Below are positions 1 through 47,838 of a stretch of DNA of 47,838 bases, in pieces; within the stretch, counting starts at the first letter, position 1; every line of letters begins with the position of its first letter. The notes below the pieces were generated by a model. That model worked only from the letters and a program-made list of their open reading frames with translations, searched no databases and was not told the DNA's origin. Source of the stretch: Limisphaerales bacterium (GTDB lineage Bacteria; Verrucomicrobiota; Verrucomicrobiia; Limisphaerales; SIBE01); NCBI GenBank assembly GCA_044225505.1, contig JBGAIN010000045.1, positions 1 through 47,838 of the forward strand, read 5' to 3'. Made by a program: the position numbers and the translations under genes.

Positions 1-47
1 ATCACAAGGTCGTAGAACCCAAACGCCCTTTCTCGCCGCACTCAGCC

Positions 48-129
48 GCCCCTCCGGGGCTTGGGCCCTCTCACTTGAGCACCCGGCGCTAAAGCGACCG
101 GGCTTCTCTCATTCTGTCCCTTCCGGGAC
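48..129. repeat. REP-like cluster of short GC hairpins
   Basis: GCCCC-TCC-GGGGC (48-60), CCCGG CGC TAAA GCG ACCGGG (82-102) and GTCCC-TTCC-GGGAC (116-129) lie in an intergenic stretch; the layout resembles REP elements of PVC bacteria. Copy number cannot be judged from this window. Confidence 0.4.
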
Positions 130-196
130 TGAATAGAATTTTGCCTTCGAGCGCATTGTGGCCGAGCGGGGCCGATACAATGCCGAGCGATAGAAC

Positions 197-221
197 CGCG
201 GAATACGCGGAATACGCGGAA
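197..221. repeat. 9-bp tandem repeat (CGCGGAATA) x~2.8
   Basis: Directly visible: aac-CGCGGAATA-CGCGGAATA-CGCGGAA. Confidence 0.75.
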
Positions 222-362
222 ACGGTCAAAGGGAGAGCCCCTCGGCGAGACTCTGGCGCCGATCATTGGACGTGCCGGGTGAGCGCAACGAAAGCCTGCG
301 GAATTAGGGGACAGCACTCATTGCCGTGCCGAATCGCCTCGCGCCCGGTCTTAACGATAGCG

Positions 363-800
363 ATGTCGGCACTCTACCAACGGCGCGTTCGTGGTTTCAG
401 CTTGATCGAGATGCTCTGCGTGATCACCATTATCACGATCCTGGCCGGCCTGATGCTCCCGGCCTTGAGCAAAGCATTGCGCAAGGCGCGTGGTTTAGCA
501 GGCCACTTGGGCGGCCCGAGCGGTGTGGAAATGCGGATCGATGAAGTGATGGCAAAGTATTCGCGCTATCGGTTGGCCCATCCCAAGCACGGCAAAATGA
601 CTCGCAGAACATTTATTCACGAACTGCAATTGACCTCGCAGGCCGAAGCGTGGCTTAACCTTGGCAGCGTGGAATATCGGCCTTTCGCGTCGTCCGATCC
701 GCCGATTCAACCGGCGATTATCTGTTATCCCTCGCCGGGGAGTGGCAGTGGAGAACGTCTGATTGTTTTCACGATTGGTGATCTCCTGACGTCGCCGTAG
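363..800 (+). CDS. Prepilin-type N-terminal cleavage/methylation domain protein (short)
   Basis: RRVRG|FSLIEMLCVITIITILAGLMLPALSKA is a class III signal with G|F and E5. The ATG at 363 is preferred over the ORF start at 141. Confidence 0.85.
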   Translation: MSALYQRRVRGFSLIEMLCVITIITILAGLMLPALSKALRKARGLAGHLGGPSGVEMRIDEVMAKYSRYRLAHPKHGKMTRRTFIHELQLTSQAEAWLNLGSVEYRPFASSDPPIQPAIICYPSPGSGSGERLIVFTIGDLLTSP

Positions 801-924
801 AGCGGGCGCGGCAGATTGATTGGGCAGCGCCGAGTGCGGAAAGCAGGCGCTCTGGGACAACCAGTCCGCCGCTGGCGTGGCGCCATCGAAAGCGTACAAC
901 CAACCCCCGCCATGGCTTCCCCGC

Positions 925-2535
925 TTAGAGAGACCTGAGACGGAAGAACACGCCGCGAAGGGTACTGTCGATCGGCACAGGCGCAGGAGGCGCCCAGATC
1001 GTGTTGGTGGAAACAGGAGTCCAGTGGACCCAATCGCTTGTGGCCTCGATGACATAAGTTGCTTGCGAATCGCCGGTAATGCGCAAGTTGAGCTCGCGGC
1101 CAACGAGATCCGACGTCAGGCGAGCGGGGGCGTTCGCCCTTCGGTAAGTGGTGGCAGCACCATTCTGACGCCACACCATACTCGTCACCGATCCGGCGGT
1201 ATTGGTCTGGAACGTGCCGGTCGCTTGGACGAGCGGATACGAAAACGCGCGTGATGACGTGGCGTAGAGTGTAAAGGCAATTCCGCCGTCTCCAGAGTAG
1301 GCGCCCGTCAGGTGATTGTGGCGCAGACCAATGTCGAAGAAATCGTTGGAGTCGCGTTCGTAGTGGCCCACATAACTTCGAAGCGTTGCTAACGGCACGT
1401 CCGGCTGGGGAGGGTCCGAGTCCAGGGCCAACGACGAGTTGAGAAGGTGCAAGCCGATGACATCCGTCTTCTCGATATACGAATTTGCCAGGACGATGAC
1501 CCCGGTTTTCTGGCTGGGCCGGAATCCGATAAAACCGGAATAGCCCGCGGTGTTGCCGCCGTGCCAGATCACTTCGTCGCCGTCTTTCGCGGTTATCAGC
1601 CACCCCAAGCCCATCGATGCTGTGGCCGACGAGAAGTGCAAACGATGCGCATTGGTCATGGACCTGTAAAGTGAACTGGGGATCAACCCAAGGTTCGCGG
1701 AGACGTACGCGGCCATATCCCGCGTCGTCGATCGTAAAGCGCCCGCGCCTTCAAGAACGTCAAAGTCCCAATTCTCGACCGGCACCACGCCGTTGAAGCC
1801 TGGGAGCAAGCGCGAGCGTTGTTCGGCCGAAAGTGCGATCGCCGTGTCTGCCATCCCCAAAACCTGAGTCACTCTGCGGCGGACCATCGACGCATAGTCC
1901 ACTCCTTCCGCCAAGGTAAGGACATGCCCCAACAAACCGACTCCCAGATTGGAATACTCCCACTCCGCTCCCGGATCTCGCGGCAAGGTATAGTTGGAAA
2001 GAAACGGGTACAGCTCGGCCACCGTATAGTCGACGTAGGGGTTGAGCCAATTGGCTGGTTGAAAGTTGTCTGGCATCCGAGGCAATCCGGACGAATGTGT
2101 TGCCAGATGCTGCAGAGTGATGGATTTGCCATGGCGACTCGGCACGACCACGGAGTCCGGGAGATACTGTGCCACAGGGTCAGACAGAGCCATGTTCCCT
2201 GCCATCACTTGTTCGGACAGCATGGTGCAGGTGAAGGTTTTCGTGATGGAGCCAATCTCGAAGATCGAGTCTTCAGTCGGAGCGACCCCAGAATCCCAAG
2301 TCGTCTGGCCGAAGCTGAAAAAAGCCGATCCGTTCGTGGTGACTTGCGCCACCATATATCCCGGACAGTAGCCGTTGGTCAGGCGGGATAGAATTCGGTT
2401 CTGAACATCGAATGGCAACGCGGCTGCATGGACGTTGTACCGTGACGTTCCCAGGGCCAGGACCACTGCGGCGAAACCCAGAACGTCCGCAATAAACCCT
2501 CGCCGCCCGGACCGCCGTCTCAAAAGCATCATCAT
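925..2535 (-). CDS. Serine hydrolase, beta-lactamase class C/AmpH-like family, secreted, with C-terminal 'FFRL' domain
   Basis: FEIGSITK (SxxK), LATHSSGL, WEYSNLG (YxN) and WHGGNTAG motifs; N-terminal signal peptide; ends ...GVFFRLRSL. Confidence 0.9.
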   Translation of the reverse strand: MMMLLRRRSGRRGFIADVLGFAAVVLALGTSRYNVHAAALPFDVQNRILSRLTNGYCPGYMVAQVTTNGSAFFSFGQTTWDSGVAPTEDSIFEIGSITKTFTCTMLSEQVMAGNMALSDPVAQYLPDSVVVPSRHGKSITLQHLATHSSGLPRMPDNFQPANWLNPYVDYTVAELYPFLSNYTLPRDPGAEWEYSNLGVGLLGHVLTLAEGVDYASMVRRRVTQVLGMADTAIALSAEQRSRLLPGFNGVVPVENWDFDVLEGAGALRSTTRDMAAYVSANLGLIPSSLYRSMTNAHRLHFSSATASMGLGWLITAKDGDEVIWHGGNTAGYSGFIGFRPSQKTGVIVLANSYIEKTDVIGLHLLNSSLALDSDPPQPDVPLATLRSYVGHYERDSNDFFDIGLRHNHLTGAYSGDGGIAFTLYATSSRAFSYPLVQATGTFQTNTAGSVTSMVWRQNGAATTYRRANAPARLTSDLVGRELNLRITGDSQATYVIEATSDWVHWTPVSTNTIWAPPAPVPIDSTLRGVFFRLRSL

Positions 2536-2805
2536 AAATGCGCCTCTCGCAGAACCCGTGAAATTCTTAACGCCTAGCGCGCGCGTGACTCCTGACGTAC
2601 GACTCTGGACTCTGTTTTTTCATAATGGCGCAACCGAGGAAAGGCCAATGTTCCGTCAGGAATCGATTGTCGAGAGGACACAAGTCCTTATGATCGTGAA
2701 CGCTCCTTTTGCCGGCAACGACAGATTTCATGAGTCCTGGCTCACCTGTTTCCAGCGGCGTTCGGCCAGAGACAAATTGGTCGCGCTCTCCGGAAGTGAT
2801 CCGTA

Positions 2806-2834
2806 TTGACTAAAGCGTCTTCGTAGAGGAGAGT
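2806..2834 (+). promoter_or_regulatory. Putative sigma70 promoter giving a leaderless transcript of the CxxC leader ORF
   Basis: TTGACT-N17-GAGAGT with the GTG start 7 nt after the -10; no obvious RBS. Confidence 0.35.
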
Positions 2835-2841
2835 CGACGCA

Positions 2842-3216
2842 GTGTTCGGCCGATGGACCAGCTTCCCGGTAGTTGTCATGCTCTGCCTCGTCTTGGGGCT
2901 GCAGTGGACCGTTTTGCGTACCGTCGCGTGGGTGAACATGTTCGTCACCTTCGTTCAGACGGACTCGGTTTCTGAAGCCTTGACGAAGACCTTTGACGGG
3001 AAGCATCCATGCTCCCTCTGCAAATTTGTTAAAAGCGCTGAACAGTCCGAGAAGAAACAGGAGTCCATCAAGGTTGAGGCGAAGCTGGACTTGATATTGA
3101 CTCTAGAGAGCTGCCGACTCACGCCCCCGCCCGACTATACGTTGCTTCCTCTCCTGGACCATACGTCTTCCGGAAGAACCGAGTCACCGCCGGTTCCCCC
3201 TCCTCGGGCAGTCTGA
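2842..3216 (+). CDS. Small membrane CxxC protein with Pro-rich tail (DUF2946/CutF/CruR-like), copy 1
   Basis: N-terminal hydrophobic helices, TFDGKHPCSLC motif, C-terminus RTESPPVPPPRAV; paralog at 14552. Confidence 0.75.
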   Translation: MFGRWTSFPVVVMLCLVLGLQWTVLRTVAWVNMFVTFVQTDSVSEALTKTFDGKHPCSLCKFVKSAEQSEKKQESIKVEAKLDLILTLESCRLTPPPDYTLLPLLDHTSSGRTESPPVPPPRAV

Positions 3217-3567
3217 TCTATTCTTCTGTCGGCTCGGGCCATCGCGGCCTGAGTGCTTCGTCCGCTAAAGATTCCGTCTTTAGCACATCCGTCAATTTCT
3301 GATCGGAGCGACTTAACGCTATACGATCGCCTTTAGCCGTGAGTGCAAATTTGCGTGGGTTCACTCGGATTGAACCCTGGGTCCACATTCTGACGATCGC
3401 GGTCCGGGCTGGCAACGCTCCGAGACCAGAGGATGGTTTCGGGGCGACCTCGTTGCCCGGTGCATTGGGTGGGGACAACAGAATCTGAACCCCGTCGCCG
3501 ACGCCGAGCCCGCGACAGACGGACAGCACAGTGTTCGACTGGACCGCAGTGATGGTTGTCTCTTGGT

Positions 3568-4278
3568 ATGAAACCAAGCTCATCAAATCCCGAAAGCCAA
3601 AGTCAGGCTGAAGCCAGCGCTTTGCCGTTGCCTGATGAGGCTCGCCTGACCCGGCGCGAGTGGGTCGGCACGATGGGTTTTGGCCTCGCCATCGTCGGTG
3701 TGACCGGAGCGATTGCCTTCTTGACTGGCCAACGCCGCAAGACCTCGCTCGATCCCGCCGAGTTGGATCGGCCGCGCCGATTGATTCCATTCGCACTCAC
3801 GGAACGCAGTGGCCGCACGGTGACGGAAGCGGATCTGGCCGGAAAGATCGTGGTTGTCGACTTCGTGTTCACCGGCTGTTCTCTGAGCTGCCGCGCGGTG
3901 AACGACTCGATGGAGGAAATTCAGAGACTCACCGCGGGTGCGAAGGACGTGCAGCTGATTTCATTGACGGTCGATCCTCGCACCGACACGCCAGCGGTGC
4001 TGACTGCATTTGCGAACAGTTACCATGCGGACTCCAACCGTTGGCTGTTTCTGACGGGGGAAAAGCGTCAGCTTTACGGCCTTATTGAAACCAGCTTTAT
4101 TCCGAAGGCGCCCGAGCTAGAACACCTGATTCCCGGAGGCTTCGTCCGCACCGACTGCATCATGCTGGTGGACCCACTCGGCAATATTCACGCCTCTTTC
4201 GATGGGCTCGAACGCGACGCCGCGAGAACGGTGGTTTCAGCAATTGAAAACCTTCGTGCAAAGATTCAAGCCAAATGA
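3568..4278 (+). CDS. SCO1/SenC family protein (atypical: conserved His apparently absent)
   Basis: FALTERSGRTVTEADLAGKIVVVDFVFTGCSLSC (CxxxC), SLTVDPRTDTP and WLFLTG; N-terminal TM segment after LTRREW. Confidence 0.9.
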   Translation: MKPSSSNPESQSQAEASALPLPDEARLTRREWVGTMGFGLAIVGVTGAIAFLTGQRRKTSLDPAELDRPRRLIPFALTERSGRTVTEADLAGKIVVVDFVFTGCSLSCRAVNDSMEEIQRLTAGAKDVQLISLTVDPRTDTPAVLTAFANSYHADSNRWLFLTGEKRQLYGLIETSFIPKAPELEHLIPGGFVRTDCIMLVDPLGNIHASFDGLERDAARTVVSAIENLRAKIQAK

Positions 4279-5156
4279 ACTTATTCGTGATCTGCTTCAT
4301 CCTCGTCTCCGTAAGTGTTGCGGCGCGTTGCGGCGAGTCGACCTCAGCGACGAACCAGGCTGGCACGACACGCGGGATAATCCGCGAGATCGCTTCCGAT
4401 CATCGGACCGCCGTCATTCGTCATGAGGCGATTCCTGGATACATGCCAGCCATGACCATGGAGTTCAATCTGAAGAATACAAATGAGTTGAGCGGCATAG
4501 CCGTTGGAGACACGGTTACCTTCCGACTCACCGCAACCAAGGAAACCCATTGGATCGACAACATCCGCAAGGTTGCTTCAGCCACGAACAGTCCAACTCT
4601 AACGCGACGAGGAATCAAATCGTCCCCCGTTGCTGAACTTAAACCGGGCGACTTGCTGCCAGACTCTGACCTGCTCGCGGAGACCGGCAAAGTCATCCGA
4701 TTCTCGGACTTTCGCGGCAAGGCCGTGGCCTTCACGTTCATCTTTACCCGCTGTCCGCTGCCGGACTATTGCCCGCGCATGGGCAACCATTTTGCCAAAA
4801 CCCGCGAGTTGCTCCTCGCCAACACCAACGCGCCGGCGAATTGGCAGCTCCTCTCCATTTCATTCGACCCGGAGTTTGACACGCCTGCTGTCCTGTCGAA
4901 CTACGCCAAACTCTATCGTAAGGAGATGGCGGATCGTTGGCTCTTCACCGTGGCTTCACGGGGTGTACTCGAGCAACTGGCGCCTCGCCTTGATCTGATG
5001 GTTCGCCGTGAGCCCGGGGGAAGCATCTCGCATAATCTACGAACGGTAGTGCTCGATCCAATGGGCCGAATTCACCGGCAGTTCGACGGAAATCAATGGA
5101 CCCCGAAAGAACTGGCTGACGCGGTCGTTGAGGCTACAGGGAGAACCAACCGGTAA
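4275..5156 (+). CDS. CusF-like copper-binding domain fused to SCO domain
   Basis: Signal peptide; HEAIPGYMPAMTMEF (CusF-type His/Met site); FIFTRCPLPDYCP, SISFDPEFDTP and ISHNLRTVVLD; ATGA overlap with the upstream gene. Confidence 0.9.
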   Translation: MNLFVICFILVSVSVAARCGESTSATNQAGTTRGIIREIASDHRTAVIRHEAIPGYMPAMTMEFNLKNTNELSGIAVGDTVTFRLTATKETHWIDNIRKVASATNSPTLTRRGIKSSPVAELKPGDLLPDSDLLAETGKVIRFSDFRGKAVAFTFIFTRCPLPDYCPRMGNHFAKTRELLLANTNAPANWQLLSISFDPEFDTPAVLSNYAKLYRKEMADRWLFTVASRGVLEQLAPRLDLMVRREPGGSISHNLRTVVLDPMGRIHRQFDGNQWTPKELADAVVEATGRTNR

Positions 5157-7870
5157 TGATCGCATTTTACAGGTCCACCCAGCCGACGTTGGATGCGGGT
5201 CAACGGCAGATTGGAAGGTCTACTTATGGCAGGCGTCGACCTACGGTAGTGGCGTTCCCGTTGCGCCGCTCGTCTTGGGCCAGGTTCGTCTGGCTGGCGT
5301 TTGTCGCCGCCGGCCTGAGCTTCGCTTTTCAAGCGTTTGCTCAAACCAATTTTGCGCACTTCGAGGGACGGCAAGCCCATCCAATAGGACTGACGCCGGA
5401 TGGCACGCGGCTTCTGGCGGTCAACACACCGGATGCACGGCTCTCCGTTTTCCAGGCGCCACGGGGAAGCGACGCAGCGCCGGTGTTGATCTCGGAAATC
5501 CCGGTTGGGCTCGAACCGGTGTCGTTGCGCGCCCGCACCGATGATGAAGTTTGGATCGTCAATGAGCTCTCCGACAGCGTATCGGTGGTGTCTCTGAGCC
5601 GGCGGGTGGCATTCGACACCCTGCACTGCCCGGACGAGCCGGCCGATGTGATTTTCGCGCAGGGAAAGGCGTTCGTTAGCTGTGCTCGAAACAATTTGCT
5701 GCGCGTCTTCGATGCGGCGACAAGGGCGGAGTTAGGCACCATCGAGCTCGATGGCCTCAATCCTCGCTCGCTCGCCGTCGACACAGAAGGAGCTCGGGTG
5801 TATGCGGCCTTTCAGCTTTCGGGCAATCGCACGACGGTTCTTCCGGCGAGTGTGGCACCGCCACCGCCCGCACCGACCAATACCAATCTGCCCGCGCCGC
5901 CACAAACCGCCGTCATTGTCAAAGCGACTGATTCCAGGGTGCGCTTTACGGTGCTCGATCATGACGTGGCCGAGATCTCCGTCACTGAGCAGCGTGTTCT
6001 TCGCTATTTCACGGACGTGGGGACTAGCCTGTTCGATCTCGCCATCAGGCCAGGGGCGAACGAAGTCTGGGCGGTCAATACGGACGCGCGCAATGTCGTC
6101 CGGTTTGAGCCCGAATTGCGGGGACATTTCGTCGACAACCAGGTCACACGTATCACGCTTTCTCAGGGAGTGGTAAGCGCCTTTGACCTGAATCCTGGCC
6201 TCGACTACCGGCAACTTCCCAACCCTGCTGCTGCCGCCTCAGCACTCGCTCAGCCGACCGGACTCGTCTTTACGAAAGACGGGGTCCACGCGTGGCTGGC
6301 CTCGTTCGCTTCCGATCGCATCGCCAAGCTGGATGCGTTGAATGGGAAGGTTTTAGCTAGAGTGGAGGTTCGCATTCCGCCGGACTCTCACGTGGTGCGA
6401 GGACCCCGCGGTCTGGTGTTGGACGAAGGAACCCAACGCCTCTACGTCCTTAACAAGCTGGCTAACTCGATCAGCGTCGTGGATACCGTGAACCTCCAGA
6501 TTATTGCTGAAGTTCCGGCGGGTAGTTACGACCCGACACCGCAGGCGGTGGCGAAGGGGCGTGCCTTCCTTTTCGATGCGCGACTTTCGGGCAACGGGAC
6601 CGGATCCTGCGCCAGTTGCCACATTGATGCGGATCGCGACGGTTTGGCCTGGGATCTGGGCGATCCCGACGGCGACATGTCCGAGGTTAAGGGCGCAAAT
6701 TTTGCCTCTCATAACACTCAGCCGCAGGTGCGCCTGATGCACCCAATGAAGGGGCCGATGATGACGCAGACATTGCGCGGGTTGGCCCAAAACCAGTTGC
6801 TGCATTGGCGAGGTGACCGTGCCACGTTGGCCGACTTTAATCCGACGTTTCGCGACCTAATGGGTGGCATGCTCCTGCCCGACGACGACATGGCCGCGCT
6901 CAAACGCTATCTCGATTCGCTCCGACATCACCCAAACCCTCATCGGACTTTGGAGAACACCGCCCCCTCCAAGTTCAATGGCGGAAATTCGGCCCGCGGG
7001 AGTGCACTGTTTAACATCCACGAAAATCACTGTGCCGTGTGTCACGTGCTGCCCAGGGGGTCGGATAATAATGTTGATGACGCGCGGAACATTGCGGGCA
7101 GTCAGTTTATCAAGACGGCGCCGCTGCAGACCGTCTATCAGCGCGCCGTGCTGGACACAAGGGCTGGAGCCACAAATCTCAGCGGGTTTGGCCTGCTGCA
7201 CGACGGAACGGGAGGGTTTCGTTCATTACCCACGGTTCACTTCTATGAGCTGGATAACCTTGGCGGAGCAGATTTCGCGGACGTAAGTGCGTTCGTCATG
7301 ACCTTCGATACAGGTACGGTCCCGGCAGTCGGTTATCAACGCACCCTCAATGCCACGTCCGCGCGGGATCCTGTTGCCGAGGCGGAGTTGACTGTCGTGG
7401 AGAAACAAGCGCAAGCGGGCGCTTGCGACCTGATTGTGCATGGAAACGCGGGAAATCGGACCCGGCAATATCTATTCGAGAGAGAATCCTGGCAGTATCG
7501 CCCCGCCAGCACCAACGAACCTTCTCTCACCAGGGGTCAGTTGTTAGAACTCCTTGGGCCGGACGACGTGCTCACCTTTCTTGGCACTCTGCCGGGACGC
7601 GGGATTCAAGCGAGCATTGACCGCAACGAGAATGGCGTCCTTGATGGCGATGAGGAGGTCCCGAGGCTCGAAATAGCACGGGCAGGCCATGAACTCCGTG
7701 TGGTGTCGACCGCAACGGACCGCGGTTGGGTGCTGGAACAGGCTCCAAGCGCGGTTGGGCCTTGGGAGATGGCATCAATTCTGGCACTTCCCTTGGGCAC
7801 TGATCGGCTTGTCCTGGACGCATCCTCAATTCCGTCGAGTTTCTACCTCCGCCTGCGTCGGACTTGGTGA
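5156..7870 (+). CDS. Secreted YVTN/YncE beta-propeller fused to a di-heme cytochrome c peroxidase/MauG-like domain
   Basis: Propeller repeats (IPVGLEPVS, LYVLNKLANSISVVD); two heme motifs CASCH and CAVCH; TQTLRGL..LHWRGDR, KTAPLQ and LHDG resemble CcP/MauG blocks; ends FYLRLRRTW. Confidence 0.85.
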   Translation: MIAFYRSTQPTLDAGQRQIGRSTYGRRRPTVVAFPLRRSSWARFVWLAFVAAGLSFAFQAFAQTNFAHFEGRQAHPIGLTPDGTRLLAVNTPDARLSVFQAPRGSDAAPVLISEIPVGLEPVSLRARTDDEVWIVNELSDSVSVVSLSRRVAFDTLHCPDEPADVIFAQGKAFVSCARNNLLRVFDAATRAELGTIELDGLNPRSLAVDTEGARVYAAFQLSGNRTTVLPASVAPPPPAPTNTNLPAPPQTAVIVKATDSRVRFTVLDHDVAEISVTEQRVLRYFTDVGTSLFDLAIRPGANEVWAVNTDARNVVRFEPELRGHFVDNQVTRITLSQGVVSAFDLNPGLDYRQLPNPAAAASALAQPTGLVFTKDGVHAWLASFASDRIAKLDALNGKVLARVEVRIPPDSHVVRGPRGLVLDEGTQRLYVLNKLANSISVVDTVNLQIIAEVPAGSYDPTPQAVAKGRAFLFDARLSGNGTGSCASCHIDADRDGLAWDLGDPDGDMSEVKGANFASHNTQPQVRLMHPMKGPMMTQTLRGLAQNQLLHWRGDRATLADFNPTFRDLMGGMLLPDDDMAALKRYLDSLRHHPNPHRTLENTAPSKFNGGNSARGSALFNIHENHCAVCHVLPRGSDNNVDDARNIAGSQFIKTAPLQTVYQRAVLDTRAGATNLSGFGLLHDGTGGFRSLPTVHFYELDNLGGADFADVSAFVMTFDTGTVPAVGYQRTLNATSARDPVAEAELTVVEKQAQAGACDLIVHGNAGNRTRQYLFERESWQYRPASTNEPSLTRGQLLELLGPDDVLTFLGTLPGRGIQASIDRNENGVLDGDEEVPRLEIARAGHELRVVSTATDRGWVLEQAPSAVGPWEMASILALPLGTDRLVLDASSIPSSFYLRLRRTW

Positions 7871-7907
7871 CCTTTACTCCTAAACAACAAACTCCATTGA
7901 AAAGAAC

Positions 7908-10574
7908 ATGCTAAGAACACGACAACTCAAACATCATTGTCTCATCCTGGCGGCAGGAACTGCCGCGCTCGCGCAGCTCTCGCTGTGCGCACACGACGCT
8001 GAACCGATCGAGTTCAGCGAAATTGGCATTCCCTATAGCTGGGGCGTTGAACTGGATTCCCATGAATCGGTCGAGGTTGGACCCGCCCATGTCGGCGCGT
8101 GGAGTTGGGATGAAGACAGCTTTCCTGCAACCGCGCGAGGCTGGACCCATACTTCCGCGTGGGTGAAGCTGGACCTTACCGAGGGGGCGGCTTTGACGCT
8201 GACGCTTCAAAGCGCGGCGAACGTTCCCTGGCCTAGTCCCGAGGAACCGAACCGCCTGGCTGGGACAAATCTGTTTCCCTCATTCACGCTTTACCGTGGC
8301 TGGGATACAGACCCTGGAATCACCCAGGACGAAACTGGTGCGACCATCGATCAAAACCATAATTTTAACAATCGGGGCAACATCGACTGGGCCGAAGATG
8401 TAACCTATCTGGATCATCTAGAGAACGCTACCGCACATTCGGTAACGCGAACCTGGCGCCTGCCGGTGGGGCACTACACAATCAACCTGGGCGGCAACTC
8501 TCCGGTAACGCTCGCAGAAGGTCGACAAGGCTACAAGGCAACGCTTTCCGCAGCTCCACTGTCCACCGTGTTGACCAACGCCGAGCTACACTCCATCGAC
8601 TTTAGCGAGGTGGGTATCCCTTACGCCTGGGGCCTCGTGATGGATGAGCAGTCCACAGCCCAAACTCCGCCGGACCACGTTGGCGCGTGGAGTTGGGACG
8701 AGGACGGATTTCCGGAGACGGCCAAAGGCTGGACCCATACCTCGTCCTGGGTGAAGCTCCGTCTGCTTAAACCTTCGAAACTCACACTGCAACTGGCCAG
8801 CCTGGCCAACGTGCCATGGCCAAGTCCTGAGGAACCCAATCGTGTCGCGGGAACGAACCTGTTCCCCTCGTTCTCGCTTTACGCCGGTTGGGATACGGAC
8901 AAGGGGCTGATGACCGATACCAACGGCGTGAGCATTGATCAGAATCACAATTTCAACAACCGCGGCGCGATTGACTGGGCTGAAGACGTTCTCTATCTGG
9001 ACCACCTCGACAATTCCAGTGCGCATTCAGCCACGCGTACTTGGACTTTGCCTGCGGGCGACTACACGATCAATCTCGGGGGCAACTCGCCCGCGGTCGT
9101 CGCGGAAGGCCGCCAGGGTTATCAAGCCACCTTCACCACCACACCGCTTTCTGCTCCGGATGCGGCGATCTTGCCCGTCCTTTTCTCCGAGACTGGAGTT
9201 CCCTACGCCTGGAATCTGGTCATGAACAGTACCGCCACCGTCGAAACTCCACCGGCACATGTCGGCGCGTGGAGTTGGGATGAGGACTCGTTTCCGGAGA
9301 CGGCCAAGGGCTGGACCCACACGTCGGCCTGGGTGAAGCTCGACTTGCTGCAACCGGCACGGTTTACCTTGACCCTGGCCAACCGCGCGGACGTGCCTTG
9401 GCCGAGCAACGAGGATCCCAACCGGCTGGCGGGCACGAATCTTTTTCCATCGTTCACGCTTTATCGTGGCTGGGACACGGACGCCGGTTTGACGACCGAC
9501 ACCAACGGCGTGACCATTGATCAGAATCACAACTTCAACAACCGCGGCGCGATTGACTGGGCCGAAGACGTGGCCTACGTCGATCACCTGGATAACTCGA
9601 GCGCCCATGCGGTCGCGCGGACCTGGACCCTGGCCGCGGGGCGTTACACAATCAACCTGGGCGGCAACTCGCCCGCCACCCTTGCTGAAGGCCGCCAGGG
9701 CTACAAAGCGACCTTTACCACGACGCCCGTCACCACCCTCGCGAGCGGCTCCGCCACGATCGACTGGGATAAGGCAGCTTGGGACACGCTCGCGTCCGGC
9801 TTTGGCACACTGCCGGTCCTAACTCTGGCCGCGTTCTTCAATCAGGCCGACGCGAACGCGCTTGCTAGCGATCAATTGGTGACGAACGCCCAGGCTAATC
9901 CTTCCTATACTGGCCAGGTTTACGCGATGAATGGTCCGGTCGTCACCAATCTCGCCGGCCGCACCGCTCAACCCAGCACGTTCGCCTACGAGCCGGGAAA
10001 CTTGACTCACCATGCCGGCAGCATCGGACTTGGCGGTGCGGCTCGGTTTGCGGTTCTCGGTGGAGCCGGTGGAAATCTGCTCTACGGGGACTACACCTTA
10101 CAGTATGATAGCGCCCGGCTCGTATTCGGTGGTTCGGGTTGGTACCTTAAGGGCAATATTCCTCCAGCCGGGGCGGTGTTCGATCTCCTGAATGTCCAAA
10201 TCAAGGAGGCGACGAATTCGTTCACACTGGCTGGCGATCTGGGTGTGTCCTTTGAAGTCGCGAACCTTCTCTACGCCACAGCCAACGATGCGCTTAGGGA
10301 CGTTGGTAACTTCACCTTCACCGGGCAAGTGCGCACTCTCGAGGCGCCTGTCATCAGCCAGGTCGCTTTGGCGGGGGCCAACTTGATCGTACGCGGCTCG
10401 AACGGACTCCCCGGAGCCAGCTATGCGCTTTTGTCCTCGGGCAGCATCGGGTTGCCGAGGTCCGCCTGGACGACGAGCGCCGTCGGAGTGTTCGACGCGG
10501 AAGGCAAATGCTCGATTTCGCTTCCGATCTCGGCGGCCGCGACCGCACGGTTCTTTAATCTGCAGCAACCCTGA
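7908..10574 (+). CDS. Secreted protein with three tandem MopE/CorA-like copper-binding domains, an unknown beta-rich domain and a C-terminal 'FFxL' domain
   Basis: Signal peptide ending LCA|HD; three ~195-aa repeats each carrying HVGAWSWDED..GWTHTS.W...LFPSF.LY.GWDTD...NHNFNNRG.IDWAED; the WTH motif plus a distal His matches the MopE/CorA site as I recall it. Confidence 0.75.
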   Translation: MLRTRQLKHHCLILAAGTAALAQLSLCAHDAEPIEFSEIGIPYSWGVELDSHESVEVGPAHVGAWSWDEDSFPATARGWTHTSAWVKLDLTEGAALTLTLQSAANVPWPSPEEPNRLAGTNLFPSFTLYRGWDTDPGITQDETGATIDQNHNFNNRGNIDWAEDVTYLDHLENATAHSVTRTWRLPVGHYTINLGGNSPVTLAEGRQGYKATLSAAPLSTVLTNAELHSIDFSEVGIPYAWGLVMDEQSTAQTPPDHVGAWSWDEDGFPETAKGWTHTSSWVKLRLLKPSKLTLQLASLANVPWPSPEEPNRVAGTNLFPSFSLYAGWDTDKGLMTDTNGVSIDQNHNFNNRGAIDWAEDVLYLDHLDNSSAHSATRTWTLPAGDYTINLGGNSPAVVAEGRQGYQATFTTTPLSAPDAAILPVLFSETGVPYAWNLVMNSTATVETPPAHVGAWSWDEDSFPETAKGWTHTSAWVKLDLLQPARFTLTLANRADVPWPSNEDPNRLAGTNLFPSFTLYRGWDTDAGLTTDTNGVTIDQNHNFNNRGAIDWAEDVAYVDHLDNSSAHAVARTWTLAAGRYTINLGGNSPATLAEGRQGYKATFTTTPVTTLASGSATIDWDKAAWDTLASGFGTLPVLTLAAFFNQADANALASDQLVTNAQANPSYTGQVYAMNGPVVTNLAGRTAQPSTFAYEPGNLTHHAGSIGLGGAARFAVLGGAGGNLLYGDYTLQYDSARLVFGGSGWYLKGNIPPAGAVFDLLNVQIKEATNSFTLAGDLGVSFEVANLLYATANDALRDVGNFTFTGQVRTLEAPVISQVALAGANLIVRGSNGLPGASYALLSSGSIGLPRSAWTTSAVGVFDAEGKCSISLPISAAATARFFNLQQP
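8007..9730 (+). repeat. Three intragenic tandem repeats of ~585 bp
   Basis: TGG of the GWTH motif at 8142, 8730 and 9312 (spacing 588 and 582 bp); long near-identical blocks such as GGCGCGTGGAGTTGGGA. Confidence 0.95.
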
Positions 10575-10580
10575 TTCAGG

Positions 10581-11384
10581 GTGTGGCGTTTGATCTCAAC
10601 GTCAATCAGGACTGCCGGCGCGCGCTCGCGCGTCGGCAGTCCGCTTCATGCTGGCAGGGCATTTACGTTGACTGAACTCCTGGTCGTGATCGCGGTGATC
10701 AGTGTCCTGGCCGCGCTCTTACTGCCAGCGCTCTCTCAAGCCAAACGCCGGGCCAAACGGACCGTCTGCCTGAATAACCTCAAGCAGTTCGTCCTGGCGG
10801 ATACGATTTATGCCAACGATCACGGTCAACTTCCTCCCGTCAATGACTTCGTTCCAACCAGCATCACTGTCGACCGCTTGTCAATGATGGCCGCGACGCT
10901 TGGCTTGGCGGTTCCAGCTGGTTCCGCTTCCACGTGGCCGAAACGCGTCCAACAGCCGCAGTGGATCAATTGTCCCATGGCCGCGGAATCCGGCTACGCG
11001 GAGGGGATCACACTTGGCGGAGGACTGTATACGGGGTACTCGTATGTGGGCGGTCTTGAAAAATCCCGCATGCTGGAGCTGAAGTTCGCCACGGTGCTTC
11101 ATCCCGATCATGCCGCCGACAGCAAAAACACCCGCCGCGGCGTGCTTTGGGCGGACGTGCTCGACGAGTTCCTTTTAACGGACCCCAGGCGGTTCGAATT
11201 TTTTCATACTCGCAAGCTGGTCAAGTATCCGGACTTTCGATACCACGCCGAAGACTTAGAGGGCATTCACCGGGCATGGTCGGATGGTTCGGTAGAATGG
11301 ACTTCGGCAAAGCGCCTGAATCTCTCCGAGGCCGCTAGCTCGGACCTCCAGATTAAGCATCTATTGGGAAACTTCTATTACTGA
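10581..11384 (+). CDS. Prepilin-type N-terminal cleavage/methylation protein (DUF1559-like, with H-X9-DG-like C-terminal motif)
   Basis: [39 protein letters not shown]-terminal [13 protein letters not shown]. Confidence 0.9.
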
Positions 11385-11399
11385 CAAATTCACAAACTT

Positions 11400-12260
11400 A
11401 TGAATTGCAACTCACTTAATCGACGCGATTGGCTCCAGCTGCTGGCGCTCGCCTCTGTTGGCGGCGCGCTGACTTCGCGCGGGGTGGCAGCGACTCAAGC
11501 CGACGGCGCGACGAAGCACACCTCCACCTCCCCGGCCGATCATCAAGAGCAATTGCGGATGGGGAGCGAACAGATCGCGATCCTTGTTTATCCTGAGTTC
11601 ACGGCGCTCGATGCGCTCGGGCCGCACTACGCACTTGCCGGCATGATGGGTGCCAGCGTGCGTTTCGTCGCCAAAACCCTTGAGCCCGTGCCATGTGAAG
11701 GCGCGAGCAAAGGAGGCTTTTGCGTGAAGCCGCATGTCACCTTCGCGGATTGCCCCGAGACACTCGACTTGCTGCTCGTCCCGGGCGGATTGACCGGCAC
11801 TTTCGCCGCCATTGAGGACAAGGACACGATCAAGTTTCTCCAAAGCCGGGCCGCGAAAACAAAACTCCTCGGCAGTGTCTGTACGGGGTCCATCGTCCTT
11901 GGCGCAGCGGGATTGCTCCAAGGCCGCAAAGCCACGAGCCACTGGCAGATGCTCGACGTGCTGAAGGATTGCGGGGCGATACCTGTTGCCGAGCGCATTG
12001 TTTTCGACGGCACGGATCGCGTGACCGCGGCCGGTGTCAGCGCTGGCCTGGACCTGGGGCTGGAACTCGTGCGCCGCTATCGCGGTGACTTTTACGCCAA
12101 GGGCGTGCAGTTGCTCGGCGAGTATGATCCGCAACCGCCATTCCAAGGCGGTGGCACCCCGCGTACCGCTGACAAGACGGTTGTAGACATGTTGAACACC
12201 ATGCACGCCCCGCTGGTAGAAAGGTTCAAGCTAGCTATTGGGCACGCCAAGGATAGGTAA
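11400..12260 (+). CDS. DJ-1/PfpI family protein (isonitrile hydratase-like), Tat-exported
   Basis: NRRDWLQ twin-Arg signal; FTALDALGP, LLVPGG, SVCTGS (catalytic Cys), TAAGVSAGLD and EYDPQPPF. Confidence 0.9.
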   Translation: MNCNSLNRRDWLQLLALASVGGALTSRGVAATQADGATKHTSTSPADHQEQLRMGSEQIAILVYPEFTALDALGPHYALAGMMGASVRFVAKTLEPVPCEGASKGGFCVKPHVTFADCPETLDLLLVPGGLTGTFAAIEDKDTIKFLQSRAAKTKLLGSVCTGSIVLGAAGLLQGRKATSHWQMLDVLKDCGAIPVAERIVFDGTDRVTAAGVSAGLDLGLELVRRYRGDFYAKGVQLLGEYDPQPPFQGGGTPRTADKTVVDMLNTMHAPLVERFKLAIGHAKDR

Positions 12261-12691
12261 GCTGTGGAAGCCGATTCTGCTGCTCACGGTCGCCGAAAGT
12301 TGGCTCGACACAAGGCCCACAGGATCGATCCGTGGGTGACGGATGAGGAACTGGCCATGCATGGGGCGTTGATCTTGCAGACCGTGCTGCAGAAATGCGG
12401 CTCCCTGAGGATCCCCGGGAGTGTCGTGGTGTCGATGACCGCACGCTCCGCGGTCTCTGCTCTCGAAGGCTGCACCGACGAGAAGATAGAGTCCGTCATT
12501 CGCCATCGGAAAGGCTTTGCTCCACCTGTGAGCGGTGGAATGAGCGATCGACCGGGCTTTTGTCACGTTCGGGTGCTGCGCTGGCGCGCTGCTCTAGGCC
12601 ACGGGCGCTCGTCTCTGATTGGAGGACTTGGTACTAGACGCGAAGGACCCGAGCGCGAAAATCCTACACCGCGGCGAAGGCTTTTTCTAGC

Positions 12692-13648
12692 ATGACCAAG
12701 AGGGCCAGAACAAGAGGTGGTCTTCCCGTCCTTCCTCGGCACGGCATCATAGGCTTCTGCCTCTGTCTCGGCCTGGGCTTGCCCGGTGCGTTAATCGGGG
12801 GTGATGTCGAAATGCCAGTTCCGCTGCATGCGTCGGTTCCAACTATTCCGCTGGATAGTGTCATCGACGATAACCTGATCCGATTGAGATTGACTGAAGA
12901 AGGCACCCATCTCATTAAGTCCGGGCGCACCGTGCCCATGACCACTTTTATCTCCCAACTGCAGCGCGAGTCCTGTGAGTTGGATTTGCCAGGGACCGAG
13001 CGTGTCCAATACCGCGCCGAACTGCTTGCTGTGCGCTCCAAAGCGGCCTCCGTGATTGTTGGACGGATGCTCCGAGGAGTTGAACCGAATTCTTGGACAG
13101 TCGTGCCCGCAAGTGGGTTCTTCATTTCAAAGGCCGGCGCCTTCGTGACGAGTCGACATGTCATGAATAGCCCGGAGTACGAAACCGTGGTCGCAATGAC
13201 TGGAGATGGACAAGTCCTTCCCGTCCTCGAAGTCCTGGCCGGAGATGCCGAGCGTGATGTTGTGATCCTGAGGGTAGACAGCGGACCGGTTCCAGCATTG
13301 CCGATCGATCTTGCGGCCCCCGCGGGCACGCGGGTTTGGGTGATGAGCCATCCGTGTGGACGTTTTTATACGTTCACTGAAGGAACAGTGTGCCGTCGCA
13401 GCACTCTCCGTGATGGCTCAAGTGCGCATGAAATTATGGACATCTCCGCTGAGTTTGGTCCCGGTAGCAGCGGTGCGCCCGTTTTGAACGAATACGGAAG
13501 CGCGGTCGGCTGGGTGGACGGGCTCCGAGTGCGTCCCGGCGGTGTCCGGGATGATGGTGCCCCGTTCCCCACATTGACGTTTCGAGAGTGCGGCGTCGCC
13601 AGCGACGTGCTGCGACTCGTTCGAAAGCCAGTTCTAGAAAGTAAATGA
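12692..13648 (+). CDS. Trypsin-like (S1) serine protease, exported
   Basis: ASGFFI, TSRHV (His), ERDVVIL (Asp) and GSSGAPV (Ser); N-terminal hydrophobic segment. Confidence 0.8.
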   Translation: MTKRARTRGGLPVLPRHGIIGFCLCLGLGLPGALIGGDVEMPVPLHASVPTIPLDSVIDDNLIRLRLTEEGTHLIKSGRTVPMTTFISQLQRESCELDLPGTERVQYRAELLAVRSKAASVIVGRMLRGVEPNSWTVVPASGFFISKAGAFVTSRHVMNSPEYETVVAMTGDGQVLPVLEVLAGDAERDVVILRVDSGPVPALPIDLAAPAGTRVWVMSHPCGRFYTFTEGTVCRRSTLRDGSSAHEIMDISAEFGPGSSGAPVLNEYGSAVGWVDGLRVRPGGVRDDGAPFPTLTFRECGVASDVLRLVRKPVLESK

Positions 13649-13740
13649 TTTCAAACCCAAGCGTTATGACTGGCCAGCGAACAGGACAGGGCCTAGATTT
13701 CCAGCCTGCCTCTAAACAATTAAACCTATAGGAAATACCA

Positions 13741-14463
13741 ATGCTCAATCGTCGACAAGCCATTCAAAGGACCGCGCTCCTCAGCGCAGCCATCGCTCTT
13801 CGATCACCGTTCCCTGGGAACGTCACGCAAGCTGCAGAGCCTGTAGCTGCCTTCTCGCTCCCGCCGCTCGGATACGCCTTCGATGCGCTCGAGCCTCACA
13901 TTGATGCGCAGACGATGCAAATTCACCACGACAAACATCATGCTGCTTACGTGGCAAATCTAAACAAGGCCATCGCACAGGCCCCGGCCTTGTCGGGCCT
14001 GTCTGTTGAGGCCTTGCTTAAGGATCTAAAGGCTGTCCCCGAGGCTGTGCGTACGGCCGTCCGAAACCATGGAGGGGGACATGCGAACCACTCGCTCTTC
14101 TGGCAACAGTTGGAAAAGAACAACGGACGCGGGCCTTCCGCGGAATTGGCCGATGCCCTGGAAAATAAGTTTGGCACTTTCCAAAAATTCAAGGAAGCGT
14201 TTACCGAAGCGGCCACGAAGCAGTTTGGGAGCGGCTGGGCCTGGCTTACCATCGACGCCAAGAAGGAACTTCTTATCGAGTCGACGGCCAATCAAGACTC
14301 TCCACTTTCCACAGGACGAACCCCTTTGCTGGGCATCGATGTCTGGGAACACGCCTATTATCTTAAGTATCAGAACCGGCGCGCAGACTATATCGCTGCA
14401 TTTTACAATGTGATCAATTGGGACAAAGTAGCAGAGCGTTACCGCGCAGCGGTGCGAGCCTGA
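13741..14463 (+). CDS. sodA: Superoxide dismutase [Mn] with Tat signal peptide
   Basis: [44 protein letters not shown] and [16 protein letters not shown]-terminus MLNRRQAIQ. Confidence 0.95.
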
Positions 14464-14516
14464 GTCGCGGCTTCGGCTGCTTCGTCACCGGTAACGTCAC
14501 TGGAGGTCGGCCTCAA

Positions 14517-14544
14517 TTGACGTTGTGGGGGTTTCCGGTAGCAT
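14517..14544 (+). promoter_or_regulatory. Putative sigma70 promoter giving a leaderless transcript of CxxC leader ORF copy 2
   Basis: TTGACG-N16-TAGCAT with an ATG at 14552, 7 nt downstream. Confidence 0.4.
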
Positions 14545-14551
14545 TATGGAC

Positions 14552-14932
14552 ATGCGTTCCGTAGTTCGATTGACCACCGTCACCGTGCTGGTCCTCGCGC
14601 TGGGCCTGCATTGGGTGGTGCTCCAAACGATTGCGTGGACGGGCATGATAATCAACTACTCACGTGACGCTTCGTTTTCTCAGGCGGTGAGCAGGACATT
14701 CGACGGCCAGCATCCCTGTTCAATGTGCACGGTGATCAAGAAAGCTCGGGCTGAGCAAAAGCAGCACGAGCAGGAAGAGCCGGTCAAGCCCGGGACAAAG
14801 CTGGACTTGGCTCTCGTTTGGGAGTGTCCTGCATCTGATTTCTTCTGCAAACATGAGCGGATGGCCGTCCAAGAGGACGATGCTCCCAGCCGTTCCTACG
14901 CTCCTCCCAAGCCGCGTCCCCGGCCGGCTTGA
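14552..14932 (+). CDS. Small membrane CxxC protein with Pro-rich tail (DUF2946/CutF/CruR-like), copy 2
   Basis: LGLHWVVLQTIAW..TFDGQHPCSMC..KLDL..RSYAPPKPRPRPA; clear paralog of 2842-3216. The start could also be 14546. Confidence 0.75.
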   Translation: MRSVVRLTTVTVLVLALGLHWVVLQTIAWTGMIINYSRDASFSQAVSRTFDGQHPCSMCTVIKKARAEQKQHEQEEPVKPGTKLDLALVWECPASDFFCKHERMAVQEDDAPSRSYAPPKPRPRPA

Positions 14933-15156
14933 TCTCTCTTCTATTCTCCTGAGTCCACTCTTGGACGGCCTTGTCTGCCTTCGTGGTGGGGGCTTGGCGG
15001 GTTCTCCCAATTCAAAGCTGCCAAATGGCTGTGCGCTCGGCGTTGGCCTTTAAATGGAATCTCTCGTCTGCCTGGCAGGCGCCGGAGCACCAAGCGTTCG
15101 CGGTGATCTGCAACGAGATCAGGCGTTGGTTGGCGGTGCTCTGAAAATTAACCCAG

Positions 15157-15171
15157 TCGGTAATTTGCCGC
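15157..15171. promoter_or_regulatory. Degenerate RegA/RegR-type box upstream of regB
   Basis: TCGGT-AATTT-GCCGC, similar to the box at 17011. Confidence 0.35.
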
Positions 15172-15178
15172 GAGCGAT

Positions 15179-16462
15179 TTGACGAATAACAATGTGAATA
15201 CCGGTGATATTACCTTGCCGTGGTTGTTGCGACTGCGCTGGGCAGCGGTCACAGGGCAGACCGCGACGATTGCCTTTTGCACGGACGTATTGCGGATCCG
15301 GTTGCCGCTGGGGCCGCTGCTGGCCGTGCTTCTGGTGGCTTTAATCAGCCAGCTGACTCTATGGTTCGCAGGGCAGCGATTGGCGAAACCCCGGCACGCG
15401 ATCATTGGAGGCGCCCTCGCTATGGATACTCTATTGCTCACAGCATTGCTCTATTTCACCGGCGGTCCGCATAATCCATTCAGCGCCTTTTACCTGATTC
15501 ATATCGCGATGGCCGCTTCGCTGTTGGGAGCGGGTTGGACCTGGGGATTGCTCTGCCTGGCCATGACGTGTTTCGGCGGACTGTTCTGGGCCAACGTCCC
15601 ACTGGCGTTTCCAACCAGTGGCGAACCGATTTGCGGTTTGATGCCGATACAACTTCATTTGACCGGAATGTTTGTTGCCCTGGTCCTGACCGGCGTATGC
15701 CTAGCTTGGTTTGTGGCGCGGTTAAACAGCCAACTCCGCGCTCAGTCGGCGGCGCGCCATGCCGCGGAGATGAAATCCGAGCGCGAAGCGCGCTTCGCTT
15801 CGTTGGCCACGCTGGCAGCCGGATTCGCCCACGAAATCAATTCGCCACTCGCTACCATCGCGGTGGCAGCCCGAGAATTGGAATTGGACGCAGAACTAAC
15901 AACATCGTCAGCCGCGCTGGCGAGCGAGGCCCGGCTTATCCGCGTAGAAGTCGAGCGATGTCGAGAACTTCTGGGTCGGTTGCGCGCCTCGGCCAGTGAT
16001 GGCACGCATGACCCTCCGGTAGACTGGCATGCGACAGAATTGGCGCAGGTATTGCAAGCGTCGCTGCCCTTGTCGCACTCAGCCCGGTTGGTATTCGGAC
16101 TTCCGGGTCCTGCCGTCTGTTTTCGCGCCCCACGGTTCGCGTTGCTGCAAGCACTGACCAATCTCATTGATAACGCTATGGACGCCGCACCGCCCGGGTC
16201 GGCCATCCGCCTGGAGATTGTGCGAGAGGACGACACAGTCAGTTTCACAGTGAGTGATCGAGGGCCGGGCTTGCCGCAATCGGTGCTGGCGCGGTTGGGT
16301 GAACCGTTTGTCACGACTAAAGAGCCGGGGCGAGGCACGGGCCTCGGTTTGTTCTTGGTCCGCCGTTTTGCTGAACAGATGGGGGGGAGCTTTTGCATCG
16401 AATCACCTCAAGAGGGTGGCACGAGGGCAAAGCTGGAACTTCCTCAAGAGGCCACTGCATGA
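15179..16462 (+). CDS. regB: RegB/PrrB/ActS-family redox-sensing histidine kinase
   Basis: LRWAAVTGQ, TGGPHNPF (GGxxNPF quinone site), AHEINSPL H-box, ERCRELL redox Cys, and N/G1/G2 boxes. Exact start uncertain (15179 or 15194). Confidence 0.85.
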   Translation: MTNNNVNTGDITLPWLLRLRWAAVTGQTATIAFCTDVLRIRLPLGPLLAVLLVALISQLTLWFAGQRLAKPRHAIIGGALAMDTLLLTALLYFTGGPHNPFSAFYLIHIAMAASLLGAGWTWGLLCLAMTCFGGLFWANVPLAFPTSGEPICGLMPIQLHLTGMFVALVLTGVCLAWFVARLNSQLRAQSAARHAAEMKSEREARFASLATLAAGFAHEINSPLATIAVAARELELDAELTTSSAALASEARLIRVEVERCRELLGRLRASASDGTHDPPVDWHATELAQVLQASLPLSHSARLVFGLPGPAVCFRAPRFALLQALTNLIDNAMDAAPPGSAIRLEIVREDDTVSFTVSDRGPGLPQSVLARLGEPFVTTKEPGRGTGLGLFLVRRFAEQMGGSFCIESPQEGGTRAKLELPQEATA

Positions 16463-16998
16463 AAATGACACGTGTTTTGTTGGTGGAGGATGACGATGCT
16501 TTTAGAGAACGGCTTGCGACTGCGCTGATTCGTCGCCATCTCACGGTGTGGCAGGCTGAGAATCCCGCCGAAGCCAAAGCCGTCGCGCTCAGCGAGCCTA
16601 TCGATGGGGCGGTGATTGATCTGCGAATGCCGGGCGGGTCGGGGTTGGATGTGGTGCGCGAAGTTCATGAGCTGCAACCGGCGGCGCGGCTGATTGTTTT
16701 GACGGGTTATGGCAGTATCGCGACTGCACTGGAAGCCGTTCGCCTCGGCGCGGCCGACTACGTAACCAAGCCCGCGGATGCCGATCAAATCCTCGCGGCA
16801 TTGCGCGGACGGCGAGCACCGCACTTCGATCCCGGGGAATTATCCAAAACGATTCCCAGTCTGGATCGTGTGGAGTGGGAGTACATTCAACGGGTCCTGG
16901 CTGAAACTGGCGGCAACATATCGCGCTCTGCCCGTCTGCTCGGTCTGGACCGCCGCTCTTTGCAGCGCAAGCTGAGCAAGTATCCGCCGCAGCGCTGA
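16459..16998 (+). CDS. regA: RegA/PrrA/ActR-family response regulator
   Basis: REC domain (VEDD, IDLRMPGGSG, LTGYGSIATA) and SLDRVEWEYIQRVL..GGNISRSARLLGLDRRSLQRKL HTH; ATGA overlap with regB. Confidence 0.92.
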   Translation: MKMTRVLLVEDDDAFRERLATALIRRHLTVWQAENPAEAKAVALSEPIDGAVIDLRMPGGSGLDVVREVHELQPAARLIVLTGYGSIATALEAVRLGAADYVTKPADADQILAALRGRRAPHFDPGELSKTIPSLDRVEWEYIQRVLAETGGNISRSARLLGLDRRSLQRKLSKYPPQR

Positions 16999-17010
16999 CT
17001 CAAATACGGC

Positions 17011-17027
17011 TGCGGCGATTTGCCGCA
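17011..17027. promoter_or_regulatory. RegA/RegR/PrrA-type binding box
   Basis: Perfect inverted repeat TGCGGC-GATTT-GCCGCA (GCGGC-N5-GCCGC), upstream of a CATAAT -10-like element and the ATG at 17063. Confidence 0.7.
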
Positions 17028-17062
17028 TCCTGGATTTCATCCGCGCCGGTCATAATCGCGAG

Positions 17063-17983
17063 ATGAAACTGACATCCATACTCTGTTTGTTCGTCGTTCT
17101 GATCACTTCCATTGGCCGGGCTCAAACTCCCATCAAAGACGTGCTCGCCCAAATCGACCCAGCCACGGCCAAGGCCAAGGACACCACTACGGAATTCACC
17201 GTCAGCGGCGTCGTGGCTGCTCGAGTCGTTCTGCCCAGCGAACAGTGCGTCGCATTCGTCCACACTCCAACAGAGCCTGCCTTGGCCGTTTTGGCCGACC
17301 CAAAGGATGGCGCACACCTGCTGCCCCGAAACGTGGTCAAACTCGTAGGCAAGCTGGGCGACGGTCCCTTCGGCGCGGCACTCATTGTCAAACCCGGGAC
17401 CGTTTCAATAACTGAAAGCAACAAGCCGTTCGCCTCGGTCTCTGTCTCAGGATTGTTATTCAAGGACGCAACCGCAATGAACGGTCGCTATGTGCAGCTA
17501 ACCAACGTTACTTTCGCCCCAGGAAGATTTGATGCGTCGGGCAAAGCGATCGTCAAGACTCCGGACGGTTCCGACGTCACTCTCCTGCTTAGCAAGGGCG
17601 TTGCGAACCGGGATGTTCCTGCCGATGCCACGGATGTTTTCGGCGTCGTTATCAAATCCGGTTCGGAATGGCAATTAGCGGCCGCTCGATTTCTGCCCAT
17701 AACACGCAAAGCCAGTCAGGAACTGGCAACGCTGAAGACCTGCCTCAGTTGCCACAATCCCGATACCCGTCAGATTGGTCCAGCCTACCGTGATGTAGCC
17801 TCCAAGTACCGCAATGACCCGGAAGCGATCAAGAAAATGACCGCCCAGATGGAGACGGGCGGCACTGGCAAGTGGGGTACCAACGTCATGGTCTCCCTCA
17901 AAGCCCTCGTTGCCCCGGCGGAGATGAACCGATTGGCCCATTGGATCTACAGTTACCGTTGGGACGCTGTCCTTGCAGAATGA
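17063..17983 (+). CDS. Exported protein: N-terminal OB-fold-like domains plus C-terminal cytochrome c551/c552-type monoheme domain
   Basis: Signal peptide; CLSCH..IGPAYRDVASKY..GKWGTNVM class I cytochrome c. The OB-fold assignment is an inference. Confidence 0.75.
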   Translation: MKLTSILCLFVVLITSIGRAQTPIKDVLAQIDPATAKAKDTTTEFTVSGVVAARVVLPSEQCVAFVHTPTEPALAVLADPKDGAHLLPRNVVKLVGKLGDGPFGAALIVKPGTVSITESNKPFASVSVSGLLFKDATAMNGRYVQLTNVTFAPGRFDASGKAIVKTPDGSDVTLLLSKGVANRDVPADATDVFGVVIKSGSEWQLAAARFLPITRKASQELATLKTCLSCHNPDTRQIGPAYRDVASKYRNDPEAIKKMTAQMETGGTGKWGTNVMVSLKALVAPAEMNRLAHWIYSYRWDAVLAE

Positions 17984-18139
17984 ATCGGCGTCTCTCCTTC
18001 GGCCCGGAAAAACCAAGAACGGTGTGTGATGACGATTTGGAGCAGTTCGGGATGACTCTCCAATCCTGGCGACCCCACCTAACGGCCACTTCCACACTGG
18101 CTGGGGGGATGGACAAAGAGCAGCCGGTTTCCAGTCATG

Positions 18140-18355
18140 CTAATCATGGGCGCTTCTCCGGACGGTCCGCGCCAGGAGCGCCATTAGGTGGTAAGGCCCA
18201 GACTCTCGGGTTTGGCCAAAGGCGACCAAGCGGGATCGTGGGGCATTGACACCAATGGCGATGATCGCTACCACCACCAGCAGTTCAATCCGGGTGAACC
18301 CCACCGGTCTAACACGACCGGCGCTCACTCTGGCATCCTTGAACTTGACAATCAT
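18140..18355 (-). pseudogene. Remnant of a prepilin-type protein gene
   Basis: RPVG|FTRIELLVVVAIIAI, after which the expected LAxxLLPAL continuation is lost and the ORF stops early. Confidence 0.55.
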
Positions 18356-18518
18356 GAGGACGCTCATGGTGGTATTTCGTATTAGACGAGCCCGCGGGGC
18401 CGACGTCACGGTCGAATGACTCATGGGACCAAGCAGGACGGCCATCAAGGCCTCGTGTCGCCAGAGCAACGCGGTAGTTGTGACTCGGTTATGAAAAACG
18501 GAGGCTGGATTCAGACCT

Positions 18519-21431
18519 TTATCTCGAAATTAGCCGAAAGAACATCGTTCCTGCCGTCGCGGGCACGGTGATCGTGTTGCCAGGCGCCGCGAGAGGTTGC
18601 CAGTTTTCAGTTGGCAACTCGTTGGCCTGTTGCAGTGTCCAGTTGGCGACGTTGTCTGGCCAGGAAACCACTAGGTTGCCACCGGTTGACCGGACAATGT
18701 TCAACGTGGGCTGACGGATGGGGATGCCCGTGCTGGTGGCGTTGAGGGTTAAGCTGGTGCCGCCGGCACCGGCCAGCGAATAGGTGAACCCATCCGCAAG
18801 CCCTTGCACGGTCACATCGGAGAAATTGCCGAGGACCAAGCCGCCTTTCACCACTTCGAAGATCTGTCCATTGGTCGGAGCGAAACCGTCGCGGAAGACG
18901 ATGGTCAAGTGGCCGGCGAGTGTCACGGTTCCGGTGGCTTCGATCTGGTCGTAGCTTACGCCTGCGATAGGGCCGCCCACTTCGATTTCCAGCGAGGTGC
19001 CCGTTGCCAAAGTCAGATCGCCTTCGATGGTGGCTTTTCCTGGCGACGAACCGGGCAGGAACGTTCCACCTTGTCTTAGCAGCAGCGAGCCGATCAGCTT
19101 GCCACCGAGACGAAACTTTCCCTGGTTGCCAATGAGGACAGTGCCAGGAATGGCAGCCTCGCTGACCTGTCCGACCGTGGCCGCACCTCCGTTCAGTCGG
19201 AGCAAACCGGGTTTGAACACCTCGAGATTAAACCCGGCCTGCAGCAGACCGCCAGAGGTCACATTGATCTCGCCGGGCCCAGTGGGGGCTTGGGAGGTGA
19301 TGCCTCCAATGCTGACGAGATTGAGGGTGCGCATCACCGATCCGGATCCCGAGATGGTGGCTACTCCTGTAGCTCCAGGCGCGCCGCTGCCAATGGTGAT
19401 TTGTTCGAAATTCACAAGGCCTCCGTTAGTCACGCTTAGCGTGCCCGCACCTTGCGCTCCGACGATCAATTCGCCTCGTTCTCCAATCCAGGCCGATCCC
19501 ACCCCATTCACCGTCGCTTGGCCGACCGAGCCAGGCTGGAAGGCTACTCTGGCAAGTCCACGGTCGTTGGCGAGGGCACCGGGCAACTCGACTCTCGATC
19601 CTTGCTCGATGCTCAACCGCCCGGCGCCAGCCTCCCCCACGTGCAGGACGCTGGCAACCGTCAGTGTCGAACCGGCGCCCGTCAGGTGCAGCACGTTAGT
19701 TCCAGTGTTAGACCCGACGAGCACCGTCGGTGCGGTCGCCAAGCCACCCGCAAAAATCGTCATTTGACTCGCCCCGGCCCGCCCAATCTCCAGAGTATCC
19801 CCCACTTCCAGACTGGTCCCAGCGCCAATGATTTCCAAGGTTCCGTCTGATCCTGCATTGACCCCCACGGTACACTTTGAGGCAAGGATGCGACCCCGGC
19901 TCCGAACACTGAGCAGGCCCTTGCCGCCAGTTCCGACGCCCGTTTCTCTGGCCAGCCGGGTGTCCAGGGCCGACGGGGACGGCAGCGATCCACCATTCAC
20001 GTCAACCTTACCCTCGCTGCCTGGCAGAAGGCCAACGGCCATGGCCGTACCGCGAACCTCCACGCGACCTCCGTCACCCAAATTCAATGTAGCTGCGCCA
20101 ATGGAGTTGCCGACGGCCATGCCATCCCGGGCGAGCCAGAATGAATTGGCCCCGAAGACCGAGCCGTCGGAATTTCCGCCCACCTTGCCGCCATCGAGGT
20201 AGGCTTTGGCGCAATCCAACGTGCCGCCATCCTCCACAGTCAACGATGCTTCACCTGAAGTGCCCAGATCCAGGTTTCCCGACAGCACCAAGGCCGATCC
20301 AGCTCCCGAGACGAGGCAGCCGGCGCTAGTCGTCGTAGCGCTCGGCCCGACGAATTCCCCGCCGGTGATGCGGCCACCATTCTTGATTTGGAGAGTGGAG
20401 TCCTCGGCCTTGTTGGCATACGAAAAGACCGATCCGGCATCGCGAACGATTACCGACGTCTTGCTGAGGCTGGCCGCGCTGCCATGGCCCTGGTTTTGCA
20501 CAGTGACTTTCTGAGGGCCGTCCCCGGTGATTCTGCCGGCGACGGCAAGACTCGACCCATTGCCGTCCACTGTATACCAGGCGTTATCAGCGAGGGCTCC
20601 GGCAGAAAACGTTGCGCCTGATTTAATGCTGATATCAGCGTAGAGCAGTCCCGGCACGGTTGTGCCCGATACACGCATGGTGTTGCCGCCGCCGTCCAAC
20701 AGCCAATCGCTCAGCGACGCGGTATCGGCGTCTACGGTCGAGCCGTTGATCGCGTGTCCGCTCCCTTTGAGCAGACCGGCGTGAAGCCGGCTTCCGTCCA
20801 GTTCGGCCAGGACCGTGAGTTCATCCCCTGCCAAAAGGGAACCGCCCGTGAGGAAGCACTTGCCCACATTTAACGCCCCTGTGTGGTGCCATTCAGAGCC
20901 GGATTCAAGCCGCGGCTGGGGAAGAGAGTAGCCATTGAGCTGAGCGGATGACGTAATCCGTGCCCCATTGACCGCTTTTATCCTCGTTTGGATCCCACTG
21001 GTTCCGAAATCAAAACGGTCCATCGTGAGTCCCGACCCATCGATCAGGATGAGTCCATCGCTCAGGCTGCTGAAAGGTCCCGTCCGAAGCGTCCCGCCGC
21101 CCTGCAGCACCACCGAATGGCCGCCTTGAATGTAGCTTCCGGCCGCATAGTCACCATCGAGTTGAAAGGTCACGGTGCCGATCATTTCCGTTGTGCCAGC
21201 GGAGGCGCCGTCGCAGGTCACCGTGTAGGTGCCATCCCTAAAAATAGCGAAGTCGCCAGCGCCTGGATAACCGCCGCCACCGTCCGCATTTTGCCAACTG
21301 GAAGGGGCGTTGAAAGCCCCGCTGACGGGCGGGTTGACCCATGCGAACGTAGCTGCTTTGGCGTGGGTACCTGCCAGGAACAAAAGGGAACTGCACAACA
21401 AGTGTGCCAACGGGCGGCTCATAGTCATCAT
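18519..21431 (-). CDS. Secreted beta-helix protein with T5SS/PEP-CTERM-associated repeats and C-terminal 'FFRL' domain
   Basis: Signal peptide ending AKA; repeats such as V.G.GS......L.VG..G.G.L.V..GG; PGSSPGKATIEGDL..LEIEVGG..YDQI; ends MFFRLISR. Confidence 0.85.
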   Translation of the reverse strand: MMTMSRPLAHLLCSSLLFLAGTHAKAATFAWVNPPVSGAFNAPSSWQNADGGGGYPGAGDFAIFRDGTYTVTCDGASAGTTEMIGTVTFQLDGDYAAGSYIQGGHSVVLQGGGTLRTGPFSSLSDGLILIDGSGLTMDRFDFGTSGIQTRIKAVNGARITSSAQLNGYSLPQPRLESGSEWHHTGALNVGKCFLTGGSLLAGDELTVLAELDGSRLHAGLLKGSGHAINGSTVDADTASLSDWLLDGGGNTMRVSGTTVPGLLYADISIKSGATFSAGALADNAWYTVDGNGSSLAVAGRITGDGPQKVTVQNQGHGSAASLSKTSVIVRDAGSVFSYANKAEDSTLQIKNGGRITGGEFVGPSATTTSAGCLVSGAGSALVLSGNLDLGTSGEASLTVEDGGTLDCAKAYLDGGKVGGNSDGSVFGANSFWLARDGMAVGNSIGAATLNLGDGGRVEVRGTAMAVGLLPGSEGKVDVNGGSLPSPSALDTRLARETGVGTGGKGLLSVRSRGRILASKCTVGVNAGSDGTLEIIGAGTSLEVGDTLEIGRAGASQMTIFAGGLATAPTVLVGSNTGTNVLHLTGAGSTLTVASVLHVGEAGAGRLSIEQGSRVELPGALANDRGLARVAFQPGSVGQATVNGVGSAWIGERGELIVGAQGAGTLSVTNGGLVNFEQITIGSGAPGATGVATISGSGSVMRTLNLVSIGGITSQAPTGPGEINVTSGGLLQAGFNLEVFKPGLLRLNGGAATVGQVSEAAIPGTVLIGNQGKFRLGGKLIGSLLLRQGGTFLPGSSPGKATIEGDLTLATGTSLEIEVGGPIAGVSYDQIEATGTVTLAGHLTIVFRDGFAPTNGQIFEVVKGGLVLGNFSDVTVQGLADGFTYSLAGAGGTSLTLNATSTGIPIRQPTLNIVRSTGGNLVVSWPDNVANWTLQQANELPTENWQPLAAPGNTITVPATAGTMFFRLISR

Positions 21432-21868
21432 TTGCGGTCGAAACCGTCTCAGCACGCGGACCGAAACACAAGCAGACAAGCGCCTTAGCCGCAAATCCAG
21501 TCCGATAAAAGCGCCTGCGAGCTCCTTGTAGAGAATACTTTGAAGGCCGAAACCAGCTGTGCGAGAACAGCTTTCTCCGGTCCGATCCCGCCCGCCGCTC
21601 GACATCGAATCTTCAAGTGAAGGGGATTGCGTGCCAGCGGCAGCTGCATTCCATGCATTCTCGTCGACCCCAAGTAACCCGAGAAGAGGGGCCCGAAAAT
21701 CAGGCGGTAGACCCCAAAACCGGGTTCAATCTTAAGCAATGCCGTTGGTCCGGAACTGTCTGCTCTGGCGACACGAAAAAAAACAGAGGAAGATCACTGC
21801 ATGGCGAGGCGCCGCTCGGAGTGGGACTCGACTTGCAGGAGGGGTGCCCGCCACTTAAGCTGTTTCGC

Positions 21869-22174
21869 ATGACGGGTTTAAAGTGCATGGCGGTGTTGAA
21901 AGCCTTGGGCGAGATGAATCGCTTGCGGATTATGCGCCTGTTGCTCAAAGAGCAGTTGGGTGTCAATGCTTTGGCGAAGCGGTTAAAGGTCTCGGAATAC
22001 AACGTGTCCAAGCATTTGCGAATCCTGAAAGATGCTGGCTTGCTGGAAATGGAAAAATCGGGCAAGCAACGACTCTACGGGGTTGTTCCCAGCCTCACGG
22101 ATGAGTTGGCCAAAAACCAGAACGTGTTGGAGTTGGGCTGTTGCACCTTTCGCTTCGACAAACTTCCGCGATAA
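21869..22174 (+). CDS. ArsR/SmtB family transcriptional regulator
   Basis: LKALGEMNRLRIMRLL..VSEYNVSKHLRILKDAGLL..GKQRLY; C-terminal LGCCTFRF. Confidence 0.9.
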   Translation: MTGLKCMAVLKALGEMNRLRIMRLLLKEQLGVNALAKRLKVSEYNVSKHLRILKDAGLLEMEKSGKQRLYGVVPSLTDELAKNQNVLELGCCTFRFDKLPR

Positions 22175-22200
22175 TCTCCGTAGCATCGTCAAGAAAAGGG

Positions 22201-22229
22201 TTGAGTGCAGGAACGATCATCTGCACTAT
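22201..22229 (+). promoter_or_regulatory. Putative promoter with an overlapping inverted-repeat operator (likely ArsR site)
   Basis: TTGAGT-N17-CACTAT; GTGCAG-N10-CTGCAC palindrome at 22205-22226. Confidence 0.45.
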
Positions 22230-22243
22230 TGCGCAGACGTAAT

Positions 22244-23304
22244 ATGCGTTCCAAACCCAACGGCCCCGTTCCCAAGCGCTCCCCTGTGCGAACGGCGCGT
22301 TATATCATGATCGGCGGCTTCCTCGGCGCAGGGAAAACCACAGCCGTAGGGAGGCTCGCGCAGCATTTGGCCGACCAGGGGCTTCGGGTGGGCCTCATCA
22401 CCAACGACCAAGGGCGTAATCTCGTGGACACCGCCACGCTGCGGTCTCAAGGATTCGCAACCGAGGAAATTCCCGGGGGCTGTTTTTGTTGCCGGTTCAA
22501 TTCTTTGGTGGATGCAGCCACGAGGCTCACGGAGCAAAGTCGCCCGGAGGTTTTCATCGCGGAACCCGTGGGGAGTTGCACGGACCTCGTGGCCACCGTG
22601 ACCTACCCGCTTCGGCGGCTTTACCGTGGCCGTTTTACCATCGCGCCGGTCAGTGTGCTAGTGGATCCGATCCGCGCGGCGCGCGTGTTCGGGCTGGAAA
22701 AGGGCGGCAGCTTTACGGAGAAGGTGCTTTACATCTACCTCAAGCAGCTCGAGGAAGCTGACCTGGTCATTATCAGTAAATCCGACCTGCTCCGGCAGGA
22801 TCAGTTGGATGCCCTGCAAAAGGCGATCACAGCGAAGTTTCCAGGAAAGGAAGTTATGTACGCTTCCGCGCGACAGGGCACCAACCTGGCGGAGTGGTTC
22901 GCTCGACTCACGAGCGAGCAACAGTCGGCCGGGCGCGCGATGGAAGTGGATTATCAGGTTTATGCGGAGGGGGAGGCCCTTCTGGGTTGGCTGAACTGCA
23001 CCGTGCGATTGACGGCGAAGAAGGCGTTCGACGCGGACAGTCTGCTGGCGCGGCTGGCGATTGAGGTGCAAAAGCGACTGCAGATCCAAAAGGCTCCATC
23101 AGGCTCAAGCGTCTGGTGATCGATGGACAACTGATTATCAACCTTCGTGCGGAGGCCGCGCCCGATGTTCTTGGGACCGTGGTCAGAGAAGCGCTGCTGG
23201 CGGCGGCCAAGTCCTGCCCAACACTGATAGCGACCGTGGACCATTTGGAACATTTCCGGCCGGGCAAACCGACGCCGACGCATCGTCTATTGAATGCCAG
23301 GTAG
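22244..23304 (+). pseudogene. CobW/COG0523-like G3E P-loop GTPase, split by an internal deletion/frameshift near 23095-23115
   Basis: GGFLGAGKTT, ITNDQG, GGCFCC, AEPVGSC and SKSD motifs. The first frame stops at 23119; a plausible C-terminus (GQLIINLRAEAAP..FRPGKPTPTHR) continues in another frame to 23304. Confidence 0.7.
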
Positions 23305-23312
23305 CCAGTTTG

Positions 23313-24122
23313 ATGACGAAGATTCCCAACTGGTTTATCGGTGAACTCTTCGGCACTTTCCTGCTCGTATTCTTTGGCTGTGGCAGTGTCTGCGCGGCTG
23401 TTTTGACCGGAGCCCAAGTCGGAGTGTTTCAAGTGGCCATTGTGTGGGGCCTCGGCATCGCCACGGCCATCTATTTGACCGCCGCTTTGAGTGGAGCGCA
23501 CCTAAACCCCGCCGTGACTTTGAGCATGGCGGTATGGTCCGACTTCCCAAAAGTCCGGATGGCAGGTTACTTCGCCGCACAATTGCAGGGAGCGTTCGTG
23601 GGCGCGGCCGTGCTGTACTTTGTTTTTGGTGACGCACTTAGCGCATTTGAAAGCGCTAACCGCATCATTCGTGGCCAACCTGGCAGCGAAGCCAGCGCCA
23701 TGGTGTTTGGGGAATTCTTCCCGAATCCAAGGGGACATCCGCTAACGAATGAAACACGAGCGTGCATCTCTTCGTCGTCTGCCTTTGGAGCCGAGGTGAT
23801 AGGCACGGCGATCCTGTTGCTTGTCATTTTCTGTGTGACTGATGAGCGAAATAAAGCTCGTCCGCAAGCACTGGCGGCGGCGACGATTGGGCTTACCGTG
23901 ACCGGGCTAATTTCCATCCTCGGACCGTTGACGATGGCATGTTTCAATCCCGCCCGTGACTTAGCGCCTCGTATGTTTTCCGCGCTGGTTGGGTGGGGGC
24001 ACGTTCCGTTCACCGTCAACGGCTGGGGTTGGTTGTCGGTTTATGTATTGGCGCCCATGCTTGGCGGTTTGCTTGGTGGAGGCATCTATCAGCGCTTGTT
24101 CAAGCCGGGCTACGCAGCCTGA
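23313..24122 (+). CDS. MIP/aquaglyceroporin (GlpF-like) channel
   Basis: GELFGTFLLVFFGCG, SGAHLNPAVT and FNPARD (Asp after the second NPA). Confidence 0.92.
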   Translation: MTKIPNWFIGELFGTFLLVFFGCGSVCAAVLTGAQVGVFQVAIVWGLGIATAIYLTAALSGAHLNPAVTLSMAVWSDFPKVRMAGYFAAQLQGAFVGAAVLYFVFGDALSAFESANRIIRGQPGSEASAMVFGEFFPNPRGHPLTNETRACISSSSAFGAEVIGTAILLLVIFCVTDERNKARPQALAAATIGLTVTGLISILGPLTMACFNPARDLAPRMFSALVGWGHVPFTVNGWGWLSVYVLAPMLGGLLGGGIYQRLFKPGYAA

Positions 24123-24819
24123 ACGCGGCAGATGAACGGGCGCAGCCACGCCCGGGTTGATTCGAGGCAAGGCCTTGGTCCGGATCATGGGCGTAACTCC
24201 GCTCCCGGCACTGCCACTTCACCGCTGACGCTTCGGCGCCATGGCAAGAATTCCCAGAATTTGTCCTTAACCGCTCGGGCAGTGGTCGTTCCGAGTCAAT
24301 CAGCAGTTGCTGATCAGCCAAGGCTTAGCCTTGCCCCGGGCCAAAGGCCAACCAACGTTAACGCGGGCTGAGACGGAGCGTCCACCGCCGCAGCCGCCGC
24401 CCCACCGGGATGCGCCCGGTCAGGGCAAACCAAACCGTGCGGGGGGCGTAAAGCCGTTACCACCCGGTCGACTCTCCGCCGTATGATCGTGACCGTGGAA
24501 GAGAAGGGAGCCCTTCTTGAACAGAAGGTCTCCCAGAGAACGAAGCGAGAGGTTAGCCGTAGAGCTTTCTGACCGAGGATCAGCCCAGCCCGAGCTCAAT
24601 TTGAGCGCAACCCTTTGGACGGCGGCTCTTTCGCGCGCCCACGGCGTTGCTCGCTCGTTATCCCGACTTGTCGGGACGGGTATGGGCCTCTCTCGCACCT
24701 GGCGGGCGCGCAATAGCCCCCGCTGCGAAAATGCATGGACTCAGCGGCCACCACACTAGCTCCTGGCGTATGATAGCCTGGTGTGACCCGAGTGGGCGTT
24801 GGCAATTCCAACGCCGGCG

Positions 24820-25740
24820 CTAATGGCCCGACAGGGCTGGGAGAAGATTGCCCGCCTCGATCTGCCTGGATTTCTCGAAGATTTGCGTGGCGTATTTCGA
24901 TTGCAGCGCTTTTCCTTCGGTCAACAGCTTGGCAAAAATGTTTTGGAGTTGATTGGCGTCTAAAGTGCGTCCCGACGCGTAGTACTGCTTGCCAATCTGG
25001 CCGAGGGCGTAGGTCGTTCCGAACGCCATCGCTGATCCGGTTGCTGTTTCAGCCACCCCTGCCATGAACTTGCCCCCGAGCGATCGAGTGAGGTTTCCGA
25101 CCAGCTTGCGCGCGAATCCCTCCACCACTTGGGACGTGAGTCCCACGCCGACCGTGGCGAGAAAGTCCTGAATATGATGACGGCTCAGCTCAAAGCCGTG
25201 GTTTTGGCCGATGCGATAGACCATCCGAATTTGGATAGGGACAATCGACATCGTCGCAATCGACGGCGGCAGCAGTTCAAGGGCGGCAGTCAAAACAGCG
25301 CAGTTCAGGATCATCTGATCGATGTCGTTCTCGGCGGCAACGCTCAGGCGTCCAGGCAACTGGACGGGAGGGGTCTGTGCTACCTGTTCAACTTTCGTTT
25401 TGATTTGGGCAGACGCGGTGTCGTCGAGTTGTAAGAGGCTGCGAAGCTCTTGAAGGAAGCGCTGTTCATCCGGGGAGGTGACGTTATCTGCATTGCACAC
25501 GCAGACCGCCATTTCGTAGGCGAGCGTCCGACCCTCGGGACTGGCAACGTTTTGCGACGCTTGAGGCAGGGTAAGTTTTTGCCCTTGGATCTGCTGGTAG
25601 ATCGTTCCGAGCGTCGGGTTTTGATGAAAACCGGCCGTGATCTTCTGCACCTGGGTGCGCTCGGAGTCGCTTTGGGATCCGTCCGCCAGAGCGGCGAAGA
25701 TGCAAATCGCGATGACGCCTTGTTGTTCGAGGTCATTCAT
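24820..25740 (-). CDS. TerB/DUF533-like domain plus DUF697-like (YcjF) C-terminal domain protein
   Basis: FAALADGSQSDSER, AYEMAVCVCNAD..EQRFL, ALELLP..IVPIQIRMVYRIG and FGTTYALG. Confidence 0.7.
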   Translation of the reverse strand: MNDLEQQGVIAICIFAALADGSQSDSERTQVQKITAGFHQNPTLGTIYQQIQGQKLTLPQASQNVASPEGRTLAYEMAVCVCNADNVTSPDEQRFLQELRSLLQLDDTASAQIKTKVEQVAQTPPVQLPGRLSVAAENDIDQMILNCAVLTAALELLPPSIATMSIVPIQIRMVYRIGQNHGFELSRHHIQDFLATVGVGLTSQVVEGFARKLVGNLTRSLGGKFMAGVAETATGSAMAFGTTYALGQIGKQYYASGRTLDANQLQNIFAKLLTEGKALQSKYATQIFEKSRQIEAGNLLPALSGH

Positions 25741-25901
25741 AGATTGAGGGGTTGCTCGTGAGCTACCATGACTCCAGATGGGGAAGGAAGGAAACAGAAA
25801 ATTGATTGAGAGGGGGGTCTGGTCCTGCCGCGGATTCATCAAACCCTGGACGGCAGCTGGGACTGGAACAGGCTGAACCGCGACGATGCGCCCCCCGTGC
25901 G

Positions 25902-26561
25902 TTACGCGTCTTTGCTGATGTGACGAATGTCCTGAGCTTCGGAAAGGAAGACGACGTCTTCGGCAATGTTGACGGCGTGATCAGCGATCCGTTCGAGGCT
26001 TTTTGAGGCAACGATCAGTCGCATCCCACGCGTGACGTTTCCCGATTCGAGCTGCATGAGCGCCGTGACATCTTCCTGGATTTTACGATGGAGTTTGTCG
26101 GCTTCACGATCACGGGGTGGGATAGCGCGCGCGCTGATAGGATCTTGGTTGACGAAGGCGTCCAGGGCGGATTTGAGCATGTCCAGGGAAAGGGTCACCA
26201 GCTGCGTAAGCTGGGTGGGGACGACCAAAGGTGGTTCAAGGCTCAGGTCGATGGCGCGTCGGGCGATTGTGGTGGCTTCGTCGCCGATCCTCTCCAAGTC
26301 GCGCGAGATTTTCATGGTGGTCGTAATCAGGCGCAGATCGGAACCTAAAGGAGCTTTGGCCAGCAGGTGAATCGCGAGTTCATCGATGCGCACTTCCAGT
26401 TGGTCGAGAGCGTCATCTTCAAGTTTAACTCGTTGCGCCAGGTCAGCATCGCGGGATTGGAGGGCTTGCATGGCCCAGCTGACGGCTGTCTCCGCCAACC
26501 CAGCCATCTTCAGCAATTCTTGTTTCAGTTGATCAATCTCTTGGTGCAAATGCGGGTTCAT
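25902..26561 (-). CDS. phoU: Phosphate signalling complex protein PhoU
   Basis: DLRLITTTMKISRDLERIGD and KSLERIADHAVNIAEDV. Confidence 0.95.
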   Translation of the reverse strand: MNPHLHQEIDQLKQELLKMAGLAETAVSWAMQALQSRDADLAQRVKLEDDALDQLEVRIDELAIHLLAKAPLGSDLRLITTTMKISRDLERIGDEATTIARRAIDLSLEPPLVVPTQLTQLVTLSLDMLKSALDAFVNQDPISARAIPPRDREADKLHRKIQEDVTALMQLESGNVTRGMRLIVASKSLERIADHAVNIAEDVVFLSEAQDIRHISKDA

Positions 26562-26579
26562 CGGTAATGGGCTGCAGGC

Positions 26580-27425
26580 CTATCCAAAACGGCCGGTGAC
26601 ATAGTCTTCTGTTTGTTTTTTCTTTGGGCTGGTGAATATGCGTCCAGTGGTGCCGTGTTCTACCAACTCCCCGAGGAATAAGAATGCGGTCTCTTCGGAG
26701 ATACGAGAGGCTTGTTGCAAATTGTGCGTCACGATGATGAGAGTCAGCTCCTTTCTTAAACGCATAATTGTGTCTTCGATCTTACCTGTGCCAATGGGAT
26801 CGAGTGTGGCGGCCGGTTCGTCAAGGAGCAACACCTCGGGATTCATCGCTAATGCCCGAGCCACACACAACCGTTGTTGTTGACCGCTCGAAAGATGCAG
26901 TGGCGAGGCGCCCAGCCGATCTTTCACCTCGTCCCAGAGATTGGCTCGTCGCAGCGATTGTTCGAGGCGTTCTTCCATCAACTCGCGGTTGGTGAACCGG
27001 TTGAGGCGCAAGCCCACCGTGACGTTTTCCGCAATGGACATCATCGGAAAGGGGTTTGGTTTCGGAAAGATCATTCCGACTCGGCGGCGGAGGCTGGCCG
27101 GATCGAGATCACCACCCAACAGTTTAGTTCCAAAGTAGCGAATCTGTCCTTCCACTCGAACTTCGGGTTGCAGATCCAGGAGCAAGTTGAGGGTTTTCAG
27201 AAGAGTGGATTTGCCGCAGCCACTTGGCCCGATAATTGCCGTCACGGTTTTGGCGCGCACGGAGAAGGAAACGGACCTCAAGGCTTGATGAACCCCGTAA
27301 TAGACGCTGAGGTTTTCGATGTCGAAAGCAGTTACTGGGACAGAATCATGACGCGTCGCAGGCGACCGCGGCGGACGAGCAGCAGAGGATTCGAGGTCAA
27401 ATAGATCCGCGGCCGATTCACTCAT
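26580..27425 (-). CDS. pstB: Phosphate ABC transporter ATP-binding protein (variant Q-loop and signature)
   Basis: GPSGCGKST, LRRRVGMIFPKPNPFP, LWDEVKDRL, LSSGQQQRLC, DEP, VTHN and TEDYVTGRFG. Confidence 0.92.
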   Translation of the reverse strand: MSESAADLFDLESSAARPPRSPATRHDSVPVTAFDIENLSVYYGVHQALRSVSFSVRAKTVTAIIGPSGCGKSTLLKTLNLLLDLQPEVRVEGQIRYFGTKLLGGDLDPASLRRRVGMIFPKPNPFPMMSIAENVTVGLRLNRFTNRELMEERLEQSLRRANLWDEVKDRLGASPLHLSSGQQQRLCVARALAMNPEVLLLDEPAATLDPIGTGKIEDTIMRLRKELTLIIVTHNLQQASRISEETAFLFLGELVEHGTTGRIFTSPKKKQTEDYVTGRFG

Positions 27426-29341
27426 AAGGAGGACAGAGTCCGACGCTGGTAACCGCGTCCCAGGATCCACGCGAGAGCGTGAATTGCGGCGACGAGCAGC
27501 AAGAGTACAGCCACGCAGGCCCAGGCTTCGTGTTGCGCCTGAGGAAGAGGCGATAAGGCCAGTTGGAAGATGTGAAGGGGGAGCACGTCAGATGTGACGT
27601 CCCAACTTGCCTGCGATAAACGGGGGACGCTCGTGGCAAAGAGGAGTGGCGTCGTCATGCCGAGACCGCGAGCGGCGGCCAGGAGAATTCCCTGAGCGAT
27701 CCGTGGGCTGGCAGCTCTGCCCGTAATAAAAAAAGCGATTTTCCAGCGCGCCACTCCCAATGCCAGGCCTCCTTCGCGGTAACAGGGTGGAACCTCGCGC
27801 AAAGCCTCTTCGGACGACCTCAGGATAGACGGAACTAAGATCAGGGCGAGCGTTATGACGCCCACCCAGGATGCGTAAACGCCATTGGTCAGGGTCAGGA
27901 GCCCAAACAGAGCCATCCCCCAAAACAGACCAGGCAAATCCTGAAGGGCATTCGCAGCGTGTCGAATCCAGTGGCAGAGCAGGGAGGGATGTTTTTCGAC
28001 GAGAAAAGCCGCCCCGAACAGTCCTATGGGAATGCTCATTCCGAGCGCTGCGCTGAGCATAGCCAGACTAGTGGCTGCTGCGCGGCCGACTGAATGGAGC
28101 GAGACAGCGTTCAGACTTGGGGCGGGGCTGGACCAAAGATGGCCCATCGATTCCAGTGCGACGGCGAACGCCTGCCCGAGCCAGAAGGTGGATGAACCCA
28201 GAACCAACAGCGACCCTCCCGTGATAGCTGCTTGCAATATCCGTCGCTTTGGCTGAAGCCAAACGCCCTTTCGTTTCAGAGCAGCGAACTGACTTCGCCA
28301 AAACATCAGGAACGAAGCTGACGAGGAGACGATGTGGCGCCATTGTTGCCGGCTGCGCGAGCCCTGGCCGCTGTTGGCTGCGCGCGTCGATGATGGAATG
28401 AAGACGTCGGGTTCTGGTCGGGTTTCACCCTCGGCATTCTGAAGGAGGTGACGAGCGAATGTGGCCAGCGCGGCGGCCAAGATGAGCAGGATCAAGGTCA
28501 CCTGAAAAAGAGTCCTCAAATGTCCAGGGCCGGTGACGGCGTTGAACTCTGTCGCGAGCAGGCTAGCCAGGGTCTGGCCAGAAACAAATTTGGCGTGGAA
28601 TGAATCGGCATACGACCGGAGAAAGAGCGTGACGACTATCACTTCGCCAAGGACCCGTGTCGCCCCCAAGAGCACTGCGCCGGCGAAAGGCCGGCGAGCG
28701 TAGCGCAACGCCACAATCTGAACGAAGTCCCAGCGAGTTCCACCCAGCGCAAATGCTCCTTGCCGCCACTCCGGGGCGAGGCGCTCCAGGATCGAGCAGC
28801 CGCGAGAGGTGATCATTGGTGTAATCAGGAGTCCGCATAGAACTCCGGTTGGAAGCAGGCTTCCCTCGGCGTTTACGAAAACGCAGGACGGCCAGAATGC
28901 CGAGGTGGTGAGCCCGGCCAAGAGCGGATGTGACTGGATCCAGGGGAGGAAGACCTGGACGCCCCACAGGCCAAGAACGATGCTGGGAATTGCGGCGATA
29001 AAATCCATCAAGGCCGTGGCAGGTTTCCGGAAGTTTGGGGGCGCAAATTCAGTCAAGAAAACAGCCGTGATCAGGCTGAGGGGGGCGGAAATCAGGACCG
29101 CGATGCATGACGTGACTAAAGTGCCACAAAAAAGTGAGCGGGCACCGAACTGGCCTCGGGACGGAATCCACTCTGCTGCTGTAAAAAGACCCAAATCCGA
29201 CCAGCCGATCTTTCGGAGAGCCAGAGCCAAAATGGTGAGGAAGATCCAGAGGATGACCACTCCCGGGAGCGACGCCAGGCTGAGCGCCACGAGGCGCCAG
29301 AGTCTGTCACTCAGCGACGAGCTCTGAGTGAGAGGATTCAT
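27422..29341 (-). CDS. Fused PstC-PstA phosphate ABC permease (divergent)
   Basis: PstC half: GTLVTS, AAIPSIVLGLWG, GAFALGGTRW. PstA half: IPIGLFGAAFLVE, SEEALREVP..REGGLALG, LAAARGLGMTTPLLF. One continuous ORF. Confidence 0.8.
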   Translation of the reverse strand: MNPLTQSSSLSDRLWRLVALSLASLPGVVILWIFLTILALALRKIGWSDLGLFTAAEWIPSRGQFGARSLFCGTLVTSCIAVLISAPLSLITAVFLTEFAPPNFRKPATALMDFIAAIPSIVLGLWGVQVFLPWIQSHPLLAGLTTSAFWPSCVFVNAEGSLLPTGVLCGLLITPMITSRGCSILERLAPEWRQGAFALGGTRWDFVQIVALRYARRPFAGAVLLGATRVLGEVIVVTLFLRSYADSFHAKFVSGQTLASLLATEFNAVTGPGHLRTLFQVTLILLILAAALATFARHLLQNAEGETRPEPDVFIPSSTRAANSGQGSRSRQQWRHIVSSSASFLMFWRSQFAALKRKGVWLQPKRRILQAAITGGSLLVLGSSTFWLGQAFAVALESMGHLWSSPAPSLNAVSLHSVGRAAATSLAMLSAALGMSIPIGLFGAAFLVEKHPSLLCHWIRHAANALQDLPGLFWGMALFGLLTLTNGVYASWVGVITLALILVPSILRSSEEALREVPPCYREGGLALGVARWKIAFFITGRAASPRIAQGILLAAARGLGMTTPLLFATSVPRLSQASWDVTSDVLPLHIFQLALSPLPQAQHEAWACVAVLLLLVAAIHALAWILGRGYQRRTLSSL

Positions 29342-30566
29342 CGAATTCCAGATTGGCCAGGTCGATCTCCTGCCGGGTTGTGGGACGCAAGGTAAAGAAG
29401 AATGTGCTGCCTTTTCCAAGTTCACTCTCCAGCCAGACTTTACCGCCATGTGCTTGGATGATATGTTTGACGATCGAAAGACCCAAACCTGTGCCGCCAG
29501 CTTCGCGTGAGCGGGCTCGGTCCACTCGGAAGAAACGTTCGAACACACGCGCCTGCGCCTCCGGCGGAATCCCAGGACCGTCGTCTATCACGGCGATTCG
29601 CATTTCAGCAAGGCCTGTCGACTCGCTTTGAATGTGGATCGATCCTCCGTCCCGACCGTATTTGATGGCGTTTTCCAAAAGGTTGAACAGGACCTGCTGA
29701 AGGCGTTCGGCATCGCCGGCCACCAGGAGTTCTTTGGCTAGGTGATTCTCGATTCGCGCTTTCCTCTCGTTGGCTTTGCTGCTCAGGTCGTCGATGACGC
29801 GCTCGGTCAAGTCGTGCAAACGAACCGGAGTCAGAGCTAATGTGGCCGGACCGCTCTCCAGTTGCGAAATGGTCAGGAGATCCTCGATTAAGAAGCTCAG
29901 CCGGTTGGCGTGCTTCTGAATCGTCAGAAGAAACTTCTGCACCTGATCTGGATCATCCTCGGCGCAGTCCAAGAGTGTTTCGACGAAACCCTTGATGAGG
30001 GAGAGAGGCGTCCGGAGTTCGTGGCTCACGTTGGCGACAAATTCCCGACGGGTGTTTTCAAGCTGTTTTATCCGTGTGAGATCGTGAAAGACGTAGATGC
30101 TTCCGTGCTGTTGTCCGGATTCATCAGTGACGACGCTGGCGTTGATCTCGAGCAAACGCGCCGGAGAACCTGGCAATTCCAGCTCCGCATGGCGAACGAC
30201 ACCGCGCACGGGCAAACCAGCCGCCATGTTAGCTAGGAACGGCAGCCGGACGGCTTCCAAAATGGTTTTCCCGCGCAGTTCCCCGTTCAAATGAAGCAAT
30301 TGCCGGACGGAACGGTTGGCAATGGTAATTCGCTGACTCTGGTCTAACAGGAGAACGCCTTCTCCCATGCTCTCGAAGAGAGCGCGTTGCTCGGCATGGG
30401 CTTGGAGCGATATTCGTCGTTCCATTTCCAGAAGTTCCCGAGCTGCCGCCCGCTCCGTCATCACCCGATTGCGCCATTCACGCTCGCTCCGCCGCCGACC
30501 GATGTTCGCGAAAAAGGCTCCCAGGCCGCAACCAACCAGCCCAATGAGAATATACGTTACGTCCAT
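29307..30566 (-). CDS. phoR: PhoR-like PAS sensor histidine kinase
   Basis: Single N-terminal TM segment, PAS (FESMGEGVLLLD), REFVANVSHELRTPL, NLLENAIKY, DDGPGI and FFRVDRARSREAGGTGLGL. Confidence 0.88.
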   Translation of the reverse strand: MDVTYILIGLVGCGLGAFFANIGRRRSEREWRNRVMTERAAARELLEMERRISLQAHAEQRALFESMGEGVLLLDQSQRITIANRSVRQLLHLNGELRGKTILEAVRLPFLANMAAGLPVRGVVRHAELELPGSPARLLEINASVVTDESGQQHGSIYVFHDLTRIKQLENTRREFVANVSHELRTPLSLIKGFVETLLDCAEDDPDQVQKFLLTIQKHANRLSFLIEDLLTISQLESGPATLALTPVRLHDLTERVIDDLSSKANERKARIENHLAKELLVAGDAERLQQVLFNLLENAIKYGRDGGSIHIQSESTGLAEMRIAVIDDGPGIPPEAQARVFERFFRVDRARSREAGGTGLGLSIVKHIIQAHGGKVWLESELGKGSTFFFTLRPTTRQEIDLANLEFDESSHSELVAE

Positions 30567-30669
30567 GACGGTCGGTTCGACGGCCGGAGCAGCCCGCAAT
30601 AGACCGGGGTTGGCGAAGGCCGGAAGGCCGTCGGCGGCCAGAGGCAAACGCTTAGACGTACGCAGATTG

Positions 30670-30689
30670 GCATGTCATTGATGACATGC
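30670..30689. promoter_or_regulatory. Perfect 9-bp inverted repeat upstream of phoR
   Basis: GCATGTCAT-TG-ATGACATGC. Confidence 0.55.
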
Positions 30690-30700
30690 TAGATGGGGAT

Positions 30701-30740
30701 TGTGTCATTCTGGTGACAAGTAGGTGACCTCCAGGTAAAA
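30701..30740 (-). promoter_or_regulatory. Pho-box-like 11-bp-period direct repeats
   Basis: Minus strand: TTTTACC-N4-GGTCACC-N4-TGTCACC-N4-TGACACA, upstream of the phoR-pst-phoU operon. Confidence 0.65.
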
Positions 30741-30870
30741 ACCTTGATCTCAAAGGGCCGACGGGCGATTGCGATCCTCGGTGCATCGGCATGCCGAGTT
30801 CGTCCTGTCGGTTAGACATTTCGCCGGTTAATAGCGTGCGTTCGGCCTTCCAAGCAATGTTATCCGCCGC

Positions 30871-31080
30871 TTACGCCAGGCAAACTTGGGAGCCTCTGGA
30901 CGCTTCCGGATTCAAATCCCGAAACAAGTCACTTCCGAAGTAGACCAAGGTTTCGACATCCGATAGGGATTCAAGCTGTAACAACCGGTGGCTGAACTGA
31001 TTCTGTTGCTTTAAGAAGGACCATTCCTCAACGGAAAAACAGCGCTCGAGAATCCGACAAAGTTGGTCTTGCGTGTCCAT
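30871..31080 (-). CDS. Small hypothetical protein (69 aa)
   Basis: ATG start and natural-looking composition in an otherwise empty intergenic region; no family recognised. Confidence 0.4.
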   Translation of the reverse strand: MDTQDQLCRILERCFSVEEWSFLKQQNQFSHRLLQLESLSDVETLVYFGSDLFRDLNPEASRGSQVCLA

Positions 31081-31336
31081 TGTCGGACGCGATTATGCCG
31101 AGGCCGAAGGGAGACGCAATGGGGAGTTATTCACATGTTGTTCAGCCAGCCGTCCAGCTTAGACGGTAGTGCGGGTTTGCTAACGAACACGGAGCGAGGC
31201 GATTGCGAATGCGGCGATAAACGTCAGTAATATCGAGAATGGTCTTTGCCACTCTAAGCAATTCGGAGAACGTAAGATAGCGACGAGCAACCAGCGCCCG
31301 AGAACGGGAAACCCTACATCTGATAAGGGAATCCTC

Positions 31337-31363
31337 TAAAGGTTATTCAGGATCCTCCGATAT
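31337..31363 (+). promoter_or_regulatory. Sigma28 (FliA) promoter
   Basis: TAAAGGTT-N11-TCCGATAT versus consensus TAAAGTTT-N11-GCCGATAA, upstream of a chemoreceptor gene. Confidence 0.7.
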
Positions 31364-31507
31364 CTTCTTGGGCTTTAGGCGTGCGACACGTGCTTTTTGG
31401 GTTCTTTCGCGATTGCTTCGATGGCACTTGAAGCTAGCCCGAATCTTCCGTGTTGGTTTCGGGACACAACTAAAACACAGGGAACTGCTTTAGACGCGAC
31501 TCATCAA

Positions 31508-33709
31508 GTGAATACACTGCTTTGCCAGATCCAAATCCGGTACCGCCCGCTGTTGATCGCTGCGGCGCTGCTTTTTCCTTTAGGAGGGTTGTTTTGTTTC
31601 ATGTGGATAGGGTTTTCCAATGACCTGGAATTTGCCCGGATGGAGATCTGCGGCAATCGATTCCAGAGACCGCTGGAAAGGTTGCTCAAGCTGCTACCGG
31701 AACATCGGGGACTAAAACTGGGAGTGCTTGGCAACGAACCGGGGGCAGGGGCGGCAGCGTCCGCCAAGGGGATCGAGATTGAGGCAGCCTTAGCTATGTT
31801 ACGGGAAGCGGACCTTGCCGTGGGAAGAGATCTGGACTTTACGTCAGAGCGACTGCGCCAGACCCAGCGCGAAGGACTATTAGCGAGTCGCATGCAAGAA
31901 CGGTGGACGGAATTGAAGAACACTGGGATGACCCAGAATGCGGACGCTATTCGGGCGGCGCACGATCGTTTAATCGGTGACGTGCGTGCAGCGATCAGCT
32001 ATGCAGGCGACACATCCAAGCTCATCCTGGATCCCGAACTTGATACCTACTACCTCGTCGACGTCACGTTAGGAGCGCTGCCCAGCCACCAGGAACGGTT
32101 GGCACGACTGACCGATTTTCTTAGCCAATCTCCCGCCCTCGAAGCGGCCCAGCGCATGCCGTTGGCAGTGCTGGCAAACCAAATTCGAGAATCAGACTTC
32201 GACCGCGTCTTGGGGAGTCTTGCAATCAGCGGACGCGAAACGGCCCGGCTTCGAGGTGATGCCAAAGCCTTTCAGTCGACTCTGGAAGGACCACTGCAGC
32301 GCTATCGAACAGCGGCTGAGGAGTTGCTCAGCGCGTTGGACGCTGGCGTGACCAATTCGAGCACGACGGTGGCGACGCAAGAGTTGCGACGCCGGAGCGA
32401 GACCACGAGGGAAGCGAGTTTCGCGTTATGGGACGCCAGCGTCAATGAACTCGATCGGCTTTTGAACTTGAGGATCGATGGCTTTCGTGCGAAGCGAGCG
32501 CGGGCATGCTGGGTTGTCGGAATTTTCCTGGTTGGAGCCGCGCTGGTCTTTTGGATTGTGGTTCAGAGTATCACTCGACCTCTATTACGGCTTAAGCTCG
32601 CGACTCATGCGCTGGCCAACGGCGATTTAACAACCACCATTCCTGCGTGCGAACAGAAAGATGAGCTTGGGGATCTGGCTCGGGCAACGCAAACGATGAA
32701 GGAGAACTTGCGTCGATTGCTTCTCGAGGTGGCCGAGGGAGTTCAAACCATGGCGTCCGCGTCGACCGAGTTGAGCGCCGCTTCCAACCAGTCGGCAGTC
32801 AATGCGAAGGCGTCTTCCGAAAAAGCGGCGTTGGTGACCAGTGCCGCCGAAGAGATGACATCGAGCGCCAGTTCGGTTGCGACTGGCATAGGGAAAACGA
32901 CGGAGAACCTGAATATGGTGGCAAGCGCGACCGAAGAAATGACATCGACCATTGGCGAAATCGCCCGGAAGTCGGAGCAGGCGCGTGCGATCACGGCCGA
33001 GGCTAACCAACAAGCCGGCCGAGTGACCGAGTTGATGTCCGAGTTGAACCGTGCCGCGGACGCGATCGGCAAAGTCAGTGAAACCATCACGACCATCTCG
33101 GAGCAGACGAATCTTCTCGCTCTCAATGCGACCATCGAAGCCGCACGCGCGGGGGCCGCTGGGAAGGGCTTCGCCGTCGTCGCACACGAGATCAAAGACC
33201 TGGCGAGGCTGACAGCGGAAGCGACTGAGGATATTAAGAACAAAGTCAGTGGAATTCAGTCATCGACCCACGGAGCGGTGAGCGATCTGCAGAGGATCGC
33301 CGAAGTCATCCACCATGTGACAGAGAACGTCAACACCATCGCGTCGGCGATCGAAGAGCAATCCGCTGTGACCAAAGATATCGCTCACAATGTGGCGGAA
33401 GCCGCGCACGGGGTAAAAAGTTGCAGCGCGGGTGTCTCGCAAATCTCAGAGGTTTCTGGCGCCGTGGCTAAAGACCTGGCTTCGGTTAATCTGGCGGCGA
33501 CGGAAATTGTGACGGGCAGCGAGCAGGTGTTGATGAGCTCCCAAGACCTCTCCAAACTCGCGGAAGCACTGCGCGGAACTGTAGGACGATTTAATGTTGG
33601 CCAAGGGAGCGAGACTGGCACATTCGACGAGTTTGACCCGTTGCCGGTGCAGAACCGGATCGTTCAACGCCATCCTGAGGCGGTGTATGTCGGAGCACAC
33701 CGCAGTTAA
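31508..33709 (+). CDS. Methyl-accepting chemotaxis protein
   Basis: Two TM segments flanking a periplasmic domain ([11 protein letters not shown]), HAMP (ITRPL..DELGDLA) and [27 protein letters not shown]. Start uncertain. Confidence 0.95.
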
Positions 33710-33718
33710 ACGCGCTGA

Positions 33719-34789
33719 CTAGGGCTTGGCCCATGCTGGCTGGAGTTTGCCGTCGGCGTCGAACTGGACAGGCAAAATGCCTGGACGTTCCTGCCAGGGC
33801 GCGCCCGGATCGCTCCCAAAGTATGTCGACCACCATTGTCCCTTCGCATCCGTGAAGAACACATTGTGCCCACCGTGTGGGATAGCCTCGTAGCGCGGGC
33901 TGTACGGTCCGTAAAGTTGCGTGGAGGTAGCGACGGTGCAGCTATATCTCCCGTCAAAGTTCTCGGCACACGAGAGATAATAACGTCCCTCATGCTGAAA
34001 AAGGAACATGCCTTCGTAGCCGATGTGGTCGAAAGAATTCGTCCCAAAAATGCCGGCGCAAAGTGTGGAATGATGCTTTGGATCGGAGTCAACGGCAGAG
34101 CTCTTGAGCCAGCGGAACGGTTCGGCAAAACCGGTTAAGTCAGTGGTCATTCGTGCGATCTTGCCGCTGTGCCATAGAAAGTAAACGGAACCGTCGCGGT
34201 CTTCGAAGAGCGACGCGTCGATTTCGTCACCCAGGCGTTCATTCGGGTGGACATCTTCATAAGGGCCTTCGGCTTTTCCGGTGGTGCTCCTCAGCAAGCC
34301 ACTCCCGGATGTCTTCGCCGTCCCGTCCCAACCTGGCATGCTGTAGGTCAGCCAGAATGTCTTTCTCAAATAGTGGATTTCGGGGGCCCAGAGCGGCTTC
34401 TTGGCCTTCAAGAAAGGCTTGTGCCAGGCGCTTGTTCCGTACCGCCAGATCATGCCGAGCGCTTCCCAACGCTCCAGGTCCGGTGAGCGCCACACGGAAA
34501 TCCCCTCGTTATAGCTCCAAAATGGGGCGACCGTGCCGGTCATATACCAAACACCGTCCGGACCGCGGCAGATGGATGTGTCCCTCAGGGGAGTGTCCAG
34601 CAACTGGCGAAGGGGTAGCGGTCGCTCGGGTGCTCCAGGCGCTTTGGTGGTGAGCAGGGTTTGTCCAAGAGGTTGGATCAGTGAAGGCGTCTTTTCTTGA
34701 ATTGCGGAAGCTGGAGCGGCCGAAGGAGACTCCATGACCAATCCAACGCTTGCCGAGAAGAAAACCAGAACGAGAATAGAACGACGCAT
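33719..34789 (-). CDS. Glycoside hydrolase family 43 protein, secreted
   Basis: Signal peptide; LRDTSI, WAPEIHY, IDASLFED and YEG motifs. Confidence 0.88.
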   Translation of the reverse strand: MRRSILVLVFFSASVGLVMESPSAAPASAIQEKTPSLIQPLGQTLLTTKAPGAPERPLPLRQLLDTPLRDTSICRGPDGVWYMTGTVAPFWSYNEGISVWRSPDLERWEALGMIWRYGTSAWHKPFLKAKKPLWAPEIHYLRKTFWLTYSMPGWDGTAKTSGSGLLRSTTGKAEGPYEDVHPNERLGDEIDASLFEDRDGSVYFLWHSGKIARMTTDLTGFAEPFRWLKSSAVDSDPKHHSTLCAGIFGTNSFDHIGYEGMFLFQHEGRYYLSCAENFDGRYSCTVATSTQLYGPYSPRYEAIPHGGHNVFFTDAKGQWWSTYFGSDPGAPWQERPGILPVQFDADGKLQPAWAKP

Positions 34790-34959
34790 GGCCAGAGAAT
34801 GACAAAATGTGTTTCAGTTGCAAAGATTGCCGAGGCTAACCGCGCCTAGACTTCATCACGCCGTGAATTCGGGGAGTTCCTCCGTGTGCGCTTTTACGAG
34901 TCGGTGGGCATCGGCTTCGGACAAACCCGCGGATCGCGATCGATCCAGGATGGAGAGGT

Positions 34960-36456
34960 TCATCGCGAGGGCTCCGGATCGATGGGGCGATTCAGCGCCG
35001 GCAGGTAGGCCCGAAACGTGGTGCCCCGTTCGAGGTCGCTTTCGATCCAACCATTCAGTCGCGCCACGATGCCGCGCATCGATGCCAGGGCCACGTCTGG
35101 AATTTCTTCGCCTCTTTGAGCCGCTGATGATGCACTGATCTGTACCCCGGGCGGTGAACTTGCTGGGGTGCTTCTATACGCTGCGGAAAGGCAGACAAAT
35201 CGGCCTGACGGACGTTGAGGTTGGTCAGCGCGACTTTCGCCAACGAACAACACGAGGGTGGTGCGGATAAGAAGTTGACCACCGCGCGGGAGCGTCCCTC
35301 GAGCTTGAACTGCCAGAAGGACGAGTAGTTCTTCGACCATGCCCGTGTCTAGCTCGACCAACGGGAGGTCGGTCGCGCCCTCGAAGTGAAGGTTAATCTG
35401 ATCGCCGGCCAATCGCTCGAGTGTTTTAAGGACGCCGACGACAAGTTCATTTAAGGCCAGCGGTTTGAGAACACTGGGAGAGCGTCGCCCCAAGGCGTGG
35501 AGTTGGCGAATGAGGGTGGCGGCCCGGCGGGCTTCTGATTCCAGTTCTTCCAGAGTGCGGCGTGTTTCCACGGACAATCTGCCATTCATCCGCAGCAGCC
35601 CGAGGTGCATCATAATCGTCGCGAGGATGTTGTTGAAATCGTGAGTGGTGCTTCCAATCAGCTGATCGACCGCCTCGAGTCTGTGCAAATGGCAATTCTG
35701 ATCTTCAAGCTTCTTTAGGGAAGTAACATCCTCGAGGGTCGCGAAGAGTTGGATGGGCTCTCCGTGGACCTGCCGACTCGCGGAAAGATGCATTTTGAGA
35801 TGGAGGGTGCGACCGTCCTTGCGCACGAATGGCATCTCCACAGAGTATTCGCGTGTATTGCCCGCAAGACGCTGCGTCAACGTTTCCCAGCTGAGATTCG
35901 CGGTCCCGGAAAGGGGGACTTCGCGGATGTCCATCTTGAGAAGTTCGGATCGTGAAAATCCTGTGAGGCTGCAAAGGCGATCATTGACCTGCAGCCAGCG
36001 GCCCGTCCGAGTGTCTATCTCGCCAATCCCAATGGCGGTCGATTCGAAAATCGTCCTGAACTGCGCCTCCCGCTTTTGGCTGAGCTTATGTTTGGAAACT
36101 ACAGTATCGATGACGGCTCGGAGTTCTCGATTATCGAAAGGTTTGAGGACATAATCGGTGGCATGACTGGTCTCGGTCTTTGTCCATTCCGTCTTGTTTC
36201 CAGCGGCAACGACAAGGATGACGGGGACGTTGTGTTGTTCATGCAAAACCTCAGCTGCTGTGGCGACATCTGCCTCGCCGGAGAGATCGATGTCAAAGAG
36301 GATCGCGTCCGGTTGAAAGTCTTGGATTTGCTCCCGCGCGCCCGATTCGGAAGTGCTAACCTCGGCGATGGTATAACCCAAATCGATGAGTCGCTGCTGG
36401 AGATCGGCACGGAGCGATGACTCGCCTTTCACAAGAAGCAATCGACTTTGACTCAT
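34960..36456 (-). CDS. REC-PAS-HisKA signalling protein with degenerate ATPase domain
   Basis: REC domain (PDAILFDIDL, YVLKPF), PAS S-box (FRTIFES..VNDRLCSLTGFS) and HDFNNIL H-box; N/G boxes eroded. Confidence 0.8.
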   Translation of the reverse strand: MSQSRLLLVKGESSLRADLQQRLIDLGYTIAEVSTSESGAREQIQDFQPDAILFDIDLSGEADVATAAEVLHEQHNVPVILVVAAGNKTEWTKTETSHATDYVLKPFDNRELRAVIDTVVSKHKLSQKREAQFRTIFESTAIGIGEIDTRTGRWLQVNDRLCSLTGFSRSELLKMDIREVPLSGTANLSWETLTQRLAGNTREYSVEMPFVRKDGRTLHLKMHLSASRQVHGEPIQLFATLEDVTSLKKLEDQNCHLHRLEAVDQLIGSTTHDFNNILATIMMHLGLLRMNGRLSVETRRTLEELESEARRAATLIRQLHALGRRSPSVLKPLALNELVVGVLKTLERLAGDQINLHFEGATDLPLVELDTGMVEELLVLLAVQARGTLPRGGQLLIRTTLVLFVGESRADQPQRPSGRFVCLSAAYRSTPASSPPGVQISASSAAQRGEEIPDVALASMRGIVARLNGWIESDLERGTTFRAYLPALNRPIDPEPSR

Positions 36457-36740
36457 TCTTCCTCCTTAGCGCTCGATGGTCGCGGGGACAGGGCCGAAAA
36501 GCACCCATCGTGACCGAGCCATCGGTCACCGCATCGATTCCCCCCGACATCCCCAAAGTGCGCTTCCACTTTTGCCCAGAACGAATACCCGTCGCTATCA
36601 TATCGGCTTAATTATTAGCAGCAATAAGATAGTGAAGGTGATGCCCGTGAATGGTCTGATATCTGCGGCCAGCCGGGCTCTGACGACAGCCCTCGATTGC
36701 CCGGTTAGACCTTTCGGTCCATAGGCGCGAGGCAAGCTGA

Positions 36741-39392
36741 ATGGCAGAGTGCGGCATGGCCTATATCCAGGCACCAAGTGACAGATTTCGAGCGGCAATT
36801 AACGGGCTGATCCGCCGATGCGGCCTCTTGCTTTTCTCCGGCATTGTCTGGTTGGCGCCCACACTCACCTCCGCCCAAACGGATGGTCCGCTCGTGGGGA
36901 TTTGGACTGCGGATCAGGGGTTTCAAACGGTCGAGTACCTCTTCCGATCGGATGGACGCTACCAGTTGGACACTAAGAGTACCGACCCGGCGTTTGGTTT
37001 CTCATTCGCGGACCGCGGCCAATTTGTGGTCGATGGCCAAACGGTGACGCTGTTCCCGTTCGACCATGTCGGGGAACAAACCAGTAAGAAACTGCTGTTT
37101 GAGATCCGCGAGAAGGCCCTGACGCTGACTTCTGAGTTCGGCGTCGAAGAGGTTTATCAGTTCAAGCCCGGATCGCGAGCTGATGTGCTTGCGCGGCAGA
37201 ACGTGGCGCCAGATTTAGTTCGGACTTGGACGCGCCACGTGCAGTTAGCTGGCACGGACCAGTACACCTTTCGCCCTGACGGCCATTACTTCGTCAAGAG
37301 TATGGACGAAGGGAACCAGTTTCCGCCTCAATACATTCGTGGCCGCTACGAGCAGAACGGGAGGTTTCTGGCGATCAAGCCGTATGGCGGAGTCGCCGTC
37401 CAGTATGAGATCGACTTTTTTGGCGATACCCTGACTTTGATTCGGTCCGAGGAGTTTTCCGGCGAATCCAGAAGTTACGAAGAGATCGCCGGCTCAGGCG
37501 CAGAGGTGCGCGCGAAGAACGCTCAAGCCGCGGATTTTCTTAGCCGCGAAAACTGGCAAGTGGGAATCTGGGAAATCCGCGATGGTGTGCATTCCGTCGA
37601 CTTAACGTTGCGTCCGGACGGGCACTACATTTCCACCAATGCGGTTGAGATTCTGAGAGGCATCGTCCGAGGCCGTTACCAGTTGGAACCTGGGCAGATC
37701 CAGTTGTCTCCATTCCCAGGGCAGGCAAACTATTCCCGCGACAACGGAGACTTTGGCCAGGTCGAGCGATCATTTGAATTGGATTACTACGACGGAGAGC
37801 TCCAACTGATCGACCTCAGCGCCATTTCGCAGTCGGTGGCGATTGCCAGGCAACGTCCGGGCAGCGCCGAGGAGGTTTTGGAAAAGGCTCGCTTGGCCCA
37901 GGCCGAGACTACCCGAGAAGACTGGTATGTCGGGCTCTGGGAGGTAAACGATCTAGCCGGGTGGATGGAGTTTACCTTTCGACCCGACAATCGTTATATC
38001 GCGAAATCGGGTACGGAAAGGATGCCGAATCAGGTTGAGCGCGGTCAGTATCGGGTGACGGGCGAGAAGGTCACCTTGGCACCGTATGCTGGACTTGGAT
38101 CGGCTCGGGGATTCGAAACCGATTACTATGATGGCAATTGGTTCCTCATTGGTGATTTGCGGCGAATGGTGGTGGCTCGGAGGATCCCGGGCTCGGAAGT
38201 TGGCGTGATCGGAAAGACCCTCGATCCGATTGCGCTGAAGGGCGAACGCGGGTCTATCCTGGGATTGTGGACCGCGAACCGGCCGGGAGAATTCGCCGAG
38301 TTGGTTTTCCGAACGGACGGACAATATAGGTTGAATCGTTGCCAAGATGGCACGATTTCCCAGGATTACGGGCTCTATACCGTAAGCATGGCCACGCGAA
38401 CGCTCGTTTCGGACTCGCGTTTCATGCCGGCACAGACGCTGGAACTCGACTTCTACGGCGATACGTTGACGATTCACGGCGGCAGTTTTGGTAATCCAGA
38501 GACATACAACGTAAATCTCGGTGAGGTCGACGCAGCGATCAACGCTTCGTTCGCAGCCGACGTGGTGGAATCAAAAGTTGACCTCGAATGGATGTCGCGA
38601 ACTCCGATTGGTCCGCGGGATCCGAATGCCACCCTGTTCCCGACGGCCGAGATTCCTGCCGATCCAAACCCTGGTCGTATCTTCGAATCACCGACGGTGC
38701 TCACGAGCTCTCGGCTGTATCGACGTTTGATCGGTGGCTTCGTCTATTTCAATGAGCTGGGAACAATCCGGAGTGTTCCTGTGGTGAACACGCGAGAGTT
38801 CTACCTTTTCCACACCGGACGGGCTTTGGTTCGCTTCAAGAACTACCGCGCCGGAGTCAGCTTTCCGAACACGGTCGCTGATGTCTCGGATTCGTGGGCG
38901 GCATATCGCGTGGAAGCGAAAACGGAGCAGACCGATATCCTCCATATCTACGCGGACAATGTCGTCTACCTTGAAACAGACGCTGGCGAAAAGCTGGAGC
39001 TGACCTTGGAAGACGGACGTCGAAACCTTTTTTGGGGGAAAGACTATCAGATTTTGCAGGATTGGGCGTCCGAGCAAAGGCCGATCCCTTGCCAGGCGCC
39101 AGGGAATCCAGACGCGAGTTTGATCAACACTGGCCTGTCTTTGACAACGACGATCGTTCCGGACGATCTGCAAGGATTCAAAATTCAGCTATCGCACGCT
39201 GCGGCAGGTTCATGGATGGTAAAAGGAGTCAGTGATAAATCCGGCGCAGTGGTGTCGGAAGTGGCTTTAAATCTTGCTCCGCCAGTGGTCTGGCGGCCGT
39301 TGCAGACGAACAGCGTCGCGGCTGGACCGTTTGCGTTCGCGATTGCCCCAGGCACAAACGCGGCAGCTTTTTTCCGGGTGCGTCGACAATAA
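36741..39392 (+). CDS. Secreted protein with five lipocalin-like (G.W..F..DG.Y) repeats and C-terminal 'FFRV' domain
   Basis: Signal peptide; repeats VGIW..FRSDGRY, VRTW..FRPDGHY, VGIW..LRPDGHY, VGLW..FRPDNRY and LGLW..FRTDGQY; ends AAFFRVRRQ. Start may be 36756. Confidence 0.75.
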   Translation: MAECGMAYIQAPSDRFRAAINGLIRRCGLLLFSGIVWLAPTLTSAQTDGPLVGIWTADQGFQTVEYLFRSDGRYQLDTKSTDPAFGFSFADRGQFVVDGQTVTLFPFDHVGEQTSKKLLFEIREKALTLTSEFGVEEVYQFKPGSRADVLARQNVAPDLVRTWTRHVQLAGTDQYTFRPDGHYFVKSMDEGNQFPPQYIRGRYEQNGRFLAIKPYGGVAVQYEIDFFGDTLTLIRSEEFSGESRSYEEIAGSGAEVRAKNAQAADFLSRENWQVGIWEIRDGVHSVDLTLRPDGHYISTNAVEILRGIVRGRYQLEPGQIQLSPFPGQANYSRDNGDFGQVERSFELDYYDGELQLIDLSAISQSVAIARQRPGSAEEVLEKARLAQAETTREDWYVGLWEVNDLAGWMEFTFRPDNRYIAKSGTERMPNQVERGQYRVTGEKVTLAPYAGLGSARGFETDYYDGNWFLIGDLRRMVVARRIPGSEVGVIGKTLDPIALKGERGSILGLWTANRPGEFAELVFRTDGQYRLNRCQDGTISQDYGLYTVSMATRTLVSDSRFMPAQTLELDFYGDTLTIHGGSFGNPETYNVNLGEVDAAINASFAADVVESKVDLEWMSRTPIGPRDPNATLFPTAEIPADPNPGRIFESPTVLTSSRLYRRLIGGFVYFNELGTIRSVPVVNTREFYLFHTGRALVRFKNYRAGVSFPNTVADVSDSWAAYRVEAKTEQTDILHIYADNVVYLETDAGEKLELTLEDGRRNLFWGKDYQILQDWASEQRPIPCQAPGNPDASLINTGLSLTTTIVPDDLQGFKIQLSHAAAGSWMVKGVSDKSGAVVSEVALNLAPPVVWRPLQTNSVAAGPFAFAIAPGTNAAAFFRVRRQ

Positions 39393-39682
39393 CTAAAGGA
39401 GATCTATTCTCCCAACCAGGATGGGTCTCGCAGTCGTGATGAGTCGAGGACTACACGAGAACAAGCTGACGGCGGCGCAGCCGAGGTGGAGAACTATCTG
39501 GGATAGATTCACGCCCCAACGAGCGGAAATCTTGATCGGACGGCAGGATTGACTGTGTTAACGAGGTTGGAGCGGTGTCCCAGAGGAGAGAGGCGCCAGC
39601 CAGCGGACCGAGTCTGGTCGGCAGGGACGGTTGAGATTTTGCGTGTCTTTTGGCGCGCGGCAGTTTCCAATCCTGGCTCAGG

Positions 39683-40591
39683 ATGAAGCCGAAACTTTCT
39701 GCCTTCCCCAAATGTTATCTTGAGCAGATCGCCGGCGCGCGATCCATGTCAGTGTTCGACTGGATCGCCATGGCTAAAAGGCTCGATGCCGACGGGCTCG
39801 AGATGTACGAAGGGTTCTTCGTCAGTCTGGACAGCGGCTATTTAGACTCGGTGGGTGAAGCGATCCAGTCTGCTGGATTTGCGATGCCAATGCTTTGTTG
39901 TTCCCCCGACTTTACCCAGCCTGATCTTGGAGCTCGTCAGCGCGCGGTGGAGCGCGAGGCGGAAATGATCCGAATCACAAGGCGATTGGGCGGGCCTCGA
40001 GCGGTTTGTCGCGTGCTCAGCGGTCAGCGGCGGCCCGAGGTGGCGACTGAGCAAGGAGTAGAATGGGTGGTGGAGTGCTTGCAACAGCTTGTGCCTATCG
40101 CCCGTGAGTACAACATCGTGCTGGGAATGGAGAATCACTATAAGGATGGGTTCTGGAAGTATCCTGAGTTTGCGCAGAAGAAGGACATCTTTATGGAGAT
40201 TGTGCAGGCCATGCCTGACCGCCAGCATTTCGGCGTGCAATATGACCCTTCGAACGCGATTGTGGCAGGAGATGATCCGCTCGACTGGTTGGTCGAGGTG
40301 CAGGATCGCGTGGTGAGCATGCACGCCAGTGATCGGTGGCTGAGCGAAGGTGCTACCCTCGAAGAGTTGCGTCAGAGTGATGGAACGTTGGGCTACTCGC
40401 CGCACCTCCAACATGGGGTGGTGGGAAAGGGCTTGAATGATTACCCGGCGATTTTTGAAATCCTGTCGAGGAATCAGTATTCAGGTTGGATTAGCATCGA
40501 GGACGGGATGAATGGGATGGACGAGATGTCGGAATCGTTGCGTTTTCTGCGGCGCCTCGTCGATCAATACTTTTACGATCATGAGCTCTAA
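39683..40591 (+). CDS. Sugar phosphate isomerase/epimerase (IolE/AP endonuclease 2 TIM barrel)
   Basis: DGLE, MENHYKD, YDPSN, MHASD and WISIEDG metal-ligand pattern. Confidence 0.85.
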   Translation: MKPKLSAFPKCYLEQIAGARSMSVFDWIAMAKRLDADGLEMYEGFFVSLDSGYLDSVGEAIQSAGFAMPMLCCSPDFTQPDLGARQRAVEREAEMIRITRRLGGPRAVCRVLSGQRRPEVATEQGVEWVVECLQQLVPIAREYNIVLGMENHYKDGFWKYPEFAQKKDIFMEIVQAMPDRQHFGVQYDPSNAIVAGDDPLDWLVEVQDRVVSMHASDRWLSEGATLEELRQSDGTLGYSPHLQHGVVGKGLNDYPAIFEILSRNQYSGWISIEDGMNGMDEMSESLRFLRRLVDQYFYDHEL

Positions 40592-41684
40592 ACGGTCTCT
40601 CCCCGTCCGAACTGCGCTGGTCGGGTGCGGAAAGGTGGGAGGGTTGCACGCGGCTGCTCTCTCTTCCATTCCGGAATCAAAATTGGTCGCGGTCTGCGAT
40701 TCGAGCGCGGAACGGGCGCAGACGTTTGCGGCGCGTTACGGTGCGAGTGCATTTCAGGAGATAGGGTTGATGTTACGTTCTTCTGGGGTTGAGGCCGTCT
40801 TTATCTGCACGCCGCACCCATTGCATGCGGAAGCGGCTGTTTTGGCAGCGGAAGCGGGTGTACACGTCATGGTTGAAAAACCAATGGCAGCGACGCTATC
40901 CGATTGCGATCGGATGTTGCAGGCAGTTCGGAAGTCGGGTGTGACATTTTCGGTCATGAGCCAGAGGCGGTTTTATGAGCCAGTTCAACGAATGAAGAGA
41001 GCAATCGATGCCGGCAAGATCGGACGGCCTGTGTTGGGGCTATTTCTCATGTTTAGCTGGCGTGACCAGGCATACTACGAATCGGATCCATGGCGGGGCA
41101 AATGGTCTACGGAAGGGGGAGGGGTCTTGGTGAATCAGTCGCCACACCAATTGGATCTGTTGCGCTGGTTCATGGGGGACATTGCCGAGATTAGCGGACA
41201 ATGGGCCAACCTGAATCACCCCTACACCGAAGTCGATGACACGGCCGTCGCCACTTTGAGATTCCGGAATGGCGGATTGGGTGCGATCGTGACGAGCTTG
41301 TCGCAGAAGCCGGGCCTCTTTACCAAAGTCCATATCCATGGTTCAACCGGGGCATCAGTGGGGGTTGAGACCGACCGGGGAGCGACATTTATCGCTGGCG
41401 TTTCCAAGATCGTCGAGCCGCCGCTCAATGATTTGTGGACGATTCCAGGGGAAGAGAATCGTTTAGAGGAGTTTCAAGTGCTGGATCGAAGACAATTCCA
41501 GAGCATCGATCCTGTGAGTTTTTATCACGCGATGCAAATCCAGGATTTCCTGCGCGCGATCCAAACGGGCCGACCACCGTTAGTCACAGGGGAAGACGGT
41601 CGTGCGGTGGTCGAGATCTTTGAGTCGATTTACCGGTCCAATCACGACAAGCGCGTGGTGACGCTGGACACACCGGCGTCATGA
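40581..41684 (+). CDS. Gfo/Idh/MocA family oxidoreductase
   Basis: VGCGKVG, ICTPHPLH, HVMVEKPMA and GGGVLVNQSPHQLD. Confidence 0.92.
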   Translation: MSSKRSLPVRTALVGCGKVGGLHAAALSSIPESKLVAVCDSSAERAQTFAARYGASAFQEIGLMLRSSGVEAVFICTPHPLHAEAAVLAAEAGVHVMVEKPMAATLSDCDRMLQAVRKSGVTFSVMSQRRFYEPVQRMKRAIDAGKIGRPVLGLFLMFSWRDQAYYESDPWRGKWSTEGGGVLVNQSPHQLDLLRWFMGDIAEISGQWANLNHPYTEVDDTAVATLRFRNGGLGAIVTSLSQKPGLFTKVHIHGSTGASVGVETDRGATFIAGVSKIVEPPLNDLWTIPGEENRLEEFQVLDRRQFQSIDPVSFYHAMQIQDFLRAIQTGRPPLVTGEDGRAVVEIFESIYRSNHDKRVVTLDTPAS

Positions 41685-42499
41685 AAATTGCGACCTTCAA
41701 TGTTAATGGCATCCGTTCTCGTCTTGCGAATCTGATGGAATGGTTGGGGCGCGAAGCGCCGGACGTCGTTTGCTTGCAGGAGCTGAAAGCCACGGACGAC
41801 AAGTTCCCGGCGACAACGTTGAGCGACGCAGGCTATGGCGCGGTTTGGCATGGTCAGAAAGCCTGGAATGGTGTCGCGATCCTGGCGCGAGCGGCTCAAC
41901 CGATCGAGATTCGCCGAGGCCTGCCTGGGGCCGCGGACGATTCTCAAAGCAGATACCTCGAAGCCGATACGCATGGGATACGGGTAGGGTGTTTGTATTT
42001 ACCCAATGGGAATCCTCAACCAGGCCCCAAATTCGAGTATAAGCTTGCATGGTTTGAACGGTTGATCGTGCACGCTACGTCTCTCAACCGCAGCGACCGT
42101 GCGGTCATTCTGGCTGGGGACTTCAATGTCGTACCGACGGACTTTGATATTTACGACTCACGTTCGTGGCGCAAGGATGCCTTGCTACAGCCCGAGACTC
42201 GCGCGCTTTACCAGCGTTTGCTCGGTCAAGGATGGGTAGATTCTCTCAGGAAGATCCATCCTGAGGGACGGATCTATACCTTCTGGGACTATTTTCGCCA
42301 GCATTGGACAAGGAACGCCGGATTGCGCATCGACCATCTTCTACTCAACGTCGCGTCCGCGTCGCGACTCACCGATGCCGGCGTCGATACCTGGGTTCGC
42401 GGTCAGGCTGGAGCCAGCGACCATGCCCCTGCTTGGGTGCAGCTTGACGCGGAAGGAAAATCCGCGAAGCGAGTTCACCAGACTCATCTTTCATGGTAG
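41681..42499 (+). CDS. xth: Exodeoxyribonuclease III
   Basis: MKIATFNVNGI, CLQELK, YLPNG, AGDFN, YTFWDY, GLRIDH and SDHAP. Confidence 0.95.
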   Translation: MKIATFNVNGIRSRLANLMEWLGREAPDVVCLQELKATDDKFPATTLSDAGYGAVWHGQKAWNGVAILARAAQPIEIRRGLPGAADDSQSRYLEADTHGIRVGCLYLPNGNPQPGPKFEYKLAWFERLIVHATSLNRSDRAVILAGDFNVVPTDFDIYDSRSWRKDALLQPETRALYQRLLGQGWVDSLRKIHPEGRIYTFWDYFRQHWTRNAGLRIDHLLLNVASASRLTDAGVDTWVRGQAGASDHAPAWVQLDAEGKSAKRVHQTHLSW

Positions 42500-42526
42500 G
42501 CCAAGGTGAAAGGCTCGCCAACGGCC

Positions 42527-44455
42527 CTACTTCCAACCGCTGTACTGTTTGGGGTCGCGCAGGTGCGCGACGAATCCACCTCCCGCAGGGAGCCTGATCC
42601 AGACTTTGCCCTCCGGCGGTGGCTTCAATCCAGATTCGATCTGAACACCAGTGCCAGAGAATCCATCGCGGTAACAGTCCCATTCCGGGCTGGCTGCCCC
42701 GAGCGTCGATAAGTCCAACTCGAGGGATTGAGGCTGTTTCCGACAGTTGAGAACCGCCACGTACCACATCGCGCTTTTACGTCGGGCCATAATCACGGTG
42801 TCGCCGATGCTAGATCCAGGCAGAATCCGGGTTTCATCCCATATCGTGGGGAGGGATCGCCACAGGGGCAGGAAGGGACTTTCAAGGTAAGCCTCAGGGT
42901 TATCCGGCCAACAGAGAAACGCGGAGCTGAAGATAATCGCAGCCGCCAGCTGAAAAGTTCGAGTTGTGTTCTTCAGGAACCGGGGTTGGACATAGCCAGG
43001 TAGGAAATCGGCGTGTCCGACTGCCATTCGCGTGAACGGCAGCGCGCCGTAGTGTTCCAGGGGAAGCGCATCCCAGAGCACATATTCCTGCTCTCGAATC
43101 CCTTCGCGGCTGATCTCGTTGGGCCAAGTCCGGACTTCGCCTGTCGGTTTGTTCGCCCCATGAAAGTTGATCATTAATCGGTACGTCGCCGATCGCCGAA
43201 GCAGATCCTCGTAAGACTCGATCGTCGCTCGGCTTTCTGAGTCGAAGAAATCGATTTTGATGCCTTTCACGCCTGCGTCCGCACACTGTTTGAAGAGCTC
43301 CTCGCGCGCTTCTATCGTGGTTAAGCCGGGACCGTCGTCTCGTCCCTCTGGGTAAGCGTGCCACAAGAAAACCCCGATGTTCCGTTCGGCAGCGTAGCGA
43401 CAGAGCTCTGCGGTGCGCTGCCACACGTCGCCGCCGTCTTTCATCCAGCCCCATTTCTCCGTGCGCCACCCGGCATCAACGAGGAGATACTCACAACCGA
43501 GCGCTACGCACTGGTCGATCCATTGTTTTTGCCGATACCATTGGGCGCCATCGTTCCCGTAAACCATCCACGTGCATGGAGCTTTGCCTGGGTGAATCCA
43601 ATTTGGGCTCGGCCCGTCCGGGAACAGGGTCGGATCGGGCGGATCGCACAACGCCTGAATAACATCATTGTTGACTAAGGAGTTCAGGTCACGGCTCAGG
43701 ATAACAACACGCCACGGGGAGAGGACTGGGCCATCGTACGTCCAACCACCGGGATCGTCCTCGAAACTGGCCTGAAACAGCGCGTTACCCTTTGGCTCCA
43801 AGGTCAATCCACTATAGCGGTAGAGCGCCGCTTCACTGATAAGCCCAAAAGTTCCGTCCGAGTAGACAATGGTGAGTGGGGGACCCAAGTGAGTGACGCC
43901 TGGCAGGCCCGGCTGCTCCCGTGGCACTTGGTCCGCCCGGCTGGATCGATACGCCCCTTCATAGTTGCGCGTGTCCGTTTGAAACCAGACTGTGGCTTCT
44001 TTGGGCAATTGCCACGCCGTGGCTTCCCCATGCAACTGGCGCTGGCCGTTGCTCGGTACGCGATAGCGAAAGCCAATGCCATCGTCGAAGACCCGAACTT
44101 CAAACGTCCACCTGATTCCGTCAGTGCCGGTACGGACAGGAACCTCAGCCATTTCACAGGCGTTGGTGGCTTGATTCTTTGGCCCGCGAACGGCAAAAAA
44201 CTCGCGAATATGGCGCATTTGAGGTGAACCCAACTCAACCCCTGCTCCCAAATCGCGGCGATCCAGTGAAAGACCCGCGCGAGAAACTTCGATTCTGGTT
44301 TGAGAGCCTTGTTGGACGGAGTAGACCAAGTCTCCATTTCGATCTGTGTCGAGCCGGAAGCGCACCAAACCGTTGGGGCTGCTCACGTCGACGGGGACGG
44401 CTACGGTCATAAGGGAGTAGCTTATGAATGCGGAGACTAGAGTAGAGCGCTTCAT
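42527..44455 (-). CDS. Glycoside hydrolase family 97 protein, secreted
   Basis: VSSPNG, RVFDDGIGFRY, SPWRV, WIHPGK, LVDAGW, GIKIDFF, INFHGANKPTG and PTIWDETR. Confidence 0.9.
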   Translation of the reverse strand: MKRSTLVSAFISYSLMTVAVPVDVSSPNGLVRFRLDTDRNGDLVYSVQQGSQTRIEVSRAGLSLDRRDLGAGVELGSPQMRHIREFFAVRGPKNQATNACEMAEVPVRTGTDGIRWTFEVRVFDDGIGFRYRVPSNGQRQLHGEATAWQLPKEATVWFQTDTRNYEGAYRSSRADQVPREQPGLPGVTHLGPPLTIVYSDGTFGLISEAALYRYSGLTLEPKGNALFQASFEDDPGGWTYDGPVLSPWRVVILSRDLNSLVNNDVIQALCDPPDPTLFPDGPSPNWIHPGKAPCTWMVYGNDGAQWYRQKQWIDQCVALGCEYLLVDAGWRTEKWGWMKDGGDVWQRTAELCRYAAERNIGVFLWHAYPEGRDDGPGLTTIEAREELFKQCADAGVKGIKIDFFDSESRATIESYEDLLRRSATYRLMINFHGANKPTGEVRTWPNEISREGIREQEYVLWDALPLEHYGALPFTRMAVGHADFLPGYVQPRFLKNTTRTFQLAAAIIFSSAFLCWPDNPEAYLESPFLPLWRSLPTIWDETRILPGSSIGDTVIMARRKSAMWYVAVLNCRKQPQSLELDLSTLGAASPEWDCYRDGFSGTGVQIESGLKPPPEGKVWIRLPAGGGFVAHLRDPKQYSGWK

Positions 44456-44758
44456 GCAATTTTCTACGCGATCATTGGCTGCAAGGTCAATCGATTTCGA
44501 CCGCGAACGGCGAAGCGCTCTTGGTTGTTTTGGGGGCGTAAGTGATTGATCTCGAATTAACTCAGCAAGTTTCTGGGGAGGTAGATCAGTTTTCCGATGA
44601 CGCTTAGGTCGGTTGGCAAACGTTCCGATGTCCTATTCGGAGTGAACCGAGTCTCAGGACTCGCGTGTGCGGCACGTCAATAAAGGGCGCGACAGCGCCA
44701 AACTAGTGAGAGAGTTGTATGGTACCAACGATTGGCGATAGCGCGTCCGAGGCCCAGA

Positions 44759-45145
44759 ATGTCACGTCGTGAAAAACCGCACGGGACACCTCCATCGCCA
44801 GAGGCCATGTTCAAGAGCTCCGATACCGATGGAGATGGAAAGATCAGCAAAGATGATCTCATGACGGCGATGTCGCAACACGGTTCCTTGTCCGACGATA
44901 AGGTTGACGACGTGTTTGGAAAACTCGACCTAGACGGAGATGGCTTGGTAACCGAGACAGAATTCATCGATGGCATGAAGAGGATGCATCGAGAACACCA
45001 TACCGAAAGGTCGGGATCTGAGCCTGCAACTTCGGAGTCCAAGATAAAAAAACTGATTGAACAACTCCCAAAAACAGAGAGTTACGAAGCCGACGGGACA
45101 ACGAAGCAAACGTTGCTGCAAATCTTGTTCTCCGTGACGGCTTGA
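44759..45145 (+). CDS. EF-hand domain protein
   Basis: Two EF loops, DTDGDGKISKDD and DLDGDGLVTETE. Confidence 0.75.
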   Translation: MSRREKPHGTPPSPEAMFKSSDTDGDGKISKDDLMTAMSQHGSLSDDKVDDVFGKLDLDGDGLVTETEFIDGMKRMHREHHTERSGSEPATSESKIKKLIEQLPKTESYEADGTTKQTLLQILFSVTA

Positions 45146-45465
45146 GATAGGCCCAGTGCGTAAGAAGCAGGCCGAGGTGGCGGAGTTACCGTGATGAAAG
45201 GCTTGTTGTTTCGCTCTTCCGTAGCCTTCTTTTATTCCAACCGGTTGCTGGCAAGCGCTTCTCTTCTTCTCTACCCAAGGCAATCCACAGTCAATCCCGA
45301 GGCTCAGGACTGCAAGCGACCTTCTCACTCGAGAAAGTCATTGTCTGCCAATTCTGGAGTGAACGGTGCAGGCAAGATCGGCTTTGCAGCCATGCCTGCA
45401 ATCCGAGCCTCGCTGCTCTTTTGCCAGAGCCTAGATTAAGGAAGGGTGAAGTCACGTGTAATGGG

Positions 45466-45500
45466 AAAACAAAACCGCGCGCCCGAAGTGGGCGCGCGGT
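45466..45500 (-). terminator. Rho-independent terminator of the decaheme cytochrome gene
   Basis: 11-bp stem ACCGCGCGCCC/GGGCGCGCGGT with a 5-nt loop, followed by TTTGTTTT on the minus strand. Confidence 0.8.
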
Positions 45501-45568
45501 ATGAATTGTTCCCGCAGTGCGGAAGCAGGCCAGACGCTGTCTGGTACGCTTACTTCCGCGCGGTTCCG

Positions 45569-47838
45569 TTACTCCCTAGGATAGGGCGGCACGTATGGTT
45601 TTGAGATCTGATGCACTTTGTCGGGCGAGAAGTCCGCCCCGGCACCGTGGCAGATCTCGCAGCTTTCCTGCGCATCAGGTCCATAGGGATCGTTCGGGTT
45701 CGGCATAAACGTCATGATCCGACCGTGCGCCTGAGCGGCATCGCTGTCGTGGCACGCGAGACATGCCATTCGGGACGGCTTTTGCTTCCAGGTATCACTT
45801 TCCGCATGGCACTTCGTGCAGTTTCGGAGGTCTTGTGGGAAGATAATATGGCCAAACGTGTCTTTCGTCGCGTTGGCATAGATCTCTTCGGGATAATCCA
45901 GGTAAGCCCCCTTGTGCACGCCGTGGACGCGATTCACGATAGGCATCGCACCAAAGCCACTCCATCCCGCGAGGGAAGTGCCGCCCTGGTTCTTGAACTT
46001 GTCACCGATGGTCGTGTGTCCGTAATCATGGCACGCCGCGCAGTAATCCACATCAAACGGTTCGGCGTGGATTGGGCCAGAAGCGAAATGGAAGATGGTG
46101 TCGCTATGACAATCTTCGCAGTTCATGGCAATTCGCTTCTCGATATTAGTGCTTCCAACCTGGAAGGTCATATGACCAAACCCCGTCAGGTTGGTCATTC
46201 CGGCGACCTTGCCAGTCTTCGGGAGTTGATAGACGTAGACGTTATAAGTTCCTGAGGCGAGACCTTGCATGTCGTCTAGTTGATAAGCGATGTTCGCAGC
46301 GGTGCGCGTCACCATGGGATCGCTGTAATCCAGTGGATCGGACAGACCGCGGAGATCGTTGCTCGGAGTGGTCGCGGCGGCGATCGTGACATCAGGCTCC
46401 ATGACCGTGTTTGGAGCTCGTTTCCAGCCCATGGCCGTCGTCACGTCCCCATTGTAGATTTCGAACTTGGCATTGGCGCCTTGAATTATGGTGCGGATGT
46501 TAACGTTGGCGCCGGACACGGTGGCTTTGGCGCCGCCGTTGAGGTTGGTGATGACGGAGTTCAGCGAGGCCGCGACTTCCGCTGCCGTCACGGCTCCCGG
46601 GGTTCCCACAATCGTGATTTCTTGAGGGGCGCTACCGTTGACTGAGATCTTGAAGATCTTGCCGTTGATATCCCAAGGCCCTGCCTTGCTGCTTGTCACG
46701 GAAGCACGAAGCTTAGAATTGACGTTCTTTGCGGCACTGGTCAGCACTGGCACGGCGCGCGCGCGCGGACCGTATACGAACAGGCTCGCTGTCGAGAAGT
46801 TGGCATCGGTCACTTGGGTGTGGTCGATCGGATTGCCTTTGTCGTCTTTCATAACGACCGTTACGACGGGCTTGTCGCCGGCGGCGTAGAACTTGCCATT
46901 GGTGGGCGGCGTCATGCTCAGTTCAACGGCATCGATGGCGGGAGGTTTGATCGTATGATTTTCAACGATCGATTGCTCATCATGGCAGAGCGAGCATTTC
47001 TTGTCGTCAGCCTGGGCTAGTCCACCGTGCAACTCGTAACCTTCCGGGGCTGGTTTAGGGCCAAACCACGTGTTGTCGTGGCAGGAACCACAAGCTAGGC
47101 GCGAAGGCGCGGCCAGGTAACGGTCATCCGTATGACACTGCTTACAGTCTTTAATGTCGGCTGGAAACTCTACGTGCGTATAGTTTCTGAACAGTCCGTT
47201 CGTGCTGTTGGTGTTGGCGGCGAGTTTTAGCTCGGCACCCATATGCAAACCGTGCGCGCGGAAGACGATCGGATCGGGAATGCGCGTACCAGTCGCATCG
47301 GTATATGCGGCGTAGCCATTATTGTTGTGACAAGCTTTGCAGGACTGATCCGGTTGGTAGTCTAATGCCCAGCTGCCAGTCGGAGAACGGCCTGGGTCAA
47401 TATGATGCATGTAAATCTTGCCGCTCACCGGACCTTCGTGACACTTGGCGCAACTTTCCTTTGTGAACAGCGGCGTTTCAACATCCTTCGTGCCGATCTG
47501 CACGTTAGCGAATTTCATCATCTGCTGAATCGGATCTGCGGCCAGCGTTACCGAAAGGCTGATGGTGTAGGTTCCGGGCAGTTCGTCCGTCACCGGCTTG
47601 AGGGTATAAGTGAGGACGTTACCGGTCACTTGAACATCCGGATTCGTCTTTAGGTCGATGAAGTGATGCGGGGTTTTGGTCCGATCGGTCGTGGCGTTCA
47701 GGAGCTTCGCGGCGGTTACCGTGAGTTGAGGATCCTGGGGCCCGTACATATACAGACTCAGGCTTCCAAAGTCGGTCCGCTTGAGACCTTGCCCCATCGT
47801 GTCCAGGATCGTCACGGTCACCACGGGAGACTCTCCCG
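45569..47838 (-). CDS. OmcA/MtrC-type decaheme c-type cytochrome (5' end outside the window)
   Basis: Ten CxxCH motifs in two groups of five (CAKCH, CKACH, CKQCH, CGSCH, CSLCH / CEDCH, CAACH, CTKCH, CLACH, CEICH) separated by beta-rich domains; HGLH/HGVH, FP.D...C..CH and PSR.AC..CH blocks; the frame is open to the window edge. Confidence 0.9.
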   Translation of the reverse strand, partial: GESPVVTVTILDTMGQGLKRTDFGSLSLYMYGPQDPQLTVTAAKLLNATTDRTKTPHHFIDLKTNPDVQVTGNVLTYTLKPVTDELPGTYTISLSVTLAADPIQQMMKFANVQIGTKDVETPLFTKESCAKCHEGPVSGKIYMHHIDPGRSPTGSWALDYQPDQSCKACHNNNGYAAYTDATGTRIPDPIVFRAHGLHMGAELKLAANTNSTNGLFRNYTHVEFPADIKDCKQCHTDDRYLAAPSRLACGSCHDNTWFGPKPAPEGYELHGGLAQADDKKCSLCHDEQSIVENHTIKPPAIDAVELSMTPPTNGKFYAAGDKPVVTVVMKDDKGNPIDHTQVTDANFSTASLFVYGPRARAVPVLTSAAKNVNSKLRASVTSSKAGPWDINGKIFKISVNGSAPQEITIVGTPGAVTAAEVAASLNSVITNLNGGAKATVSGANVNIRTIIQGANAKFEIYNGDVTTAMGWKRAPNTVMEPDVTIAAATTPSNDLRGLSDPLDYSDPMVTRTAANIAYQLDDMQGLASGTYNVYVYQLPKTGKVAGMTNLTGFGHMTFQVGSTNIEKRIAMNCEDCHSDTIFHFASGPIHAEPFDVDYCAACHDYGHTTIGDKFKNQGGTSLAGWSGFGAMPIVNRVHGVHKGAYLDYPEEIYANATKDTFGHIIFPQDLRNCTKCHAESDTWKQKPSRMACLACHDSDAAQAHGRIMTFMPNPNDPYGPDAQESCEICHGAGADFSPDKVHQISKPYVPPYPRE

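What the first reader, a model, noticed from the sequence alone, without database searches (positions are those of the whole stretch)
2842..3567. Putative copper-sensing ribosome-stalling leader ORF with an alternative-pairing RNA switch controlling the copper operon
Seen: a 124-aa ORF with TM helices, HPCSLC and a terminal SPPVPPPRAV, followed by ~350 nt without a credible gene. In that spacer, GCTAAAG(A) at 3264-3271 can pair with TCTTTAGC at 3277-3284 or with CTTTAGC at 3331-3337, which are mutually exclusive. Established: Rhodobacter CutF and Bordetella CruR (DUF2946) are exported Cys-motif uORFs with Pro-rich/RAPP tails that control downstream copper genes by nascent-chain stalling. Inference: this FDGxHPCxxC family is the verrucomicrobial counterpart.
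Basis: partly seen in the sequence, partly recalled or inferred. Interest (0 to 1): 0.85.

Follow-up and report, generated by a model that had tools for sequence, protein, structure and literature searches.

The report
Verrucomicrobial copper-type stalling leader gene
A small membrane-anchored gene with a cysteine motif and a proline-rich end belongs to a large unnamed family built like the known copper-sensing, ribosome-stalling leader peptides, but the RNA switch proposed behind it is not conserved.

Summary
The ORF (2842-3216, 124 aa) is real. It belongs to a large family with no Pfam or NCBIfam match: 2,915 representative clusters, found in 69 of 301 sampled Verrucomicrobiota genomes. The family keeps an N-terminal hydrophobic anchor, TFDGKHPCxLC, and a tail PPxPPPR that ends 2 or 4 residues before the stop. 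The sequence between the motifs is poorly conserved, but its length is fixed: 62 residues in 84 of 103 ORFs.

The gene precedes a same-strand neighbour in 108 of 120 cases, across an unusually long gap (median 103 nt; controls 34). A hairpin starts 10-25 nt after the stop in 77 of 121 leaders, against 34 of 539 control gene ends. Downstream genes are envelope and copper genes: putative outer-membrane barrel, CopC, CopD, SCO1, CorA-like, TonB receptor, PepSY_TM.

This is the CruR/CutF (DUF2946) layout. Homology to DUF2946 was tested and not found, so I call it an analogue, a new variant of a known kind. Stalling and copper sensing are inferred.

The "empty" 340 nt are a 122-nt conserved leader followed by relics of two genes, so coupling to the SCO1 operon here is secondary and uncertain.

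The parts
2536..2841 (+). Divergent intergenic region upstream of the ORF. It holds one promoter-like site (2667-2694) and an SD-like GAGGAGAG at 2826-2833.
   Evidence: The upstream gene, 925-2535, is on the minus strand and is a beta-lactamase-family gene. The promoter-like match is and is a consensus match only. The SD-like stretch was read.
2842..3216 (+). Leader-type ORF of 124 aa with a GTG start. It is a member of the unnamed TFDGKHPCxLC...PPxPPPR family.
   Evidence: No Pfam or NCBIfam match. RNA-library contigs at 99% identity or more lie on 2856-3207 in 4 runs from 3 studies.
2863..2955 (+). N-terminal hydrophobic anchor, residues 8-38, with conserved G19, W22, W30 and M33. It is inferred to be oriented N-in, C-out.
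   Evidence: Alignment A1. AF2 helices 7-18 and 20-40, at low confidence. Net charge is +1.6 in the first 8 residues and about 0 after the segment. No transmembrane predictor was available.
2989..3021 (+). TFDGKHPCSLC motif, residues 50-60, the candidate Cu(I) or redox-sensing site.
   Evidence: Invariant in 35 of 35 sequences of A1. Mean majority-residue frequency is 0.91 over 103 ORFs.
3022..3186 (+). Spacer between the motifs, residues 61-115. The sequence is poorly conserved (apart from a conserved SEKK stretch just after the Cys motif) but the length is fixed.
   Evidence: The distance from the second Cys to the Arg is 62 residues in 84 of 103 unique full ORFs, and 61-63 in 96 of 103. Linker conservation is 0.33. 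AF2 places a helix at 58-90 and coil at 91-124.
3187..3207 (+). PPVPPPR, residues 116-122, the candidate ribosome-arrest motif. It is followed by Ala-Val and the stop codon (3214-3216).
   Evidence: P116, P119, P120 and P121 are invariant in A1. The tail after the Arg is 2 aa (41 ORFs) or 4 aa (55 ORFs) among 103. Arrest itself is inferred by analogy with the PPP of CutF.
3217..3338 (+). Conserved 122-nt leader: a pyrimidine-rich linker (3217-3231) and hairpins H1 (3232-3254), H2 (3264-3284) and H3 (3301-3328). In relatives it ends at the start codon of the +1 gene.
   Evidence: 86% identical to the paralogue on contig C53 over 105 nt. Also aligned to C144, L007 and L103. Model R1 finds it only in this genome, L007, L103 and, in part, L109. 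Leader identity is 0.55-0.68 against 0.36-0.55 at fourfold sites for 7 of the 8 pairs that do not pair W with C53 or C144 with L103 (the eighth, L007-L103, has fourfold-site identity 0.37).
3264..3284 (+).
   Evidence: It is kept in 4 of the 5 aligned leaders and broken in the closest paralogue, C53.
3331..3337 (+). It lies at -8 to -2 of the relic GTG at 3339.
   Evidence: The aligned positions in L007, C144 and L103 are not complementary to H2's 5' arm (read by eye).
3339..3413 (+). Relic of the 5' end of a prepilin-type (N_methyl/DUF1559) gene. The GTG is kept and the ORF 3339-3488 stops after 49 codons.
   Evidence: The GTG aligns with the start codons of the intact genes in L007 (6490) and C144 (L088:2561). 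blastx gives 13 of 25 identities to the L007 protein N-terminus (the database was very small).
3413..3527 (+). Frameshifted relic of an internal part of a ~330-aa gene of the 'unk338' cluster.
   Evidence: 76% DNA identity to L103:1501-1615, which lies inside the L103 ORF 1094-2065. blastx gives 16 of 24 identities in frame +2, with the preceding residues in frame +3.
3556..4278 (+). SCO1/SenC copper chaperone gene, the first intact gene downstream.
   Evidence: PF02630, E=6.5e-20.
4275..5156 (+). CusF-SCO1 fusion gene.
   Evidence: PF11604 1.3e-15 and PF02630 9.8e-13.
5156..7870 (+). Beta-propeller plus di-haem MauG/MbnH-like protein.
   Evidence: PF10282 and PF03150. TIGR04039 MbnH-family match, partial.
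7908..10574 (+). Protein with a CorA/MopE-like Cu(I)-binding domain and three internal repeats.
   Evidence: PF18252, 1.5e-9. The repeats were seen in the translation.
10581..11384 (+). Prepilin-type N_methyl/DUF1559 protein at the end of the same-strand array.
   Evidence: PF07963 and PF07596.

Best explanation
The ORF at 2842-3216 is a member of a large, unnamed, mainly verrucomicrobial family of cis-acting leader peptides. The family is built like the copper-sensing arrest peptides CruR and CutF but is not detectably related to them.

Proposed mechanism (inferred, not shown):
1. The N-terminal hydrophobic segment inserts N-in, so the chain is exported while it is being made.
2. The invariant HPCxLC motif reaches the periplasmic side.
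3. A 62-residue spacer of fixed length but free sequence acts as a ruler. The Cys motif is exposed just as the PPxPPPR codons are being decoded.
4. Polyproline slows peptide-bond formation. Whether the ribosome stays there depends on the state of the Cys motif (Cu(I)-bound, or thiol versus disulfide).
5. The dwell time of that ribosome, 2-4 codons before the stop, sets the fate of the structured leader RNA behind it (a hairpin about 15 nt after the stop, then further hairpins). This controls expression of the next genes, either through transcription termination (Rho is present) or through translation initiation.

The downstream genes are copper-acquisition and copper-delivery types: an outer-membrane barrel, CopCD, SCO1, CorA-like proteins, a TonB receptor, PepSY_TM. 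I therefore expect CruR-like polarity, ON at low copper.

In this window the original +1 genes have decayed to relics, and SCO1 is now the first intact gene behind the leader.
For: Shown by tool results:
- Family size. 169 hits; 2,915 representative clusters at E<=1e-3; 69 of 301 sampled phylum genomes; 6 copies in this genome.
- Conservation. The Cys motif and the Pro tail are nearly invariant (0.91 and 0.79) while the linker is 0.33. Yet the Cys-to-Arg distance is 62 aa in 84 of 103 ORFs, and the tail after the Arg is 2 or 4 aa in 96 of 103. CruR shows the same kind of fixed spacing, at 45 aa, and it is functionally required there.
- Position. The downstream neighbour is on the same strand in 108 of 120 cases. 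The gap has a median of 103 nt, against 34 nt for 301 control gaps.
- Hairpin. A strong hairpin starts 10-25 nt after the stop in 77 of 121 leaders, against 34 of 539 control gene ends.
- Covariation. In the commonest leader type, a two-hairpin model hits 35 loci, and every hit lies at or within about 80 nt after the family stop codon (most begin on it). 94.8% of cells are paired, 16 of 19 pairs show compensatory changes, and 0 of 500 shuffles reach this. That alignment was fitted to the model.
- Neighbourhood. The +1 gene is a ~316-aa putative outer-membrane barrel in 72 of 127 ORFs, a prepilin-type gene in 20 and a CorA-like gene in 3. CopC (14 loci), CopD (13) and SCO1 (12) follow. 23 of 69 loci with at least 3 kb downstream carry a CopC, CopD, SCO1, CorA or TonB-receptor cluster gene at +1 to +5.
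- Paralogue on C53. It precedes PepSY_TM and an HMA-domain gene.
- Literature match. The CruR paper lists TonB receptors, PepSY_TM, Sco, CopC and MbnPH-like genes, and long intergenic gaps, for DUF2946 operons.
- Host factors. EF-P and Rho are encoded in this genome.
- Topology. N-terminal net charge is +1.6. AF2 gives an N-terminal helix and a coil for the last 34 residues, at low confidence.
- The ORF sequence is present in four metatranscriptome libraries.
Against: - No experiment or ribosome-profiling data bears on stalling or copper.
- There is no detectable homology to DUF2946, so the function is transferred by analogy only.
- The anchor region keeps polar and aromatic residues (G19, H/Q21, W22, W30, M33), and the 11-residue motif is more conserved than a bare CxxC needs. 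That fits a folded, stable protein.
- H1 starts about 33 nt from the Pro codons, beyond the reach of a ribosome stalled there. Its position follows the stop codon rather than the PPPR site: mean 16.0 nt after the stop with 2-aa tails and 13.8 nt with 4-aa tails, where 6 nt of compensation would be expected.
- The leaders show no C-over-G skew beyond controls, and no terminator-like site was found at 2400-3800. The RNA step is therefore unresolved.
- Only 23 of 69 loci carry a recognised copper gene. Many carry prepilin-type and unknown genes, and one paralogue precedes a two-component system.
- In this window, relics of two genes lie between the leader and SCO1.
Confidence: 0.55

Rival explanations
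1. The protein is a stable, trans-acting small membrane protein. It could be a membrane-anchored periplasmic Cu(I) chaperone, or a thiol-disulfide partner of the outer-membrane barrel, CopCD or SCO1 proteins. Its proline-rich end would then be a docking or spacer motif rather than an arrest signal. This could also hold in addition to a leader role.
For: The anchor region has conserved polar and aromatic residues (W22, W30, M33; H or Q at 21), and the TFDGKHPCxLC block is 0.91 conserved. AF2 places the CxxC at the N-terminus of a long helix, 58-90 (low confidence). The gene is syntenic with copper-handling envelope proteins. H1 does not follow the PPPR position.
Against: A docking motif does not explain why the spacer length is fixed at 62 aa while its sequence is free. 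It does not explain why the motif sits 2 or 4 residues from the stop in 96 of 103 ORFs. It does not explain why the gene is nearly always first, with a long structured leader behind it, in front of at least five unrelated kinds of +1 gene.
Confidence: 0.25
2. GCTAAAG(A) at 3264-3271 alternates between the local partner 3277-3284 and the distal partner 3331-3337, and this alternation controls the copper operon.
For: Both pairings exist. Three copies of the heptamer lie within 74 nt. The distal copy lies at -8 to -2 of the GTG at 3339, where a ribosome-binding site of the former +1 gene would be.
Against: The distal partner is not conserved in L007, C144 or L103, and the region is absent from C53. 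The local hairpin is itself broken in the closest paralogue, C53. The gene whose start the distal copy would mask is a 49-codon relic. SCO1 starts about 220 nt further on. Rfam finds nothing here. The whole-spacer fold has a z-score of -1.86, and 7 of 100 shuffles fold at least as well.
Confidence: 0.05
3. In this particular locus the leader gene is orphaned. Gene decay removed its native +1 genes, and the SCO1-CusF-MbnH-like-CorA-like array is expressed from its own signals, independently of the ORF.
For: Relics of a prepilin-type gene and of an unk338-type gene lie between the leader and SCO1. The same-genus locus L103 still has the intact unk338 gene after a decayed prepilin start. In the other loci SCO1 sits at +2 to +5, in all but one behind another gene. 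In 4 RNA libraries the only contigs lie on the ORF (lack of cover elsewhere is not evidence).
Against: No promoter-like site was found on the + strand between 3217 and 3556, and no terminator-like site either (a weak test). All genes from 2842 to 11384 are on the same strand with small gaps after SCO1. Copper genes are the family's usual cargo.
Confidence: 0.3

Closest known systems
CruR (Bp2923) of Bordetella pertussis, Pfam DUF2946/PF11162 (mBio 2022, PMC9426467; passages read)
   Same: - A small first gene of the operon with an N-terminal export signal or N-in TM segment.
- A CxxC motif followed by L-C-type residues.
- A spacer between the Cys motif and the Pro motif with conserved length.
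- A Pro motif a few residues before the stop.
- A long intergenic region (162 nt there; median 103 nt here).
- Downstream copper-uptake-type genes: TonB receptor, PepSY_TM, Sco, CopC, MbnPH-like.
   Different: - No sequence or profile similarity beyond 9 columns around CxLC.
- The tail is PPxPPPR, not RAPP.
- The spacer is 62 aa, not 45.
- The anchor and an 11-residue motif are strongly conserved.
- The phylum is Verrucomicrobiota, where PF11162 itself was found over its cut-off in only 5 of 301 sampled genomes.
- The commonest +1 gene is a ~316-aa putative barrel, not a TonB receptor.
- Rho dependence is untested.
CutF of Rhodobacter capsulatus (mBio 2023, PMC9973294; bioRxiv 10.1101/2025.02.05.636593; passages and the discussion read)
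   Same: - Exported small protein with a Cys motif.
- C-terminal PPP motif, whose stalling is countered by EF-P.
- cis-acting control of the next gene through a stem-loop in the intergenic RNA.
- The family here meets the authors' operational filters for 'CutF-like' proteins: under 150 aa, PP within the last 15 residues, same-strand neighbour.
   Different: - CutF has CxxxC and a cleavable Sec signal peptide.
- It controls a detoxifying oxidase that is ON at high copper.
- Its stem-loop shields the SD of the next gene close to the stall site. Here H1 is about 33 nt from the Pro codons, and no SD-masking pairing was found.
- I could not see whether the authors' lists include this family. The main text does not mention Verrucomicrobiota, and only 3 small supplement files were readable.
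Force- or export-sensitive arrest peptides SecM, MifM and VemP, and the RAPP-type ApdA/ApdP (recalled; Nat Commun 2024, PMC10987492, seen only as a search listing)
   Same: An N-terminal export or insertion element plus a C-terminal arrest motif. The arrest is coupled to what happens to the exported part of the nascent chain.
   Different: Those peptides monitor the secretion or insertion machinery and control Sec or YidC genes. They have no Cys motif and no link to metal genes.

Membership tests
DUF2946 / CruR family (Pfam PF11162) | Match to the PF11162 profile at or above its gathering score | tested here: not met
   0 families for the ORF at E<=0.1. 0 of 35 family members match PF11162 at E<=10. 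The whole-genome search gives only sub-threshold noise, best E=0.065, with stops inside the matches.
DUF2946 / CruR family (Pfam PF11162) | Profile-profile homology to bona fide DUF2946 proteins | tested here: not met
   hhalign of A1 (35 sequences) against A2 (8 verrucomicrobial PF11162 hits): probability 0.7%, 9 aligned columns around PCSLC/CPLC. The ESM Atlas puts DUF2946, DUF6769 and DUF6660 clusters as the nearest named ones, but only at 0.90 with 88-99 shared features. That is a lead only.
DUF2946 / CruR family (Pfam PF11162) | Conserved CxxC motif | tested here: met
   H55-P-C57-x-x-C60 is invariant in A1. 102 of 103 full ORFs have H.C..C.
DUF2946 / CruR family (Pfam PF11162) | C-terminal RAPP motif about 3 residues before the stop | tested here: not met
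   The motif is PPxPPPR (variants PLLQPPR, PPKPRPR, PPTPPPL), 2 or 4 residues before the stop. The position is met but the sequence is not.
DUF2946 / CruR family (Pfam PF11162) | Spacing between the Cys motif and the Pro motif conserved to within 1-2 residues | tested here: met
   62 aa in 84 of 103 ORFs and 61-63 in 96 of 103. The value differs from the 45 aa of CruR.
CutF-like / CruR-like regulatory leader peptides (functional class) | N-terminal signal peptide or N-in/C-out TM segment | tested here: inconclusive
   There is a hydrophobic stretch at 8-38. AF2 gives helices at 7-40 with pLDDT about 70-75. Net charge is +1.6 before the segment and about 0 after it. No dedicated signal or TM predictor was available.
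CutF-like / CruR-like regulatory leader peptides (functional class) | First gene of a same-strand array with metal-homeostasis genes, across a long intergenic region | tested here: met
   Same-strand downstream neighbour in 108 of 120 cases, with a median gap of 103 nt against 34 nt in controls. CopC, CopD, SCO1, CorA-like or TonB-receptor genes at +1 to +5 in 23 of 69 loci. The upstream neighbours (YkuD, ArgA-like) are unrelated. Gene calls came from my own crude ORF picker.
CutF-like / CruR-like regulatory leader peptides (functional class) | Conserved RNA structure in the intergenic leader | tested here: met
   H1 is enriched: 77 of 121 leaders against 34 of 539 controls. For the R2 leader type, 35 hits, 16 of 19 pairs compensatory, 0 of 500 shuffles. 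For the window's own leader type only 5-6 sequences exist, with 2 compensatory pairs.
CutF-like / CruR-like regulatory leader peptides (functional class) | Ribosome arrest at the Pro motif | not testable with these tools
   This needs toeprinting, ribosome profiling or pulse-labelling.
CutF-like / CruR-like regulatory leader peptides (functional class) | Copper-dependent, cis-acting control of the downstream genes | not testable with these tools
   The only RNA data were contigs of 4 metatranscriptome runs, and they lie on the ORF alone. No copper contrast was available.

The most novel reading that the evidence does not exclude
Verrucomicrobiota carry their own independently evolved class of transmembrane metal-sensing arrest peptides, with about 2,900 sequence clusters and up to 6 copies per genome. 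In this class a 62-residue 'molecular ruler' places a periplasmic HPCxLC site at the outer face of the translocon exactly when PPxPPPR is at the peptidyl-transferase centre. The same module, with lineage-specific two- or three-hairpin leaders, has been plugged in front of unrelated cargos: outer-membrane barrel-CopCD operons, SCO1, CorA/MopE-like copper scavengers, TonB receptors, PepSY_TM reductases, prepilin-type DUF1559 arrays and even a two-component system. It would then be a portable, duplicating copper (or periplasmic redox) switch.
Probability: 0.45. Interest if true: 0.75.

Novelty: new variant of a known kind. Interest (0 to 1): 0.6.

Why it matters
Copper-sensing arrest peptides (CruR, CutF) have been demonstrated only in Proteobacteria and are tied to Pfam DUF2946.

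A large, unnamed family with the same architecture but no detectable sequence relationship would show that this way of sensing an extracytoplasmic metal through the nascent chain is either much older or has evolved repeatedly. Here it is found in a phylum where DUF2946 is rare.

It would also give an annotation to thousands of 'hypothetical' small genes. It would point to a candidate regulon for copper acquisition in soil and freshwater Verrucomicrobiota, including the ~316-aa barrel and DUF1559-type genes whose roles are unknown.

The fixed 62-aa spacer offers a direct, testable geometric prediction.

For this window, the work also shows that an 'empty' 340-nt gap is a conserved leader plus decayed genes, not a riboswitch-like element.

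Tried and rejected
- Rfam at permissive thresholds on 2500-4000: no match.
- Promoter and terminator scan on 2400-3800: no terminator-like site, and one weak + strand promoter-like site upstream of the ORF.
- Fold of 3190-3580: z = -1.86, and 7 of 100 shuffles fold as well. Not distinctive.
- PF11162 in the genome and in the family, and hhalign against verrucomicrobial DUF2946 proteins: negative.
- NCBIfam on the ORF and on unknown neighbours: nothing useful. Two unk287 proteins give a weak 'choice-of-anchor M' match.
- Close relatives for covariation of the window's own leader. The metagenome scan gave one close locus, cut at the contig end. Model R1 over 151 genomes of the order found only the three copies in this genome. 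Over 30 held loci it found only L007, L103 and a partial L109. The W-type leader structure therefore rests on 5-6 sequences.
- Rho-site signature: the C-minus-G difference is 0.023 in the leaders and 0.009 in controls. Not informative.
- Test of whether H1 is placed relative to the Pro codons: it follows the stop codon instead.
- An alternative pairing of the Arg-codon region (CUCGGGC, 3203-3209) with H1, seen in the MFE fold. By eye it is not conserved in C53 or L007, so I dropped it.
- RNA libraries. 6 contigs from 4 runs lie only on 2856-3207, with no cover on 2400-2855 or 3208-5400. These are contigs, and the runs were found through this stretch. The missing cover says nothing about termination after the ORF.
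- AF2 model: mean pLDDT 65.5 and pTM 0.29. I used it only for secondary structure and ran no fold search.
- Supplements. Only 3 small files of PMC9973294 were readable, with no hit for Verrucomicrobia. The PMC9426467 tables have no Verrucomicrobia entry in the held text. I cannot say whether the authors' CutF-like lists include this family.
- A full-text search for 'Verrucomicrobia' + 'copper' + 'upstream open reading frame' found 0 papers.
- Earlier notes of this scan: none for this genome or this sequence.
Full report
**1. The observation**

The window has an ORF at 2842-3216 on the + strand, with a GTG start and 124 aa. A GAGGAGAG stretch ends 8 nt before the start. The protein begins with a roughly 30-residue hydrophobic stretch, carries HPCSLC at residues 55-60 and ends SPPVPPPRAV.

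The next intact gene is a SCO1/SenC gene starting at TTG 3556 or ATG 3568. It is followed on the same strand by:
- a CusF-SCO1 fusion;
- a beta-propeller plus di-haem MauG/MbnH-like protein;
- a triple-repeat CorA/MopE-like protein;
- a prepilin-type DUF1559 protein.

The upstream gene is divergent (925-2535, minus strand).

The heptamer occurs 6 times in the window against 2.75 expected, and 7 of 100 shuffles reach 6.

**2. The ORF is a member of a large unnamed family**

- A word-indexed search gave 169 homologues at E<=0.01, nearly all 115-135 aa long, with no Pfam domain on record.
- A profile of 35 of them found 2,915 representative clusters at E<=1e-3, and 2,061 at E<=1e-10, among 1.84 billion representatives.
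- The profile hits 69 of 301 evenly sampled genomes of the phylum.
- This genome has six copies, two of them in this window.
- Record titles and the ESM Atlas put the family mainly in Verrucomicrobiota.

In the alignment, W30, M33, T50-F-D-G-K-H-P-C57, C60, P116, P119, P120 and P121 are invariant.

I took 127 family ORFs from 121 loci. Of these, 103 were unique, full-length, and passed both the H.C..C and the tail pattern. Another 20 had variant tails such as PLLQPPR, PPTRPPR, PPTPPPL or APPVPVPI, and one lacked the His; these were listed but not counted. Among the 103:
- the distance from the second Cys to the Arg of PPPR is 62 residues in 84, and 61-63 in 96;
- the tail after the Arg is 2 residues in 41 and 4 residues in 55.

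Majority-residue frequency by region:

| Region | Frequency |
|---|---|
| Cys motif | 0.91 |
| Pro tail | 0.79 |
| Anchor | 0.58 |
| Linker 73-114 | 0.33 |

The linker's length is therefore constrained but its sequence is not.

The N-terminus is positively charged (+1.6 net in 8 residues) and the stretch after the anchor is neutral. This favours an N-in, C-out orientation. An AF2 model has low confidence (mean pLDDT 65.5). It gives helices at 7-18, 20-40, 43-51 and 58-90 and no structure for residues 91-124.

**3. Neighbourhood**

I called genes crudely (longest non-overlapping ORFs), clustered them by all-against-all BLASTP, and scanned cluster representatives against Pfam.

- The family ORF is followed by a same-strand gene in 108 of 120 cases.
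- The gap has a median of 103 nt (quartiles 70-122), against a median of 34 nt for 301 other same-strand gaps in the same loci.
- 62 of 108 family gaps are 80-140 nt, against 39 of 301 control gaps.

The +1 gene:
- In 72 ORFs it is a ~316-aa protein (two clusters). It gives weak matches to PF13557 or OMP_b-brl, and to FapF at E=0.008, so it is a putative outer-membrane barrel.
- In 20 ORFs it is a prepilin-type N_methyl/DUF1559 gene.
- In 3 ORFs it is a CorA-like gene.
- In one locus, L027, it is a TonB-dependent receptor.
- In this window it is SCO1.

Further downstream come CopC (14 loci, at +2), CopD (13 loci, mostly at +3), SCO1 (12 loci), and TonB receptors or HupE. Of 69 loci with at least 3 kb downstream, 23 have a CopC, CopD, SCO1, CorA-like or TonB-receptor cluster gene at +1 to +5 on the same strand.

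The paralogue on contig C53 precedes a PepSY_TM gene and an HMA-domain gene. The one on C144 precedes DUF1559 and two unknown families. The second copy in this window precedes a two-component system. Upstream neighbours (YkuD, an ArgA-like gene, an aminotransferase) look unrelated.

The neighbourhoods are thus non-random. They are envelope-directed, and a substantial part is copper-linked. They are also heterogeneous.

**4. Comparison with what is known**

I read passages of the CruR paper (PMC9426467). DUF2946 proteins have:
- a CXXC and a RAPP motif 45 residues apart, a spacing conserved within 1-2 residues and functionally required;
- an export signal or N-in TM segment in more than 95%;
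- first position in operons with TonB receptors, PepSY_TM, Sco, PCuAC, YcnI, CopC and MbnPH-like genes;
- long intergenic distances.

In CruR, copper relieves the arrest and triggers Rho-dependent termination.

For CutF I read passages of PMC9973294 and the discussion of bioRxiv 10.1101/2025.02.05.636593. CutF has a Sec signal, a CxxxC motif and a C-terminal PPP. [quoted passage not shown]

The family here reproduces that architecture point by point.

Membership, however, fails:
- The ORF and 0 of 35 members match PF11162, even at E<=10.
- The genome has no PF11162 gene.
- PF11162 is rare in the phylum: 8 of 301 genomes, 5 of them over the cut-off.
- hhalign of the family profile against those verrucomicrobial DUF2946 proteins aligns 9 columns around the CxLC, at probability 0.7%.
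- The ESM Atlas lists only unnamed Verrucomicrobiota clusters among its 30 nearest. DUF2946, DUF6769 and DUF6660 clusters are the nearest named ones, at 0.90. That is a lead, not evidence.

I therefore treat the family as working like CruR/CutF, not as a member of DUF2946.

**5. The spacer**

A DNA search of relatives showed that the first 105 nt after the stop are 86% identical to the sequence after the C53 paralogue. They also align to the C144 paralogue and to two loci of a same-genus genome.

In C144 and L007 this leader ends, after 122-123 nt, at the GTG start of a prepilin-type gene. The window has the same GTG at 3339, followed by MSANLRGFTRIEPWV... and a stop after 49 codons. This matches 13 of 25 residues of the L007 protein's N-terminus.

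Positions 3413-3527 are 76% identical to an internal part of the 324-aa ORF in the same-genus locus L103. They translate to its sequence in two frames.

The gap is therefore a 122-nt conserved leader plus relics of two genes. SCO1 is the next intact gene only because of that decay.

The leader folds into three hairpins: H1 3232-3254, H2 3264-3284 and H3 3301-3328. With five sequences, only 2 of 29 predicted pairs show compensatory change.

- Leader identity is 0.55-0.68, above fourfold-site identity (0.36-0.55), for the divergent pairs (7 of the 8 pairs outside W-C53 and C144-L103 fall in these ranges). For W against C53 it is not: 0.78 against 0.85.
- A covariance model of this leader finds nothing beyond these loci.

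**6. Leaders across the family**

Leader sequences differ between subfamilies, but the plan recurs. There is a pyrimidine-rich stretch after the stop (Y = 0.66, against 0.50 at control gene ends). A GC-rich hairpin then starts at a median of 15.5 nt after the stop.

- 102 of 121 leaders have such a hairpin within 45 nt, and 77 of 121 have it starting at 10-25 nt.
- Among 539 control gene ends the figures are 131 and 34.
- It is not followed by a U-tract.

For the commonest type, in front of the ~316-aa gene, a model built from 12 leaders hits 35 loci. Every hit lies at or within about 80 nt after the family stop codon, and most begin on it. On that model-fitted alignment:
- 94.8% of cells pair;
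- 16 of 19 pairs have compensatory changes;
- 0 of 500 shuffles reach the observed values;
- slid controls pair in 32-58% of cells.

The window itself is not hit by this model.

**7. Mechanism**

What is shown: the architecture, the ruler-like spacing, the position, the structured leaders and the cargo. The host factors EF-P and Rho are present.

What is inferred: co-translational insertion, sensing of Cu(I) or redox state by HPCxLC, arrest at PPxPPPR, and coupling to the leader RNA.

The RNA step is unresolved:
- H1 lies about 33 nt from the Pro codons.
- H1 follows the stop codon rather than the Pro motif.
- There is no extra C-over-G skew.
- No canonical terminator was found.
- I found no SD-masking stem.

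Because the cargo is copper acquisition, I expect CruR-like polarity, ON at low copper. This too is inference.

RNA-library contigs from four runs (three studies) carry the ORF at 99% identity or more, on 2856-3207 only. That shows presence in RNA libraries and nothing more.

**8. Verdict**

The ORF is a strong candidate for a new, sequence-unrelated family of CruR/CutF-type leader peptides. The specific alternative-pairing switch is most likely chance. In this locus the link to the SCO1 operon is secondary.

Earlier notes of this scan describe analogous unnamed leader families in other phyla. I used them as context only. They lower the surprise but not the value of the family.

Novelty: new variant of a known kind. 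Interest: 0.6.

Noticed in passing
window 14525-14932 (+): A second paralogue of the family lies in the same window, with the tail ...APPKPRPRPA. It sits downstream of an Fe/Mn superoxide dismutase gene (13741-14463). It lies 246 nt upstream of a histidine kinase (15179-16462) and a response regulator (16393-16998), followed by a cytochrome c protein (17063-17983). This cargo is not obviously a copper gene set.
   Followed up: partly
window 3339-3527: Two gene relics lie inside the 'empty' spacer. One is a 49-codon remnant of a prepilin-type N_methyl gene that keeps its GTG and reads GFTRIE. The other is a frameshifted internal piece of an unk338-type gene. The same-genus locus L103 shows an intermediate state: the start is mutated to GCG and the unk338 gene is intact.
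   Followed up: yes
loci L015, L018, L032, L046 and others (leader right after the family stop codon): There is a well-conserved two-hairpin RNA leader of about 105 nt, with the conserved linear stretches TTTAACCTTGAGA and CTCGCAAYTTTGAAATTTG. It lies between the family ORF and the ~316-aa barrel gene. 35 hits, 16 of 19 pairs with compensatory changes, no Rfam family known to me. Rfam was searched on the window only.
   Followed up: partly
+1 genes of about 72 loci, e.g. L018:6476-7453, L015:6451-7392: A family of ~316-aa proteins gives only weak matches to PF13557 (Phenol_MetA_deg) and OMP_b-brl, and to the FapF barrel in the PDB (E=0.008). Its consensus has a Cys pair (ACxxC) just after the presumed signal peptide. 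It is often followed by CopC-CopD, so it is a candidate outer-membrane copper channel.
   Followed up: partly
window 5156-10574: A beta-propeller fused to a di-haem MauG/MbnH-like domain is followed by an 888-aa protein with three CorA/MopE-like repeats. This resembles the MbnPH-like pairs that the CruR paper lists in DUF2946 operons.
   Followed up: no
L088:3274-5147, L103:1094-2926, L024:7155-7979 and others: Prepilin-type DUF1559 genes behind the family ORF are regularly followed by two unnamed families, 'unk287' and 'unk338'. unk287 gives a weak choice-of-anchor M match. By eye, the unk338 N-terminal half resembles the repeat unit of the window's CorA-like protein. This was not tested.
   Followed up: no
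Genome-contig loci L010, L017, L020, L023, L027, L032, L040 and others: Several family loci sit on MAG contigs labelled Terriglobales, Acidoferrum, Binatia, Haliangiales, Proteobacteria or even Bifidobacterium. This may be mis-binning or spread beyond Verrucomicrobiota. It was not examined.
   Followed up: no
proteins P0183, P0194, P0254: A few family representatives are 199-234 aa long, with the family match at residues 2-122. They therefore extend about 75-110 residues past the PPxPPPR tail. They could be read-through, fusion or frameshift forms.
   Followed up: no

Follow-up and report, generated by a model that had tools for sequence, protein, structure and literature searches.

The locus studied here raises the question of whether a verrucomicrobium captures copper with a surface protein whose copper site carries kynurenine, and whether the di-heme enzyme encoded beside it makes that kynurenine. 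In the window, by which we mean the whole stretch of 47,838 nucleotides analysed, gene A (5156..7870, + strand, 904 aa) is followed after 37 nt, on the same strand, by gene B (7908..10574, + strand, 888 aa). The first-pass annotation took B for a MopE/CorA-like copper scavenger and A for its Trp-oxidising maturase, and it stated that MopE* has kynurenine from Trp130 together with His132 and His203, that CorA has an equivalent site, that the SACCP and CorB genes lie next to those of their partners, and that MbnH makes the kynurenine of MbnP. All of this agrees with the published accounts (PMC3423442, PMC3912023, PMC11951088). The route to kynurenine in CorA and MopE is listed as still to be determined in a 2025 review (PMC11951088), and a maturase role of CorB or SACCP is unproven (PMC11951088, PMC3912023). 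The answer that we favour, with a probability of about 0.6 on the evidence of sequence, is that B scavenges Cu(I) at the cell surface under copper control and that A would oxidise its Trp residues to kynurenine.

Gene B and the CorA/MopE* fold

Gene B is predicted to encode a signal peptide, three CorA/MopE*-like domains (7998..8555, 8589..9149 and 9180..9740, all + strand), a further domain of ~200 aa unrelated to the repeats (9741..10337, +) and a short C-terminal tail (10338..10574, +). Its three GWTH motifs place the Trp at W79, W275 and W469 (nt 8142, 8730 and 9312) and the first His at H81, H277 and H471, and three QNHNF motifs contribute H151, H347 and H541. The repeat period is 196/194 aa, and the spacing from Trp to distal His, which had been reported for repeat 1, is exactly 72 residues in all three repeats, compared with 73 in MopE*, which has the GWTH motif in common with B. 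Three domains of ~195 aa are indeed present, but they are not near-identical as had been claimed, with pairwise identities of 127/185, 132/182 and 143/184 (69, 73 and 78%). This divergence, together with relatives holding several GWTH repeats in one ORF, rules out an assembly duplication or artefact as the source of the repeats. The triple architecture is real, but it is no special feature of this protein, since relatives have anything from 1 to 5 GWTH repeats in an ORF and tandem CorA-type domains are already present in a Methyloterricola oryzae protein.

CorA and MopE* can be reached from B by profiles only, as phmmer with the single B sequence found no match in the PDB at E up to 10. The CorA family profile PF18252 scored 38.2 bits against the whole three-repeat B, above its curated cut-off of 27, and 17-23 bits against single-domain homologs, which is under that cut-off; a six-frame PF18252 search of the organism's own genome found no match, but its control was equally silent. 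With a model of domain 1 (pLDDT 86), Foldseek ranked CorA and MopE* first and second (E 7e-6 and 8e-6), and VIA-align likewise placed them on top, with Z 11.8 for CorA of Methylomicrobium album BG8 (PDB 4BZ4; 141 residues, rmsd 2.8) and Z 11.1 for MopE* of Methylococcus capsulatus Bath (PDB 2VOV; 155 residues, rmsd 3.4), the next best match having 9.2. The proposed likeness to CorA and MopE* is thereby borne out in profile and in fold.

In the profile alignment, the copper ligands of CorA, W62, H64 and H114 (PMC3912023), fall on the W-x-H...H columns of B, with residues counted from the printed alignment. His203 of MopE* lies beyond the aligned stretch, which counts against our reading. The triad is intact in 157/179 and 168/176 domains of two overlapping sets, confirming the expected conservation. 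Taken together, the modelled fold and the alignment imply that B carries three domains of the CorA/MopE* fold in each of which the three ligands would converge in space.

B differs from CorA in its three domains, its extra domain and its tail. The fourth domain has a weak HtaA-like lead (Atlas score 0.82, a lead only), and it also occurs as a free-standing gene in three non-verrucomicrobial CorA-like loci (L083, L085 and L153). The tail is a putative export or sorting domain of the same kind as that on gene A, and such tails are found on 229 ORFs of this genome, against 0 in a reversed-sequence control. No PF11617 region is reported for B, which, like the architecture of A, sets the pair apart from MopE*/SACCP.

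Gene A is a propeller/di-heme fusion

Gene A is predicted to encode a signal peptide, a YVTN beta-propeller, a di-heme domain and a C-terminal region of ~170 aa that ends in the short tail; an alternative later start is possible near nt 5261. Its first description, as a YVTN propeller fused to a CcP/MauG-like domain with two CxxCH motifs, stands: the motifs are at 485 and 626, and three profiles exceed their cut-offs, namely PF03150 CCP_MauG (29.7 bits, cut-off 25.6), the PF10282 propeller (31.8, cut-off 21.7) and TIGR02276 YVTN (49.1, cut-off 27.85). The heme 1 motif (C485, C488, H489; 6608..6622, +) is invariant in 70/70 aligned homologs, and that of heme 2 (C626, C629, H630; 7031..7045, +) is assigned by motif and homolog alignment. 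W551, in the sequence HWRGD (6806..6808, +), is invariant in the alignments and is the candidate inter-heme Trp, its equivalence to MauG W93 being suggested by motif and by PMC12758564. The pair H695-x-Y697 (7238..7246, +), invariant in 70/70, may provide the sixth ligand of heme 2, as Tyr or as His.

With two CxxCH motifs, PF03150 above cut-off and an inter-heme Trp assigned by motif, A falls within the bCcP/MauG superfamily. In canonical bCcP, a Met is the distal ligand of the C-terminal heme; the alignments of A homologs show no conserved Met downstream of the second heme motif, which places A outside canonical bCcP, and the genome's own bCcP has the Met-type motif. The profiles of MbnH (TIGR04039; 30.4 bits, cut-off 362.85) and MauG (TIGR03791; 24.7 bits, cut-off 443.85) score far below their cut-offs on A, and both results weigh against the maturase reading. 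The model of the heme domain has low confidence (pLDDT 58) and gave no Foldseek match at E 0.001. PDB profile alignments of A stopped short of the MauG/MbnH heme ligand, and hhalign between the di-heme clades reached a probability of 6%, too low to be credible, and did not place Y697 on the MauG-type Tyr. The poor model and the missing Y697 match likewise weigh against the maturase reading.

The best PDB match of the heme domain is the gamma subunit of hydrazine synthase (HZS; E 6.5e-13, structural Z 7.4 on the poor model), and the predicted architecture of A, a beta-propeller/di-heme fusion, is nearest to HZS beta+gamma. HZS beta+gamma and its fused environmental homologs have the propeller-then-di-heme order and the WDLGD motif in common with A. 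According to the accessible part of PMC12758564, the fused homologs are widespread and have a MauG-like Trp, and linkage to CorA-like genes is absent from that part of the account. In HZS the same source places a His at gamma144, whereas A retains Trp there and has H-x-Y. A hydrazine synthase function for A is rejected on this retained Trp and on the score against NF052342, far below cut-off (44.9 of 1250 bits); no HZS alpha-like neighbour was present among the window ORFs scanned.

Gene linkage and distribution

The co-occurrence of the di-heme gene with the repeat domain, which the first-pass annotation had named as one check of its proposal, was found in the neighbourhood survey: an A homolog lies directly upstream of the CorA-like gene in 64/65 informative loci. 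The exception (L070), with a different gene upstream, counts against the proposal. In a sample of 401 genomes of the order, a strong CorA-like match is present in all nine genomes that have a top-tier A homolog and in none of the 68 that have only more distant propeller/di-hemes; nine weak genome matches to the domain profile (E 2e-6 to 8e-4), confined to profile positions 162-235, were treated as tail matches and left out, and with them one of the 68 (G558) would have a match. These counts are not independent, given that the loci share ancestry and the two genome samples have members in common. Also on the negative side are a genome with the domain and no A match (G570, at a contig end, 80% complete) and two CorA-like loci in which no di-heme was found within 16.7 kb (L098) and 10.5 kb (L081).

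Across the phylum A was matched in only 2/301 genomes, so the system is patchy. Verrucomicrobiota account for 74/76 related genome records, the closest of which (70-77% identity) include Limisphaerales, and the domain family extends to Nitrospira and Nitrosomonas. Non-verrucomicrobial loci often have instead a different, MauG-type di-heme near the CorA-like domain, with Tyr at the position of MauG Y294 (26 loci). The H-x-Y motif is found in 70/70 rows of the CorA-linked clade of A and in 0/28 other rows, and marks a single branch. In Prosthecobacter-type loci, A and B have C-terminal extensions of ~560 aa in common. The CorB-type di-heme of ~630 aa was not found in the present genome, which counts in favour of A as the maturase.

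Copper genes around the pair

Upstream of A lie a gene for an SCO1/SenC copper chaperone (3556..4278, +; PF02630, 71.9 bits), in which CxxxC is present and inspection by eye shows no clear counterpart of the usual His ligand, and one for a CusF-SCO1 fusion, a predicted periplasmic copper chaperone (4275..5156, +; PF11604, 57.5 bits; PF02630, 48.7 bits). Ahead of these, with a 339-nt gap to the next gene on the same strand, is an ORF of 124 aa (2842..3216, +) with a hydrophobic N-terminus, CxxC and a proline-rich C-terminus, a candidate copper-sensing regulator of the operon. It fits the rules for CutF-like leaders (<150 aa, an export signal at the N-terminus, PP among the final 15 residues, a gene on the same strand no more than 1000 nt away; PMC9973294), the export signal being judged by eye. 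The first-pass annotation had overlooked these three ORFs, as well as the fourth domain of B and the tails of both proteins. Like CruR (DUF2946) and CutF leaders, the 124-aa ORF is small, has the hydrophobic N-terminal segment, the CxxC and the proline-rich end, and stands first in a copper operon, and CruR-headed operons include MbnPH-like genes; it differs from CruR in that no Pfam or NCBIfam profile, PF11162 included, matched it and that a C-terminal RAPP is present in 0/70 leader homologs (last 20 residues).

A leader homolog lies within 3.5 kb upstream in 40/49 CorA-linked loci and SCO genes occur in 18/49, whereas none of the 21 control loci has a CorA-like gene, a leader or an SCO gene. 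Thus, as far as homology tells, among propeller/di-hemes the H-x-Y clade alone travels with CorA-like genes, with the CutF/CruR-like leader and often with SCO genes. Compared with CorA/CorB, which have the ligand set, the signal peptide and a co-encoded di-heme gene in common with this locus, the distinctive part is this enzyme clade and its range, in an operon with SCO, CusF and the leader.

No gene for an outer-membrane copper transporter turned up in the window, which speaks against our reading, and an Rfam scan of the window gave zero matches. A prepilin-like gene and a DJ-1/PfpI gene, identified by profile matches (10581..12260, +), lie 3' of gene B, an arrangement seen in only four close relatives (L001, L004, L006 and L007). 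The genome, 95% complete, contains COX2; NosZ and multicopper oxidase were not found in it, and pmoB gave no match in a search whose control was equally silent. CuA cytochrome c oxidase is the only copper enzyme found among the four families searched.

Proposed mechanism and alternatives

We infer copper binding, kynurenine, catalysis, contact between A and B and the heme-2 ligand within the following scheme. The CxxC/proline-rich leader would couple expression to copper, most likely turning the operon on in scarcity. A and B would leave the cytoplasm by the Sec route and reach the surface through sorting by their matching C-terminal tails. With H2O2 or O2, the c-type di-heme of A could reach a high-valent state like that of MauG or MbnH, W551 lying between the two hemes and heme 2 having Y697 or H695 as a ligand, and convert the Trp of each GWTH to kynurenine; the propeller perhaps docks the substrate. 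Each matured domain would then bind one Cu(I) through two His and the adjacent kynurenine as in CorA and MopE*, up to three per chain, a chemistry that we presume from the fold and the ligand set. The copper may finally be handed via CusF and SCO to the CuA site of cytochrome c oxidase. The logic is that of MbnH/MbnP, in which an adjacent di-heme turns Trp into kynurenine at a copper site (PMC11951088), although the fold of MbnP differs and its site is of the WxW/His/Met type.

It is conceivable, though we consider it unlikely, that B binds Cu(I) through kynurenine or His and that A is no maturase but a surface redox partner, reducing Cu(II) to Cu(I) with a bis-His heme 2 through H695, or a peroxide scavenger, the Trp being oxidised by copper or ROS chemistry or left unmodified. 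H695 is as invariant as Y697, and in HZS gamma, the nearest solved relative, the second heme has bis-His ligation and a presumed role in electron transfer, which counts against our preferred reading. So does the CorB-homolog knockout of M. alcaliphilum, which grew better and for which a non-enzymatic route was proposed (PMC3912023). Moreover, propeller/di-hemes without H-x-Y flank CorA-like genes beside a Tyr-type di-heme at three loci (L108, L109 and L112), so the propeller/di-heme may have a second job. However, a conserved Tyr follows heme 2 in both of the unrelated di-heme architectures that adjoin the CorA-like domain, MbnH does produce kynurenine in MbnP (PMC11951088), and copper was bound by endogenously made CorA only, not by recombinant CorA (PMC3912023).

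Less probable still is that the CorA fold was kept for another metal or ligand, or that A modifies the Trp in another way (hydroxy-Trp, quinone or cross-link), with B a surface redox protein and not a scavenger. The identity of the B domains to CorA (16%) and MopE* is only 16-17%, the B subfamily has additional conserved Trp and His residues, other Trp products are known from MauG-family enzymes, and CutF-like leaders are not all copper-specific in the accessible part of PMC9973294; the exact alignment of the triad with CorA, the neighbouring SCO and CusF genes and the CxxC leader upstream argue for copper. That the jelly-roll repeats of B make it a protein of surface structure or adhesion, passively co-inherited with A, is very improbable: the fold is common to collagen-binding and P domains (Z 8-9), long homologs have Ig-like and Calx-beta domains and site-less paralog genes are kept at four loci, but the triad residues rank with the most conserved ones, the di-heme linkage recurs in other lineages with a different enzyme, and copper genes co-occur with the locus.

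Implications for the family

The CorA-type protein itself is known from methanotrophs; new here are the propeller/di-heme partner clade and the taxonomic range. No description of the A-B pairing was found in the open-access literature, a scope outside which most subscription papers fall. As a tentative proposal, which we hold at somewhat short of even odds, one clade of the widespread HZS beta-gamma-like proteins gained H-x-Y and evolved, independently of MauG, MbnH and CorB, into a Trp oxygenase with a Tyr-ligated bis-Fe(IV) state, which took the place of the CorB-type maturase in Verrucomicrobiota. On that view, kynurenine-copper capture would be general among copper-starved bacteria, Nitrospira and Nitrosomonas included, and would draw on two or more enzymes recruited separately and on copper-sensing leaders of a new family.

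The locus family consists of compact two-gene pairs, among them single-domain substrates of ~240 aa and the four natural site-less paralogs, and suits the question of how kynurenine arises. If our reading is true, a clade of HZS beta-gamma-like proteins would receive its first function, with a bearing on the origin of the anammox enzyme. The same reading would also take a copper-scavenging device of a few studied methanotrophs into nitrifiers and heterotrophic Verrucomicrobiota, a range that would matter wherever bacteria compete for copper in fresh water and in treatment plants.

Gene B and its predicted copper site

The first-pass annotation had described two adjacent ORFs, gene A as a candidate tryptophan-oxidising di-heme maturase and gene B as a triple CorA/MopE*-like protein that may capture copper through kynurenine, and our ORF and motif reading of the window bears out both ORFs. 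Gene B (7908-10574, plus strand) encodes 888 residues: a signal peptide, three ~186-residue domains (period 196/194 residues; 69, 73 and 78% identity among them), an unrelated ~200-residue domain and a ~79-residue tail. Each repeat carries W-x-H and a further histidine 72 residues beyond the tryptophan, forming the triads W79/H81/H151, W275/H277/H347 and W469/H471/H541 in domains 1, 2 and 3. The Pfam family Cu_bind_CorA matches B at 38.2 bits (cut-off 27). A single-sequence search of the PDB with B gave no match; with a 35-sequence profile (domain 1 and 34 of 52 matches) the only credible matches were CorA (E 1.1e-4) and MopE* (E 0.0087), and a wider 62-sequence profile gave CorA at E 4.1e-6. 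Counting residues in the printed 62-sequence alignment, W62, H64 and H114, the copper ligands of CorA (PMC3912023), fall on the triad columns, while the MopE* profile alignment ends at residue 159, short of its copper ligand H203 (PMC3423442). The AlphaFold2 model of domain 1 (pLDDT 86.4) has MopE* and CorA as top Foldseek matches, and CorA and MopE* lead in VIA-align at Z 11.8 and 11.1, with the next at 9.2. The proposed likeness of the repeat to these two proteins is thus recovered at the top of both profile and fold searches. Of the 179 domains spanning all three positions (from 191 retrieved proteins), 157 keep the whole triad, as do 168 of 176 domains of genome loci. On every feature testable computationally, B is a divergent member of the CorA/MopE family.

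The domain family has 221 representatives at 50% clustering, its named members including proteins of Verrucomicrobiota, Nitrospira (including Ca. N. nitrosa), Nitrosomonas and Methyloterricola oryzae. The M. oryzae protein is named CorA, and in the representative of its 90%-identity cluster (P0181) a classical CorA domain is fused to a domain of B's subfamily. In Nitrospira-type loci (L081, L082, L083, L085, L095), 3-6 separate CorA-like genes stand in tandem, their products ending in VPLPA/PEP-CTERM-like tails, and one or two di-heme genes usually lie next to the array. At L016, L051, L058 and L063, an intact gene is followed by a second CorA-fold gene with all three ligand residues gone; this second gene may serve as a naturally occurring negative control or may encode an accessory subunit. 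In B, a histidine (7992-7994) is the predicted mature N-terminus and is retained in several close relatives, a possible extra metal site. The unassigned domain at 9741-10337, with a weak HtaA-like lead, is a stand-alone PEP-CTERM-like gene in non-verrucomicrobial CorA-like loci (L083, L085, L153) and could be a third component, perhaps heme-related.

Gene A and its linkage to gene B

Gene A (5156-7870, plus strand; 904 residues) combines a YVTN propeller with two CxxCH motifs, at residues 485 and 626, and its profile match places it among the di-hemes of the bCcP/MauG superfamily. Its identification as MauG, MbnH or hydrazine synthase (HZS) was rejected since it misses the cut-offs of all three. 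Among solved structures, the propeller comes closest to HZS beta and the heme domain to HZS gamma (heme-domain model pLDDT 58; Z 7.4). The architecture is a common one, shown by 7262 of 8000 scored candidates; fused beta-gamma-like proteins with a MauG-like tryptophan are reported as widespread, with no function given in the passages covered (PMC12758564). W551, the candidate inter-heme tryptophan, and H695 and Y697, an H-x-Y motif after heme 2, are invariant in 70 aligned sequences (A and 69 of its top 120 matches). In a quick IQ-TREE analysis of 98 heme domains, with 9 duplicate rows removed (SH-aLRT without bootstrap), all 70 H-x-Y rows fall on one branch (SH-aLRT 99) and the motif occurs in none of the 28 others, H-x-Y itself being inside the alignment. 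The source genome also encodes a di-heme bCcP of the Met type and additional propeller fusions. Among these fusions, genes on three contigs (G000:C184:6203-9142, C32 and C328) have no known function and no CorA-like neighbours were found; at the end of the proteins from C32 and C328 is a His motif like that of HZS gamma. The A homologs of L001 and L057 are split across two frames (frameshift or sequencing error), and L019 has a tandem pair ahead of its CorA-like gene.

Searching from B, with patterns that favour the verrucomicrobial subfamily, confirmed 140 stretches of the genome collection, the best 80 of which yielded 76 loci. The A heme domain lies directly upstream of the B homolog in 58; in 6 more the end of the upstream ORF matches long A homologs (48-98% identity), one (L070) has a different gene there, and 11 with <100 nt upstream were left out as uninformative. 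Searching from A, 77 of 401 genomes of the order match the heme domain, 8 at E < 1e-100; a ninth top-tier genome (G392) has its A homolog split over two contigs, with 0.6 kb between one of the pieces and a CorA-like match, and a tenth with the CorA-like domain (G570) carries it at the end of a contig and gives no A match. The predicted co-occurrence is therefore seen from B (A homolog directly upstream in 64 of 65 informative loci) and from A (a strong CorA-like match in 9/9 top-tier versus 0/68 other heme-domain genomes of the order sample), counts that are descriptive only since several genomes are common to both samples and all are kin. Among 30 loci returned, a CorA-like gene comes next in 7/7 top-tier loci having downstream DNA and in 0/22 second-tier loci with more distant propeller/di-hemes (3 with <200 nt downstream). 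CorA-like, leader and SCO genes are all absent from 21 control loci (20 of these 22, taken wider, and an own-genome paralog).

A metagenome scan with a Nitrospira member as query gave 73 loci: 13 of the H-x-Y type, 26 with a MauG-type di-heme of roughly 630-950 residues (mostly ~630-700), 5 with a partial di-heme and 29 with none, most of these being short contigs; L098 (16.7 kb) and L081 (10.5 kb) have CorA-like genes and truly no di-heme within the sequence at hand. The di-heme of L120 matches MauG ungapped (503-539 versus 260-296), placing Y537 on position 294, the axial tyrosine (PMC6405878). One substrate fold thus occurs with two di-heme architectures that are unrelated but both have a conserved tyrosine after heme 2, and no other indirect evidence argues as strongly for a maturase. 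This stops short of proof since hhalign of the two clades left Y697 off the MauG-type tyrosine, and H695 could be the ligand of heme 2, matching the bis-His state of HZS gamma. Several Tyr-type di-hemes (L105, L107, L120-L122, L140) have Leu or Tyr at the inter-heme Trp position, recalling BthA. No close relative of the ~630-residue type was found in the source genome. Propeller/di-hemes without H-x-Y also occur near CorA-like genes (L103, L108, L111, L112, L113, L118, L119, L123, L128), mostly on the opposite strand, often head-to-head and sometimes with a Tyr-type di-heme.

Copper genes, leader and localisation

Upstream of A, profile matches identify SCO1 (3556-4278, plus) and CusF-SCO1 (4275-5156, plus), preceded by a 124-residue leader ORF (2842-3216, plus) whose product starts with a hydrophobic segment, contains CxxC and is rich in proline at its end. 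Of the 49 top-tier loci that include 2 kb or more of upstream DNA, 18 have an SCO gene and 40 a leader within 3.5 kb, by an HMM built mostly from top-tier loci. The leader, present in six copies in the source genome, fits the CutF-like rules (PMC9973294) and falls outside the DUF2946/RAPP definition of CruR (PMC9426467). With copper, CruR is a repressor and CutF an activator, so the direction of the copper response is predicted here by analogy with CorA/MopE. The source genome encodes COX2; NosZ and a multicopper oxidase were not found in it, nor was pmoB, in a search whose control was silent. A second leader copy (14525-14932) lies ahead of genes for a histidine kinase and a Fis-type response regulator (15179-16998), a pair that looks RegB/RegA-like.

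A and B share a short C-terminal tail carried by 229 of 7712 ORFs of the source genome (reversed control 0; the search seed included A and B). Prosthecobacter-type loci have homologous ~560-residue extensions on both proteins (31-46% identity), and PEP-CTERM-like tails stand at the end of many B homologs with a single domain. The same short tail ends an 883-residue repeat protein (36741-39392); the window also encodes a 1028-residue protein with T5SS/PEP-CTERM-associated repeats (18519-21605) and a multiheme cytochrome with MtrC/MtrF-like domains (45569-47824, minus).

Discussion

Here, we have established the fold, ligand set, gene linkage, clade-specific motif and copper-gene context of the A-B locus. 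We propose that A and B would be exported, that A would convert the tryptophans of the B domains to kynurenine, and that B would bind Cu(I) and hand it to SCO and CuA. Copper binding by B is very likely and kynurenine in B probable; to the full model, with A as the maturase of a copper-binding B, we give a probability of about 0.6. The main alternative, that B still binds copper and A is a redox partner or peroxide scavenger, seems unlikely given the two di-heme architectures that share one substrate fold; in its favour, a CorB-homolog knockout is reported to have grown better (PMC3912023), which would fit a non-maturase role even in the known systems.

In the open literature searched, no paper described the A-B pairing or CorA-like proteins in Verrucomicrobiota, and subscription papers and supplements may hold more. 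A BLAST survey of mopE/corA has been published (PMC6189053), and neither name gave a text match in the six supplements searched. The A-B system would work like CorA/CorB and MopE/SACCP, with A outside MauG, MbnH and HZS. The copper-capture device is already known, and the chemistry here is predicted. In the literature covered, MbnH/MbnP is the only proven case of such a maturase (PMC11951088, PMC3621798), and through the A-B locus the question of how kynurenine is made in CorA/MopE becomes directly testable.
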